Positions 1 to 32,000 of a stretch of 32,000 nucleotides of DNA are shown in pieces (positions within the stretch are counted from its first letter, which is position 1; the number at the start of each line of letters is the position of its first letter). The DNA is taken from positions 1-32,000 of the forward strand of contig CAVORH010000049.1 of the NCBI GenBank assembly GCA_963698565.1, given 5' to 3'. The position numbers and the translations under genes were made by a program. Source of the stretch: Ilumatobacteraceae bacterium. Lineage in GTDB: Bacteria; Actinomycetota; Acidimicrobiia; Acidimicrobiales; Ilumatobacteraceae. Under the pieces are notes generated by a model. That model saw nothing but the letters and a program-made list of their open reading frames with translations. It was not told where the DNA came from and ran no database searches.

Positions 1-32
1 CGGTTTCGGCGACTTCGTTCCCTGAACCGCCA

Positions 33-860
33 GTGCCTCGGCCCAGTGCCAAGGAGATCAACCCTGGCGAGTGGACCCTCACACCACCAACCGCCGCAAC
101 TCTCTTCCACCTCCCGGATTGGTGGGCGGCCGACGGGGGTTTGAGTGTTCGTCCACGTCTGTTTCCACTGCAGCCCGCCAACCTCATGAGGGGGCGACGC
201 CTTTGCAGGGCATTGCAGCACCAGATTCGACACTGCTTCGAATCAACCGTCCTTGTCGAGAGCGGCGCCGATGGCAACGAATTCATGGCTGAGCTCGTGG
301 CGATTCGAGTCGCCGGTGCCCTTGTACTTATCCAGTCGCTCAATGAGCTTTTCGCAAGCGCGCACCCGCGGACCGCTCCCGAGGATCCATCCTCGTCCCC
401 ATACGAGCGCCACCTCGAAGCTGACGAAGCGGGGCGAGTCGTTGCCGGGCTGAAGCTCATACGAAACGCCGAGACACACGACTCGACTGCGACCCTGGAT
501 TTCGATCTCGACAGAATGGTTACGGCGTTCTTCGACGACGGATCGTCCGGCCTCCGCGTTTTTCCGCAGTGGCGTCAATACGACGACTTGCCTGCATCAA
601 TTGCTCAGAACAAGAAGACCTCACCGAGATTCCACGACCACTACCGACAAGCTGTCGGTGGGACGATCCTGATGGAATCACTTCAAGACTCACTGCGGTT
701 CTTTCTCGACTGTGACGCCCGCATTGCGCGGCTTGCCCTCGGCGGTGAGCCCGCCGAACTGCCGCTGGAGTGCTTCCCGCTGCCTGTAGACCACGTCCAC
801 GGCTACGAGCGTCCGCATCCCTACTGGCCCTCGACGCGAGGGACCCACAGCGCGGAGTAG
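33..860 (+). CDS. hypothetical protein with HEPN-like Rx4H motif (possibly 5'-truncated by the window edge)
   Basis: 275-codon ORF from GTG 33. The same frame has no stop back to nt 3, so the gene may begin left of the window. Motif LIRNAETH (R at 462-464, H at 477-479) fits the R-N-x3-H form of the HEPN RNase signature and follows a helical-looking stretch. No other recognisable domain. Confidence 0.5.
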   Translation: MPRPSAKEINPGEWTLTPPTAATLFHLPDWWAADGGLSVRPRLFPLQPANLMRGRRLCRALQHQIRHCFESTVLVESGADGNEFMAELVAIRVAGALVLIQSLNELFASAHPRTAPEDPSSSPYERHLEADEAGRVVAGLKLIRNAETHDSTATLDFDLDRMVTAFFDDGSSGLRVFPQWRQYDDLPASIAQNKKTSPRFHDHYRQAVGGTILMESLQDSLRFFLDCDARIARLALGGEPAELPLECFPLPVDHVHGYERPHPYWPSTRGTHSAE

Positions 861-944
861 AAGGCGGCCATCAATTATTCGGCGACTGGGGCGTGAACCA
901 TTCCCGGTGGAACGGTCCACCGGCGCCGCCGTCCCGTCGAACCT

Positions 945-2569
945 ATGCTGGCCCCGTGTCACAGGACTTGCCTTGCCATCGGGTGCTTCCTCGCTTCACC
1001 AAGCGGGCTCGAGAACGAGCGCGGAACGGTCAGGGCAGCGATCAACGAGTTCAACGAGGAGGAGGCCTTTGCAAGCAGAGCGGCGTTCATTCCGTTCGGC
1101 TACGAGTCGTCACCTGGAGGTTTCGGTCGTCCGCAGGATGAGATCAACCACACGCTCAGGCAATGCGACTATGCGATCGTTCTGCTCGCTGACCGATGGG
1201 TTCGCCGCCAGGAGGTGACAACGGCTACACGAGCGGGACGGAGGAAGAGTACGAGGAAATCGTGAAGGCGATCGAAGACACTTCTCTCCCCATGCGTGAC
1301 GTGTTAGTCGCGTTCAAGTCGGTTCCTCGCGGTCAGATGGCTGACCCTGGCAAGGACCTCAAGAAGGTCCTCAAGTTCCGCAAGGACCTGGAGAAGAGCC
1401 ACGCGCTCTTCTACAAGCAGTTCGATACGGAGGAGGAGCTGTGCCGTTGGGTGCAGCAGAAGTTACGCGGCGGGGCCCGTTCCGATCTGGGGTGGGGAGG
1501 GGCAATCGCCCGACGATCTCGTGGACGATGCTGCAGATGCGGTGGACGAAGGCCTTCAGTCCTCTGACGAGATGGTCAGCAGAGCCTGGGAACTTGCGTC
1601 CGAGGGTTCGGTTACACAGGCCGAGGTGCTGTTCTCTCGCGCAGTCCGAAACGGCGGCCCCGAAACACTGCTCGAGAGCGCCCGGTTCATGCGCAGACGA
1701 GGACGCCTCGAAGCTGCGTACCAACTCGACCGCGAGTACATCGAGGCAACTGCATCGAAGGATGGCCTGGACATGAGGGTCAATCGGTCCAGAGCGCTCG
1801 CCAACATGGGTGTGGTTCGACGCAAGCAGGGCAATCTCCGAGAATCTAGGGGCCACCTAGTCGAAGCAGTCGCGGTTGCGCGTACTGCTGGACCCGACGG
1901 TGACGTGCCACTCGCGTATGCGCTGGACAACCTTGCACACACCGCTGCCCAGCAGGGAGACCTTGCGACCGCTGAGCACAGCTTGGAGGAAGCGCACTCG
2001 ATACGGGCGAGAGACGACGATCAGGCTGGAATTGCACAGTCGCTTATCAACCTCTCGCTGTCTCAGACGAGCCCGAGGGGACAACGAACTCGCGTTGGAA
2101 CAACTGACGACAGCGATCGGGATTCTTCGCAACTTGAATGGCCAAGAGACTTTGCTAGCCAACGCGCTGGTCGCGGCAGGAGAGGCAGCACTCGATCTCG
2201 AACGACCCGACGCCGAATCAATGGTACGAGAAGGCCTCGACCTGAACGAACGAGTAGCCAACAGTGACGGGATCAGCATTGCTTCCACGGTGCTCGCTCG
2301 CGTCGCCCTGTCTGCGGGGGACATTGACGAGGCGGAGCGGCACGCCGAGCGGACGGCAGAGGAGAGCATCTCATCAACGAACCAAGAGGGCCTGGGCGTT
2401 CTCGCGCACCTGCGGGGTTCGATCGCCCTTGCGCGGGGTGAGTATTCGGCAGCGGTGGAACATCTGGAAGAAGCATTTCGAGCTGTTCGAGCAAACCGGA
2501 TCAGTTCGACGCGCCGATTCCGCGCGGGCGGACCTAGCTACAGCTCGTGCCCGGCTTTCGAATGGCTAG
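945..2569 (+). pseudogene. DUF4062 (TIR/deoxyribosyltransferase-like) - TPR repeat protein, disrupted by about 4 frame changes
   Basis: Sensible protein sequence runs through four ORF-track pieces in different frames. 945-1200 gives CFLASPSGLENERGTVRAAI...CDYAIVLLADRW. ~1199-1500 gives GSPPGGDNGYTSGTEEEYEEIVKAI...ELCRWVQQKL. 1500-2078 and 2078-2476 are TPR-like A/L-rich repeats. 2477-2569 gives ELFEQTGSVRRADSARADLATARARLSNG*. The first two pieces together match the DUF4062 pattern (..ryGs...g.SyTE.Ey..A). Each junction lies at a homopolymer: GGG 1198-1200, G-runs 1470-1503, GGGG 2077-2080, TTT 2476-2478. Confidence 0.6.
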
Positions 2570-3162
2570 GCCTGAATCCAAGTCGCCGACGGCCAAAAGA
2601 AACAGGTGAGCTTGCCGTCCTCGAAAGTTCCGCATCCTGTGTCGATAAAGGCTCGACGGCGATCGACCATTGGTACTCGCGATCCCTGAGGGACGTGACC
2701 GGAGACGTGATATCGGTCGCCGTCGGCGGCGGAGGTCTGGCGCGGGTAGTGCGACGCGAGGATTTCGTTGCCTAAACGGAACTCCGCCTCCAGCGATTGG
2801 AGGAAGCGTCTGTGATCGGGTGATACTGCTGCTACGAACGCCGCTTCCCATTCAGCACCGATCGAAGAGATATAGGACCGGATGGTTGCAGCGCCCCCCA
2901 TCTGCAGAAACGCGTCAAGTCCTCGGCCCTCGAGCGCCGCTCGAAACGCAGCATCATGATTTCCCTCTAGGAAGGTGCACTCCACCGCCGATTGCTCCAG
3001 GCCGACCAGCACATCGAGAACCTGGCAACTGAATCGACCGCGGTTCACGTAGTCCCCGAGGAAGATCAAGCGTTCGACTTCGTCCTCCACGCGACCGAGG
3101 AGGGCCTGAAGACGATCGACGTCTCCATGAATGTCGCCAATGAATCCGAGCCGAGCCGTCAC
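2566..3162 (-). CDS. calcineurin-like metallophosphoesterase (lambda-phosphatase / ApaH-PrpE-like)
   Basis: Motifs GDIHGD, GDYVNRG, GNHD, GGAATIRSY, SGHVP and IDTGCG appear in canonical order. I chose the GTG at 3162 because it forms a GTGA overlap with the upstream stop (3159-3161) and sits 6 codons before GDIHGD. The ORF-track start at 3258 would overlap the upstream gene by 100 nt. Confidence 0.85.
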   Translation of the reverse strand: MTARLGFIGDIHGDVDRLQALLGRVEDEVERLIFLGDYVNRGRFSCQVLDVLVGLEQSAVECTFLEGNHDAAFRAALEGRGLDAFLQMGGAATIRSYISSIGAEWEAAFVAAVSPDHRRFLQSLEAEFRLGNEILASHYPRQTSAADGDRYHVSGHVPQGSRVPMVDRRRAFIDTGCGTFEDGKLTCFFWPSATWIQA

Positions 3163-3443
3163 AGCAGCACCTTCGGCAGAGCTGAGTAGTCGATCTCTGA
3201 ATTCGGGTCTGCGAATGCCAAAGTCGCCATCGTGGCCATCGACCGGTCGCGGTCCCACTCCGCGATGATCAGTTGTTGGATCGTCTCATAGTCAGCACTG
3301 TCGGCGGCGCCGACGAGGACACGCAGCCGGTCCCTCAAGTCGTTGATTTCGCTGACGCCGGGCGTAGGGCCGTCCTCAGGGTCTCTCGACCTCAGCAGCT
3401 CCACTAGTGCCGGATCCTCGAAACGGCGCGCCAACTCACTCAC
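3159..3443 (-). CDS. hypothetical 94-aa acidic protein, no recognisable domain, no His/Cys
   Basis: The ORF is coupled at both ends by 4-nt GTGA overlaps (3440-3443 and 3159-3162) to the nucleotidyltransferase and the phosphoesterase. Coding is inferred from this operon geometry. Confidence 0.6.
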   Translation of the reverse strand: MSELARRFEDPALVELLRSRDPEDGPTPGVSEINDLRDRLRVLVGAADSADYETIQQLIIAEWDRDRSMATMATLAFADPNSEIDYSALPKVLL

Positions 3444-3946
3444 CGAGAAGCATGGCTGACCGAGCGCGAGAGCGGTGAGGTAGATCGCAGATCGAAGGAA
3501 GTATCTCGAGCCACGCGAGCGAGACCCGCTAGAGGAGGATCGACTTGCCGAACACCGACATCGATGATCACGGAGAGGATACGAATCCGCTCAAGACTGG
3601 TAGCCGGATCTGGCTGCCCCATGCGCTGCAGCGCCAGGGTGAGGAACTCCTCCGCCTCATGAAGCACTCGACCATCACGTGCGAGGTGCATACCGAAAAG
3701 TGTGCCTCGCGCATCGAGGAACTGCTTCGGCGTGTAGCAGCTCAGTGTCACATTGCCCCTCACTCGCGTGCCGACTGCAGACTCGGTGACCGCAAGGAGG
3801 TCGAGGTCCGAGGTGTCACAGAAGTCCCCTCGTGCGTAGCTTCCATAGACCATGAGGCCAACGCACTTGTCTGGGAGGAGTGAGACTCCCAAGTTGAGCA
3901 GGTCTCGCGCGCACGTCGAGCGCGTGCAAGCTCGTCCGGACCTCAT
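3440..3946 (-). CDS. Pol-beta superfamily (minimal) nucleotidyltransferase domain protein
   Basis: GLMVYGSYARGDFCDTSDLDLL matches the G-S-x9-13-D-x-D NTase signature. A ~100-aa helical tail follows. The 5' end is uncertain; see the finding on ATG 4091. Confidence 0.75.
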   Translation of the reverse strand: MRSGRACTRSTCARDLLNLGVSLLPDKCVGLMVYGSYARGDFCDTSDLDLLAVTESAVGTRVRGNVTLSCYTPKQFLDARGTLFGMHLARDGRVLHEAEEFLTLALQRMGQPDPATSLERIRILSVIIDVGVRQVDPPLAGLARVARDTSFDLRSTSPLSRSVSHASR

Positions 3947-4105
3947 TGAAGTCGATCCGACTTGTACCCATGCTTCTGGACGCTAGCGGTGGGGCCCGTC
4001 GGCCGGAGGCGGCGAGCCGCACGATTGTCCACCATAAGGAATGAGTCTCGGCAACGGAGTCTTCGGGATGAAACCCGTTGCGGATCGCCATTTCGCGCAC
4101 CTCGG

Positions 4106-4138
4106 CTTCTAACGACTCGTTAGAAGAATCGTTAGAAG
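4106..4138. promoter_or_regulatory. operator-like array: perfect 9-3-9 palindrome plus a third direct copy of the 9-mer
   Basis: CTTCTAACG(4106-4114)-ACT-CGTTAGAAG(4118-4126)-AAT-CGTTAGAAG(4130-4138). The array lies in the least GC-rich 60 nt I counted. It sits between the tRNA terminator and the first possible start codons (4100/4091) of the minus-strand operon. Confidence 0.45.
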
Positions 4139-4151
4139 ATTGCTTGCAGAC

Positions 4152-4192
4152 GCAAGAAAGCCCTGGCGGATCTTGCGATCTACCAGGGCTTT
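4152..4192 (-). terminator. intrinsic terminator downstream of tRNA-fMet
   Basis: On the minus strand: AAAGCCCTGG-ta-GATC-GCAA-GATC-cg-CCAGGGCTTT followed by CTTGCG. This is a 10-bp outer stem, an inner GATC stem with a GCAA tetraloop, and a U-rich tail (UUUCUU). It starts 6 nt after the tRNA 3' end. Confidence 0.6.
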
Positions 4193-4197
4193 CGTAG

Positions 4198-4271
<74 letters not shown>

Positions 4272-4286
4272 TCGAAGTGGAGCATC

Positions 4287-4315
4287 ACTGTACGCCTGCT
4301 GCAGATGATTGACAA
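4287..4315 (-). promoter_or_regulatory. candidate sigma-70/SigA-type promoter for tRNA-fMet
   Basis: Minus strand: TTGTCA (4315-4310), 17-nt spacer, TACAGT (4292-4287). The -10 element ends 15 nt upstream of the mature tRNA 5' end. Confidence 0.5.
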
Positions 4316-4453
4316 CCGCCCGATCCGGCCGGTCGGGGCGTTGGGCCCTGGCCACGGCCGCACCGGTTCCCGATCATGGACTCATGGACGCAACGGCCGC
4401 GTCGGCGTGGACGATGACATCCACCGACCTCGCCTTCATGGTCGACCAGCTGT

Positions 4454-5509
4454 GTGCACAGTTCGACGAGGTCCTCGCTCCGGTCCTCGTCGGACGGCGT
4501 CATCCGGCTGCGAGCTGTCGACGGCGTCGACGAACTCCCATCGGGCGTCGCTGACGACCAGCATCCGGGCGCGTACCGCACCACGACCACCGGTGGGTCG
4601 CTCCGCTTCTCGTACGCGGTCGGGCCGGACTCGTTGAAGGCGATGGTGCACCCGCCCCGCAGCCCGGTCTGGGCGATGACCCGCGATGACACTGGCTCGA
4701 TCTCGGTGAGCGTCGCACCAACACGTCCCGTCCGCCGCGCCGTACTCGGCGCCCGGGCCTGCGACCTCGCCGCCCTCGAGCGTCTCGACCGCACCCAGCT
4801 GGCCGGGCCGCACCCCGACCGCCAACACGCCGCCGCACGTGCCCAGTTGTTCACGATCGGGGTCGACTGTTCCCAACCGGCCGCCACGTGCTTCTGCGAG
4901 TCGACCGGCACCGGCCCATCCGTCGACAGTGGCGCCGATCTGTCGATGACCGAGATGGGCGACGACGTGGTGCAGTACGTGTTGCGCGCCGGATCGGAGC
5001 AGGGCCGCGAGTTCGCCGAGTCGCTCGGGCTCGCGTCCGCGGGAGCCGACGTCGTCGCCGAGGCCGAGCGACTGCGTCGCAGCGTGCACACCACCGAGCG
5101 AGCGATGCCGACGGATGCGGCATCGATCGTGCTGGCCGATCTCGAACACCCACGCTGGGACGACGTGGCCGAACGCTGCCTCACCTGCGGCAACTGCACC
5201 GCCGTGTGCCCGACCTGCTTCTGCACCGACTTGGACGATCGAATGGAGCTCGACGGCCTCACCACCCATCGCGACCGGGTGTGGGACACCTGCTTCAGCC
5301 TGGAGTACTCACACCTCGGCGCCGGGCCCGCGCGCTCGTCGGCTCGCTCGCGGTACCGACAGTGGCTCACCCACAAGCTCGGCACCTGGCACGACCAGTT
5401 CGGCGAATCGGGGTGCGTCGGGTGCGGGCGCTGCATCACCTGGTGCCCCGTCGGCATCGACCTGACCGCCGAGGTCGACGCGCTCGCGACGTCGGGAGTC
5501 ACGCCATGA
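4454..5509 (+). CDS. hyhB: [NiFe]-hydrogenase group-3b-type beta subunit (4Fe-4S, AsrA/HydB-like)
   Basis: Two ferredoxin-type cluster motifs are present: [16 protein letters not shown] and [12 protein letters not shown]. The N-terminal half is AsrA-like ([29 protein letters not shown]). It is first in an ATGA-coupled beta-gamma-small-large order. 4454 is the first in-frame start, but family-like N-terminal sequence continues upstream in another frame from ATG 4414 (see finding). Confidence 0.85.
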
Positions 5510-6420
5510 CCGCCAGGACGACGCCGACCACCCGTTCTCGTGAACTCGTTGCGGAACTATTCCGCAACGAGTTCACGAGAATGGCTACGAGCACCGGCGA
5601 TCCGATGATCGAACCACGCGTCCACGTCGTGCGGTCGGTCACCCCCGAGACCCCGGGCGTGTTCACACTCGACGTCGTCCCGGTCGACGGCGCGCCCACT
5701 CCGTTCCTGCCGGCGCAGGTCAGCATGCTCGGCGCGTTCGGGATCGGCGAGGCGGCGATCTCGATCAGTTCCTCCGCCGCCGTCGATGATCACCACGAGT
5801 ACACGATCCGTCGGGCCGGAGCGATCACCACTGCACTCGGCGCGCTGCGGCCGGGTGACCAGTTGGCGATCCGCGGCCCGTTCGGCCGGCCGTGGGACGT
5901 CGACGCACTGCACGGCGATGTCGTGATCGCAGCCGGCGGCATCGGGCTCGCGCCCTTGCGCTCGGCCGTGTACGCCCTGCTCGACACGATGCAGGAGCGA
6001 CCGCATCGCCGCATCCTGTTGGTCGTCGGTGCCCGCAGCAGCGCAGATCTGCTCTACTCCGGCCAGTACGACGAGTGGCGAGCCCGCGGCATCGAGGTCG
6101 TCTCGACGATCGACACCGCGGAAGCCGGATGGTCGGGTCGGGTCGGGTTCGTACCGGACGTCGCCGCCGACCTCGATGTCGACTGGGCGATCACCGGAGC
6201 ACTGGTGTGCGGCCCCGACGTGATGATGCGACTGACCGCAGACCGCTTCATCGACCTCGGCGTCGCGCCCGGCTCGATCCAGCTGACGCTGGAACGGAAC
6301 ATGCAGTGCGCGACCGGCCGCTGCGGCCATTGCCAGCTCGGGCCGGTGCTGGTGTGCCGCGACGGCCCGGTGATGACCTATCCCGAGATCGCCGACGCGC
6401 TGCGGGTGCGGGAGCGCTGA
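5506..6420 (+). CDS. hyhG: hydrogenase gamma subunit (FAD/NAD(P)-binding oxidoreductase with C-terminal 2Fe-2S)
   Basis: ATG 5506 overlaps the beta stop (ATGA) and has GGGAG 7 nt upstream. The protein has a ferredoxin-reductase-type fold pattern ([26 protein letters not shown]). A C-terminal [20 protein letters not shown] cluster motif is present. The 4888 start in the ORF track was rejected. Confidence 0.85.
5535..5581. repeat. perfect 47-bp palindrome (22-bp arms, 3-nt centre) inside the first 26 codons of hyhG
   Basis: TTCTCGTGAACTCGTTGCGGAA-CTA-TTCCGCAACGAGTTCACGAGAA, verified base by base. It is about 45% GC in a ~67% GC context. Confidence 0.95.
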
Positions 6421-6430
6421 GGAGGCCACG

Positions 6431-7204
6431 ATGGAGGAACGACGACCGACCCTGGCGGTGTGGAAGTTCGCTTCGTGCGACGGATGCCAGCTCAGCCTGC
6501 TCGACTGCGAGGACGAACTGCTCGCCGTGGCCGACCGTGTCGCCATCTCCTACTTCCCCGAGGCCACCTCCACGATGGTCGAGGGTCCGTACGACGTCTC
6601 GCTCGTCGAGGGCTCGATCACGACCGCGCACGACGCCGAGCGCATCCTCGAGATCCGGCGCCAGTCGGGACTGCTCGTCACCATCGGTGCGTGCGCCACC
6701 GCCGGCGGCATCCAGGCCCTGCGGAACGGTGCCGACATCGCCGAGTTCACCTCGATCGTGTACGCCCACCCCGAGTACATCTCCACGCTCGCAACCTCCA
6801 CGCCGATCGCCGACCACGTCGACGTCGACCTCGAACTCCGCGGCTGCCCGATCGACCGTCGCCAGCTCGTCGCCACGATCGCCGCTCTACTGAACCGCCA
6901 CGTACTGCGGCTGCCGACCACCAGCGTGTGCACCGAATGCAAGGCGGCGTCGACGAGCTGCGTGATGGTGGCCCACGGCACCGCCTGCCTCGGACCGATC
7001 ACCCAGGCCGGCTGCGGGGCGCTGTGCCCGTCGTTCCACCGCGGCTGCTACGGGTGCTTCGGGCCGATGGAGGACCCGAACATCCCCGCGCTCGAGCACC
7101 GACTCGACCAACTCGGGATCGAACCGGAGGCGATCGATCGCCTGATGCGCACCTTCGACGTCGAGGCCTTCGCCCGCATCGCAGCCGAAGGAGCCCGGCC
7201 ATGA
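6431..7204 (+). CDS. hyhS: [NiFe]-hydrogenase small (delta) subunit, group 3 type
   Basis: The N-terminal [15 protein letters not shown] and [10 protein letters not shown] proximal-cluster motifs are present. C-terminal Cys clusters are [28 protein letters not shown] and CYGCFGP. Confidence 0.9.
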
Positions 7205-8517
7205 CCCACAAGTCACTCGACCTGCACGTGCCGACGCTCACCCGCGTCGAGGGCGAAGGGGCGATGCACGTCGTCGTCCGCGACGGCGTGGTCGAGGACG
7301 TCCAGCTCGAGATCTACGAGCCACCCCGCATGTTCGAGGCCTTCCTGCGCGGGCGGGCGCACCACGAACCCGTCGACATCACGGCGCGGATCTGCGGGAT
7401 CTGCCCGGTCGCCTACCAGATGAGCGCGGCCCACGCGATCGAACGGCTCGCCGGTGTGAGCGTCGACGGGCCGATCCGCGACCTGCGACGCCTGCTCTAC
7501 TGCGGCGAGTGGATCGAGAGCCACGTCCTGCACATGGCGTTCCTGCACGCACCGGACTTCCTCGGTGTCGACTCCGGGATCACGATCGCCCGGCAGGAAC
7601 CCGAGCTGATGACCGAGGTGCTGCACCTCAAGAAGACCGGCAACCGGATCATGGAGGTCGTCGGCGGACGTCCGATCCATCCGGTCAACGTGCGCCTCGG
7701 CGGGTTCTACCGGGCGCCGAGCCGGCGAGAGCTCCACGCCCTCGACGCCGACCTCGAACGGGCCCACGCCGCCGCGGTCGCTCTCGTCCGCTGGGTCGCC
7801 GGATTCGAATTCCCCTCGATCCCCGACCGCCTGGCCGAACACACCGAGTTCGTGTCGCTGCGTCACCCGCACGAGTACCCGCTCAACGAGGGCCGCATCG
7901 TGTCGAACCTCGGCCTCGACCTCGACGTCACCGAGTACGGCGAACGGCTCCGTGAGATCCACGTCGAACACTCGACCGCGCTGCACGCCACTCTCGACGG
8001 TGATCGTCGCTACCAGGTCGGCCCGCTCGCACGTTGGATGAACAACTTCGACCTGCTCACCGACTCGGTGCGCGACCTCGCCGGCGAGGTCGGCATCGGC
8101 GAGGTGGAGACCAACCCGTTCCGCAGCATCATCGTGCGGGGCCTGGAGACGGTGTGGGCGCTCGAGGAAGCCCAGCGCATCATCGACGCCTACACCCCGC
8201 CGCCCGAACCCGCCGTCGAGGTACCGCCCGTCGCCGGCACCGGGCAGGCAGCGACCGAGGCCCCGCGGGGCCTGCTCTACCACCGCTACGAACTCGACGA
8301 TGCCGGCATCATCGCCGACGCCGTGATCGTGCCACCCACCTCGCAGAACCAGATCGCGATCGAGGCCGACCTGCGCGACTTCGTGCAGTCACACCTCGAC
8401 CTCGACGACCACACGCTCGGTCACCGCTGCGAGCAGGTGATCCGCAACTACGACCCGTGCATCTCCTGCGCGACCCACTTCCTGCGCTTCAGCAGCGACC
8501 GGATCGGCGACCGATGA
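7201..8517 (+). CDS. hyhL: [NiFe]-hydrogenase large (alpha) subunit, group 3b type
   Basis: ATG 7201 overlaps the small-subunit stop (ATGA). The N-terminal Ni-binding motif RICGICP and C-terminal DPCISCATH are present, as is LTRVEGEG near the N-terminus. The 438-aa length fits group 3. The 6460 start in the track was rejected. Confidence 0.92.
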
Positions 8518-8972
8518 CCACGATCGTGATCGGCGTCGGCAACCGCGACCGCGGTGACGATGCCGTCGGCCCGATCGTGTGCGACCGGCTGCGCGCGCGG
8601 TACCCCGCCGACGCCCCCCTGCGGGTGATCGTGTGTGAGGGCTCGATCCTCGATCTCGCGCTCCACTGGCAGTCCGACGATCACGTGGTGATCGTCGACG
8701 CGATGCAGCCCGGCACGGCGCCGGGACGTGTCGTGACCTTCGACGCGACGGCGGAGCCGCTGCCGACGCCCGGGGCGGTGTCGACCCACGAGATCGACGT
8801 GTCGGTCGCGATCGAACTCGCCCGGGCGATCGGACGGATGCCGGCGCAGCTGCTCCTGATCGGCGTCGAAGCCGCACAGACCGAGTGGGGAACCCCACCC
8901 AGCCCGCCGGTCGACGCCGCGATCGAGGCCGTCGTCGACGAGTTCGTTCGCGACCACCTCGCCATGCGATGA
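8514..8972 (+). CDS. hydrogenase maturation endopeptidase (HycI/HoxW-like)
   Basis: ATG 8514 overlaps the large-subunit stop (ATGA). [19 protein letters not shown] is the typical GxGNxxxxDDxxG start of this protease family. Length is 152 aa. Confidence 0.85.
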   Translation: MTTIVIGVGNRDRGDDAVGPIVCDRLRARYPADAPLRVIVCEGSILDLALHWQSDDHVVIVDAMQPGTAPGRVVTFDATAEPLPTPGAVSTHEIDVSVAIELARAIGRMPAQLLLIGVEAAQTEWGTPPSPPVDAAIEAVVDEFVRDHLAMR

Positions 8973-9009
8973 GTTTCCGGGCCACCCCTCGGCCACGAAT
9001 CTCATCGCA
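8965..9009. terminator. hairpin between convergent genes (possible bidirectional terminator)
   Basis: TGCGATGAG (8965-8973) pairs with CTCATCGCA (9001-9009). An inner TTC/GAA pairing is also possible. It overlaps the endopeptidase stop codon. There is no clear U-tract. Confidence 0.35.
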
Positions 9010-9044
9010 GCGCAGTCGTTCGCTGGGCTCGGGGTGATTCGGGC

Positions 9045-9770
9045 TCAACCGGCGGCGAACGTCGCCAGCTGATCGAGCGTCGTCCGCCGCAGGCGATCGA
9101 GCTGTTGCGGGCGCAGCCGCTCGCACACCGTGCTCCAGTGCAGCGCCACCCAATCACCCACCTCGACAGCGATCGGACTCGTCACCTGTTCGATCACCGG
9201 CTCGCCGAAGCACAGCCGGCTGCCCTCCCACACCAGTGGCCGGCGGCGCGCCAGTGGCACGCCGGCACTGATGTCGACCACCTGCGCCCAGCTGACGCAA
9301 CACTGGTCGACGATGCGCAACGGTTCGTCGACGACGCCACGGCGCATCAACCCCGTCCACGGGGTGACGTGGAGTACGTGGTAGCTGTGGTGCGCGACGC
9401 CGACAGCGACGGACTCGTCGATCCGCGACCATGCTGATCCGGCCCGTCGCCGGAAACGCGCATCGATCGAGTTGCCGAAGTCGTGCACGCTCACCCGGTC
9501 GAGTAGCCCGTTGCCGATCCAGTACGCCTCGACCACGTCGGCGTCGAGTGGGTCGATGCGGTGTGCGGCACCGGCGAGCAACTCGAGGTACGGGTACGCG
9601 CCTTCGAACTGTGCAGCCAACTCGGCGAACCCCCCATCGATCGGTGCATGCAGGTACTCGCCGACGCCCCCGGACGAGACCGGACCACAGTGGCCGAGCC
9701 GGTTGGGAGGCGATGCGAACCGGACGAACCGCAACGGCCCGGAGGGCGCGTCGGGGGTTGCGGCGGGCAT
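9045..9770 (-). CDS. conserved hypothetical protein with HypC/HupF-like C-terminal segment
   Basis: ATG 9770 lies 2 nt after the upstream DMT stop. The 384-aa ORF-track version is an Arg-rich extension overlapping that gene, so I rejected it. N-terminal FVRFASPPNRLGHCGP is a motif I associate with hydrogenase-linked unknowns. The C-terminal CCVSWAQVVDIS...VEVGDWVALHWSTVCERL resembles the HypC pattern C-x3-P-x-VV-x-I ... vGDyVLvH. Confidence 0.6.
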   Translation of the reverse strand: MPAATPDAPSGPLRFVRFASPPNRLGHCGPVSSGGVGEYLHAPIDGGFAELAAQFEGAYPYLELLAGAAHRIDPLDADVVEAYWIGNGLLDRVSVHDFGNSIDARFRRRAGSAWSRIDESVAVGVAHHSYHVLHVTPWTGLMRRGVVDEPLRIVDQCCVSWAQVVDISAGVPLARRRPLVWEGSRLCFGEPVIEQVTSPIAVEVGDWVALHWSTVCERLRPQQLDRLRRTTLDQLATFAAG

Positions 9771-9772
9771 GA

Positions 9773-10747
9773 TCACGACGCCAGCCCGTGCGACGGCCGG
9801 GCCGGCACGCCGCGGCGAGCCGACGACGCGACGACCACGAGGACACCGGCGAGCACGACGAGGTAGCCGACGGCATCGACGGTGATCGGCACGCCTCGCA
9901 ACCCGCTGTTCAGCACGGCCGTCACCACCGCACCGGCGACGAGCACGGCGGTGACATCGGTGGCGGGCGCCATGGCGAGCGCTCGGTACCAGAGCGTCAC
10001 GAAGACACCGAGCGTCGTGCCGGTGACGGCGATCCACCACCACTGCCCGACCGTGAACCCGGCGAGCGCGCCGAGTTCGCCACGGGCGGCGAGCCATGCG
10101 AGCAACAGCGCCGCGCCTCCGAGCATGCGCACCACCGCCAGCCACCGCGCCGGGACCGTCGCCAGCAGGCGCTTGACGACGAGCACCTCGAGCGCCCACG
10201 CCAGGGTGGCAACGAGGATCAACAGCTCACCACGGCCGACACCCGAGATGCTGACACCGCCGCTGACGACGATGTGGCCGACGACCAGCAACGCGATCGC
10301 CAGCAGGTGTGCTGGCCGCAATCGCTCGTGCAGCACGACCGCGGCGCCGACGGCGACCCAGACGACGAGCGTCTTGTGGATGAATGCCGCATCGTTCGAT
10401 GTCGCGAGTGCGAGCCCCTCGAAGAACAGGACGAACGGCACGGCACCACCGATCACGGCAACCACGGCCAACCACGGCCACGTGGACCGACCGATCGATC
10501 CGGGCCGTTGCGCGGCCGGAACCGGCAGCACGACGAGCACGACCGTCAGCAGCACCCCGGCCCAGAGATTCTTGGCGGTCGTGTAAACCGTCGCGTCGTC
10601 GAAGTGACGCACCGCCAGTCCGTTGACGAACACGGCGACGCCGCTGACCAGCGCGGCCACGACCGCGGGCCAGAGCGGCCAGCGATCGCCACGGGCGGAG
10701 ACCGGCGTCGTGGCGCCAGCCCGATCGTTCTGCACCGACGTAGTCAT
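9773..10747 (-). CDS. DMT-superfamily (EamA-like) transporter
   Basis: The protein has about 10 hydrophobic helices in two EamA-like halves. ATG 10747 overlaps the hypC stop (ATGA). Confidence 0.8.
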   Translation of the reverse strand: MTTSVQNDRAGATTPVSARGDRWPLWPAVVAALVSGVAVFVNGLAVRHFDDATVYTTAKNLWAGVLLTVVLVVLPVPAAQRPGSIGRSTWPWLAVVAVIGGAVPFVLFFEGLALATSNDAAFIHKTLVVWVAVGAAVVLHERLRPAHLLAIALLVVGHIVVSGGVSISGVGRGELLILVATLAWALEVLVVKRLLATVPARWLAVVRMLGGAALLLAWLAARGELGALAGFTVGQWWWIAVTGTTLGVFVTLWYRALAMAPATDVTAVLVAGAVVTAVLNSGLRGVPITVDAVGYLVVLAGVLVVVASSARRGVPARPSHGLAS

Positions 10748-10977
10748 GTCCTCGCGTCCTCCTGTTCGAACGGATGCACGGCGTCGCCCAACTCCGAGTC
10801 GTCGGTGATCGCCAGCACGAACCCCATCGAGACGATCACGACATCGCCTGGTCGGACCGCCGCACCCTCGGCGAGCACCACGTCGAGCGACGCCGTCACC
10901 TCACGGCCGGCGAACTCGACGACGGCGCGCCGCTCGTCGAGCAGCCCGAGGACGCGGCCCACCTCACCCAGGCACAT
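10744..10977 (-). CDS. hypC: hydrogenase assembly chaperone HypC/HupF
   Basis: The start was set at ATG-TGC (10977) because HypC requires an N-terminal Met-Cys. The sequence is MCLGEVGRVLGL...AVVEF.G...ASLDVV...VRPGDVVIVSMGFVLAI, 77 aa. Confidence 0.85.
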   Translation of the reverse strand: MCLGEVGRVLGLLDERRAVVEFAGREVTASLDVVLAEGAAVRPGDVVIVSMGFVLAITDDSELGDAVHPFEQEDART

Positions 10978-11075
10978 GACGAACACCAGCCGTCCGCGTC
11001 GACGGTCCCATGACCTCACCCAACTGCGTGCGAGCCACCGGGGCCAGTGCCGAACGACCCTCTCGTACGAGCCGG

Positions 11076-11126
11076 CGTTCCCGTGAACAAGGTGCGCACC
11101 TGGGCCGCGCCTTGTTCACGGGAACG
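11076..11126. repeat. 17-bp-stem inverted repeat sharing termini and spacing with the 5535-5581 palindrome
   Basis: CGTTCCCGTGAACAAGG (11076-11092), 17-nt loop, CCTTGTTCACGGGAACG (11110-11126). It lies 3 nt after the nitroreductase stop and about 100-150 nt upstream of the hypC ATG, all on the minus strand. Confidence 0.9.
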
Positions 11127-11128
11127 GA

Positions 11129-11791
11129 TCAGTCGACCGGTTGCTTCCAGCGGTTGAGGTACGTGACGTCCGCAGCCGGGCGGCGCGGCGCCGGGGTGAA
11201 CGAGTCGCCGGTGTAGTAGCCAACCGCGAGCAGGCACACCTGTGTGACGGTCGGCGGGATGCCGAGCAGCTCGGCGACCTCGGCCTCGTGCTCGAGATGG
11301 AACGTGGTCCACGCCGAGCCGATCCCTCGCGACCGCGCCGCGAGCTGGAAGCTCCACACGCCCGGCAACACCGAGCCGTAGTAGCCCGCGTACGCACCGG
11401 TCGACGAGCCGTCGGGGACCCGATCGAGTCGCATCGACAGCACCAGGGCCGGCACCTCGTGGAGGTGTTCGACGAGGAACATCGCCGAATCGATCACCTT
11501 CGTGCTTCGATCGTCGCTGCGCACCTCGGTGTTGGCCTGCAGGTACGGCCGTCCGACCGCACCGAAGTACTCGGAGATCTTCGCCTTGGTGTCGGGATCG
11601 TCGATGATCATCCACCGGTTGCGTTCGAGGTTGCCGCCCATCGGCGCATGGCTCGCAATGTCGATGCACTCGAGCAGCTCCTCGTACGGCACCGGCCGCG
11701 TGAGGTCGAGCCGCTTGCGGACCTGCTTGGTGGTCTTCAGGAGGAGGTCGGTCTGGTCGAGATCGAAGCCGGTGATCGGGTGCTGTGCCAT
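11129..11791 (-). CDS. nitroreductase-family oxidoreductase
   Basis: The start was set at ATG 11791 (MAQHPITGFDL..). The R-x-R-L/F motif near the N-terminus (VRKRLDLTRPV) and the overall pattern (IDIASHAPMGGN, WMIIDD, AARSRGIGSAWT) are typical of the nitroreductase fold. Confidence 0.75.
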   Translation of the reverse strand: MAQHPITGFDLDQTDLLLKTTKQVRKRLDLTRPVPYEELLECIDIASHAPMGGNLERNRWMIIDDPDTKAKISEYFGAVGRPYLQANTEVRSDDRSTKVIDSAMFLVEHLHEVPALVLSMRLDRVPDGSSTGAYAGYYGSVLPGVWSFQLAARSRGIGSAWTTFHLEHEAEVAELLGIPPTVTQVCLLAVGYYTGDSFTPAPRRPAADVTYLNRWKQPVD

Positions 11792-11838
11792 CGGCCCAGA
11801 ATGGCATTCCGGCTCGCGCCGCCCGCTACGTTGCGCGC

Positions 11839-12783
11839 GTGACCACCACACCTGCCGACACGTCCAGCGCGGCAGCCGCCGACGCCCGGGACCTGTCACG
11901 GGGCTTGATCGGCGCCGGCATCGCCGTGTGCGCCTGGTCGACCGGCACCATCCTGGCCAAGTACATCGACATGGGCAGCCTGGCGATCGGCTTCTACCGA
12001 TTCCTGTTCTTCGCCGTGATGATCATCGTCTGGATGTACGCGCAGGGCACGCCGTTCCGCCTGCGAGTGATGCGCGACTCGCTGTGGGGCGGCATCGCGC
12101 TCGGCGCCGACATCGCCCTGTTCTTCTCGGCGGTGAAGCTCACCAGCGTCGTCAATGCCACGATCATCGGCTCGATGCAACCGATCGTCGTCGGAGTGAT
12201 CGCCGCCAAGTTCTTCGGCGAGAGGATCGGCATGCGCAACGTGTTGTGGTCGCTCGTCGCTCTCTGCGGCACGATCGTCGTGGTCGCATCGTCAGCCGGT
12301 GGCGACGGCAACGACTGGCTCGGCGACCTGCTCGCACTGGCCGCGATGCTGTCGTGGAGCGCCTACTTCATCACCTCGAAGAACTCGAAGAAGACCATGA
12401 CCTCGACCGAGTTCACCGCTGGCACGGCATTGTGGACGGTGATCATCTGCGCTCCGCTGGGGCTCGCATTCGGGCAGGACATGACGTGGCCGTCGCTGTC
12501 GAACTGGGGGCTGCTGATCGTGATGGCTGTCAGCTCCGGCCTGATCGGCCACGCGATGATGAACTGGTCGCTGGTGCGTATCCCACTCTGGGTCGGCTCC
12601 ACGTTCACCCTCCTGATCCCCGTGTTCTCCGCGCTGCTCGCCTGGCTGGTGCTCGGCGAGGCCGTCACGGCGATACAGGGTCTCGCGATGGCCGTGGTGA
12701 TCGGTGCGCTCGCCGTGGTCGTTCGCAACCAATCCCAGCCTGCTCCTGCCGCACCGACTGAACCACCAACCCCGTTTGCGTGA
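11839..12783 (+). CDS. DMT-superfamily (EamA-like) transporter
   Basis: The protein has ten predicted helices and EamA-like repeats. I preferred GTG 11839 because the ORF-track start 11785 overlaps the divergent nitroreductase start. The start remains uncertain. Confidence 0.75.
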   Translation: MTTTPADTSSAAAADARDLSRGLIGAGIAVCAWSTGTILAKYIDMGSLAIGFYRFLFFAVMIIVWMYAQGTPFRLRVMRDSLWGGIALGADIALFFSAVKLTSVVNATIIGSMQPIVVGVIAAKFFGERIGMRNVLWSLVALCGTIVVVASSAGGDGNDWLGDLLALAAMLSWSAYFITSKNSKKTMTSTEFTAGTALWTVIICAPLGLAFGQDMTWPSLSNWGLLIVMAVSSGLIGHAMMNWSLVRIPLWVGSTFTLLIPVFSALLAWLVLGEAVTAIQGLAMAVVIGALAVVVRNQSQPAPAAPTEPPTPFA

Positions 12784-12830
12784 CGACTTCCGGTGGGCCG
12801 CCCCACCGAGAACTCGACGCAAACGGGGTT
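12768..12830. repeat. ~63-bp nested-hairpin intergenic repeat, copy A
   Basis: The outer stem pairs AACCCCGTTTGCGT (12768-12781) with ACGCAAACGGGGTT (12817-12830). The inner stem pairs CGGTGGG (12791-12797) with CCCACCG (12802-12808). The left arm also encodes the last 4 codons and the stop of the DMT gene. A homologous copy lies at 18984-19044. Confidence 0.85.
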
Positions 12831-12846
12831 GACGGCTGGCGGCGGG

Positions 12847-13596
12847 TCAGGCGACGTCGCGTCGACGTACGGCGACCGCGCCGAGCAGGGCCGGAACGAG
12901 TGCCCACACCAACAGCGCCAGCGCAGCAGCAGGGGCTGTCACCTCTGCTTCGACGCCTGACAGGTCGAGCGCCAGGCTCGCCGGGATCCACGACGCCGTC
13001 GAGCTGACCAGCTGCACGAGCATCGGCGGCGCCACGATCAGCACGAGCACGGCCCCGGTCACGGCACCACCGACGTTGCGGACCACGATGCCGATCCCGG
13101 CACCCAACACCGCCCCAACTGCCCCGGCGAACGCAGAGGCGCCGACCACTCGCAGGACGTCGAGCACCGGGACCAGGAATCCGTACTCGGTGGTCGGCAG
13201 CGTCACCGCCACGGCGAACGTCGTGATGCCGGCGCCCGCTGCGCCCAACACTCCGCCGCCGATCGCGATCGCGACCAGCTGGGCGACGACCGCACGTCGG
13301 CGCTGCGGATCCGCGAGGAACGTCGGGATCACCGTCTGGTGCGCGTACTCACGCGCCGCCGCGATCGCCCCGAAGAGTCCGGCGATCATCGTGGCGTTGA
13401 CCGCGAACGCGATCAACGACTGCTGGTCGGCGGCGGTCGACACGAACGTCTTGCTGCCGTCGAAGTCGGTGCCGAACGCCACCGATGCGGCGTTGATGCC
13501 ACCCATCGTCAGCAGCACCAGCAGGAACGCCCACGGCATCCGCGTGGTCGTCAACTTCATCAGCTCTGCTCGAACCGAACGTTGCATCGGGCTCAT
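12847..13596 (-). CDS. ABC-2 type transporter permease
   Basis: ATG 13596 shares one nt with the ATPase stop (TGATG). The protein has six hydrophobic helices. The N-terminus MSPMQRSVRAELMKLTTTRMPW is typical of ABC-2 permeases. Confidence 0.75.
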   Translation of the reverse strand: MSPMQRSVRAELMKLTTTRMPWAFLLVLLTMGGINAASVAFGTDFDGSKTFVSTAADQQSLIAFAVNATMIAGLFGAIAAAREYAHQTVIPTFLADPQRRRAVVAQLVAIAIGGGVLGAAGAGITTFAVAVTLPTTEYGFLVPVLDVLRVVGASAFAGAVGAVLGAGIGIVVRNVGGAVTGAVLVLIVAPPMLVQLVSSTASWIPASLALDLSGVEAEVTAPAAALALLVWALVPALLGAVAVRRRDVA

Positions 13597-14546
13597 CACA
13601 CGACCTCCTTCGACACGTCCTGCTCCTCGGCGGACACCGCTGGCCCGGCGCCCGCCTGCTGCGTCCACCGCATGAACAGGTCCTCGAGCGACCCTGACCG
13701 GGTGCTCAACTCCGAGACCTCGACCCCGTGACCGAACGCGATGTGGCCGATCTCGGCGAGGCCGAGACCGCGCACCAGCAGCGATCCGGGGTCTCCCTCG
13801 ATCCCGGCCGACTCGACGTCTGCACCCGCCCCTCGCAGCGCTTCGGCCAGTGCGAGTGCGTGAGGCGAGCTCACGAGGGCGGTCTCGTGGCGCAGCTCGG
13901 CGAGGGGACCGCTCGTGATGAGCCGCCCTCGGTTGATCACCACGACGTCGTCGACGAGGTGCTCGACCTCACCGAGCAGGTGGCTCGACACGAACACCGT
14001 GTCGCCTCTCGCCGCCCGCTGCCGCAGCAACTCGCGCAGCTCGCGAACGCCCTGCGGGTCGAGACCGTTGCCCGGCTCGTCGAGCACGAGCACCGGCGGG
14101 TCGCACAGCAGTGCCGCCGCGAGGCCGAGCCGCTGGCGCATGCCGAGCGAGTAGGTCCCCGCACGTCGATCCGCGGCGTCGGTCAACCCTGCGGCGACCA
14201 GCGACTCCTCCACACGTCGTTCCGGAACACCGGCGGCGCAGGCGAGGATGCGGAGGTGATCGCGCCCCGAGCGGCCGGGGTGGAACGCGTTGGTCTCCAA
14301 CGCGGCGCCGACCGTGGCGCTCGGATCGTCGAGTTCCACGTATGCACGATCGCCGACACGGGTCGAACCACCGTCGACTGCAGCGAGGCCGAGCAGCATC
14401 TTCATCGTCGTCGACTTCCCCGATCCGTTCGGACCGAGGAACCCCGTGACCCGTCCGGGCGCAACCATGAACGACAGGTCGTCGACCACGGTGCGGTCGC
14501 CGTAGCGCTTGGTGACGTGGTCGACGACCAGTGGGATCCCAGTCAT
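13596..14546 (-). CDS. ABC transporter ATP-binding protein
   Basis: Walker A GPNGSGKST, signature YSLGMRQRL and Walker B VLVLDEP are present. ATG 14546 overlaps the upstream hydrolase stop (ATGA). Confidence 0.9.
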   Translation of the reverse strand: MTGIPLVVDHVTKRYGDRTVVDDLSFMVAPGRVTGFLGPNGSGKSTTMKMLLGLAAVDGGSTRVGDRAYVELDDPSATVGAALETNAFHPGRSGRDHLRILACAAGVPERRVEESLVAAGLTDAADRRAGTYSLGMRQRLGLAAALLCDPPVLVLDEPGNGLDPQGVRELRELLRQRAARGDTVFVSSHLLGEVEHLVDDVVVINRGRLITSGPLAELRHETALVSSPHALALAEALRGAGADVESAGIEGDPGSLLVRGLGLAEIGHIAFGHGVEVSELSTRSGSLEDLFMRWTQQAGAGPAVSAEEQDVSKEVV

Positions 14547-16171
14547 GACTCCTCCGTTCCGGTGGTCGGTGTGGTCATCTCCAGCACCGTGTCGGTCATG
14601 TAGTCGACGAACTCGTCGGGCTGCTCCCACAAGGGGCGATGACCCGAGGTGTCGAACTCGACGCGGTCGACGATCGGTGCCTCGATCATCGGGTACCAGT
14701 CGTCGAACACCTCTGCTCGACCGTCGGCCTCATGGGCCCCCTGCACGAAGAACATCGGCACCTCGAACTCGGTGGCCGACTCGCGGAAGTCGATGTCCTG
14801 CAGTTGCGGGTAGAGCGCCGCGAACGTGTCCATGAACGCCGGCAGCACGTGCAGTTGATCGAGAAGCGTGTACTCCGACACGAGCAGGTTCTCCGACATC
14901 TGGCCTTCGCCTTCGGAGTTCCGACTGTGGTCGTAGCCGTAGACGTCCTGCTCGTGCGACAGGGCGGTCTCGTAGTCGAGCATCCGGTCGTACGGGGGAG
15001 GTCCGATGTCGCGCAGTTCGCCGGCGAGGTCGTCGCGCCCGGTCGCCTCGGCCCACTCGAGCGTGTCGGCGTAGAACCGGCGGTCGGTCTCGAGTTGGCT
15101 GACCATCTGACCGGTGCCGATGAACGCCCGGTACAGCTCGGGCCGCTCCTGCACCGCCAGCACACCGAGCGTGGTGCCCCACGACTGACCGACCAGGTAG
15201 ATCTGCTCGGTCTCGAACCGATCGATCAGGTACTCCGTGACGACGATGGTGTCGTCGACCGATCCGTCGAGCGTGATCGTGTCGGTCGGGTCGAGTTCCG
15301 AATACGACGTGCCACTCCCCCGCTGGTCCCAGGTGGCGACGGTGAAGTGCTCCTCGAGTTCGGGGAGGTGGCGACGCATGGCCCCGTACTCCGACCCACC
15401 GGGCCCACCGGCGAGGAACAGCAGCACCGGGTTGCCGACGCTGTGGCCGCGGACCATCAGGCCGAGGTCGTGGCCGTTGACGTCGATCCGTGTCAACTCG
15501 GCGACGCTGCCGGGGATCACCTTGCCATCAGCATCACGGATCGCCGCCGTGCCCGCCGGTCGCAGCAGCGCGACCGAGAACACGAACAGTGCAACCGCCG
15601 TGAGCCCGGTCGCGACCCGACGGAGTATCACGCCGAACCGACGGCCGGCCGGACGATCCGACGACATCCGCACGGTGATCCAGCGGGCGGCGCCGGCACC
15701 GAGTGCGGCACCGAGCACCATCGGCACGAGCGAGAGCAGGCCGTGCACACCACGCCCGAGCACCAGTGCCAGCAGCCCGTAGCTGCTGAGCTCGAGGCCG
15801 TCCACGCTCGGCCCGCCGACGTCGAGCCGCACGAGTTCGAACATCGCCGCGAAGGCGACCGGGGCGATCAGCATCGCCCAGCGAGACCGGGCGGCAAGCC
15901 CGGCGGACGCACCCACCAGCAAGCTGACGAGGAGCGACGTCATCGCCGCGCCGGTGGTCAGCGGACCTCGGGGCATCCACGACCCGGCGACGAGACCCCA
16001 GAGAGCACCCGGCGCGGCGGCGACGGCAAGCGCCCAGCGAGTGCGGCTCCACAACGGCAGGAGCCGCTCGCCGAGCCGACTTCCCAGGTCATCGACCTTC
16101 GTCCGCCGCCGGGTGGGGAACGACGGGGCCGTGGCAGCACCGGGTCGGTCGGTGGATCGGAACGTCGTCAT
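14543..16171 (-). CDS. membrane-anchored alpha/beta-hydrolase (proline-iminopeptidase-like) with polytopic N-terminal domain
   Basis: The nucleophile elbow GQSWG and the oxyanion region LFLAGGPGGS are present, plus WDQRGSG. About 5 hydrophobic helices precede the hydrolase fold. I chose ATG 16171 (or GTG 16174) because GAGGAGG lies 5-8 nt upstream on the minus strand. Confidence 0.75.
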   Translation of the reverse strand: MTTFRSTDRPGAATAPSFPTRRRTKVDDLGSRLGERLLPLWSRTRWALAVAAAPGALWGLVAGSWMPRGPLTTGAAMTSLLVSLLVGASAGLAARSRWAMLIAPVAFAAMFELVRLDVGGPSVDGLELSSYGLLALVLGRGVHGLLSLVPMVLGAALGAGAARWITVRMSSDRPAGRRFGVILRRVATGLTAVALFVFSVALLRPAGTAAIRDADGKVIPGSVAELTRIDVNGHDLGLMVRGHSVGNPVLLFLAGGPGGSEYGAMRRHLPELEEHFTVATWDQRGSGTSYSELDPTDTITLDGSVDDTIVVTEYLIDRFETEQIYLVGQSWGTTLGVLAVQERPELYRAFIGTGQMVSQLETDRRFYADTLEWAEATGRDDLAGELRDIGPPPYDRMLDYETALSHEQDVYGYDHSRNSEGEGQMSENLLVSEYTLLDQLHVLPAFMDTFAALYPQLQDIDFRESATEFEVPMFFVQGAHEADGRAEVFDDWYPMIEAPIVDRVEFDTSGHRPLWEQPDEFVDYMTDTVLEMTTPTTGTEES

Positions 16172-16252
16172 CACGTGAACCTCCTCGCTTTCTTGCATCG
16201 ACTCTCCGCCTCGGCGGCGTCGATGTCGTCCCCCGCCGGCGGTGATCCGCGT

Positions 16253-16305
16253 CATCCCCGAGGGGGATGCGACGCACCAGGGACGATCCCTCGTGAGGGG
16301 GATGC
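16253..16305. promoter_or_regulatory. candidate operator repeats in the divergent hydrolase / sensor-kinase control region
   Basis: There is a perfect 7-3-7 palindrome CATCCCC-GAG-GGGGATG (16253-16269). The 11-mer GAGGGGGATGC occurs twice (16260-16270 and 16295-16305), 35 bp apart. The second copy is preceded by an imperfect partner, ATCCCTC. Confidence 0.4.
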
Positions 16306-17555
16306 CACGGTTGCGGCCTCAGCGGTACTCTGCGCACGTGACCCTCGACTGGCTCCGGCCCGATCGGCGGCAATCTCGCGATCCCTGGTGGTTCGTCGCC
16401 GACACCGCCCTGGCACTGATCTTCGTGTGGATCACGATCGAGTCGTTGACGAGCAACGCCTACGTCGACGAGTTCGGTCCCGTCGAAGGCGCAGGCTGGT
16501 GGCTCGCGATCAGCCCGACGCTGCTGCTCCCGTTTCGGCGCATCGCACCGGTGGTGGTTCTCGTCGCAGCAACGGCGCTCTACATGCTGGCCAGTTCGTC
16601 ACAGGGCGACACCAACGCACTCCTGGCGGTGCCGTTCTTCACCTACTCGGTGGGTATCACCCGTCCCGCTGATGTCTCCGGAGCAGTCGTGGCCGTGGCA
16701 GCGGCACTGCTCTCGACGGTGGTGCTCTACGGCCCGGGCGACCCCGAGTGGCTGGCGCTCCCGGTGACGACGATGCTCGTCGGCGTCGGGTGGCTGGTTG
16801 CCCTCAGTATCCGCCACAACCAGCTCCGCGCCAACCGTCTGGCGATGGAGGCGATGAACCTGCGCCACGAGCAGGACCTGGTCGCCGAGCGCGCCGTCGC
16901 CGACGAGCGCGTACGGATCGCTCGCGAACTGCATGATGCGGTCGGCCATGCCGTCAACGTGATGGTGTTGCACGCCGGCGCGGCGCGCCTGGCCACCGAC
17001 GACCCCCGCACCGTGGCGGCGCTGCGAGAGATCGAGAACACCGGCCGGGCGGCGCTGACCGATCTCGATCACATGCTCGGTCTCCTCCACGCCGATGTCG
17101 ACGCGCCACTCGAGCCGATCCACGGCTCGGCGGACATCGGTCGGCTCGTCGCGGAGATGCAGGCCGCAGGGGCGGACGTCCATCTCGATCAGCGATGCGA
17201 GCTGCCGACCGACCGCCGAGTCGGCATCGCCGCGTACCGGATCGTTCAGGAGGCGCTCACGAACGCGATCAAACACGCCGGACCAGCCCGCATCGATCTG
17301 ACCCTGTCCAGCGCTGGAGGCGAGCTGGAGATCCTCGTCGTCGACGATGGTCGTGGCGCGACCGGGCCCCGTGGAACCAGCGACGGGCGCGGCATCGTCG
17401 GCATGCGCGAGCGCGCCAGCGTGCTCGGCGGTCGGCTCGACGCGCGCCCCGGCCCCAACGGCGGCTTCATCGTGCGAGCGGTGCTTCCGCTCGACCAGCG
17501 ACACCCGACGCCGCTGACCCGTGCCGACCACGCATCGGCCAAGGCGGCGCAATGA
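16302..17555 (+). CDS. sensor histidine kinase, HisKA_3 (NarL/DesK/LiaS-type)
   Basis: The phospho-acceptor box ERVRIARELHDAVGH is present. HATPase_c motifs are QEALTNAIKHAG, DDGRG and GRGIVGMRERA. There are four to five N-terminal transmembrane helices. The start is ambiguous: 16242, ATG 16302 or GTG 16338. Confidence 0.85.
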   Translation: MPRLRPQRYSAHVTLDWLRPDRRQSRDPWWFVADTALALIFVWITIESLTSNAYVDEFGPVEGAGWWLAISPTLLLPFRRIAPVVVLVAATALYMLASSSQGDTNALLAVPFFTYSVGITRPADVSGAVVAVAAALLSTVVLYGPGDPEWLALPVTTMLVGVGWLVALSIRHNQLRANRLAMEAMNLRHEQDLVAERAVADERVRIARELHDAVGHAVNVMVLHAGAARLATDDPRTVAALREIENTGRAALTDLDHMLGLLHADVDAPLEPIHGSADIGRLVAEMQAAGADVHLDQRCELPTDRRVGIAAYRIVQEALTNAIKHAGPARIDLTLSSAGGELEILVVDDGRGATGPRGTSDGRGIVGMRERASVLGGRLDARPGPNGGFIVRAVLPLDQRHPTPLTRADHASAKAAQ

Positions 17556-18253
17556 CCATCCGTGTCCTGATCGCGGACGACGACCAACTCGTGCGGACCG
17601 GTTTGCGCATGATGATCGAGACCCAGTCCGACCTCGAGGTCGTCGGGGAAGCAGGGGACGGACGCCAAGCGGTCGACCTGGCGCGTCAGCTCCGTCCCGA
17701 TGTCGTTCTGATGGACATCCGCATGCCCGTGCTCGACGGCATCGAAGCCACACGAGAACTCGTGGCGTCGACACCCGCCGAAGAGCACGGCGAAGGACCA
17801 CGAGTGCTCATCTTGACCACGTTCGAACTCGACGAGTACGTGTACGAGGCGGTCCGTGCAGGAGCGAGTGGGTTCCTGTTGAAGCGGACCCCGCCGGAGG
17901 ATCTCCTGGATGGTCTCCGGCTCACGGCCGCCGGCGATGCCCTGCTCGCACCCTCGGTCACGAGGAAGCTGATGGGTGAATTCGCGCGCGCGACCGCCGG
18001 CCCGACATCGGTCGGCGCCGACCGCGAGCACCGGTTGGAACGACTCACCGACCGCGAGCGCGAAGTGCTCGTCCTGATGGCTCGGGGACGCTCGAACCGA
18101 GAGATCGCCAGAGACCTGTTTGTCGCCGAGAGCACGGTCAAGACCCACGTCAAGCGTGTCCTGATGAAGCTCGACCTCCGCGACCGTGTCCATGCGGTGG
18201 TGTTCGCCTACGAAACGGGCGTCCTCCACCCCGGCGACACCGACTCTGCCTGA
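17552..18253 (+). CDS. response regulator, NarL/LuxR family
   Basis: ATG 17552 overlaps the kinase stop (ATGA). The receiver domain (VLIADDD, DVVLMDIRMP) and a C-terminal LuxR HTH (LTDREREVLVLMARGRSNREIARDLFVAESTVKTHV) are present. Confidence 0.92.
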   Translation: MTIRVLIADDDQLVRTGLRMMIETQSDLEVVGEAGDGRQAVDLARQLRPDVVLMDIRMPVLDGIEATRELVASTPAEEHGEGPRVLILTTFELDEYVYEAVRAGASGFLLKRTPPEDLLDGLRLTAAGDALLAPSVTRKLMGEFARATAGPTSVGADREHRLERLTDREREVLVLMARGRSNREIARDLFVAESTVKTHVKRVLMKLDLRDRVHAVVFAYETGVLHPGDTDSA

Positions 18254-18288
18254 GCGAGCCGGATCAGCCTGAACGAACGGTCGGACCC

Positions 18289-18972
18289 GTGCGGTCCGCC
18301 TGTGCCGACCGATCGGAGCGATACGGTGCCGGCGTGTTCGAACTGAACGGCGCAGAGGTCGTCGGTTACCTGGCCTCGGCGCTGGTCGTGGTGTCGTTGG
18401 CGATGACGTCGGTGGTGCGACTGCGCATCATCTCCCTGCTCGGCTCGATCACGTTCGTCGTCTACGGAGCCCTGATCGGCTCGGCTCCGATCCTGATCAC
18501 CAATGCGCTGATCGCCGGCATCAACGTCTGGTTCCTGCGCAAGGAGTTCGCGTCGGGAAGCTCACGGGGCGTGGACCTCGGCGTGTCGCACATCCGCCCC
18601 GACTCACCGTTCCTCGCCGACTTCGTCGCGTTCCACCTGGTCGACATCCATCGGTTCCAACCCGACTTCCACCTTCCCGACGGGGATGACGTGGTCACCC
18701 TGCTCCTCAACCGCGACGGACTCCCCGCCGGGTTGCTGATCGGACGCCGAACCGGGTCGACGCTCACGATCGACCTCGACTACGTGCTCGGCCCGTACCG
18801 CGACTCACGCATCGGGCGGTGGCTCTACGGCCCCGGCGCCGCGGTGTTCCGAGCCGACGGGATCGACGCACTTCGCAGCGCCGGCACCACCGACACCCAT
18901 CGCAAGTACCTCGAGCGTGTCGGCTTCCGCGCCGCACCCAACGACCCCGACCTCTACGAACTCACCCTCTGA
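18289..18972 (+). CDS. membrane protein: 3-TM YgjV/SemiSWEET-like N-terminus fused to GNAT-like C-terminal domain
   Basis: Three hydrophobic helices occupy residues ~25-85. The C-terminal half ends with the GNAT-like pattern ...DLDYVLGPYRDSRIGRWLY...HRKYLERVGF. The start codon is uncertain. Confidence 0.55.
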   Translation: MRSACADRSERYGAGVFELNGAEVVGYLASALVVVSLAMTSVVRLRIISLLGSITFVVYGALIGSAPILITNALIAGINVWFLRKEFASGSSRGVDLGVSHIRPDSPFLADFVAFHLVDIHRFQPDFHLPDGDDVVTLLLNRDGLPAGLLIGRRTGSTLTIDLDYVLGPYRDSRIGRWLYGPGAAVFRADGIDALRSAGTTDTHRKYLERVGFRAAPNDPDLYELTL

Positions 18973-18983
18973 GCACCCCCGCC

Positions 18984-19044
18984 CACCCCGTTTGCGCGCA
19001 ACTTCGGGTGGACCGGGCCACCCGAACCGCAACGCAAACGGGAT
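18984..19044. repeat. ~60-bp nested-hairpin intergenic repeat, copy B
   Basis: The outer stem pairs CCCGTTTGCG (18987-18996) with CGCAAACGGG (19033-19042). The inner stem pairs TTCGGGTGG (19003-19011) with CCACCCGAA (19018-19026). It shares ACCCCGTTTGCG, ACTTC..GGTGG and CGCAAACGGG blocks with copy A. Confidence 0.85.
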
Positions 19045-19049
19045 CGAGC

Positions 19050-20417
19050 TCAGGCGATGACGGGAACCGACTCCATGGCCTCGGCGATGGCGGAGTCGGG
19101 CAGGTCGTAGTCGACCATCTCGCCGGACAGGTACTTCTCGTAGCTCGCCAGATCGAGGTGGCCGTGACCGCACAGGGCCGTGAGGATCACCTTCTCCTCG
19201 CCGGACTCCTTGCACGCGAGCGCCTCGCGGATCGCCGCGGCGATCGCGTGCGTCGGCTCGGGTGCGGGAACGATGCCCTCGGTGCGGGCGAACTGCAGGG
19301 CACCGGCGAAGCACTCACGCTGCGGAATGGCGATCGCCTCGACGAGACCCTCGTTGTACACGTGCGACACGAGCGGGCTCATCCCGTGATAGCGCAGCCC
19401 ACCCGCATGGATCGGCTCGGGGATGAACGTGTGACCGAGGGTGTGCATCTTCATCAACGGCGTCATGCCGGCGGTGTCGCCGAAGTCGTAGCGGTATTCG
19501 CCCTTCGTGAGCGTCGGGCATGCCGCCGGTTCGACGCACCGGATCGTCGGGTTCATCTTCCCCGCCAGCTTCTCGCGCAGGAACGGGAACGCCAGACCGC
19601 CGAAGTTGGACCCGCCACCGGTGCACCCGACGAGCACGTCGGGCACCTCGTCGACCTTCGCCAGCTGCAGCAGCGCCTCTTCGCCGATGATCGTCTGGTG
19701 CAACAGCACGTGGTTCAGCACCGAGCCGAGCGCGTAGCGGGCGTTCGGGTCGGCGACGCACATGGCCACCGCCTCGGAGATCGCGATCCCGAGCGAACCG
19801 GGATGGTCCGGGTTCTCGGCGAGCAGCGAACGGCCGAACTCGGTGAGCTCCGACGGACTCGGGTGCACCGTGGCACCCCAGATCTCCATCATCGTCTTGC
19901 GATACGGCTTCTGGCGATAGGACGCGGCGACCTGCCAGACCTCGCACTCCATCCCGTACTGCGACGTCGCGAACGCCAGCGCGGTCCCCCACTGCCCGGC
20001 ACCGGTTTCGGTGGTCAGCTTCGTGATGCCTTCCTGATGGTTGTAGTACGCCTGCGGCACGGCGGTGTTCGGCTTGTGCGACCCGGCCGGGCTGACGCCT
20101 TCGTACTTGTAGTAGATGCGCGCCGGGGTGTCGAGCAACTCCTCCAACCGACGGGCTCTGAACAGCGGGCTCGGCCTCCACAGGCGGTACACGTCGAGCA
20201 CACCGCCGGGGATGTCGACGTACCGCTCGGTGGTGACCTCCTGCTCGATCAGCGCCATCGGGAACAGCGGGGCGAAGTCGTCCGGGCCGGCCGGCTGGTG
20301 GGTGCCGGGGTGCAGCGCCGGCGGCGGCGAGGTCGGCAGGTCCGCGACCAGGTTGTACCACTGGGTCGGCATCTCGGACTCCGAGAGATGGATCTGGTGC
20401 ACAGGTGAGGAAGCCAT
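19050..20417 (-). CDS. trpB2: TrpB-like PLP-dependent enzyme (tryptophan synthase beta chain 2 family)
   Basis: The N-terminal extension [13 protein letters not shown]...[11 protein letters not shown] is characteristic of TrpB2. The PLP-lysine motif [17 protein letters not shown] and GGGSNFGG are present. Length is 455 aa. Confidence 0.9.
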
Positions 20418-20472
20418 GATCAGCCAACCGTAGTCAGGTACGTTTCAATCACGCCCAGACGAACGAGGATTG

Positions 20473-21486
20473 ATGGGACTGTTCCGCAAGAAGAAGACCA
20501 CCGCCGCCGCCGACCCGGTCCAGGAGGAACTCGACGCGCTGAAGGAGCGGCTGGCTGCCGCTGAACGAGCGAAGGCCGACCTCGAGGGACGATTGAGCGC
20601 ACTCGACGGAGCCAACGCCGCCCTGGCCGATCGGATCAAGACGCTCGACGAGGCGAGCGCCCACCTCGACACACGCCTCGGCGCGCTCGACCAGGTGAAC
20701 GGGCGCCTCGACACACTCGATCAGGACTTCAGCCTGCTGGCCGACCAACTCGGTTCGCTCAACGCGACGAACGAACGGATCGGCCAACGGTTCGTCGCCA
20801 TCGACGATCTCGACGCCCGCCTGCGTGAGCTCACCGACCGGTTGAACGCGCCTGCGCCCACTCCGAGCCCGCCGCCACCGAGCCCGCCGCCACCGGCTGC
20901 GGCGCCCCCGCCTCCGCCGCCGCTGACGGTCGAACCGACCGTCGACGACGAGCGCCTCGACGACATCGCGACGCGGCTCGATCTCCTCGCAACGGCCGTG
21001 GCCGCGCACACCGAGAGCCTGGCGACGACAGAGCTTCGCCTGGCGGAGATCGACGAACTCAACGAGTTGCTCGCTGCCGCCGGAAGTGACGAGGACGAGA
21101 CCGACGAGATGGTCGCGCTCCACCAGCAACTCACCGACATCACCGAACGCGTGAACGGCATCGACACACGCGTCACGAGTGTCTCGACCGAACTCGCCAA
21201 CCAGCTCACCGAGTTGAGTCGTGACATCGACGAACTGAACCGCCGTTCCCAGGAGGCCGCCGACGCTGCGGCGACCGCCGGCGAAGCCGACGGTGAGCTG
21301 TCACGCGCTGCCGAGATCGACACCGCCGAGATCGAGGTGCGCCTGGCCGAGCGGCTCGACGCCGCCATCGACGACGTACTCGACACCACCGAGCGCCTCG
21401 CCGCCGAACAGGCCCGCTACGAGATCCAGTTCCGCGCCGACCTGGCCGAACTGGCCGAACGCCTGCGCCGACCCCACGCCCAGTGA
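20473..21486 (+). CDS. coiled-coil protein with central poly-proline hinge
   Basis: Heptad-like L/A/E/D/R-rich sequence flanks SPPPPSPPPPAAAPPPPPPL. That hinge is encoded partly by a 15-bp tandem duplication at 20865-20894. I preferred ATG 20473 over TTG 20470. Confidence 0.7.
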   Translation: MGLFRKKKTTAAADPVQEELDALKERLAAAERAKADLEGRLSALDGANAALADRIKTLDEASAHLDTRLGALDQVNGRLDTLDQDFSLLADQLGSLNATNERIGQRFVAIDDLDARLRELTDRLNAPAPTPSPPPPSPPPPAAAPPPPPPLTVEPTVDDERLDDIATRLDLLATAVAAHTESLATTELRLAEIDELNELLAAAGSDEDETDEMVALHQQLTDITERVNGIDTRVTSVSTELANQLTELSRDIDELNRRSQEAADAAATAGEADGELSRAAEIDTAEIEVRLAERLDAAIDDVLDTTERLAAEQARYEIQFRADLAELAERLRRPHAQ

Positions 21487-21489
21487 CCG

Positions 21490-24414
21490 TCAGGGCTGGT
21501 TGATCAGGATCTCCAACGCGTCGGCGATCAGGCTGCGGGCTTCCCCGACCTTCTCCTGGTAGAGCCCGAGGTCACCGTCCTGCAACGCCGCCTCGGCATC
21601 GGCGAAGGCCTGGTCGGCGTCGTTGAGCAGCGATGTGGGATCACCAGTGGCGATCTGCACACCGGGATCGGTGACGGCCGGATCGACATCGCTGCCGTCG
21701 TCGGGCTCGGTCGGCTGGGCGATCTCCTCACCGAGGTCACCCCGGAAGCCCGGGAACAACCGGGCCAGAGCCTCGCCGACGGTCGGCTCGAGGACGGAGC
21801 GATCGTTGTACGAGACGATGACCGCGCGGTACTCGGTGACCGAGCCGACGTCGCCGGAGTTCTGCGGAACCGACACGTAGTACGGCCGCACGTAGATCAG
21901 GCCGTCGCCGACCGGGATCAACTGGAGGTCACCGAAGCGAACCTCGGAGCCACCTCCACCGACGTTGTCGAGCGAGATCCTCCGGGAGATCGCCTCGGTC
22001 GACTCGGCGTTGCCGGCCACCCGCAGCGGACCGTCGGGCAGGTTGCCGTTGGCGTCCTCGACGATGTAGGTGGTGAGCTTGCCGTAGCTGTCCGGATCGC
22101 TCGAGGCCGTCATGTACGCCTGCAACTGCGTACGTTCGTCGTTCGTCGAGAACGGCACGAACGGCCGCAGCATCACGAAGTTCTCCTCCGAGGGTTCGCC
22201 CGGAGCGCTGGTGTCGAACATCGTGTAGTACGGGATGAACCGATCGGAGTTCGACTCGGTTGCGAAGGTGTTCTCGGCCGCAGTGTTGGTGCCGTCGGCG
22301 GTGACCGGTCCGCCGGCGTTGACCACCAGCTGCGATGGCTCGGTGCCCGGAGCCTGCGCCACCGACCAGGCGTTGCCGTCGCGCTGGAAGAACAGCGCCG
22401 GGTCGATGCGGTACTTCGAGTAGACGTCGGTCTGGATGCGGAAGAGATCCTCGGGGTAGCGCAGGTGCTGACGCAGCTCGTCGGGCATCTCGCTCAGCGG
22501 CGTGAACAGGTCGGGGAAGGCCCCGCGCCACGCCTGCAGGATCGGATCCTGCTCGTCGACGACGTAGAACGTGGCCTCGCCGGTGTACGCATCGACGACC
22601 GCCTTCACGCTGTTGCGCACGTAGTTGTCGTTGTCGCTCAGGCCGGACTGCGGCGAGCGCTGCACGTCACCGATGCGTTGGCCGTACGGGTACCGAGTGG
22701 TCGTCGTGTAGGCGTCGGTGACCCACACGGCTCGTCCGTCGATCGCCACGGGGTACGGGTCGGCGTCGTAGGACAGGAACGGCGCCAGCTTGCTGAGCCG
22801 GTCGTTGACGCCCCGCACCCACAGCATCTGCGAGTCGGGGTTGATGGCGCCCGACCCGAGCACGTTGTAGTCGAGGAAGGCGAGCGCAAAGGCGGCGCGA
22901 CGGGCGAAGGAGTTCATCTCGACGCCGTTGGTGCCCTCGTACGCATGCGGCTCGGCGCACTCGCGCTCGGTGGACTCGCTGTTGGCGATGGCGTAGCCGG
23001 TGAGGATCGGGCTGAAGTACAGCTCGGGTCGGGCCAGCTCGACGGTGCGGTAGTCGGGACGCTGGTTCTCGAGCACGCGTCCGGTGGGTGCCATCACCAG
23101 ACCGCACCCGCGGGTGTTGATCAGGTGCAGGCCCTGCCAGCTCTTGTTGGTCACGCCGCTGAGCTGGAGTTCGCGGGCGGCGATCAACACCTCTTCGGGC
23201 TCGGCGCCGTCATCGAGCACGTAGCGGTCGACATCGAGGTCGTCGATCGTCAGGCCGGCGACCTCGCCACGGTCGACCAGGAACCTGGTCTCCATCTGCG
23301 ACGGGTTCAACAGGCGCACGTTCTCGAGCGGCGCCAGGTTGTCCTCGACATCCTGCGCCGAGAGGGTCTGGAAGTCGACCGTGCGGACATCGACCTCGGT
23401 CAGCCCGAGCGACTCACGCGTCGCCGTGACGTTGCGCTCGATGTACGGCTCCTCGCGGACCTCCTGGTTCGGGTTGACGACGAGCGCCTGCACCACGGCC
23501 GGATAGATCAGCCCACCGACGATCGCGATCACGAGCCAGAGCGCCGAGGCGATGAACGGCAGGCGGAACGACCCGGTTCGCACCACCGACAGGTACAGCC
23601 CGGCGGTGAGCAGCGCAATCAGGATCAGCAACATGATCGCCGGCAGCTGCGCATTGACCACCGAGTACGTGGCGCCCTGGACGATGCCCCGCTCGGTGTT
23701 GGTGATCGCATACCGATCGAGCCAGTAATCGCCCGCCTTGACGACCGCCAGCACCGCGAGCAGCACGGCGAGGTGGGCCTTGGTCGCCTGGCGTACCACC
23801 GGCACCGGCGACACGAACACCACTCCGCCGTTGAGGATGTGGGCAGCGGCTGTCAGCAGCAGCACGACGATCAGCGACGCGAAGAGCCAGTTGAGCACGA
23901 ACGACAGGAACGGGAGCTGGAAGACGTAGAACCCGACATCGGCGCCGAACTGGGCGTCGGCGATACCGAACTCTCGGGCGTTGCGGAACAGCAACCAGTC
24001 CTGCCAGAGCGCCACCGCCGGCAGCGCGAGCAGCAGCGCGAAGATGAGCGCGATGCCGTAACGAACGAGCCGGAGACGATGCCCGAAGACATCGTGGAAG
24101 CGCTCGACATATGGATGCACGTTCGCGGGGAACGTGTCCGGAGCGACCCGATCGGCGATCCACAGGTTGATGCCCGCAATCAGGGCGAAGAGCCCGAAGA
24201 ACACGCCGAACAACGTCAGCTTGGCGGAGATGACACCCCAGAAGACGTCCTCGCGTCCCAGCGATTCGTGCCACAGGTAGTCGACGTAGAACCGGGCGAT
24301 CGCCCGGCCGAAGATGAGCACGAACAGGAACAGCCCGCCCAGGACGATGAGTACACCGCGACCCGTGAAGCGGCGACGGGGACGATCGATCGAGATCTCA
24401 GAGCTGCGCGCCAT
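21490..24414 (-). CDS. UPF0182 family membrane protein
   Basis: The protein is 974 aa. The N-terminal polytopic region has the signature FYVDYLWHESLG. A large extracytoplasmic C-terminal domain follows. Size and layout match the actinobacterial UPF0182 family, of which Rv3193c is my recalled example. Confidence 0.88.
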   Translation of the reverse strand: MARSSEISIDRPRRRFTGRGVLIVLGGLFLFVLIFGRAIARFYVDYLWHESLGREDVFWGVISAKLTLFGVFFGLFALIAGINLWIADRVAPDTFPANVHPYVERFHDVFGHRLRLVRYGIALIFALLLALPAVALWQDWLLFRNAREFGIADAQFGADVGFYVFQLPFLSFVLNWLFASLIVVLLLTAAAHILNGGVVFVSPVPVVRQATKAHLAVLLAVLAVVKAGDYWLDRYAITNTERGIVQGATYSVVNAQLPAIMLLILIALLTAGLYLSVVRTGSFRLPFIASALWLVIAIVGGLIYPAVVQALVVNPNQEVREEPYIERNVTATRESLGLTEVDVRTVDFQTLSAQDVEDNLAPLENVRLLNPSQMETRFLVDRGEVAGLTIDDLDVDRYVLDDGAEPEEVLIAARELQLSGVTNKSWQGLHLINTRGCGLVMAPTGRVLENQRPDYRTVELARPELYFSPILTGYAIANSESTERECAEPHAYEGTNGVEMNSFARRAAFALAFLDYNVLGSGAINPDSQMLWVRGVNDRLSKLAPFLSYDADPYPVAIDGRAVWVTDAYTTTTRYPYGQRIGDVQRSPQSGLSDNDNYVRNSVKAVVDAYTGEATFYVVDEQDPILQAWRGAFPDLFTPLSEMPDELRQHLRYPEDLFRIQTDVYSKYRIDPALFFQRDGNAWSVAQAPGTEPSQLVVNAGGPVTADGTNTAAENTFATESNSDRFIPYYTMFDTSAPGEPSEENFVMLRPFVPFSTNDERTQLQAYMTASSDPDSYGKLTTYIVEDANGNLPDGPLRVAGNAESTEAISRRISLDNVGGGGSEVRFGDLQLIPVGDGLIYVRPYYVSVPQNSGDVGSVTEYRAVIVSYNDRSVLEPTVGEALARLFPGFRGDLGEEIAQPTEPDDGSDVDPAVTDPGVQIATGDPTSLLNDADQAFADAEAALQDGDLGLYQEKVGEARSLIADALEILINQP

Positions 24415-24426
24415 TGGCGCCGAACA

Positions 24427-26283
24427 CTAACGGCCGGCAGGGAGCAAGAGGCATCGGCACCCGATGTGCGCAGGTGCGAACGTGTGCCCGGTCGGGAACG
24501 CATCGCCGGCGGCGATCGTGCCGGCGAGAGAGTTGTCGTCGCAGTCGGCGCACCCCTGGCGGGAGTCGTCACAGGCCCACACCACCGGGGTCCCCGGCTC
24601 GATGGCAGCGAGGACACCGCGACCGTGCGCCATCCGCACGATGTCGTCGAGCTGCTCGTCGATGTGCTGTGTCTTCCACTCCCGGTAGACCGCACGGATC
24701 CGCTTGCTGATGTCGGCGCGGTCACCGTCGTCGATGCACCGGGCCAGCCGCTCACGCAACGGCTCGACGAGCCATTCGGCGAGCACGTCGTCGGCGGCGG
24801 AGATCGCAGCGGCGGCGTCGGCGGCAGCCAGCGGCTTCGAGCGTCCGCCGAGCACTGCGCCGGCATCGGCGGCTGCGCGGAGCTCGTCGGAGATCGCGCC
24901 GGCGTACCGTCCCACGTGTTCGGCGGCCGCGGGAAGCAGCGCGTCGAGGTCACCGACGGGACCGGTGCCACGCAACGCCTCGAGCACCTCGTTCTGCTCG
25001 TCGGCCAGCGCTCGCTTGAGCTTTCGGGCCGATGCCACGATGATCGGCGTCAGGTCGGCGTCGCGAGACTCGAACGGCGACAACACCGCATCGTCGACCT
25101 CATCGGCCCGGACCTCGTTGTCGGCGGCGTCGTCGGCGGCCGGCTCGTCGGCGGCGTCGACGGTCGCCGGCATCTCGGGCTCGGTGACCACCGCCTCCGC
25201 GCGCAGCCGGGCGAACAGGTCGACCACGACGTCGTCACGCTCCCGCGACTCGGTGGCGTCCTCGGCGACATCGGCCGCGACGTGGACCTCGTTCGCGTCC
25301 GGCTCGACCGCAACGTCCTCGACCGCAACGTCCTCGACCGCGACGTCCTCGACCGCAACGTCCTCGGCGGTCGTCTCGTCCTCGTCCTCGACCGCGACGT
25401 CGACCTGAGCGTCGTCATCGACCTGAGCGTCGTCATCGACCTGAGCGTCGTCATCGACCTGGGCGTCGTCGACGACCTCGACGGCGTCATCGACCTGGGG
25501 TGTCGGCTCGATCGGCTCGGTCTCGACCGCCTCGGTCTCGACCGCCTCGGCCTCGATGGGCGTCGCCTCGACCGGACGCGGCGAGTTGGGCACCATCACC
25601 GGCACCGGTCCGGTCGTCGGTGCCAGATTCACGTACTCATCGGGCTCCCCCAGCGGCTGCAGCTCCGACACCACGTCGACCGCCACCAGACGAGCCCGCT
25701 CGAACGACTGCATCAGGCGGTCGCGTCCGTGCAACAACTGTTCGATCTGCTCGCGAGCCAGTTCACGCCGCCGTGCGAGTTCGCTGAGCACGCGCTCTCG
25801 GTACGCCCGTGCCTCGTTGACCATCTCGCGACCCTGCTGCTTGGCCATTGCGAGTTCGGCCTCGGCATCGGCGGCCGCGTCGGTGCGCCGCCGCGAGGCC
25901 TCGATCTCGGCCTCCTCGCGCATCCGAGCCGCTTCGTCACTGGCCTCGTTCAGCAGTTGCGCGGCGGCCTGCTCTGCCTTCTGACGGATCTCGACCGCGC
26001 TCTCGCGTGCCGTGGTGAGCACGCGAGCGGTCTCCTCACCGAGCAGCCGGGTGAGCGCGGCGTCGTCGAGTTGCGCCGTCGACAGGTCGGGGCTCGACTG
26101 TGCGGTGCGCAGCTCCCGCTCCAGGAACCGCTCGCGCTCCTGGAGCCGCCCGAGCTCGGCTGCGATCATCCGCAGGAAGTCGCGCACTTCGGCCTGGTCG
26201 AACCCGCGCCGGCTGGTGCTGAAACCGGCGTCGGCAACCGACGCCGGAGACGACGGATCGGGTCGGGTGAAGGACATGGCCAT
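24427..26283 (-). CDS. DivIVA-domain protein with acidic tandem-repeat linker and MuF-like Cys/His C-terminus
   Basis: The N-terminal FSTSRRGFDQAEVRDFLRMIAAEL is the DivIVA motif (F..xxrGYdxxeVdxFL), followed by coiled coil. The central part holds D/E/V repeats. The C-terminal GCADCDDNSLAG...PTGHTFAPAHIGCRCLLLP resembles the end of phage Mu-F/SPP1-gp7-type proteins (C..C ... HpnCRC). Confidence 0.8.
   Translation of the reverse strand: MAMSFTRPDPSSPASVADAGFSTSRRGFDQAEVRDFLRMIAAELGRLQERERFLERELRTAQSSPDLSTAQLDDAALTRLLGEETARVLTTARESAVEIRQKAEQAAAQLLNEASDEAARMREEAEIEASRRRTDAAADAEAELAMAKQQGREMVNEARAYRERVLSELARRRELAREQIEQLLHGRDRLMQSFERARLVAVDVVSELQPLGEPDEYVNLAPTTGPVPVMVPNSPRPVEATPIEAEAVETEAVETEPIEPTPQVDDAVEVVDDAQVDDDAQVDDDAQVDDDAQVDVAVEDEDETTAEDVAVEDVAVEDVAVEDVAVEPDANEVHVAADVAEDATESRERDDVVVDLFARLRAEAVVTEPEMPATVDAADEPAADDAADNEVRADEVDDAVLSPFESRDADLTPIIVASARKLKRALADEQNEVLEALRGTGPVGDLDALLPAAAEHVGRYAGAISDELRAAADAGAVLGGRSKPLAAADAAAAISAADDVLAEWLVEPLRERLARCIDDGDRADISKRIRAVYREWKTQHIDEQLDDIVRMAHGRGVLAAIEPGTPVVWACDDSRQGCADCDDNSLAGTIAAGDAFPTGHTFAPAHIGCRCLLLPAGR
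25306..25365. repeat. 4 x 15-bp in-frame tandem repeat (encodes VEDVA x4 on the minus strand)
   Basis: GACCGCAACGTCCTC occurs at 25306, 25321, 25336 (one substitution) and 25351. Confidence 0.9.
25402..25473. repeat. 4 x 18-bp in-frame tandem repeat (encodes DDAQVD x4)
   Basis: GACCTGAGCGTCGTCATC occurs at 25402, 25420 and 25438. A diverged copy lies at 25456. Confidence 0.9.
25516..25545. repeat. 2 x 15-bp tandem repeat (encodes EAVET x2), followed by a degenerate third unit
   Basis: CTCGGTCTCGACCGC occurs at 25516 and 25531. The related CTCGGCCTCGATGGG lies at 25546. Confidence 0.85.
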
Positions 26284-26347
26284 GGCGCAACGCTACGCAG
26301 TCCGACTTCTCAGATGGTGGCAATCGACGCGCACACCGCGCGCAACG

Positions 26348-27544
26348 TCAGCTGATGGGCACCAGCGGGTCGCCACCGAGATCCTCGAGCGCCGCAAGCG
26401 CCTCGTCGAGGGTCGCAACGGGGATGATCCTCACCTCGCCACGGCCGGCATCCTCCAGACGCTGACGCTCGACGGGGTCATCGAGTTCCGACTGCGAGGC
26501 CGGCACCAGGAACACCCGCACCCCGTTCTGGTGCACCGCCGACACCTTCTGGGCGAGGCCGCCGATCGCGCCGACCTCGCCGTTGAGGTTGATCGTGCCG
26601 GTCACGGCAACGTTCTGGTCGCCGGTGAGGGACCCGGGCGAGAGTTCGTCGATCATCGCGAGCGTGAACGCCAGCCCGGCGGAGGGTCCGCCGATGTCAC
26701 CGGTCTCGATGTCGACCTGGAACGGCAGCTGGATCGCACGTGTGTCGAACGGAACGAAGCCGACGATCGTGCGCTCCGGATCGTCGGGGGAGGCGGACAG
26801 TTCGACCGTCACGGTCTCCTGGCCCTCGCCCGGCCGCTCGATCACGAGATCGATCGTGTCGCCGGGCTGGCGGTCGGCGAGCACCGCACTGAGATCGTCG
26901 ACCGACTCCAGCGTCACCCCGTCGGCTTCGAGGATCCGATCGGCTGGGTCGATCTGCTCGTCGGACGGAAACCATTCCTCGCACTCGCCGCCGTCGTCGG
27001 ACGGGACCTTGCACAAGACGTCCTGCACGATCACGTCGCCAGGGGTGATCTCCACGTCGAAGCCCAACGTGGTGAGCGCCACGTACTGCGCCTCCTGCTC
27101 TGCCGTTCGCATCATCTGCAGGTTGAATTCGCGTCGCTGGCTCGGCGTTCGTGCCCCGAACTTGTCCTCCTCGGTCAGGAAGTCGACCGCTGGGTCGTCG
27201 CGACCGGCGAACCACGACAACACCGACTGGTTCGGTGCCGTGACGGTCACGAAGACGAAGTCGTTGGCGGTGTCGAACCGCTCGACGCCGTCGGGGAGCT
27301 CGCCGAACACGATCCGGTCGTTCACGGGATCAGCCGACGCCGGGGTCAGGGCGTACGGCGTCGAGTTCATCTCTCCCGTGCGCTGGTTCTCCTTGCTCGA
27401 CACGAGGCCGGACGGAAGCAGCGACGCCACGCCGATCGCGGCGAGCGTCAGCAGGCCCAACGAGGCCAGAACCCAGGCCCACCACCGGTTGCGGGGGGTG
27501 GTCAGTACGATGTCGGTTGTCGTGTCGGTCACGGATCTCACCAC
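26348..27544 (-). CDS. PDZ domain-containing Lon-like (S16) serine protease, membrane-anchored
   Basis: There is an N-terminal transmembrane helix and a central PDZ-like region. The C-terminal Lon protease domain carries the catalytic-Ser motif DIGGPSAGLAF and GGLAQKV. The gene sits upstream of the DivIVA-domain and UPF0182 genes; in M. tuberculosis, as I recall, Rv3194c and Rv3193c (UPF0182) are directly adjacent. The start is GTG 27544. Confidence 0.88.
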   Translation of the reverse strand: MVRSVTDTTTDIVLTTPRNRWWAWVLASLGLLTLAAIGVASLLPSGLVSSKENQRTGEMNSTPYALTPASADPVNDRIVFGELPDGVERFDTANDFVFVTVTAPNQSVLSWFAGRDDPAVDFLTEEDKFGARTPSQRREFNLQMMRTAEQEAQYVALTTLGFDVEITPGDVIVQDVLCKVPSDDGGECEEWFPSDEQIDPADRILEADGVTLESVDDLSAVLADRQPGDTIDLVIERPGEGQETVTVELSASPDDPERTIVGFVPFDTRAIQLPFQVDIETGDIGGPSAGLAFTLAMIDELSPGSLTGDQNVAVTGTINLNGEVGAIGGLAQKVSAVHQNGVRVFLVPASQSELDDPVERQRLEDAGRGEVRIIPVATLDEALAALEDLGGDPLVPIS

Positions 27545-27557
27545 TCAGGCTGCGTGG

Positions 27558-27845
27558 ATGGTCGGGCTCGCCGTGTTGGCGCTCGTCCTCGCGGGGTGGC
27601 GCAAGACTGCCAGACCCACGACCCGAACACCACGCAGGGACCCGATGTTGCGCCGATCGTGGGAACCGATCGGCGTCGCCGAGACCACCACCTCGCTGTA
27701 CAAGCGGCCCAGCCTGCTCCGCCGGCTGTGGGCGATCGTTGCGAGTTCGGGCATCGCCATCGTGATCGGCGCCGTCTTGGCGATCGTGATCGCCTTCGGG
27801 TCGGCCTTCCTCGTGATCACCCTCACCGACCTGTTGAAGCAGTGA
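27558..27845 (+). CDS. small membrane protein (1-2 TM)
   Basis: The ORF tail is hydrophobic (LWAIVASSGIAIVIGAVLAIVIAFGSAFLVITL). Its stop overlaps the GTG of the next gene (GTGA at 27842-27845). The start is either ATG 27558 or ATG 27645. Confidence 0.45.
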   Translation: MVGLAVLALVLAGWRKTARPTTRTPRRDPMLRRSWEPIGVAETTTSLYKRPSLLRRLWAIVASSGIAIVIGAVLAIVIAFGSAFLVITLTDLLKQ

Positions 27846-28432
27846 GCGATCCCGACCGGCGAGCCGTGGTGATCGCCGGTCACACGGGCGACATCGCCAT
27901 GGCCCGCGCCGGCCTGGGCTCGTCGGACGGCGCCGTACGCGCAGCCGCACTCGGTGCGCTGGAACGCCTCGGCGAGCTGACCGACCCAGATCTTCGGACG
28001 GCGTTGAACGACCCCGACACGAGCGTCCGCCGCCGCGCAGCCGAGATCGCTGCGACTCACCCCGAGGTCGACCTCGTCGACACGCTCCACGACGGCGATG
28101 CACGCGTGGTCGAGGTGGCGGCGTGGGCCTGTGGCGAGCAGGAATCGAACCGCGACGACGTGGTCGAGGCGTTGATCGCATTGGCGGCCGAAGCCACCGA
28201 CCCCCTCGTTCGCGAAGCAGCCGTTGCCTCGCTCGGCGCCATCGGCGACGATCGCGCCATCGAGGTGATCATCGCCGCCTGCGCCGACAAACCGGCCGTG
28301 CGCCGTCGGGCGGTGCTGGCCCTCGCACCGTTCGATGGCGACCACGTCGAGGCCGCTGTCGACCGCGCCCTCGCCGACCGCGACTGGCAGGTCCGCCAAG
28401 CGGCCGAAGACCTCCGCCGCGCCCAGTCCTGA
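27842..28432 (+). CDS. HEAT-repeat protein
   Basis: HEAT-like units recur: D..VR..AA.aLg (GAVRAAALGALERLG, DTSVRRRAAEIAA, DARVVEVAAWACG, DPLVREAAVASLGAIG, KPAVRRRAVLALA, DWQVRQAAED). Only the last 196 codons of the 806-aa track ORF are taken as real. Confidence 0.7.
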   Translation: MSDPDRRAVVIAGHTGDIAMARAGLGSSDGAVRAAALGALERLGELTDPDLRTALNDPDTSVRRRAAEIAATHPEVDLVDTLHDGDARVVEVAAWACGEQESNRDDVVEALIALAAEATDPLVREAAVASLGAIGDDRAIEVIIAACADKPAVRRRAVLALAPFDGDHVEAAVDRALADRDWQVRQAAEDLRRAQS

Positions 28433-28459
28433 TTCGGCGACGGTCAGAACGGGCGGCGG

Positions 28460-28960
28460 TCAGAAGGTGTAGCGGTAGACGCTCGTGTCCCGCACGTCGA
28501 AACCGACTCGCCGATACAGCCGATGTGCCGACTCCCTCACCGGCCGACTCGTGAGATTGACGTCCTTTGCTCCACGAGCCCTCGCCTCGGCGAGCGCGGC
28601 CAGGTTCAGCTCGGCGCCGACACCGCGGCCACGCGCCGCCTCGTCGACCACCACGTCCTCGATCCAGGCCTTGAGACCGGTCGGGATCCGGTAGAAGGCG
28701 AGCGTGAGGCTGCCCAGGATCCGGCCGTCGACGCGAGCCACGAACAACACGGTGTCCGGACTGGCGACGATCGCCTCCAGATGCTCCGGACCGGGTGGGG
28801 GAGACGACGACGAGAGCTGCGGGATGAGCCGCTGGAACGCTTCGACGAGTTCGTCGTCGACGCGCTCGGCGTGCACGATCTGCACGATCGGTGAGCCGGC
28901 CGAGCCAGTGCCCGCCGCTGGATCGTCGGTCGGAGAGTTCGAGGTGTCACTCACGAGCAT
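28460..28960 (-). CDS. GNAT family N-acetyltransferase
   Basis: The acetyl-CoA motif A is IEDVVVDEAARGRGVGAEL (Q/R-x-x-G-x-G/A). The C-terminal SAHRLYRRVGF is also present. Confidence 0.88.
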   Translation of the reverse strand: MLVSDTSNSPTDDPAAGTGSAGSPIVQIVHAERVDDELVEAFQRLIPQLSSSSPPPGPEHLEAIVASPDTVLFVARVDGRILGSLTLAFYRIPTGLKAWIEDVVVDEAARGRGVGAELNLAALAEARARGAKDVNLTSRPVRESAHRLYRRVGFDVRDTSVYRYTF

Positions 28961-28987
28961 CGGACGCTACTGCCTCACACCGGTAGC

Positions 28988-29872
28988 GTGGTCGACGTGG
29001 GAACCGAGCACGTTCGATGGTTGGCGGAGCCGAACCTCAATCGACCCGTGCTCGTCGCCGCATTCACCGGGTGGAACGACGCAGGCGACGCAGCGTCCAC
29101 CGCCCTGCGCACCATGGTCGAATCGTGGGGCGCCGACGCGCTCGCCGAGATCGACCCGGAGGCCTTCACCGACTTCGCGACGGTGCGGCCGCAGGTACGC
29201 CTCGACGACGAACGCCACCGCTCGATCGTGTGGCCGGCCGTCGGCATCTGGTCGGCGTCGCTGCCCGGCACCGACGTGATCCTGGTACTCGGCCCGGAAC
29301 CCGCACTGCGGTGGCGCCTGTTCTGCGAACAGATCAGTGGCATCGCAGACAGGTTCGGGGTCACGATGGCGATCTCGCTCGGCGCGCTGCTCGCTGACGT
29401 GCCGCACTCGCGTCCGGTCCCGCTGATCGGTACGGCCACCGACGACCGGCTCATCGAGCGTTTCGAGCTCCGCCGATCACAGTACGAGGGGCCCACCGGC
29501 ATCGTCGGCGTCCTCCACGATCACCTGAACCGGTCGGGTATGGCCACCGCATCGCTGTGGGCAGCAGTTCCCGGCTATGCCTCGCAGATCCCGTCGCCGA
29601 AGGCCGCTCTCGCGCTCGTCGAACGGGCCTGCTCGATGATCGGCACGCCGGCACCGCTCGCCCGGCTGGCGGTCGAGTCAGCCGGCTACGACGCCCAGGT
29701 CGCCGCGTTGATCGGCGACGACGACGACATGATCGAGTACCTGTCTCGCCTCGAGCAACTCACCGACGAAGAGGGCGACACCAGCGACGACCTCACGAAC
29801 GGCGCGCCCGTCGATCCCGACGTCCTCGTCGAAGAAGTCGAGCAGTTCCTGCGCGACCGCGACCCCGACTGA
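28988..29872 (+). CDS. PAC2 (proteasome assembly chaperone 2-like) family protein
   Basis: LNRPVLVAAFTGWNDAGDAAS, YEGPTGIVGVL and an acidic C-terminal tail form the typical actinobacterial PAC2-family pattern. Confidence 0.8.
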   Translation: MVDVGTEHVRWLAEPNLNRPVLVAAFTGWNDAGDAASTALRTMVESWGADALAEIDPEAFTDFATVRPQVRLDDERHRSIVWPAVGIWSASLPGTDVILVLGPEPALRWRLFCEQISGIADRFGVTMAISLGALLADVPHSRPVPLIGTATDDRLIERFELRRSQYEGPTGIVGVLHDHLNRSGMATASLWAAVPGYASQIPSPKAALALVERACSMIGTPAPLARLAVESAGYDAQVAALIGDDDDMIEYLSRLEQLTDEEGDTSDDLTNGAPVDPDVLVEEVEQFLRDRDPD

Positions 29873-29876
29873 CGAC

Positions 29877-30587
29877 CTACTCCGAGCGCCAGATCGGTGA
29901 CCGCACTGCGTCGAACGTGGCGGGAGACTCTTCGCCGCCGATCGCCGCGAACGCCATCGGCCCCCACCACTGGACGCCCGCAGTCGCCTCGGGCAGAGCG
30001 TCGGCGGCGAACCAACCGACGTCGGCGGTCTCGAGCGGATGCGGAGTCAGTTCGCCGCCGGTGGCGGTGCAGTGGAACAGCAGCATGTACATCCCGAAGC
30101 GGCTGAACCCCATACGTTGACCGTCGACCACGCCGAGCAGGCGCTGCGGTTCGCAGTCGATGCCGGTCTCCTCGCTGACCTCTTTCACCGCCACCTCCGC
30201 CGGTGAGTAGCCGACGTCGGCCCAGCCGGTCGGGTACAGCCAGATCCCGGAATCCTTGCGTTGGACCAGCAGTATCTCACCGGCGTCGTTGCCGACGATC
30301 GCGCCGACGGCCACCTTCGGGGTGACGTAGCCCGGCACACCCTCGCCGATCGACTCCATCCACTCCTGCACGAAGTGATCGGTCTCGCGGCGCACCGCGA
30401 TCTCTTCGCGTTCGTCCTCTTCGAGCTCGCGGGCACAGGCCTTGATGTCGGCGGCGACGTGCAGCACCTCCTCGAAGCGCTCCCGTTCGTACAGGTTCTC
30501 GGTGAAGCCCATGCCGGTGCGGGCGATCGCCGCCAACGTCTCGCTCCACCGCGCCAGATCGCGTCCACTCACCGTCACGCCGCTCAC
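29877..30587 (-). CDS. NUDIX hydrolase with N-terminal Nudix_N_2-like helical domain
   Basis: The variant Nudix box GWADVGYSPAEVAVKEVSEETGI fits G-x5-[Y for E]-x7-[K for R]-E-V-x-EE-x-G-I. The N-terminal WSETLAAIARTGMGFTENLYERERFEEV matches the helical domain commonly fused to this subfamily. Confidence 0.85.
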   Translation of the reverse strand: MSGVTVSGRDLARWSETLAAIARTGMGFTENLYERERFEEVLHVAADIKACARELEEDEREEIAVRRETDHFVQEWMESIGEGVPGYVTPKVAVGAIVGNDAGEILLVQRKDSGIWLYPTGWADVGYSPAEVAVKEVSEETGIDCEPQRLLGVVDGQRMGFSRFGMYMLLFHCTATGGELTPHPLETADVGWFAADALPEATAGVQWWGPMAFAAIGGEESPATFDAVRSPIWRSE

Positions 30588-30596
30588 GCTACGGCA

Positions 30597-32000
30597 TCAC
30601 GACACCGCGTGCAGCAGCGCCTTCTGGATCTCCTTGCGGTGGGCCGGATCGGTGACGAGCGCGCCGTTCGTGCGGACGTAGAACGTGTCGACGACCTCCA
30701 TACCGATCGTCTGCACGGTCGCATGGCGGATGTCGAGTCCCAGCTCGCCGAGCGCCTTCGAGATGCGGTGCAGGATCCCCACCTTGGTGACCGCTCGGAC
30801 CACGATCACCGTTGCGTTCGACGACGCCTCGTCGTCGAACACGACCGAGGGAGGGCCCGGGGCCGCTGCCTGCGTCCGTCGACGGCGACGGTAGGTCTGC
30901 TCGCGCTCGGCCAGCCGGGCCTCGATGGCCAGCTGATGTGCCAGCGCGCGGCCGAGGTCGGCTCTGACCGCACGCCAGTTGAGCCCGGTGTCCGGAACGA
31001 CGATGCGGAACTGCGACGCGGCGATGCCGCTCTCGTCCGAGTGGGCCTGTGCGCTCACGACGTCGAGGCCGTGCAGCGACAACACCCCGGCAATGCGGCT
31101 GAACGTGCCCGCGGCGTCGGGGCTGACCACGGTGATCACCTCGTCGCGACGGGAGATGTCGAGCTCGCCTGCGGCCATCGCCGCCAACGTCTCGGCGTCG
31201 GGGAACAGACGCCAGGTCACCTCGGCGACATCGCCACCACCCAGCACGTGGCGCACCCGTGCGACGAGCTCCGAGACCAGGCCCTCCTTCCAGTCACCCC
31301 ACGCCGACGGTCCGGTGGCGAGCGAGTCCGCCTCCGTCAGCGCATGCAGCAGATCGAGCACCTCGACCGTCTTGACCGAGGAAGCGACCTGCTTGATCGT
31401 CGCTTCGTCGGTGAGATCTCGACGCATCGCCACATCGGGCAACAACAGGTGGTGTTCGACGAGCGCCACCAGCACCTCGACGTCGGCCTGCACCAGGCCG
31501 AGCTTGGGACCGATCGATCGGATCAGCTCCATCCCGACCACGGTGTGGTCGCCCGGGTACCCCTTGCCGAGGTCGTGGAAGAGCGCCCCGAGCACCAGCA
31601 GGTCGGGCCGGCTGACCCGATCGACGAGTTCGGACGCGTTCGCTGCGGCTTCCCAGAGGTGTCGGTCGACGGTGAAGCGGTGATAGGCGTTGCGTTGCGG
31701 TTTCGAACGCACCGGGGCCCACTCGGGCAGCAACCGGGCGATCAGATCACGTTGGTCGAGCGACTCGAGCACGGGAACGGCCCGATGTCCCTCGAGCAGC
31801 AATGCGATCAGGTCGTCGGTGGCTCCCACCGGCCACGCGCCCGTCCACCCCTCCGCGTCGTCGTGCAGCCGGTCGAGCGTCGACCGGCCGATCCGGGCGC
31901 CGTGGCGTGCCGCGGCGATCGCGGTCTGCAGCACCAGCGTGCTGTCGACCCGAGGATCGGCGCCGGGTGCCAGTTCGATCTCACCGGCGCGCAACACCAC
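30597..32000 (-). CDS. glnD: [protein-PII] uridylyltransferase/uridylyl-removing enzyme, C-terminal part (gene continues beyond the window)
   Basis: The HD domain (HRFTVDRHL, ALFHDLGKGYPGDHTVVG) and two C-terminal ACT domains are present (ITVVSPDAAGTFSRIAGVLS..., VIVVRAVTKVGILHRISKALGELGLDI). The reading frame is open to nt 32000. Confidence 0.88.
   Translation of the reverse strand: MVLRAGEIELAPGADPRVDSTLVLQTAIAAARHGARIGRSTLDRLHDDAEGWTGAWPVGATDDLIALLLEGHRAVPVLESLDQRDLIARLLPEWAPVRSKPQRNAYHRFTVDRHLWEAAANASELVDRVSRPDLLVLGALFHDLGKGYPGDHTVVGMELIRSIGPKLGLVQADVEVLVALVEHHLLLPDVAMRRDLTDEATIKQVASSVKTVEVLDLLHALTEADSLATGPSAWGDWKEGLVSELVARVRHVLGGGDVAEVTWRLFPDAETLAAMAAGELDISRRDEVITVVSPDAAGTFSRIAGVLSLHGLDVVSAQAHSDESGIAASQFRIVVPDTGLNWRAVRADLGRALAHQLAIEARLAEREQTYRRRRRTQAAAPGPPSVVFDDEASSNATVIVVRAVTKVGILHRISKALGELGLDIRHATVQTIGMEVVDTFYVRTNGALVTDPAHRKEIQKALLHAVS

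Follow-up and report, generated by a model that had tools for sequence, protein, structure and literature searches.

A low-GC segment beside the initiator tRNA gene of an Ilumatobacteraceae bacterium: probable remnant of an island carrying a copy of a widespread three-gene cassette

Composition and extent of the segment

The first 4 kb of the window (the whole 32,000-nucleotide stretch analysed here, position 1 of which is also the start of contig C49) raise the question of whether the DNA beside the initiator tRNA gene was acquired from elsewhere, what it carries, and whether its genes are still in working order. An earlier note had described everything left of the tRNA gene as deviating in composition, which is borne out by genome-wide computation: positions 1-4150 have a GC content of 61.0% as compared to 68.5% for the genome (z = -4.9 against 4150-bp windows taken genome-wide, n = 8217, mean 68.5%, sd 1.5, just 0.02% of which are as low), and the tetranucleotide L1 distance of 1-4070 to the genome ranks 8th of 2074 (z = +6.6). 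The spot values of 57% and 45% GC given in that note correctly pointed to lower GC, but they are local lows. The GC content steps from 61% to about 69-70% at ~4300. Of 53 genomes from the genus, none yielded DNA resembling 1-4070; with them, only 4070/4115/4149-4196 is in common at the DNA level. Against three of these genomes (G004, G031, and G012), similarity ends abruptly at 4070/4071, that is, 127 bp past the tRNA end, and this point rather than the tRNA end marks the cargo junction. In a synteny comparison as proposed in the note, relatives carry different cargo at the same tRNA site. Positions 1-4070 are compositionally foreign, accessory DNA on the 3' side of the tRNA-fMet gene.

1-4070, no strand: low-GC (61%) accessory cargo with no DNA match in 53 same-genus genomes, extending past the contig start
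4071-4103, no strand: short stretch with 82-94% identity to G004, G031, and G012

The explanation that we favour, with a probability of roughly 75%, is that 1-4070 represents the tRNA-proximal part of a horizontally acquired, decayed island that carries a copy of a three-gene cassette. The island itself is ordinary; the point of interest is the cassette.

Gene content and state of the genes

The note listed five items in the segment, the domains of which were correctly recognised, although four of the five make up one three-gene cassette. In particular, the "minimal nucleotidyltransferase" and the "orphan 94-aa protein" proved to be two halves of a single frameshifted nucleotidyltransferase (NTase).

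3-860, plus strand: gene truncated at both ends, from an uncharacterised family (R-N-x3-H motif)
945-2569, plus strand: DUF4062 (NIR, TIR-like NADase)-TPR gene, broken
2566-3162, minus strand: calcineurin-like metallophosphoesterase (ApaH / lambda NinI-like), 198 aa, GTG start at 3162
3159-3946, minus strand: HalB-like NTase, ~262 aa, with one frame change at 3503-3506

The C-terminal third of the NTase corresponds to the 94-aa ORF (3159-3443), and homologues of the enzyme (260-270 aa) align with both window ORFs. The enzyme carries the GSx10DxD signature, and a profile search against the PDB returned 9dbh, 9dbj, and 9dbi (HalB) as best matches (E about 1e-15, 178 positions). The NCBIfam HalB model NF051895 scores the window fragment at 58 bits and intact homologues at 75.5-83.7 bits; with a curated cut-off of 190 bits, assignment as a HalB equivalog was rejected (58-84 bits). 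The match to MntA is weak (21 bits against a cut-off of 60). The NTase has no paralogue in its own genome, and its family was found in none of 200 other Ilumatobacteraceae genomes (61 genera). The NTase stop is overlapped by the start of the metallophosphoesterase, which is intact and retains its GDIHGD, GDYVNRG, and GNHD motifs.

The DUF4062-TPR reading frame constitutes one gene in at least four frame segments, with changes from frame 3 to 2 near 1199, from 2 to 3 within 1480-1563, and from 3 to 1 near 2057-2068, and possibly a further one from 1 to 2 near 2500; its homologues are each encoded in one ORF (481-581 aa). In several tested defence systems, DUF4062 acts as a TIR-like NADase domain, and a catalytic role of its Glu motif has been described in the 2026 NIR preprints. 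In the window, the corresponding GYTSGTEEE (~1226-1252) lines up with TE-E columns that hardly vary across 35 homologues. Because a frame change splits the domain, the window piece scores below the Pfam threshold for PF13271 (20.8 bits, cut-off 24.7); the homologue in locus L040 has a weak precomputed match to the same family.

The gene at the contig edge belongs to a family that occurs on mobile elements. It contains LIRNAETH as its version of the family motif, with R encoded at 462-464 and H at 477-479; among 27 family sequences, R154 and H159 never vary and N155 hardly does. Compared with a 514-aa relative (P0057), about 110 N-terminal residues lie off the contig and a C-terminal domain of about 130 aa is missing. 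Searches with the ORF against Pfam, NCBIfam, PHROG, and PDB sequences gave no match, and its AlphaFold model (pLDDT 69) yielded neither a HEPN nor any other significant fold match with Foldseek (best E not below 0.2).

A plausible, if distinctly less probable, scenario is that the cassette is intact and working, and that the frame changes stem from errors in assembly or consensus calling, as low coverage or a mixture of strains at the contig end might produce. The segment indeed touches the end of a MAG contig, short G runs occur at two of the breaks (TGGG near 1199 and G4 runs in 1480-1563), and catalytic motifs are kept in all three proteins. However, at least four frame changes within 3 kb contrast with none in the core genes at 11-26 kb, which are intact when compared with their orthologues. 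Moreover, the breaks at 2057-2068 and 3503-3506 lie outside homopolymers, and the single run of at least six bases in 1-4300 falls within the intact gene. The neighbouring ORF has lost a whole domain, which is beyond any indel error, and one relative (G061) likewise has split cargo genes at its tRNA-fMet site. With both the NTase and the NIR-TPR gene frameshifted and the flanking gene cut short, the copy in this genome is therefore most likely an inactive remnant, the breaks found in the assembly presumably reflecting real mutation. The genomic island suggested in the note can hence be retained as accessory, foreign, and tRNA-linked. With breaks or truncations in three of its four genes, however, it looks like a remnant in decay and not like an island still at work.

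The tRNA gene as integration site

The initiator tRNA-Met beside the segment was recovered by both ARAGORN and Rfam, in agreement with the note. Initiator features are present (C1xC72 mismatch; anticodon stem with three G-C pairs), and the 3' end of the tRNA faces the low-GC segment.

4106-4138, no strand: array of the 9-mer CGTTAGAAG, with direct copies at 4118 and 4130 (12 bp apart) and an inverted copy at 4106
4150-4193, minus strand: hairpin followed by UUUCUU (-31.9 kcal/mol, z = -6.1)
4197/4198-4271, minus strand: initiator-type tRNA-Met(CAT), no encoded CCA
4287-4315, minus strand: promoter-like site TTGTCA-17-TACAGT, directly upstream of the tRNA gene

The hairpin is kept in many genomes of the genus and is probably the terminator of the tRNA gene.

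That tRNA genes may serve as integration points for islands, as stated in the note, holds for this site in relatives, where repeated integration on the 3' side of tRNA-fMet is proven. In one genome (G011), an integrase gene belongs to a 9-kb element whose exact 45-bp att repeats, 9 kb apart, correspond to positions 31-75 of tRNA-fMet. Orthologous integrases of the tyrosine type are located 0.15-4 kb from the tRNA in four others (G005, G052, G012, and G061), with Fic/DOC, RelA_SpoT+XRE/M78, or AAA+S8 genes as cargo in between, and additional partial tRNA copies are present in G003 and G005.

The window itself shows neither an integrase nor an att repeat, as the note had already observed. No integrase or integrase remnant was detected in 1-4400 (the segment continues past the contig start), the 51-contig assembly contains no full-length orthologue of the fMet-type integrase, and neither the tRNA 3' end nor the junction is repeated in the window or the 51 contigs. 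We therefore infer site-specific delivery by an integrase from the relatives only. Under the favoured explanation, the island would have lodged on the 3' side of the initiator tRNA, a site reused by integrase-driven elements in relatives, and its integrase and far att site would either lie past the contig end or have been lost.

The 9-mer CGTTAGAAG is unique in its own genome, and variants are retained after tRNA-fMet in relatives irrespective of the cargo behind. As one such variant adjoins the 3' end of the integrase gene in G005, the array is a candidate for arm-type integrase sites. Alternatively, the 9-mers may be host sequence rather than arm sites of an element. The terminal partial tRNA copy of G005, which has kept the hairpin and lacks the 9-mer repeats, would favour the arm-site reading without being proof of it.

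The cassette in other genomes

The same layout, in which the NTase and phosphoesterase genes follow each other and the DUF4062-TPR gene converges on them, recurs in loci L038-L041 and in about 40 of 46 loci from other named genomes. Among 38 GC-compared hosts, in all of which the cassette is intact, its GC content is below that of the flanks in 36 loci (mean difference 7.1 points). Mobile or conflict-related genes often adjoin it: an integrase together with a tRNA in five loci (L060, L061, L068, L071, and L053), an AAA_21-DUF4435 gene in L053, type I restriction genes in L044, a PemK pair in L038, and TniQ/transposase genes in L040. In L045, L059, and L061, a tRNA gene lies ~300 bp upstream of the NTase; in L045, which stems from another Ilumatobacteraceae genome, it is the identical tRNA-fMet. 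Its placement there, in another genus of the family, would also be compatible with an ancient, vertically inherited cassette that has been lost many times.

In a tree of the combined NTase and phosphoesterase sequences, Mycobacterium, Nocardioides, Micromonosporaceae, and Pseudonocardiaceae each appear in both major clades, and a Chloroflexota copy is nested among actinobacterial ones. The window copy falls among sequences from metagenomes, Mycobacterium, and Nocardioides, apart from L045 and L044, with the limitation that L045 sits on a long, poorly placed branch.

These data bear on the view of the segment as a variable region that the family has long inherited vertically, rather than a recent insertion, with low GC arising from relaxed selection on dying genes; we regard this view as improbable. 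It would be in line with L045, a member of another genus of the same family in which a cassette of this kind follows the same tRNA and a similar hairpin and 9-mer repeats, and with the lack of an integrase or att repeat in the genome itself. On the other hand, vertical descent sits poorly with an NTase family found in 0 of 200 family genomes and segment DNA found in 0 of 53 genus genomes. It also conflicts with a window cassette that is only 38-43% identical to L045 at the amino acid level, no nearer than to Mycobacterium or Actinoplanes copies, while core proteins share 47-72%, and with the separate placement of the two in the tree. Low cassette GC in 36 of 38 unrelated hosts despite intact genes likewise speaks against relaxed selection as its cause.

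Still less credible is a chimeric assembly or binning artefact at about 4070. The contamination estimate of the source MAG (6.8%) and the sharp shift of similarity and composition near 4070-4300 would fit such an artefact, but the junction lies within a single contig and contains no repeat, the independently assembled MAG behind L045 has the same cassette type, orientation, and tRNA, and cargo junctions at this place are equally sharp in relatives.

Relation to known systems

Horizontal acquisition followed by decay, as favoured above, agrees with tRNA-linked tyrosine-integrase islands (lambda/P4 attL-int) in the location on the tRNA 3' side, the foreign composition, and the accessory conflict genes; further similarities are seen in relatives only, namely tandem accretion, an integrase by the tRNA, and direct repetition of 45 bp from the 3' part of the tRNA. 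This genome is set apart by its decayed genes, by the lack of a visible integrase or att repeat, and by a similarity break at 127 bp from the tRNA end. The cargo would then comprise a truncated R-N-x3-H gene from a family travelling on mobile elements and one copy of a mobile cassette, with the phosphoesterase translationally coupled to the NTase and the NIR-TPR gene convergent.

Conflict-type gene content, as envisaged in the note, is supported by DUF4062 as a NADase defence domain and by the resemblance of the NTase to HalB; an MNT-HEPN toxin-antitoxin pair is not supported. That the NTase and the Rx4H ORF form a present or former type VII pair is the least likely of the alternatives: the Pol-beta-type GSx10DxD signature, the weak MntA matches, and the invariant R-N-x3-H motif of the edge ORF, resembling Rx4-6H, are outweighed by genes that lie 2.6 kb apart on opposite strands with others in between, by an NTase of ~262 aa with HalB as best family and structure match, by an Rx4H family missing from all 50 other cassette loci and thus not co-inherited, and by an AlphaFold model that gave no significant HEPN match.

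PADLOC, run as one of the defence-system checks that the note had proposed, recognised no system in the segment and has no model for the cassette, on which it returned a weak PDC-S60 match alone; experiments on the cassette were not found in the literature searched. We consider the cassette a widespread, undescribed candidate anti-phage module, its putative function being deduced from likeness to characterised systems; it would represent a new form of NIR/Hailong-type defence modules.

The Hailong anti-phage system consists of the ion channel HalA and the nucleotidyltransferase HalB (Tan et al. 2025, as summarised in PMC13434031). HalB provides both the closest family model and the closest solved structures, over nearly its whole length, and the cassette NTase is likewise encoded in a compact operon with a putative effector. 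In contrast, a HalA-like membrane protein is absent, the partners in all loci examined being the metallophosphoesterase and the DUF4062-TPR protein, and the NTase is longer by a C-terminal region of about 60 aa. Protein-primed oligodeoxyadenylate synthesis, which characterises HalB, is at most a candidate activity of the cassette NTase.

With the DUF4062/NIR NADase defence systems Swarozyc, Evangelion, Avs2-NIR, Vulcan, and Vesta (2026 preprints), the cassette shares an N-terminal DUF4062 with a conserved Glu-containing motif and a low-GC, mobile genomic context. It differs in having a HalB-like NTase as obligatory third gene; a term search of the main texts of three NIR preprints did not return "nucleotidyltransferase". 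As in Vulcan (NIR-HEAT), DUF4062 is fused to helical repeats, which are, however, TPRs in the cassette, and as in Vesta (NIR + alkaline phosphatase), a phosphatase is the partner, albeit a calcineurin-like one. By analogy, the NTase may generate a nucleotide or oligonucleotide signal that the phosphoesterase would process or clear, while in the NIR-TPR protein the TPR part could act as sensor or regulatory part and the NIR domain as NAD+-degrading effector.

A Probable Low-GC Island Piece with a Broken Cassette

The low-GC segment on the 3' side of the initiator tRNA gene (1-4070) is best interpreted as the tRNA-proximal part of a genomic island in decay, the main cargo of which appears to be an undescribed three-gene cassette of NIR/HalB-like type, present as a broken copy and consisting of a HalB-like nucleotidyltransferase (NTase), a metallophosphoesterase, and a convergent DUF4062(NIR)-TPR gene. 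Its left edge coincides with the start of contig C49 in a metagenome-assembled genome (MAG; G000) of 4.31 Mb and 51 contigs (completeness 89%, contamination 6.8%). All 500-bp bins up to position 4500 have a GC content of 60-63% and almost all beyond it of 64-72%. Across all 8217 windows of 4150 bp in the genome, GC averages 68.5% (sd 1.5); positions 1-4150 reach only 61.0% (z = -4.9), a value undercut solely at the end of contig C11, and the tetranucleotide distance of the segment from the genome ranks 8th of 2074 (z = +6.6); the compositional contrast that the earlier note had suspected from spot counts is thus borne out. None of 53 other genomes of the genus contains DNA matching 1-4070, the NTase family was found in none of 200 further genomes of the family (61 genera; 139 of high quality), and there are no paralogues in G000.

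The nucleotidyltransferase and the "orphan" 94-aa protein, previously listed as two genes, turn out to be one broken gene, since intact homologues align continuously across the frame change at 3503-3506 and the post-shift reading yields PCFSV-ELA, a motif conserved in the family. Homologues of the 168-aa ORF measure 260-270 aa, and residues 25-155 of one of them (P0001) align with this ORF and residues 178-268 with the 94-aa ORF. The best NCBIfam model is Hailong HalB (cut-off 190 bits), to which the window copy scores 58 bits and intact relatives score 75-84 bits. Among solved structures, three HalB entries are the best matches of the family profile (E about 1e-15 over 178 positions), with MNT-type proteins far behind. 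The metallophosphoesterase is intact (198 aa from a GTG at 3162, the start overlapping the NTase stop) and gives ApaH and lambda NinI-like matches. The DUF4062-TPR gene, in turn, lies in pieces in frames 3, 2, 3, and 1, all of which correspond in other loci to one uninterrupted ORF (481-581 aa), and still carries the conserved GYTSGTEEE motif. Its break sites coincide with short G runs at most, two of them with no run, and the core genes at 11-26 kb are full length relative to their orthologues.

The leftmost gene, the truncated Rx4H ORF (ORF1; 3-860, plus strand), has 69 relatives by HMMER search. Compared with the best of these (P0057; 514 aa, 55% identical), it lacks about 110 N-terminal residues, which fall off the contig, as well as a C-terminal domain of about 130 aa. 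Across 27 sequences of the family, residues R154 and H159 do not vary. Searches of family libraries and PDB sequences gave no match and an AlphaFold model (pLDDT 69) no significant fold match; HEPN identity is a lead only. Relatives adjoin integrases, a ThsB-TIR/caspase pair with conjugation genes, a ScoMcrA-like HNH gene, and a type III restriction system, and the family was never found in other cassette loci. ORF1 is separate cargo. Together with the best match of the NTase to HalB, this absence leads us to reject the toxin-antitoxin reading that had been considered for these domains.

Distribution and Mobility of the Cassette

The three-gene cassette is conserved and mobile. The order NTase, phosphoesterase, and convergent DUF4062-TPR gene recurs in loci L038/L039, L040, and L041 and in about 40 of the 46 loci from named genomes; in two Promicromonospora loci, the third gene lies upstream instead. 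Hosts belong mostly to the Actinomycetota (with one Caldilineaceae) and include culturable strains of Mycobacterium, Nocardioides, Microbacterium, Streptosporangium, and Rhodococcus. In 36 of 38 loci, its GC content falls below that of the flanking DNA, with a mean difference of 7.1 points. tRNA genes immediately precede the cassette in L045, L059, and L061, and integrases, with or without tRNAs, occur nearby in L053, L060, L061, L068, and L071. Further neighbors include a type I restriction R subunit (L044), an AAA_21-DUF4435 gene (L053), a PemK pair (L038), and TniQ and transposase genes (L040). In a maximum-likelihood tree of NTase and phosphoesterase, both of the two deep clades mix Mycobacterium, Nocardioides, Micromonosporaceae, and Pseudonocardiaceae, and the window copy groups with copies from metagenomes, Mycobacterium, and Nocardioides (support 98/90), apart from those of Ilumatobacteraceae or Acidimicrobiales. 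PADLOC holds no model for the cassette, which joins two modules first characterized in 2025-2026.

A Possible Mechanism

Three 2026 preprints identify DUF4062, renamed NIR, as a TIR-like NADase that acts as effector in Swarozyc, Evangelion, Avs2, Vulcan, and Vesta, and a term search of their main texts did not find "nucleotidyltransferase". In Hailong, HalB makes oligo-dA, which keeps the HalA channel shut unless a phage nuclease removes it (review, PMC13434031). In the cassette, which has a HalB-like NTase, NIR-TPR would take the place of HalA as effector. The mechanism proposed here for intact copies, with a signal made by the NTase, its turnover by the phosphoesterase, and an NADase gated by the TPR part, is drawn by analogy only. 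It is conceivable, albeit rather unlikely in our estimation, that the cassette represents an anti-phage system not yet described, in which the logic of Hailong recurs with a different effector and an NADase is placed under guard-type control. On this reading, the NTase would constitutively synthesize a short (deoxy)oligonucleotide, which the metallophosphoesterase would trim or turn over and which, when bound to the TPR part of NIR-TPR, would hold the NADase off until a phage nuclease destroys the signal and NAD+ depletion is released. Loss of both NTase and NADase in the window would fit such a dependency between guard and effector. The cassette is directly testable in laboratory hosts.

The tRNA-fMet Gene and Its Flank

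The boundary of the segment comprises the following features:

4197-4271, minus strand: tRNA-Met(CAT) gene with initiator hallmarks (tRNA-fMet), its 3' end facing left into the low-GC segment
4315-4287, minus strand: promoter-like site of the tRNA gene
Directly downstream of the tRNA: strong hairpin (-31.9 kcal/mol, z = -6.1), then UUUCUU
Beyond the hairpin: array of three copies of the 9-mer CGTTAGAAG, one inverted and the other two in direct orientation, 12 bp apart

Apart from the tRNA, neither internal repeats nor RNA families were found. The 9-mer is absent elsewhere in the genome. In relatives, such repeats follow the tRNA copy on its integrase side and are absent at the terminal partial tRNA copy of G005, an arrangement that favors candidate arm-type integrase sites over an operator of the NTase operon. 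At this end of the window, relatives have only the tRNA flank in common with G000, up to 4070/4071 in three genomes (G004, G031, G012) and to 4115 in four others, with the hairpin alone in several more. An ORF at 3816-4100 (minus strand) is rejected as a gene, as the same three genomes keep only its first 10 codons (VREMAIR..F), followed by unrelated sequence; it may be what is left of a gene or else, at the cargo junction, a short signal that is conserved.

The 3' side of the tRNA differs in every genome compared. In G011 (L030:8316-17390), a complete 9-kb integrated element has an exact 45-bp copy of tRNA-fMet positions 31-75 at either end, and its integrase lies about 230 bp away from the tRNA. 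Additional partial copies of the tRNA occur in G003 and G005. The copy in G003 (L106:2100-2900), 15.8 kb from the full gene, begins a second element with a different hairpin, GTCTACCG repeats, and its own integrase (a G011-type fragment), which indicates that elements have accreted in tandem. An orthologous integrase, convergent on the tRNA, is common to G005, G052, G012, and G061; in G005 its end is about 60-100 bp away from the 9-mer repeats, and in the other three it lies at a distance of 2.5-4 kb, with intervening cargo comprising a Fic/DOC gene (G052), RelA_SpoT, M78 peptidase, and XRE regulator genes (G012), or split AAA and S8 peptidase genes (G061). In an independent MAG from another genus of the Ilumatobacteraceae (L045), an identical tRNA is followed by a hairpin, TTCTAACGG twice, and then a cassette only distantly related to that of the window (38-43% aa identity); the adjacency of tRNA and cassette in the window is therefore not an assembly accident. 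These comparisons show that the initiator tRNA gene of this uncultured genus is a busy docking site at which integrase elements stack and swap conflict cargo, part of which is 95% identical between species. A tRNA-linked island by itself is routine, and the docking-site result helps in reading other contig ends of these MAGs.

As to the genomic island proposed in the earlier note, acquisition and site are upheld, but neither an integrase remnant of such an island nor an att repeat was found in the window or the assembly. The search for an integrase remnant in 1-4400 returned noise only (E > 0.07), and that for an att repeat or second junction copy in the genome only T-arm similarity to other tRNAs and 14-mers. 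The fMet-type integrase has no orthologue in window or assembly, the sole trace being an N-terminal fragment at C6:36242-36579.

On the 5' side of the tRNA, most relatives carry orthologues of window 11.1-12.7 kb. The hydrogenase operon (4335-11065) neighbors tRNA-fMet in just two genomes, G000 and G003, the closest relative of G000, and in six other members of the genus the tRNA directly adjoins the 11.1-12.7 kb orthologues, so the operon is itself an insertion at this locus despite its normal GC. Window 12750-18320 is a second variable block: in G018, G017, G007, G011, G016, and G002, nothing corresponding to it lies between the orthologues of 11.1-12.7 kb and those of 18.3-26 kb.

Beyond the Contig End

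Attempts to extend the contig by exact-protein look-up gave no record, and a metagenome scan with ORF1 gave one short irrelevant match only. Contig C7 matches the left flank in G003, yet in core DNA of normal GC, and was dismissed as continuation. The C9 start may continue the C49 island, as it matches cargo of the G052 tRNA-fMet island: a 4-kb block beside the integrase in G052 (L090:4343-8350) is 95% identical to C9:1-4037 and to C6:32340-36346, the latter copy (in the stretch C6:31629-36579) within the tRNA-Pro island on C6. Since the two species are otherwise only about 75-80% identical, this block points to recent exchange of island cargo.

The end of C11 and the start of C16 also mark ends of islands, but no link from either to C49 could be demonstrated. 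The last 2.8 kb of C11 (C11:150500-153276; L001:10500-13276) have the genome's lowest GC (53-57%). C16:1-4500 (L002; 61-65% GC), bounded by a minus-strand tRNA-Arg(CCT) at 3726-3801 in the same layout as C49, is probably a second island that a contig end has severed; within it, C16:3041-3715 shares 86% identity with C9:3978-4653. The G000 genome abounds in tRNA-linked islands, with seven of its 12 tyrosine integrases located 0.3-1.2 kb downstream of a same-strand tRNA gene (Thr twice, Pro twice, SeC, Gly, and Ala) and one of the 12 severed by the start of contig C1.

Follow-up and report, generated by a model that had tools for sequence, protein, structure and literature searches.

A decayed three-gene locus joins a distant homolog of the HalB nucleotidyltransferase to a metallophosphoesterase and an exchangeable effector

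Positions 945-3946 of the window (the whole stretch of 32,000 nucleotides that was analyzed) are a decayed copy of a conserved three-gene locus that encodes a nucleotidyltransferase (NTase), a metallophosphoesterase (MPE) and an effector. This anatomy, with the MPE coupled to the NTase, the effector gene as neighbor and the locus broken in the window, is assigned with high confidence. That such loci are defense-type systems built on a regulatory core of NTase and MPE is probable, and the best explanation of the details, which is narrowly favored, is a Hailong-like conflict system in which a HalB-like NTase and an MPE are combined with a swappable effector. The features of the locus and its flank are as follows.

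945-2569, plus strand: gene of a DUF4062 (TIR-like NADase)-TPR effector, here a pseudogene, convergent with the MPE gene (tblastn, frame inspection and six-frame HMM search)
2566-3162, minus strand: MPE gene, 198 aa, intact; GDIHGD at 3138-3121, GDYVNRG at 3057-3037, GNHD at 2964-2953; H117, H138, H156 and DTGCG also conserved
3159-3162, minus strand: GTGA overlap of NTase stop and MPE start
3159-3503, minus strand: 3' part of the NTase gene, in the -1 frame, including the 94-aa ORF (3443-3159); motifs RYFLRS and PCFSVSELA, helical domain, tail ending ...EIDYSALPKVLL
3186-3188, minus strand: codes for Y253 (repaired-protein numbering), the invariant tyrosine of the tail, which lies 9 residues from the C-terminus and is a candidate site of priming or self-nucleotidylation
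3504-3505, minus strand: NTase frameshift site, an extra GA (GCT CGA GA TAC)
3506-3946, minus strand: 5' part of the NTase gene; catalytic core with G35-S36 and D47-x-D49 at 3844-3800, then LFGMHLARD
4107-4137, no strand assigned: three copies of TTCTAACGA, two of which form the perfect palindrome CTTCTAACGAgTCGTTAGAAG, about 160 nt upstream of the NTase ATG
4197-4271, minus strand: tRNA-Met(CAT), forming the island boundary with a [NiFe]-hydrogenase gene cluster

The minus strand carries ORFs at 3946-3440 (168 aa), 3443-3159 (94 aa) and 3162-2566 (198 aa, with a GTG start), with GTGA tetranucleotides at 3440-3443 and 3159-3162. The original prediction read these as an operon of three genes, the second of which encoded an acidic 94-aa partner or substrate; the ORFs and the overlaps exist, but homolog alignments and a family HMM identify the "94-aa gene" as the C-terminal third of the NTase, comprising its helical domain and tail. 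The HMM, from whose construction the window sequence was left out, scores 133 bits against the 168-aa ORF (HMM positions 19-150), 77 bits against the 94-aa ORF (172-262) and 267 bits against the repaired fusion (20-262), and in a six-frame search it splits the window NTase into 18-150 and 147-262. Because both ORFs match parts of one family protein, the overlap at 3440-3443 is a side effect of a frameshift within a single gene. Where the window has the extra GA, all homologs have A-R-Y with nothing separating R and Y (R147 in 43 of 43 family members, Y148 in 42 of 43), and this 2-nt insertion is what makes the 94-aa stretch look like a gene. Upstream, the frame of this ORF is also open and reads ...RYFLRSAIYLTALALGQPCFS directly followed by VSELA, and its GTG "start" is a valine codon within the near-invariant family motif PCFSVRELA. 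The repaired NTase of 261 aa aligns over its whole length with more than 100 single proteins of about 260 aa and spans 90-100% of more than 90 such proteins; in related loci, every complete and undisrupted NTase is encoded by one ORF of 252-278 aa. Judged from these alignments, the window NTase is one gene cut by a 2-nt insertion and not two genes. Its start codon is ambiguous: the ATG at 3946 was used, and an upstream ATG combined with a second frameshift near 3905-3912 is weakly favored (272 versus 267 bits).

The repaired enzyme is not the "minimal" nucleotidyltransferase first proposed, but HalB-like in profile and fold searches. HalB belongs to Hailong (HalA-HalB), reportedly described by Tan et al. 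in 2025, with the HalB structures 9dbh, 9dbi and 9dbj. The NCBIfam HalB model matches the repaired fusion with E 2e-21 (76.5 bits) and intact homologs with 84-85 bits, scores of 76-85 bits that do not reach its equivalog cut-off of 190 bits (NF051895). HalB takes the top three places in a PDB profile search with the NTase (E 3.5e-15), and hhalign against 17 HalB proteins gives a probability of 99.4% and E 1.6e-21 over 175 columns that include the frameshift junction. With the AF2 model of an NTase homolog (pLDDT 93.3), the 13 best Foldseek hits are all HalB chains, at target TM-scores of 0.67-0.73, and the next fold family, that of the aminoglycoside nucleotidyltransferase ANT(4'), follows at about 0.4. 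On these profile comparisons and the predicted structure, the assignment of the NTase as a Pol-beta-type enzyme and a true but distant homolog of HalB is secure. The two share the motifs LFxxHL, R-[IV]-A-x-x-x-R-T and G-x-P-x-F-S as well as a tyrosine in the C-terminal tail, whereas the NTase has only about 22% identity to HalB, is about 30 aa longer and has a tail motif of its own, D-Y-[AS]-x-L-P-K-V-L-L. The tail tyrosine is present in 43 of 43 core family members and in all 14 sister-clade proteins compared, 9-13 residues from the C-terminus, and sister-clade proteins keep it though their terminal residues differ; 17 of 17 aligned HalB proteins also have a tyrosine among their last residues, and HalB primes poly-dA synthesis on a tyrosine (PMC13434031). 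The correspondence of the two tyrosines is an analogy, because no alignment with HalB extends over the C-terminal 50 residues of the NTase. In the homolog's AF2 model the tail is of lower pLDDT, and it is predicted to be flexible. Some of the constraint on the terminal PKVLL may come not from protein function but from the MPE gene that overlaps it, through the Shine-Dalgarno sequence and start codon of that gene (AAGGTG...CTGTGA).

The original prediction held that this was not a type VII MNT-HEPN (MntA-HepT) system, and it was right: the NTase scores 20-23 bits with the MntA model (NF047752, cut-off 60 bits) and its partner is the MPE. A Pol-beta-type GS...DxD core and the idea of an NTase nucleotidylating a tyrosine are common to both, but MntA has a length of about 100-150 aa and its AMPylation target is a separate HEPN toxin, unlike the 260-aa, HalB-like NTase. 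Related loci have no conserved HEPN partner; the only HEPN-like motif near the locus, RNAETH, found by eye in the window ORF 33-860, lies in a gene absent from them.

The junction of the NTase and MPE genes is, from its conservation, a genuine translational coupling, as originally proposed: a 4-nt [A/G/T]TGA overlap is kept in 44 of 47 related loci, and the identical overlap occurs on Rhodococcus plasmids and in the sister clade. The lambda/ApaH-type fold first assigned to the phosphoesterase is borne out by PDB profile and Foldseek searches (best PDB matches 4j6o, 5vjv, 1g5b, 2qjc and ApaH, with 4j6o, 5vjv and 1g5b as the top Foldseek hits), by a Pfam Metallophos score of 46.5 bits and by a predicted model with pLDDT 95.5. 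The motifs GDxHG, GDxx[DN]RG and GNH[DE], the later histidines and the MPE fold are conserved, and all are intact in the window. The enzyme thus belongs to the lambda phosphatase/Pnkp phosphatase/ApaH clade; since all its scores against NCBIfam equivalog models fall under the cut-offs (for example, 42 versus 176 bits for ApaH), it does not qualify as an equivalog of ApaH, PrpE or Pnkp. With lambda phosphatase, C. thermocellum Pnkp, ApaH, PrpE and RLPH2 it shares the full dinuclear-metal motifs and a C-terminal DTGC...G-x-L-T...P signature, but it is a compact 198 aa and has its own conserved helical insert (residues ~68-122, MGGAxTxxSY). Its nearest relatives are mostly phosphomonoesterases or Ap4A hydrolases.

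The third component is the adjacent pseudogene, which the original prediction had set aside. Intact homologs contain Pfam DUF4062 (PF13271, 26-35 bits versus a cut-off of 24.7) and TPR, with E96 and E97 in 35 of 35, and the DUF4062 motif SGTEEEY survives at 1232-1252 inside the frameshifted window gene. DUF4062 has been found experimentally to be a NADase defense effector, depleting NAD+ in abortive infection in the Swarozyc/Evangelion ("NIR") systems tested (bioRxiv 10.64898/2026.05.01.722283, 10.64898/2026.06.25.731849). The domain of the third gene resembles theirs in exceeding the Pfam threshold and in its acidic E-E-E-[YLF] stretch and R/Q/W positions, but those systems are single genes with other auxiliary domains, whereas here a TPR fusion is always linked to the NTase-MPE pair; neither of the two preprints mentions TPR, a nucleotidyltransferase or a phosphoesterase. 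In one Mycolicibacterium genome, an alpha/beta hydrolase replaces the DUF4062 N-terminal domain ahead of a retained TPR part. In the sister clade (L054-L056) the third gene, which is in the same overlapping operon, encodes a DpnII-MboI-type REase protein with a restriction-endonuclease fold and a weak PADLOC match to Aga_Helical-REase. The NTase-MPE pair is a conserved core with exchangeable enzymatic domains in its effectors, and since catalytic residues are conserved in the NTase, MPE and effector families, all three are likely to be active enzymes.

Like HalB, the NTase is paired with an effector that would arrest growth if left unrestrained. Differences from Hailong are the soluble effectors (DUF4062 NADase-TPR, alpha/beta hydrolase-TPR or REase) in place of the HalA ion channel and an obligatory, translationally coupled MPE that is absent from Hailong; among the neighbors in about 50 loci, no HalA-type gene was identified, and an MPE with DUF4062-TPR, hydrolase-TPR or REase was found instead. 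Among the PADLOC-DB 2.0 models of CBASS and other catalogued defense systems, the three proteins had only weak matches, all of them single-gene candidates: PDC-S09 for the NTase core, PDC-S10 for the MPE and PDC-S60 for DUF4062. The claim that the genes belong to no named system stands, as the module has no match in PADLOC 2023 or NCBIfam 2026, and with no description found in the accessible literature it is apparently undescribed; a September 2026 DUF4062 ("NIR") preprint mentions "calcineurin-like phosphoesterase" and "TPR" and may already cover part of the module.

In the proposed mechanism, the system would act in phage defense or conflict in the manner of Hailong. The NTase would constitutively synthesize a nucleotide or oligonucleotide, with its own tail tyrosine as primer or attachment site, and the coupled MPE would process this product or turn it over by Tyr-phosphodiester cleavage, end trimming or healing, or rapid decay of a signal. 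The signal or the state of the tail would restrain the TPR-linked effector until infection disturbed that state, and the freed effector would deplete NAD+ (or, in the sister clade, cut DNA), aborting the infection. The inhibitory "guard" direction in particular is tentative; HalB, the closest relative, is constitutive and inhibitory (PMC13434031). The reverse logic, as in CBASS or Thoeris, by which the NTase is turned on by infection and makes a product that activates the effector, with the MPE serving to reset or buffer the signal, is the direction used by most NTase-based defense systems; a reset or threshold role would suit a dedicated hydrolase, and calcineurin-type phosphodiesterases have been described as cleavers of nucleotide signals in conflict systems (PMC7159879). 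It is nevertheless unlikely, given that this closest relative works the other way and that the evident sensor is the TPR domain of the effector, with no infection-sensing domain evident on the NTase. An intact effector beside a broken NTase or MPE was seen in none of four informative loci, and the effector alone is broken in two loci; this pattern weakly favors restraint, and fits, again weakly, an effector that does harm when its partners are missing.

It is less probable that the NTase and MPE are a self-contained module of two genes, for synthesis and hydrolysis or in the manner of a toxin-antitoxin pair, beside an independent gene of Swarozyc/Evangelion type. DUF4062 proteins do protect as single genes, and the effector gene is usually convergent with and abutting the MPE gene, so that in most loci it lies outside the NTase-MPE transcript. 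Independence is contradicted by the adjacency of a DUF4062-TPR gene in all related loci whose flanks are long enough, one degraded remnant excepted, across Actinomycetota and in one Chloroflexota MAG, and by the survival of this adjacency after rearrangement of gene order in Promicromonospora. The pairwise-distance correlation of NTase with TPR is r = 0.975, compared with 0.927 for NTase-MPE and 0.938 for MPE-TPR (Mantel p <= 0.001, n = 35), although such mirror-tree correlations are also expected because the genes are physically linked. The swap of an N-terminal domain with retention of the TPR part, and the placement of the sister-clade effector inside the overlapping operon, count against independence as well.

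A function outside immunity, in nucleic-acid end healing or tailing by a Pnkp-like phosphatase and a terminal transferase, or in nucleotidylation of a small molecule or antibiotic, is very unlikely. The best structural match of the MPE is the phosphatase domain of C. thermocellum Pnkp and the second-best fold family of the NTase is ANT(4'), but ANT models give the NTase noise-level scores, and the pair is strictly linked to NADase, REase or hydrolase effectors with TPR domains. The distribution of the loci, which is patchy, plasmid- or island-borne and marked by frequent pseudogenization, also argues against such a function. The surroundings, which are of a mobile and defense kind, speak for the preferred reading: Rhodococcus megaplasmids carry related loci, one of which adjoins a NACHT gene; a conjugative element and a GmrSD neighbor also occur; integrase, resolvase or transposase genes are neighbors of related loci, whose flanks differ from one another. 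In the window, the tRNA linkage that was originally noted holds, with tRNA-Met(CAT) adjoining the locus, and the TTCTAACGA repeats are not conserved upstream of related loci.

The operon that was first taken as intact is, in the window, degraded like the neighboring pseudogene. Read from its frames, the copy is non-functional: the NTase gene is frameshifted once or twice, the effector gene at least three times and probably four, and only the MPE is intact. The effector changes from frame 3 to 2 at ~1199, from 2 to 3 within 1465-1566, from 3 to 1 within 2054-2152 and probably from 1 to 2 near 2460-2475, and six-frame HMM pieces cover 6-80, 81-163, 187-354 and 329-473. That the copy works nonetheless, through sequencing error or a programmed ribosomal frameshift, has little to recommend it beyond aligned pieces without in-frame stops and lesions that are all small indels: the reading frame changes at least four and probably five or six times within about 2.4 kb, versus not once in about 6 kb of neighboring housekeeping genes, the junction CGA-GA-TAC has no slippery heptamer, and disrupted copies in other genomes break elsewhere (HMM 51, 139, 165 and 216). 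The decay is real, since UPF0182 (974 aa, full profile) and four hydrogenase-cluster ORFs nearby are intact. Hardly credible is the reading as three separate co-translated proteins, namely a minimal NTase, a phosphoesterase and, between them, an acidic adaptor or substrate of 94 aa in its own right. The ORFs, both overlaps and a possible GTG start can be cited for it, but the 94-aa ORF is the counterpart of positions 172-262 in a homologous family whose members are single genes, the frame upstream of it carries on the family motif RYLLRS...PCFS, the ORF alone matches no family in profile searches and no separate gene occupies this place in any of about 50 related loci; homolog alignments rule out a separate 94-aa protein.

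The writer and eraser idea of the original prediction is kept in altered form, the candidate substrate now being the invariant tail tyrosine of the NTase itself. Within the preferred reading of a Hailong-like conflict system, a full circuit of writer, eraser and reader can be drawn, which is speculative and on balance doubtful: the NTase would nucleotidylate its own tail tyrosine or extend an oligonucleotide from it, the MPE would remove or trim the adduct, whose level would depend on continuous synthesis, and the TPR domain of the effector would read the tail or adduct and keep the exchangeable killing domain (NADase, nuclease or hydrolase) off until a phage disturbed the cycle. If the tail tyrosine primes synthesis, the NTase would follow the logic of the reverse transcriptases AbiK, DRT9 and DRT1, in which nucleic acid of non-genomic origin is attached to the enzyme and controls a toxic activity, although the polymerase folds, reverse transcriptase there and Pol-beta NTase here, are unrelated. 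Such a circuit, if true, would extend the "DNA-gated guard" of Hailong from one ion channel to modular soluble effectors and a dedicated enzyme of signal turnover.

The three minus-strand ORFs of the original prediction are all present (3946-3440, 168 aa; 3443-3159, 94 aa; 3162-2566, 198 aa), and so are both of the GTGA overlaps between them. The 94-aa ORF fails as a separate gene: its frame, its alignment with homologs and a family HMM identify it as the 3' part of the nucleotidyltransferase (NTase) gene, and an independent 94-aa gene is ruled out by the open upstream frame, the existence of full-length homologs, their end-to-end alignment and the HMM scores. The frame of the 94-aa ORF is open upstream of its supposed GTG start and reads ...RYFLRSAIYLTALALGQPCFS. 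With the 262-aa product of joining the NTase frame (...GLARVAR) to this frame as the query, more than 90 single proteins of approximately 260 aa match the repaired NTase over 90-100% of the query with 36-51% sequence identity, aligning from end to end. Every homolog has A-R-Y at the junction, where the window reads GCT CGA GA TAC, with two extra bases at 3504-3505. Against an HMM of the family that was built with the window sequence left out, the 168-aa ORF scores 133 bits (positions 19-150), the 94-aa ORF 77 bits (positions 172-262), and the repaired NTase 267 bits (positions 20-262). The GTG "start" of the 94-aa ORF is the valine codon of a near-invariant motif (PCFSVRELA), and so the frameshift also accounts for the overlap at 3440-3443. 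A candidate second frameshift near the N-terminus (approximately 3905-3912) gains only 5 bits with the HMM and has no support from tblastn. For annotation, the lesson is that a single 2-nt indel can yield a convincing "coupled small ORF."

The best NCBIfam match of the repaired NTase is the Hailong nucleotidyltransferase HalB (E 2e-21, 76 bits), and intact homologs score 84-85 bits on the same model, which has a cut-off of 190 bits. HalB accounts for the first three entries in a profile search of PDB sequences (E 3.5e-15), and alignment with 17 HalB proteins by hhalign gives 99.4% probability and E 1.6e-21, the 175 aligned columns running across the frameshift site. For the AF2 model of the homolog P0003 (pLDDT 93.3), the 13 best Foldseek matches are HalB chains (target TM-scores 0.67-0.73) and the next family is ANT(4') at approximately 0.4. 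The product of HalB is poly-dA primed on tyrosine, and the HalA channel is freed when phage exonucleases destroy this product (PMC13434031 section 14; PMC13276650). One of the last residues is a tyrosine in all 17 aligned HalB proteins. The family described here has an invariant tyrosine (43 of 43 members) nine residues before the C-terminus, in the motif D-Y-[AS]-x-L-P-K-V-L-L; this tyrosine falls within the lower-confidence tail of the AF2 model and is kept in the NTases of a sister clade (the type of loci L054-L056) despite their different terminal residues. The NTase thus shares with Hailong its HalB homology and a tyrosine near the C-terminus but scores below the HalB cut-off, and the family is HalB-like yet distinct from HalB. 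Apart from the sub-threshold HalB match, none of the three proteins of the locus described here is named by a model of PADLOC 2.0 or NCBIfam 20.0, and neither an MNT-HEPN toxin-antitoxin pair, nor CBASS, nor any other PADLOC system is supported by matches in these collections.

The metallophosphoesterase (MPE) of 198 aa is intact in the window with all metal-site residues conserved, including the anticipated motifs GDIHGD, GDYVNRG and GNHD. Its nearest solved relatives, both by sequence and by the fold of a predicted model (pLDDT 95.5), are the phosphatase domain of C. thermocellum Pnkp (4j6o), RLPH2 (5vjv), lambda phosphatase (1g5b) and ApaH-type Ap4A hydrolases; the label "lambda/ApaH-type" was correct, and the protein scores below every NCBIfam equivalog cut-off. 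The GTGA coupling of the NTase and MPE genes (3159-3162) is genuine, the 4-nt overlap of stop and start being conserved in 44 of 47 related loci; plasmid copies from Rhodococcus and the sister-clade loci show it as well. The codons of the terminal KVLL of the NTase double as the ribosome-binding and start signals of the MPE gene, a caveat to the tail-based mechanism proposed below.

In the seven homolog contexts and 43 loci from genomes that were compared, nearly all from Actinomycetota, the NTase-MPE pair is flanked by the gene of a 470-600-aa protein with DUF4062 at its N-terminus and TPR repeats at its C-terminus, which mostly is convergent with the MPE gene and abuts it. The gene is relocated to just upstream in Promicromonospora, still adjacent to the pair, and the loci that lack it are at contig ends, together with one Leifsonia remnant. 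In the window, this putative effector is represented as follows.

945-2569, plus strand: DUF4062-TPR effector pseudogene, in pieces that occupy frames 3, 2, 3, 1 and probably 2, with indels at ~1199, 1465-1566, 2054-2152 and probably ~2460-2475

Pairwise distances for each of the three proteins correlate tightly with those for the other two (r = 0.93-0.98, Mantel p <= 0.001, n = 35). As a TIR-like NADase, DUF4062 serves as the effector of the defense systems Swarozyc and Evangelion, and its acidic motif is conserved in the effector family; the domain is common to all of these, but Swarozyc and Evangelion are single-gene systems whereas here it is linked to an NTase and an MPE. The effector of one locus in Mycolicibacterium sp. 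CBMA 226 (L002, 6494-8437) has an alpha/beta hydrolase (Abhydrolase_6 / DUF7379) in place of DUF4062 and retains the homologous TPR region beside it.

A family-profile search of 1.84 billion representative proteins returned a core of approximately 55 clusters and, at lower scores, a sister tier; relatives of the HalB-like NTase fall into 121 clusters when E <= 1e-30 is required and into 464 when the limit is E <= 1e-10. In three sister loci, the genes form an overlapping same-strand operon, NTase (with the tail tyrosine), MPE and restriction endonuclease (REase) protein.

L054, 5001-7625: sister-clade operon
L055, 4956-7451: sister-clade operon
L056, 3693-6188: sister-clade operon

The sister-clade MPE is 33-41% identical to that of the window, and the third protein (375-380 aa) has a C-terminal REase DpnII-MboI nuclease domain and a 230-aa N-terminal domain that has no match in PADLOC. 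One sister locus lies within a conjugative element and another adjoins GmrSD; a metagenome scan for the sister clade returned only two loci. The NTase and MPE thus constitute a core that is conserved while the effector domains that accompany it are exchanged, an architecture typical of signaling defense systems. No member of the family was matched among 50,697 phage records. On a linear plasmid of Rhodococcus pseudokoreensis (L052), the NTase-MPE pair is directly downstream of a 1219-aa NACHT-domain gene, and the record ends approximately 600 nt beyond the pair, which leaves room only for the C-terminal TPR part of an effector.

Over approximately 2.4 kb of NTase and effector sequence, the reading frame of the window copy changes at least four and probably five or six times; the adjacent MPE and approximately 6 kb of housekeeping genes, including UPF0182 (974 aa, full profile matched) and hydrogenase subunits, contain none. 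These intact long genes argue against general sequencing error, and programmed frameshifting is rejected on the absence of a slippery sequence at the NTase junction and by other decayed copies (L015, L037, L047-L050) that break at other positions. Pseudogenization of the window copy is the simplest reading of the sequence. Independent decay is seen in eight other loci (L015, L034, L035, L037, L047, L048, L049, L050): MPE and effector are both frameshifted in Georgenia, the lesions of Micromonospora and Acrocarpospora are confined to the effector, and the locus of Leifsonia poae is reduced to a remnant. Lesions of the effector only were found in two cases among the loci compared. A lesion of NTase or MPE accompanies an intact effector in none of four informative cases, which weakly suggests that the effector does harm when its partners are missing.

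Other features around the locus are the following.

33-860, plus strand: ORF of 275 aa, directly upstream of the effector pseudogene
4107-4137: three copies of TTCTAACGA, including the perfect palindrome CTTCTAACGAgTCGTTAGAAG, between tRNA-Met and the NTase
4157-4193: GC-rich hairpin immediately 3' of tRNA-Met, between the tRNA and the NTase
4454-9000, plus strand: intact [NiFe]-hydrogenase-type cluster on the far side of tRNA-Met
22465-26355, plus strand: long ORF of 1296 aa with no Pfam match

The predicted link to a tRNA is real in the window (tRNA-Met at 4197-4271) and is rejected as a family trait, a tRNA being within 6 kb in only approximately 11 of 41 loci. The palindrome is absent upstream of all related loci and is rejected as a conserved operator; because they are not conserved elsewhere, the TTCTAACGA repeats could represent either an operator specific to this locus or what is left of an integration site. 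The hydrogenase cluster (Fer4_22 iron-sulfur protein, Oxidored_q6 small subunit, NiFeSe large subunit and a downstream ORF at 8034-8972) marks the island boundary. The ORF at 33-860 has a stretch, RNAETH, that by eye resembles the HEPN motif Rx4H; with no Pfam or PADLOC match and no homolog in related loci, it is rejected as a fourth component. The 1296-aa ORF overlaps minus-strand genes for UPF0182 (21490-24414) and a DivIVA-domain protein (24427-26283), and other very long ORFs of the window likewise lack Pfam matches and overlap real minus-strand genes; these are spurious antisense ORFs typical of a high-GC genome.

The mechanism that we propose is based on observed homology, conserved catalytic residues, coupling, linkage and effector swapping. 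The NTase would make a tyrosine-linked nucleotide or oligonucleotide, which the MPE would release, trim or turn over; the state of this signal or of the NTase tail would control the TPR-effector, which would kill by depletion of NAD+ once infection perturbs the signal. As to the direction of control, we favor an inhibitory guard over an activating signal, given the constitutive nature of HalB and the pattern in which the loci decay.

The literature searched contains no paper that combines DUF4062 with a nucleotidyltransferase in defense (the two papers with both terms are unrelated to defense) and none that combines metallophosphoesterase, nucleotidyltransferase and anti-phage; in RefSeq, the Rhodococcus copy has generic annotation. 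A September 2026 preprint on DUF4062 "NIR" mentions "calcineurin-like phosphoesterase" and "TPR" (10.64898/2026.09.04.749371) and may overlap with the three-gene locus. The locus, degraded in the window, is of interest at the level of the family. If the predicted function is true, Hailong would not be a one-off, and HalB-like NTases would be a broader family that controls several unrelated effectors, including the newly recognized DUF4062 NADases. That an MPE is the obligatory partner points to an enzyme that turns over or releases a nucleotide signal linked to protein, a step that in Hailong is thought to be left to unspecified cellular enzymes. Intact homologs, such as the trio on plasmid pLRE138 of Rhodococcus erythropolis (WP_158510672, WP_051636640, WP_030002991), make it possible to test the three-gene system directly in Actinomycetota, the defense repertoire of which is poorly characterized.

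Follow-up and report, generated by a model that had tools for sequence, protein, structure and literature searches.

The window analysed here is a 32,000-nucleotide stretch of an Ilumatobacteraceae genome that carries the hyhBGSL genes of a group 3b [NiFe]-hydrogenase (Table 1). The identities of the hyh genes are based on concordant Pfam and PDB matches: HyhG matches the gamma subunit of P. furiosus sulfhydrogenase I (PDB 9nez_C, E = 2.8e-37), and HyhS and HyhL contain Oxidored_q6 and NiFeSe_Hases domains, respectively. The ATG of hyhG overlaps the stop codon of hyhB as ATGA, and within the first hyhG codons lies a perfect 47-bp palindrome (5535–5581), as an earlier note on this DNA had reported. 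The arms, of which the left one is TTCTCGTGAACTCGTTGCGGAA, are exact reverse complements over 22 bp around a CTA loop. The palindrome begins 26 nt past the hyhB stop codon (5507–5509) and 29 nt past the A of the hyhG ATG (5506), and these coordinates, together with the GGGAG motif, agree with its reported position behind an RBS-supported, ATGA-coupled start. A repeat finder lengthens the arms to 25 nt with 96% complementarity (5532–5556 and 5560–5584). For the 22-mer arm, no further site was found in the window at up to 3 mismatches, and any match occurred in 0 of 100 shuffles; the palindrome is far beyond chance and single in the window. The low GC content noted previously was also observed, but the value for the 47-mer is 48.9% rather than about 45%, compared with 70.7% for the remainder of 5001–6000. 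The codon usage of the element is foreign to the hyh genes. Its GC3 is 0.53 compared with 0.89 in the hyh genes, and it uses TCT, GTT and AGA, which make up 0% of synonymous use in those genes, as well as CTA, which makes up 1%.

Table 1 Features of the hyhB–hyhG junction and the second repeat copy in the window
Feature	Coordinates	Strand	Description or basis
hyhB, iron-sulfur subunit	4454..5509	+	Pfam Fer4_22
GGGAG, Shine-Dalgarno-like	5494..5498	+	7 nt upstream of hyhG ATG; read directly from sequence
hyhG, group 3b [NiFe]-hydrogenase gamma subunit	5506..6420	+	Pfam NAD_binding_1 and DHODB_Fe-S_bind
Full 51-nt repeat unit, 17 codons	5533..5583	+	consensus from 96 distinct copies, folding and codon phase
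Left arm of perfect 22-nt palindrome	5535..5556	+	includes conserved end motif TTCTCGTGAAC
Loop CTA	5557..5559	+	
Right arm of perfect 22-nt palindrome	5560..5581	+	includes conserved end motif GTTCACGAGAA
ATG codon closing the 51-nt unit	5581..5583	+	orthologue comparison
Second family copy, CGTTCCCGTGAAC-N25-GTTCACGGGAACG	11076..11126	.	interior type unlike that of the hyhG copy

The full 51-nt unit, the product of which corresponds to residues 10–26 of HyhG, is predicted to fold into a 24-bp hairpin of −41.4 kcal/mol as RNA (z = −11.4), in line with the 22-bp duplex, or 24 bp with extensions, that had been anticipated. As DNA, the predicted fold has an energy of −28.4 kcal/mol. The earlier reading of a removable insertion stands, but its size is 51 nt (17 codons) rather than 48 nt. 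Similarly, the in-frame ATG described as the codon that follows the palindrome is present, but is the last codon of the unit. This codon is ACG in most sequenced relatives, ACA, ACC or AGC in others, and ATG solely in this genome; the ATG at 5581 is a point change confined to this genome. It is unlikely to serve as a start codon because it has no Shine-Dalgarno sequence and lies inside the stem.

The hyhG palindrome is very probably the core of a single 51-nt member of a dispersed hairpin-repeat family that is specific to the Ilumatobacteraceae (Acidimicrobiia) and apparently undescribed. The consensus of this family is CGTTCTCGTGAAC-N25/26-GTTCACGAGAACG. The 13-nt ends are near-invariant and pair with each other, and the interior of 25 nt (sometimes 26) varies between copies yet is self-complementary, so that a hairpin of about 24 bp is possible in single-stranded DNA or RNA. 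A GTTC(T/C)CGTGAAC-N25-GTTCACG(A/G)GAAC geometry is common to three hairpins with differing interiors. Further copies, which the earlier note had suggested counting, were found both in the window and elsewhere. The second copy in the window is located 2 nt beyond the stop codon of a minus-strand nitroreductase gene (11129–11899), occupies the spacer upstream of an EamA gene (9773–10747), and has predicted folds of −40.4 and −38.1 kcal/mol for its two strands. A scan of public genomes identified at least 114 blocks with copies, spread over about 45 genomes, with at least 8 blocks in one MAG. Ilumatobacteraceae, Ilumatobacter and Acidimicrobiales MAGs, together with I. nonamiensis, account for about 110 of the listed blocks. 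The element density is about 1 per 50–70 kb, and the number of copies per genome, which is only an estimate, ranges from tens to about 100. One match on a viral contig raised the question of a phage origin; it is attributed to chance because its interior is non-palindromic.

Among the 122 unfiltered matches listed, the interior is 25 nt long in 103 and 26 nt in 15, and the median number of complementary inner pairs is about 9 of 12 versus 3.3 in shuffles. Across 96 distinct copies, the ends are about 100% conserved, and the interior pairs are 55–97% Watson–Crick (mostly at least 70%), with 2–6 pair types per position. The interior of the hyhG copy recurs in identical form at an unrelated, non-hyh locus (L109) and in near-identical form in L171 and L192. 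Interiors are genome-specific, with a similarity of 0.67 within and 0.475 between genomes, a result that 0 of 1000 permutations reach. In orthologous spacers with flanks that are 80–90% identical, the hairpin ends are the same, and the interiors are unrelated and sometimes differ in length. In the whole window, only a tRNA reaches the Rfam gathering score; near the palindrome, Rfam scores are far under gathering (27.5 versus 380 bits, 20.6 versus 142, and 17.5 versus 57). A literature search returned no papers on Ilumatobacter palindromic repeats and nothing relevant on REP in Actinobacteria.

A GC3-supported stop codon is found within 150 nt upstream of 83 of the 112 copies considered. In 15 copies, this stop is the TGA within CGTGAAC itself; most others lie 7–30 nt past the stop, and 31 copies are located between convergent stops. 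At hyhG, the distance from the hyhB stop is 24 nt to the 51-nt unit and 29 nt to the CGTGAAC core, which is typical of the family. The habit of the family is thus REP-like, directly 3′ of stop codons, and not like that of the Rickettsia palindromic elements (RPEs); residence in frame is exceptional. Only two in-frame copies among about 120 were confirmed, that in hyhG and one in a DnaE-type polymerase (L144), where it falls within the HHH_6 match and GC3 is 0.92 and 0.98 on either side. The likeness to RPEs drawn in the earlier note therefore holds for the in-frame palindromic insertion, which the orthologues and further copies support, but not for where the family usually resides. The hairpins are not canonical intrinsic terminators, because the consensus 3′ of the stem (...GAGAACGG) contains no T run. 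No terminator-like sites were found in 4000–12000.

REPs are imperfect palindromes of about 20–40 nt, and RAYT is the Y1 HUH transposase that mobilises them. The present family resembles the REP, BIME and REPIN elements of Enterobacteria and Pseudomonas in that its copies are dispersed imperfect palindromes that form stable hairpins mainly 3′ of genes or between convergent genes. In contrast, it has no sequence similarity to REP, its consensus ends lack the conserved 5′ GTAG tetranucleotide that RAYT recognises and cleaves at the foot of REP hairpins, and its copies are singletons rather than REPIN doublets. In addition, the 51-nt unit is longer than typical REPs and combines invariant ends with a variable interior of fixed length. 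The host is an actinobacterial lineage that is not known to be among those with described REP/RAYT systems. Mycobacterial interspersed repetitive units (MIRUs), according to what Supply and colleagues reportedly described in 1997, are found at operon gene junctions and have reading frames that overlap the neighbouring genes. They are likewise actinobacterial repeats at operon gene junctions, but are 46–101-bp direct tandem repeats, not palindromes, with no sequence relationship to the family. MITEs derive from an IS and have terminal inverted repeats and a target-site duplication. The ends of the present unit form inverted repeats, but the unit in its entirety makes a single hairpin. RPEs are elements of about 100–150 bp inserted in numerous unrelated R. 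conorii genes, with nearly half of the copies within ORFs, and coding insertions are very frequent in Rickettsia (PMC10969869). The family shares with RPEs a palindromic repeat that lies in frame in protein genes (hyhG and the L144 DnaE gene) and is predicted to add a peptide segment without destroying the protein. It differs in its length of 51 nt, its sequence, its host and the exceptional nature of its coding insertions, and no Rickettsia sequence was among the listed matches to the family pattern in the public-genome scan. SPRITE is a dispersed repeat that forms a terminator-like stem-loop downstream of genes (PMC3049150; PMC10969869). Relative to this low-GC Firmicute element, which is canonical-terminator-like, the family has no T-tract, much longer stems and an unrelated sequence.

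Alignment of the hyhG orthologues, a comparison also proposed in the earlier note, revealed filled, element-free and deleted sites. In about 35 HyhG relatives, the element occupies the same codon position and phase, always as palindromic DNA, and the residues are not conserved without such DNA. In 13 of 13 element-bearing orthologue DNAs, the codon phase is 0 and no stop interrupts the frame across the element; 31, 32 or 33 codons precede DPM, so the tail lengths vary by whole codons only. Only the nearest HyhG clade has the element, and not all of its members do: it is absent from more distant HyhG proteins and from several close ones (MTTSDPMVEPR..., MTTVDLATTRVTDDPM...), with element-free relatives (L010 and L011) and two deletion remnants (L203/P0048 and P0033). 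Whether or not a relative carries the element, a GGAG-like motif is found 7–8 nt ahead of its ATGA start. Among orthologues, identity in the end motifs reaches 98.9%, versus 70% at third-codon positions of the gene body. For the element as a whole, third-position identity is only modestly raised (0.77 versus 0.70 in the gene body), and the strong signal (0.99) is confined to the end motifs. Changes in the arms are paired in L199 and L200/L204, and the copies of L202 and L205 have decayed to 14–16 Watson–Crick pairs of 24. Of all orthologue copies, that in the window is the most perfect, with 23 Watson–Crick pairs and 1 G.U pair of 24. Because copies have decayed or been deleted in some lineages, the operon does not require the hairpin. 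Furthermore, the hyhG copies alternate between interior types that are also present at other loci. The hyhG insertion, shared at one codon position by about 35 relatives, appears to be old; it has been deleted repeatedly, and changes in its arms are paired. Comparison of the window with the empty site in L009 gives a 55-nt difference with an ambiguous 2-nt CG microhomology and a frame problem, for which an assembly error is possible; no clear target-site duplication was seen at this single filled/empty pair.

To account for these observations, the hyhG copy is proposed to have taken the usual place of the family, 24 nt past the hyhB stop codon. Because the ATGA overlap leaves no spacer between hyhB and hyhG, the unit would have fallen within the first hyhG codons, and because its 51 nt amount to 17 codons and contain no stop in the hyhG phase, the unit would be translated as an extra N-terminal stretch. 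From the sequences, we infer translation through both the hyhG and the DnaE elements. The N-terminal tail of HyhG varies in length among relatives and lies outside the structure-aligned region, since the alignment with the PDB homologue begins only at residue 62. In an AlphaFold model, the pLDDT stays under 50 for residues 1–35, and the first strand starts from residue 38, but this disordered tail is weak evidence because the model is mediocre (mean pLDDT 61.8). The peptide would be selectively near-neutral, and what is maintained would be the DNA or RNA hairpin.

Placing the element between cistrons, with HyhG starting at Met34 (DPM...) and the ATGA ORF being a short leader or untranslated, is unlikely. 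Such an arrangement would fit the normally extragenic location of the family and the disorder modelled for residues 1–35. It would also fit the L009 sequence, in which the frame opened by the ATGA does not match that of the gene body and ends at a second ATGA (Met34) as a 15-codon mini-ORF, and the calling of Met34 as the start in several 271-aa proteins and in L204, despite an open upstream frame in L204. However, the GGAG-like motifs are kept before the ATGA start, and nothing Shine-Dalgarno-like precedes Met34. The upstream frame is open in all 13 of the element-bearing DNAs, with whole-codon length differences, and reading from the ATGA is likewise in frame in the element-free L010 and L011. 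In addition, third-codon positions ahead of the element are GC-rich in the hyhG frame. Nor is Met34 a conserved start, because distant homologues read DPLL rather than DPM. It is very improbable that the 12–13-nt end motif (GTTCTCGTGAAC) is a DUS/USS-type uptake word or a protein-recognition word and that the hairpins are not mobile repeats. DUS/USS words are often arranged in inverted pairs, which also serve as terminators. The restriction of the motif to one lineage, its inverted pairing at the 3′ ends of genes and the fact that, in the form GTTCnnnnGAAC, it is itself a small palindrome would all suit such a word. Against this, there is no solitary excess (11 near-matches versus 6.5 ± 3.0 expected in the 32-kb window with element ends removed), independent word pairs do not predict the fixed 25/26-nt spacing and self-complementary interior, and the genome-specific interior types at unrelated loci point to copying of whole units.

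That a regulatory hairpin specific to the hyh operon (an RNase III site, ribosome roadblock or operator) evolved in place, with likeness elsewhere by chance, is highly improbable. Although the predicted stability of the hairpin is very high (−41.4 kcal/mol) and the site is kept in many relatives, with the window copy the most perfect orthologue, the ends and geometry recur at more than 100 unrelated loci and an identical interior is found at the non-hyh locus L109. Furthermore, the hairpin has been lost or has decayed in several lineages with an intact operon, and it lies at the family's typical distance from the hyhB stop. Selection on the peptide, whereby a functional N-terminal HyhG helix would leave the palindrome as a by-product, is scarcely credible. 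About 35 relatives retain a recognisable form of the peptide, but codons that are otherwise avoided are kept base for base (CGT GAA ... TTC ACG AGA), and the peptide variants track paired changes in the arms (V-A-E...F-R-N to V-R-E...P-H or V-G-D...A-N). Moreover, the peptide is absent from close relatives, the region is modelled as disordered, and the same DNA occurs in non-coding spacers.

For the preferred reading of an inserted hairpin repeat, the 24–25-bp hairpin on the hyhBGSL transcript could act as a 3′-end barrier, stabiliser or attenuator after hyhB, as other members of the family would. Stop-proximal REPs are said, in work attributed to Newbury (1987) and to Liang and Deutscher (2015), to affect both the stability of the upstream gene's mRNA and its translation. 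The hairpin may lower hyhG-S-L expression or uncouple it relative to hyhB, and it is plausible that the predicted 24–25-bp structure, with its modelled −41 kcal/mol, is an RNase III substrate or a ribosome block. Should the hairpin modulate the hyhB:hyhGSL ratio, group 3b hydrogenase expression would differ between strains that carry it and strains that lack it. On the sense strand, G.U pairs are not in excess over A.C pairs (17 versus 25, p = 0.28). The loops of the copies are also unbiased in their orientation with respect to the upstream gene. Therefore, nothing favours RNA over DNA as the selected structure.

The genome-specific interiors, the swapped interiors in orthologous spacers and the switching of types at hyhG would fit an active, end-specific mechanism that keeps the family alive by copying or replacing entire units at fixed sites. 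Such conversion-like concerted turnover, possibly driven by a non-RAYT nuclease or transposase, is possible but rather doubtful. The genome-specific sequence types, and the differing types in orthologous spacers, are shared with REP and recall the ‘evolution by gene conversion’ that Higgins and colleagues reportedly proposed for REP in 1988. If this turnover takes place, segments of HyhG and DnaE would be rewritten by a hairpin process at the DNA level and not by protein selection. No RAYT gene was found among the ORFs neighbouring copies in the listed blocks, no parent IS of the unit was seen, and clustering of 686 ORFs from the 114 listed element-bearing blocks yielded no convincing recurrent transposase-like family. 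Two hairpins lie 1.1–1.3 kb apart in nine blocks, and seven of these pairs bracket an AbiEi_4 and REase_MTES_1575 gene, which was considered as a REPtron-type mobiliser. The flanks align in all seven, so these represent one orthologous locus in seven genomes and give no evidence of mobility.

Insertion of a repeat element explains the anomaly in the hydrogenase operon and adds a REP-like family in the Acidimicrobiia, a widespread and mostly uncultured lineage of water and soil for which no earlier account of such repeats was found. Its architecture is unusually clean, with invariant ends and a freely varying, self-complementary interior of fixed length. Since the unit occurs both under coding constraint and in spacers, it could be used to separate selection on the hairpin from arm-to-arm conversion. 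For annotation, the 17-residue RSRE...FTRT-like segments in Ilumatobacteraceae proteins are to be regarded as repeat-derived. Start calls are unstable at such junctions, with 304-aa and 271-aa calls at like loci.

The gene context in which the earlier note had placed the inverted repeat, an ATGA overlap between hyhB and hyhG followed by hyhS and hyhL, is borne out: Pfam domains agree with all hyh gene assignments, HycI protease included, and HyhG matches the gamma subunit of Pyrococcus furiosus sulfhydrogenase I (PDB ID: 9nez_C). Near the start of hyhG, positions 5535–5581 read TTCTCGTGAACTCGTTGCGGAA-CTA-TTCCGCAACGAGTTCACGAGAA, and the 22-nt arms are exact reverse complements, as expected for the flawless palindrome that had been claimed. 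The arms reach 25 nt when one mismatch is allowed (5532–5556 and 5560–5584). At up to three mismatches, the 22-nt arm occurs in the 32-kb window only at these two places, and shuffled sequence gives no match. The palindrome has a GC content of 48.9%, relative to 70.7% in the surrounding DNA, and translates to a 15-residue stretch in the hyhG frame. The 51-nt unit that contains it (5533–5583) is predicted to form a hairpin of 24 bp, with energies of −41.4 kcal/mol as RNA (z = −11.4) and −28.4 kcal/mol as DNA. Among the hyhG copies of 13 orthologous loci, that of the window is the most perfect, with 23 Watson–Crick pairs and one G·U pair.

This hairpin belongs to a repeat family. An inverted-repeat scan of the window located a second hairpin at 11076–11126, 2 nt past the stop codon of a nitroreductase gene (11129–11899, minus strand), which shares CGTTCnCGTGAAC...GTTCACGnGAACG and the 25-nt spacing and differs in its interior (AAGGTGCGCACCTGGGCCGCGCCTT). 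A third, with another interior again, lies directly after the hyh operon of a related metagenome contig (L001, 9210–9248). When one genome per prokaryotic species was scanned with the pattern GTTCNCGTGAACN{21,29}GTTCACGNG, at least 114 blocks matched, about 110 of them from Ilumatobacteraceae, Ilumatobacter or Acidimicrobiales MAGs or from Ilumatobacter nonamiensis YM16-303. The three or four matches from other phyla, with odd spacings and non-palindromic interiors, were set aside as chance. The second copy in the window and these blocks answer the question, raised by the earlier note, of whether other copies exist; one MAG of the Ilumatobacteraceae carries both the hyhG element (L004) and further copies elsewhere (L104), which makes this family the very probable origin of the window. 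The full conserved unit is 51 nt. Among the 122 matches listed, taken with no pairing filter, the interior is 25 nt long in 103 and 26 nt in 15, and about 9 of the 12 innermost pairs (median) can form, as opposed to 3.3 in shuffled interiors. Across 96 distinct copies, the ends are essentially invariant and the interior positions are free yet paired, with two to six pair types per position. The densities in selected blocks only, approximately one extra copy per 69 kb in the pattern-selected blocks (at least 114) and two additional copies within 95 kb of DNA selected for hyh, suggest that a genome contains from tens to about a hundred copies. No Rfam family matches the element, and a literature search for such repeats in Ilumatobacter found no paper.

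Distances to stop codons were measured on open reading frames filtered by third-position GC. Of 112 copies among the matches listed, 83 are preceded by a stop codon at no more than 150 nt. For 15 of the 83, the TGA within the conserved CGTGAAC is itself the stop, and most of the remaining stop-adjacent copies lie 7–30 nt past the stop. Two convergent stop codons flank 31 of the copies listed. The consensus of family copies has no T-tract after the stems, and positions 4000–12000 of the window hold no canonical terminator. Measured in the same way, the hyhG copy lies 29 nt past the hyhB stop, within the family's usual range, and thus occupies the family's normal place; the oddity is that hyhG begins upstream of the element, not where the element sits.

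The reading of this copy as an in-frame insertion resembling Rickettsia palindromic elements stands. Among the best 120 HyhG homologues, about 35 (77–87% identical; 301–306 residues) contain a (S/T)[14 protein letters not shown](T)-like peptide that is absent from the other close and all more distant homologues, such as those beginning MTTSDPMVEPR... and MTTVDLATTRVTDDPM... In 13 of 13 orthologous loci, the element is found at the same codon in phase 0 and the frame is open from the ATGA start; tail lengths vary by whole codons only. GGAG-like motifs precede the ATGA start by 7–8 nt in carriers and non-carriers of the element alike. The unit is exactly 17 codons, rather than the 48 removable nucleotides first proposed. 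The in-frame ATG reported after the palindrome is present in the window alone; this last codon of the unit is ACG in most relatives and ACA, ACC or AGC in others, and the ATG is therefore a local point change. The element has a foreign codon usage: its TCT, GTT and AGA codons are unused in the four hyh genes, CTA is used there once, and GC3 is 0.53 in the element versus 0.89 in the hyh genes. The element is probably translated. HyhG homologues have anywhere from about 0 to 35 residues of tail ahead of the conserved DP(M/L) motif, the PDB homologue aligns from residue 62 onward only, and residues 1–35 of a mediocre AlphaFold model have pLDDT below 50 and no secondary structure. The N-terminal tail is tolerant of change.

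Identity over the 13 orthologues is 98.9% in the end motifs CGTGAAC and GTTCACG, rare third positions included, compared with 70% at third positions of the hyhG body. The interiors of the loci L199 (TCGTGCGGGAAC..GTCCCGCACGA) and L200 and L204 (TCGTTGGCGAC...CTCGCCAACGA) are altered on both arms, so that 21–22 of 24 pairs remain, and resemble types at other loci in other genomes. The copies in L202 and L205 have decayed to 14–16 pairs. The end-motif identity, paired changes and decayed copies together indicate a constraint on nucleotide sequence and hairpin, not peptide, and a hairpin that is dispensable in some lineages. Judged from these sequence comparisons, the hyhG copy is a family member in the typical position after an upstream stop, inserted rather than ancestral, with its frame kept open and its maintenance at the nucleotide and hairpin level; as a whole, this structural and evolutionary account is likely to be correct. 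At the left end of the element in L004–L008, L202 and L205, the outer stem GTTCT is swapped for GAACT, which breaks the outer pairs and yields a perfect tandem GAACTCGT-GAACTCGT; the swap looks like a templated two-base change.

In a neighbour-joining tree of the HyhG protein core, all carriers fall within the nearest clade, interleaved with non-carriers. The orthologue alignment that the earlier note had proposed identifies the element as an insertion, missing from non-carriers, two of which retain remnants: the left arm only in P0048/L203 (GSRELVA/DDPM) and GSR/DPM in P0033. The interleaving and the remnants favour one old gain followed by repeated deletions. A minor rival to translation of the element is that HyhG starts downstream of the ATGA, at Met34 in the DPM motif; gene callers sometimes place the start there, and in L009, a locus that has no element, the ATGA frame and the gene body are in different phases. 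This locus (about 326–385) matches the window exactly over the 46 nt that lead up to the insertion point and then differs in a 55-nt block. The difference puts the ATGA start out of frame and reduces its reading frame to a mini-ORF of 15 codons, closed by a second ATGA at Met34; it could be genuine or stem from an error in metagenome assembly.

Among the matches listed, interior types are genome-specific (mean similarity of 0.671 within a genome and 0.475 overall), and the within-genome value was not reached in any of 1000 label permutations. Flanks on both sides align at about 76–92% identity in 20 groups of orthologous sites, whose non-coding spacers often hold same-end hairpins with unrelated interiors (mean interior identity of 0.55; length different in 9 of 39 pairs). 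The hyhG copies are more alike (0.77). Replacement or conversion of units in place fits these results, as does repeated colonisation of the same spacers; the alignments place the hairpins in the same short spacers between convergent genes, though not necessarily at the same nucleotide position. An active replacement mechanism that is specific to the hairpin ends and also rewrites protein segments is unlikely. No transposase-like neighbour family emerged among the genes next to copies in the blocks (at least 114). A gene of about 310 residues with an AbiEi_4 HTH and a REase_MTES_1575-like nuclease is bracketed by two inverted family hairpins, alike within a genome and different between genomes; in L156 its stop is the TGA within TTCTCGTGAAC. 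As a mobilisation unit it was rejected, being one orthologous locus in seven genomes.

Coordinates of the hyh genes in the window and of the hairpin-bracketed AbiEi_4/REase_MTES_1575 gene in other genomes
Feature	Sequence	Coordinates	Remark
hyhB	window	4454-5509	ATGA overlap with hyhG
hyhG	window	5506-6420	ATGA overlap with hyhB
hyhS	window	6431-7204	
hyhL	window	about 7201-8517	followed by HycI protease
Bracketed gene	L156	1384-2513	
Bracketed gene	L190	4500-5650	
Bracketed gene	L141	3335-4468	
Bracketed gene	L126	3890-5041	
Bracketed gene	L102	6737-7873	
Bracketed gene	L142	1208-2336	gene frameshifted
Bracketed gene	L107	4990-6147	gene degenerate

A second convincing in-frame copy is located in L144 (742–780, minus strand), within the HHH_6 region of a DnaE-type DNA polymerase III alpha subunit (ORF of 1165 residues). 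Third-position GC is 0.92 and 0.98 on either side, and the HHH_6 domain match is stretched by the insert. Third-position GC is likewise high on either flank of a copy with a 26-nt interior (L100, 4076–4115; L189, 4176–4215), which is in an open frame. Directly downstream of this copy, a molybdopterin oxidoreductase (Oxidored_molyb) has a twin-arginine-like signal (RRQVLVRSGG...), and the copy may be coding or a leader, or may reflect the fusion of two genes.

REP elements are the nearest counterpart of the family in habit. Their defining GTAG feature is absent and no RAYT was found among genes neighbouring the copies, and the family is therefore not filed as REP. The copies in hyhG and DnaE resemble Rickettsia palindromic elements, which can lie in frame and be translated (PMC10969869), as these two copies would be; the two kinds differ in size, in sequence, in host and in how often they enter coding regions. 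SPRITE (PMC3049150) and MIRU resemble the family more loosely. No description of the family appears to exist, though its kind is well known. In HyhG, the peptide would be a nearly neutral passenger, carried in a tail that is variable and poorly modelled. The mRNA stem of 24–25 bp, which begins 27–28 nt past the hyhG start codon, would lie outside the footprint of the initiating ribosome and would have to be melted by the first elongating ribosomes. Like REP-type hairpins, it may act as a 3′-exonuclease barrier for the hyhB part, an attenuator or an RNase III target, each of which would lower or uncouple hyhG-S-L expression; a measurable effect of any kind on the mRNA is conceivable and rather doubtful.

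Elsewhere in the window, positions 1–4300 have a GC content of 0.605–0.62, versus 0.66–0.70 in the remainder, adjoin a tRNA-Met gene (4197–4271, minus strand) and encode TPR proteins, a metallophosphoesterase and a nucleotidyltransferase. Integration of an island at the tRNA may account for this region. The relative L001 has an HTH_17 gene and a phage-type integrase upstream of the hyh operon. Two inverted repeats of the window are outside the family: one at 8965–9009, with 19-nt arms, in the gap where the HycI protease gene and a DUF6390 gene converge, and one at 18987–19042, with 28-nt arms of 75% complementarity (CCCGTTTGCGCGCAAC.../...GCAACGCAAACGGG).

Follow-up and report, generated by a model that had tools for sequence, protein, structure and literature searches.

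Two palindromes beside hydrogenase genes as probable copies of a dispersed, REP-like hairpin repeat of Ilumatobacteraceae

The two palindromes which accompany the hydrogenase genes in the contig examined here are probably (we put this at roughly 60%) copies of a lineage-specific, dispersed, REP-like repeat of Ilumatobacteraceae and not parts of a hydrogenase-specific control. The family is present in many genomes and gene contexts, and the two copies in the window, i.e. the whole stretch of 32,000 nucleotides that was analyzed, are ordinary members whose sites are also occupied in relatives. Their location by hydrogenase genes is incidental. A literature search on the motif string, and on palindromic elements of Ilumatobacter, found nothing relevant, and to our knowledge no such repeat system has been described for Acidimicrobiia. 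The 51-bp hairpin repeat is a previously undescribed family, lineage-specific to Ilumatobacteraceae (Acidimicrobiia).

Two palindromes in a hydrogenase region

The two elements and their parts are as follows.

5533..5583, no strand: element copy A, 51 bp, containing a perfect 47-bp palindrome (22+3+22) and reading cgTTCTCGTGAACTCGTTGCGGAActaTTCCGCAACGAGTTCACGAGAAtg; left foot CG-TTCTCGTGAAC, 25-nt core TCGTTGCGGAACTATTCCGCAACGA, right foot GTTCACGAGAA-TG
5535..5545, + strand: left 11-mer foot of copy A, TTCTCGTGAAC
5571..5581, - strand: right 11-mer foot of copy A, GTTCACGAGAA on the + strand
11076..11126, no strand: element copy B, CGTTCCCGTGAACAAGG-17 nt-CCTTGTTCACGGGAACG, with a 17-bp stem; left foot CG-TTCCCGTGAAC, 25-nt core AAGGTGCGCACCTGGGCCGCGCCTT, right foot GTTCACGGGAA-CG
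11078..11088, + strand: left 11-mer foot of copy B, TTCCCGTGAAC
11114..11124, - strand: right 11-mer foot of copy B, GTTCACGGGAA on the + strand

A check of the sequence found both palindromes where the initial annotation had placed them, with arms 25 bp apart in each. As it had described, the 11-mers of A and B are equal at ten of 11 positions (12 of 13 when the preceding CG is included) and the interiors differ, A being fully self-complementary while B consists of a 17-bp stem and a 17-nt loop. The loop of B is itself capable of additional pairing. The predicted RNA hairpins reach -45 kcal/mol for copy A (z = -10) and -44 kcal/mol for copy B (z = -6).

With up to one mismatch TTCYCGTGAAC matches the whole window at the four arm positions of A and B and at one unrelated position, which makes five matches against about 0.9 expected, and none of 100 shuffles of the window got to five. 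From the window, the scan for paired feet returned A and B and nothing else; 50 shuffles yielded no such element. That A and B are unrelated hairpins sharing their ends by chance would be in accordance with the presence of just two copies in the window itself. However, in the statistical test of the 11-mer which had been proposed together with the palindromes, shuffles never reproduced the observed counts, and the same architecture with fixed 25-nt spacing is found in at least 38 genomes. The coincidence reading, to which we would assign next to no probability, is already refuted. A BLAST search of the 68-bp site A region against plasmids gave a single chance match, viral contigs gave three chance matches to the element and nothing more, and a scan of the window with Rfam 15 at gathering thresholds returned one tRNA and no family matching the elements.

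The genes around the two copies, with their Pfam assignments, are these.

4454..5509, + strand: hyhB-like Fe-S subunit gene (Fer4_22)
5506..6420, + strand: hyhG-like NAD(P)-binding subunit gene, longest ORF (NAD_binding_1, DHODB_Fe-S_bind)
6431-7204, + strand: hyhS (Pfam)
7201-8517, + strand: hyhL (Pfam)
end at 8972, + strand: HycI protease gene (Pfam)
9045-9776, - strand: DUF6390 gene (Pfam)
9773-10747, - strand: EamA transporter gene (Pfam)
10744..10977, - strand: hypC (HupF_HypC), start at 10977, N-terminus MCLGEVGRV
11060..11075, no strand: junction left by the loss of a 1.1-kb gene (367-aa membrane protein), from alignment to L007 (6560-6790) and L088 (13270-14447)
11129..11899, - strand: nitroreductase-family gene (Nitroreductase)

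Pfam confirmed the neighbors that had been named for the two copies, hyhB and hyhG for A and the nitroreductase gene and hypC for B; an exact-protein look-up of HypC gave no record. Copy A begins 24 nt past the stop codon of hyhB, and copy B lies 2 nt past the stop of the nitroreductase gene, which is on the minus strand, and hypC follows after about 100 nt. The placement of A between two genes can be refined, as the copy is situated inside the longest hyhG ORF, whose ATG at 5506 overlaps the hyhB stop as ATGA. There it is in frame at the 5' end of hyhG and encodes 16 residues (HyhG residues 10-25), and the last base of its right foot is the A of an in-frame ATG (5581-5583). Judging from the N-termini of homologues, the conserved HyhG body begins at Met 5605 (MIEPRVHVV).

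Two other features of this region were observed. The DUF6390 and EamA genes (9045-10747), between the hydrogenase protease gene and hypC, are kept in all syntenic relatives (L005, L087-L090; retrieved loci are given by their L numbers), which suggests a link to hydrogenase maturation or function. The beginning of the window (1-4300) has a G+C content of about 61%, against 67-70% elsewhere in the window, codes for TPR proteins, a metallophosphoesterase and a nucleotidyltransferase, and ends at a tRNA gene (4198-4271, minus strand). Phage-type integrase genes are found on the same side of the hyh operon in L001, L005 and L088, and this part of the window is probably a variable island at the tRNA.

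A dispersed family with conserved feet and a pairing core

Public genomes, one per species, were scanned with the pattern CGTGAAC-N20-30-GTTCACGRGAA, which gave at least 117 loci. Among the matches listed, at least 73 loci belong to at least 38 genomes of Ilumatobacteraceae, Ilumatobacter or unclassified Acidimicrobiales type; the feet in those genomes are 25 nt apart in 70 copies, 26 nt in 12 and 20 nt in one, and the self-complementarity of the core is 0.76. At least 44 of the listed loci come from other taxa, where spacings are scattered and self-complementarity (0.32) is at chance level. Altogether at least about 90 copies are present in at least 38 Ilumatobacteraceae-type genomes, beside unrelated genes. 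This supports one of two suggestions in the initial annotation, namely a small palindromic mobile or REP-like family. Against such a family it would have counted an 11-mer that is common and randomly placed; the 11-mer is indeed common, but it is paired at 25-26 nt and its placement is non-random.

The shared architecture is CG-TTCTCGTGAAC-[25-26 nt core]-GTTCACGAGAA-CG, 51 bp long, with near-invariant 13-bp inverted feet (CGTTCTCGTGAAC / GTTCACGAGAACG). In the logo of 182 half-elements, which reads CGTTCTCGTGAAC, positions -1 to 11 are conserved and the flanks are not. The outer flanks are also not complementary to each other, which means that the element ends at CG and that the unit is 51 bp. 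Most copies were gathered with the exact pattern fixing CGTGAAC/GTTCACG, so the invariance of these seven bases per foot in that set is partly circular; loci chosen by protein show the same feet. Variant feet were also found among the protein-selected loci, CGTGATC/GATCACG in L214 and a hybrid in L215, which indicates that the family is broader than the search pattern. No solo feet were found in 660 kb. Gemmatimonadaceae and other taxa yield matches whose gap is 20 nt (L112, L139, L155, L161, L166, L173, L179, L185, L192, L204); these appear to be a recurrent false positive, a conserved coding segment (…VNLL.NA.KFT) that by eye reads as a histidine-kinase ATPase motif.

Feet and core differ in the way they vary. 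Across 79 distinct 51-mers the foot pairs are without variation (seven foot bases being fixed by the pattern for most copies), while each of the 11 core pairs occurs as three to five Watson-Crick pair types, for example CG in 31 and GC in 28 at one pair. Pairing in the core amounts to 82%; it falls to 48% if the arms of different elements are combined and to 32-44% if an arm is shifted against its partner. The core interior is thus under pairing constraint, and the hairpin is kept through double substitutions.

The cores also resemble each other within genomes. Two cores of one genome have a mean identity of 0.71, those of different genomes 0.47 (permutation p < 0.0005), and an identity of at least 80% is reached in 45% of the within-genome comparisons against 5% of those between genomes. 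The same core type can be present in several species (that of copy B in L101, L105, L118 and L197), but the types cluster by genome. At sites A and B, and at a nuclease locus described below, the core type differs between genomes; the A and B copies share a type in L087 as well as in L088, and likewise the elements on both flanks of the nuclease gene match. Different cores at the same site, together with matching neighbors within a genome, indicate copy-to-copy replacement or conversion and not independent drift.

From all of this we infer that the elements are non-coding repeats which would form a hairpin or a cruciform, their feet serving as the recognition site for a trans-acting protein. 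Spread and homogenization would proceed from copy to copy, by replacement or conversion anchored on the feet, and copies would persist where they are least harmful, at the 3' ends of genes or in the tolerant N-terminal linker of HyhG. Consequences for the neighboring genes, be it a stop codon contributed by the element, a stable RNA hairpin where a transcript ends or the 16-residue in-frame insertion in HyhG, would then be by-products. The family separates a fixed recognition foot from a core of structure only, and its core types are replaced genome-wide while the insertion sites persist, and this pattern opens the maintenance of such repeats to direct testing. In the sampled loci, about 660 kb, we found no event of transposition, no duplicated target site and no autonomous parent element.

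Placement beside genes and persistence at individual sites

Gene contexts were taken from a simple home-made codon-usage gene caller trained on the window and are accordingly crude. Of 96 copies 33 lie in convergent, 30 in tandem and 12 in divergent gaps, 15 are intragenic (eight of these at the hyhG site) and six are at an edge. Elements occupy 30% of convergent intergenic regions, 9% of tandem and 11% of divergent ones (chi-square p = 1.5e-7). Within 30 nt after a stop codon are found 73% of copies, and in 14 of 89 the TGA stop is supplied by the element itself. The neighboring genes, which mostly have the element at their 3' end, code for acyl-CoA dehydrogenases, short-chain dehydrogenases, transporters and others, and only the hyh/hyp-linked copies adjoin hydrogenase genes. 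In the 15 nt read towards the element, on either strand, C makes up 46% and G 25%, compared with 37% and 32% in controls. No run of T follows the element, T being present at 8-18% at the flank positions of about 180 half-elements.

A host function would also explain why different species keep an element at one site and why copies stand so close behind stop codons. The elements could, for instance, be RNA 3'-end elements selected by the host, with the hairpin just past the stop codon in the transcript acting as a terminator that is independent of a U-tract or assisted by a factor (and possibly bidirectional), or as a stabilizer against 3' exonucleases; the foot would then be the binding site of a dsRNA-binding factor or a cleavage site of RNase III. 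The post-stop position, the threefold enrichment in convergent gaps, the very stable hairpins and the C-rich, G-poor approach on either strand are all in accordance with this, and there is a precedent in another actinobacterial lineage. The TRITs (Tuberculosis Rho-independent terminator motifs) of Mycobacterium, 147 palindromes conserved in sequence, stand at about -8 relative to stop codons; they are bidirectional, lack a canonical U-tract and were reported as restricted to that genus (PMC3152330). As conserved actinobacterial palindromes with narrow stop-codon positioning they are the nearest published analogue of the Ilumatobacteraceae elements, although they differ from them in sequence and lineage, and a bipartite foot and core, genome-specific cores and a flanked protein gene are not described for TRITs. 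The terminator role of TRITs has weak Term-seq support, since they coincide with few mapped transcript ends of M. tuberculosis (bioRxiv 10.1101/2022.06.01.494293), and according to PMC3993855 mycobacterial RNA polymerase requires a U-tract, which the elements lack. Copy A, moreover, is situated in frame in an ORF at the junction of hyhB and hyhG, which are translationally coupled, so that a terminator there would do away with the hydrogenase, and 11-12 copies are in divergent (promoter) gaps. Mismatches on the sense strand, 23 G.U and 29 A.C, show no excess of G.U and thus no RNA-strand bias. A role in termination also leaves the genome-wide swapping of core types unexplained. We therefore regard the 3'-end reading as unlikely, though the strongest of the competing ones. 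As for a canonical intrinsic terminator, it was rejected for both copies, as no U-tract directly follows the hairpin and a consensus scan flagged neither A nor B. Termination of the nitroreductase transcript by copy B, as the initial annotation proposed, is possible but unproven.

The repeat reading is followed more closely at the two sites themselves. The conservation check suggested along with the palindromes found elements at both site A and site B in several relatives. At site A the element was seen in the DNA of nine loci, among the relatives in L001, L007, L008, L011, L013, L087, L088 and L090. HyhG homologues from metagenomes with 77-87% identity are 301-306 aa long, and the palindrome-encoded peptide in them has the form T/S-RELV-xxxxxx-EFTR, with constant ends and a variable middle (AELFRN, GDILAN, RESVPH, REPVPH and others). 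In the 74 closest homologues the peptide is present in 35, absent in 38 and half present in one. Site A is empty in L010 and L012, and in L005 the left arm alone remains. L009, whose flanks are near-identical to the window, has 55 nt missing at site A (330-372; the element plus 8 nt). This deletion shifts the frame from the ATGA start, so L009 HyhG must start at the downstream conserved Met (MIEPRVHVV).

These comparisons also bear on whether the elements are ordinary MITEs, in which case a conventional insertion sequence would have the 13-bp feet as its terminal inverted repeats, and its transposase would move the 51-bp derivative with duplication of a CG target. Inverted ends 13 bp long, CG on both sides of most copies, the dispersal of the copies and their varying presence or absence among relatives would be expected of such an element. 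On the other hand, neither a left and right foot 0.7-3 kb apart, as in a long element with these ends, nor a transposase gene recurring beside the elements was found in about 660 kb, and in a MITE there is no need for the core to be palindromic, covarying and constant in length. The CG on either flank is ambiguous because CG is itself palindromic, and it may be part of the stem. L009 compared with the window represents an imprecise 55-nt deletion and not a clean excision, and from the L009/window and L007/L088 comparisons neither a target-site duplication nor a precise empty site is definable. An origin as ordinary MITEs is therefore improbable.

At site B the orthologous element is present in L001, L087, L088, L089 and L090, where it overlaps the stop codon (TTC TCG TGA) of a gene for a 367-375-aa membrane protein. 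In the relatives this gene separates hypC from the nitroreductase gene, on which it converges. It is present in L001, L007 and L087-L090, its stop codon there being the TGA of the element, and because L007 is the closest relative (86% nucleotide identity), the window lineage must have lost 1.1 kb up to copy B. The loss makes the co-directional order of the nitroreductase gene and hypC secondary; the copy on the hypC side was originally between convergent genes. The 367-aa protein was considered as a partner enzyme of the elements and rejected, as it is a multi-pass membrane protein without a Pfam or NCBIfam match and is found at this locus only.

The second suggestion in the initial annotation was a paired-half-site operator which coordinates the hyh structural and hyp maturation genes. 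The window copies do flank the hyh-hyp cluster and both sites are kept in several relatives, but at least about 90 further copies stand by unrelated genes, mostly at their 3' ends, in at least 38 genomes, and A and B themselves are at 3' ends or within an operon and not at promoters. The hyh operon is found without copy A in L005, L009, L010 and L012, and copy B too is missing from L005. The core type changes between genomes, and the pairing constraint on the interior would be needless for an operator. This reading has not been borne out: the distribution of the family excludes a hydrogenase operator, and we leave it only a very slight probability. Elements of this family should not be taken as operon-specific regulators. 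They can mislead start-codon calls, add or remove peptide segments, as in HyhG, and supply stop codons.

A candidate partner protein and known repeat systems

In several loci a pair of elements about 1.1 kb apart encloses a gene for a 311-aa protein with the Pfam domains AbiEi_4 and REase_MTES_1575. Most of these pairs represent one orthologous locus (CP_ATPgrasp genes, the gene itself, acyl-CoA dehydrogenase), and five further loci were for that reason fetched by protein alone. Four of the five are the same locus in other genomes, while in L212 the gene lies between those for an H+-pyrophosphatase and DUF3097; with L119, a third context, the contexts are at least three. In all, the nuclease gene is bracketed by family elements in nine of 11 loci and has at least one adjoining element in all 11. 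An element is found 100-125 nt upstream of the start codon in nine of 11 loci and at -11 to +15 nt from the stop in ten of 11, the exception being L214 (+55, variant foot). The elements on the two sides have matching cores, and in the five protein-selected loci (about 58 kb) all elements found flank the nuclease gene. About 35-40 nt beyond the element, the spacer upstream of the gene contains a TANNNT box.

The AlphaFold model of the protein (pLDDT 87) has two recognizable parts. In a fold search, residues 1 to about 195 of the model match the AbiEi antitoxin (6Y8Q, E = 1e-7) and Rv2827c (1ZEL), and the C-terminal 100 residues match the catalytic domain of the I-Bth0305I homing endonuclease (TM 0.79), Vsr and a DUF559 protein. 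The residues E-V-D-H...H...D-K-x-R-D are invariant among 45 homologues. Searches of PDB by sequence and of NCBIfam gave no match for the nuclease, and in the literature on this protein family no paper was found that ties it to repeats.

This nuclease is the best candidate for the predicted trans-acting protein, the association being correlative and the gene situated outside the window. It is conceivable, if rather doubtful, that the elements and this protein, which combines an AbiEi-type wHTH with a Vsr-like PD-(D/E)xK domain, form a partnership of the REP/RAYT kind built on a different enzyme. The protein would recognize the feet, autoregulate through the element upstream of its own promoter, and nick or cut extruded or mismatched elements, which would lead to copy-to-copy conversion. 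Such conversion would keep the palindromes symmetric and homogenize core types across the genome. If the wHTH-Vsr-like nuclease is indeed the partner, a large actinobacterial family labelled very-short-patch-repair endonuclease or hypothetical would gain a function, and the partnership would be a second, independent invention of a system of repeat plus enzyme.

Short dispersed palindromes (REPs, REPINs, TRITs) are widespread, and we know of an enzyme only for the pairing of GTAG-REPs with RAYTs. Like REPs and REPINs with their RAYTs, the present elements are short dispersed extragenic palindromes after genes, lineage-specific and vertically persistent, with a conserved gene that is repeat-flanked on both sides. 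They differ in the logo, where the feet (CGTTCTCGTGAAC) carry no GTAG or CGTC tag at the ends, whereas the REP superfamilies have such a tetranucleotide at one end (Di Nocera 2013, PMC3733652); no Actinobacteria are listed in that survey. A REP is a 20-40-bp imperfect palindrome or doublet, while here a single 51-bp hairpin of the perfect type has a stem of 20-24 bp and a covarying core. The flanked gene is likewise different, coding for the AbiEi-like and Vsr-like protein and not for an IS200/IS605 Y1 transposase, and no Y1 RAYT gene was found beside elements in the sampled loci. Copy A in HyhG is reminiscent of the Rickettsia palindromic elements (RPEs) and of intragenic REPs, palindromic repeats which lie in frame in coding genes as peptide segments. 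RPEs, however, are 100-150 bp long, belong to an AT-rich obligate intracellular lineage and are in some cases CGTC-tagged (PMC3733652), while in Ilumatobacteraceae only the hyhG site is clearly intragenic.

The AbiEi proteins offer another comparison. They bind inverted repeats at their own promoters, and the candidate is predicted from its model to share the fold of AbiEi of S. agalactiae and Rv2827c of M. tuberculosis; the upstream element stands just before the TANNNT box, where an autoregulatory operator could sit. The differences are that the candidate has no AbiEii toxin partner and instead carries a C-terminal nuclease domain, and that the putative sites are dispersed and not confined to one promoter. 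Uptake sequences, the DUS of Neisseria and the USS of Haemophilus, are conserved 10-12-mers that occur as inverted pairs downstream of genes, but mostly or often they are single copies with variable spacing, unlike the feet of this family, which are never solo in the 660 kb and have a fixed spacing. Pairs of DNA uptake sequences, attC, recombinase core and protelomerase sites were set aside on anatomy. Integron attC has the R''/R' boxes RYYYAAC...GTTRRRY, with extrahelical bases, and its cassettes are arrayed beside an IntI integrase. Of these boxes the feet CGTGAAC/GTTCACG fit only the AAC/GTT, stems are near-perfect, copies are solitary and not arrayed, and no integrase adjoins the elements in hyh loci.

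Other palindromes were observed as well. In L212 a paralogue of the nuclease is followed by two palindromes in tandem, members of a third family, GCGATGAGT-N24/25-ACTCATCGC, which overlap the 3' end of the paralogous AbiEi_4/Vsr-like gene (L212:12419-12530). Nuclease paralogues may each serve their own palindrome family, with GCGATGAGT/ACTCATCGC in L212 as an example. The window itself holds a second family, at 12772-12826 and 18988-19041, with feet CCCCGTTTGCG / CGCAAACGGGG and a 36-37-nt self-pairing core. Both of its copies lie between convergent genes, one behind the EamA gene and one behind the gene that ends at 18972, and the family was absent from all other loci retrieved. It may be another that is served by a paralogue. 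At the nuclease locus of genome MFD00392.bin.2.326 (L109:3418-4734) both flanking elements are kept with other sequence between them, which includes a 92-aa ORF that is also present beside elements in L140 and L143.
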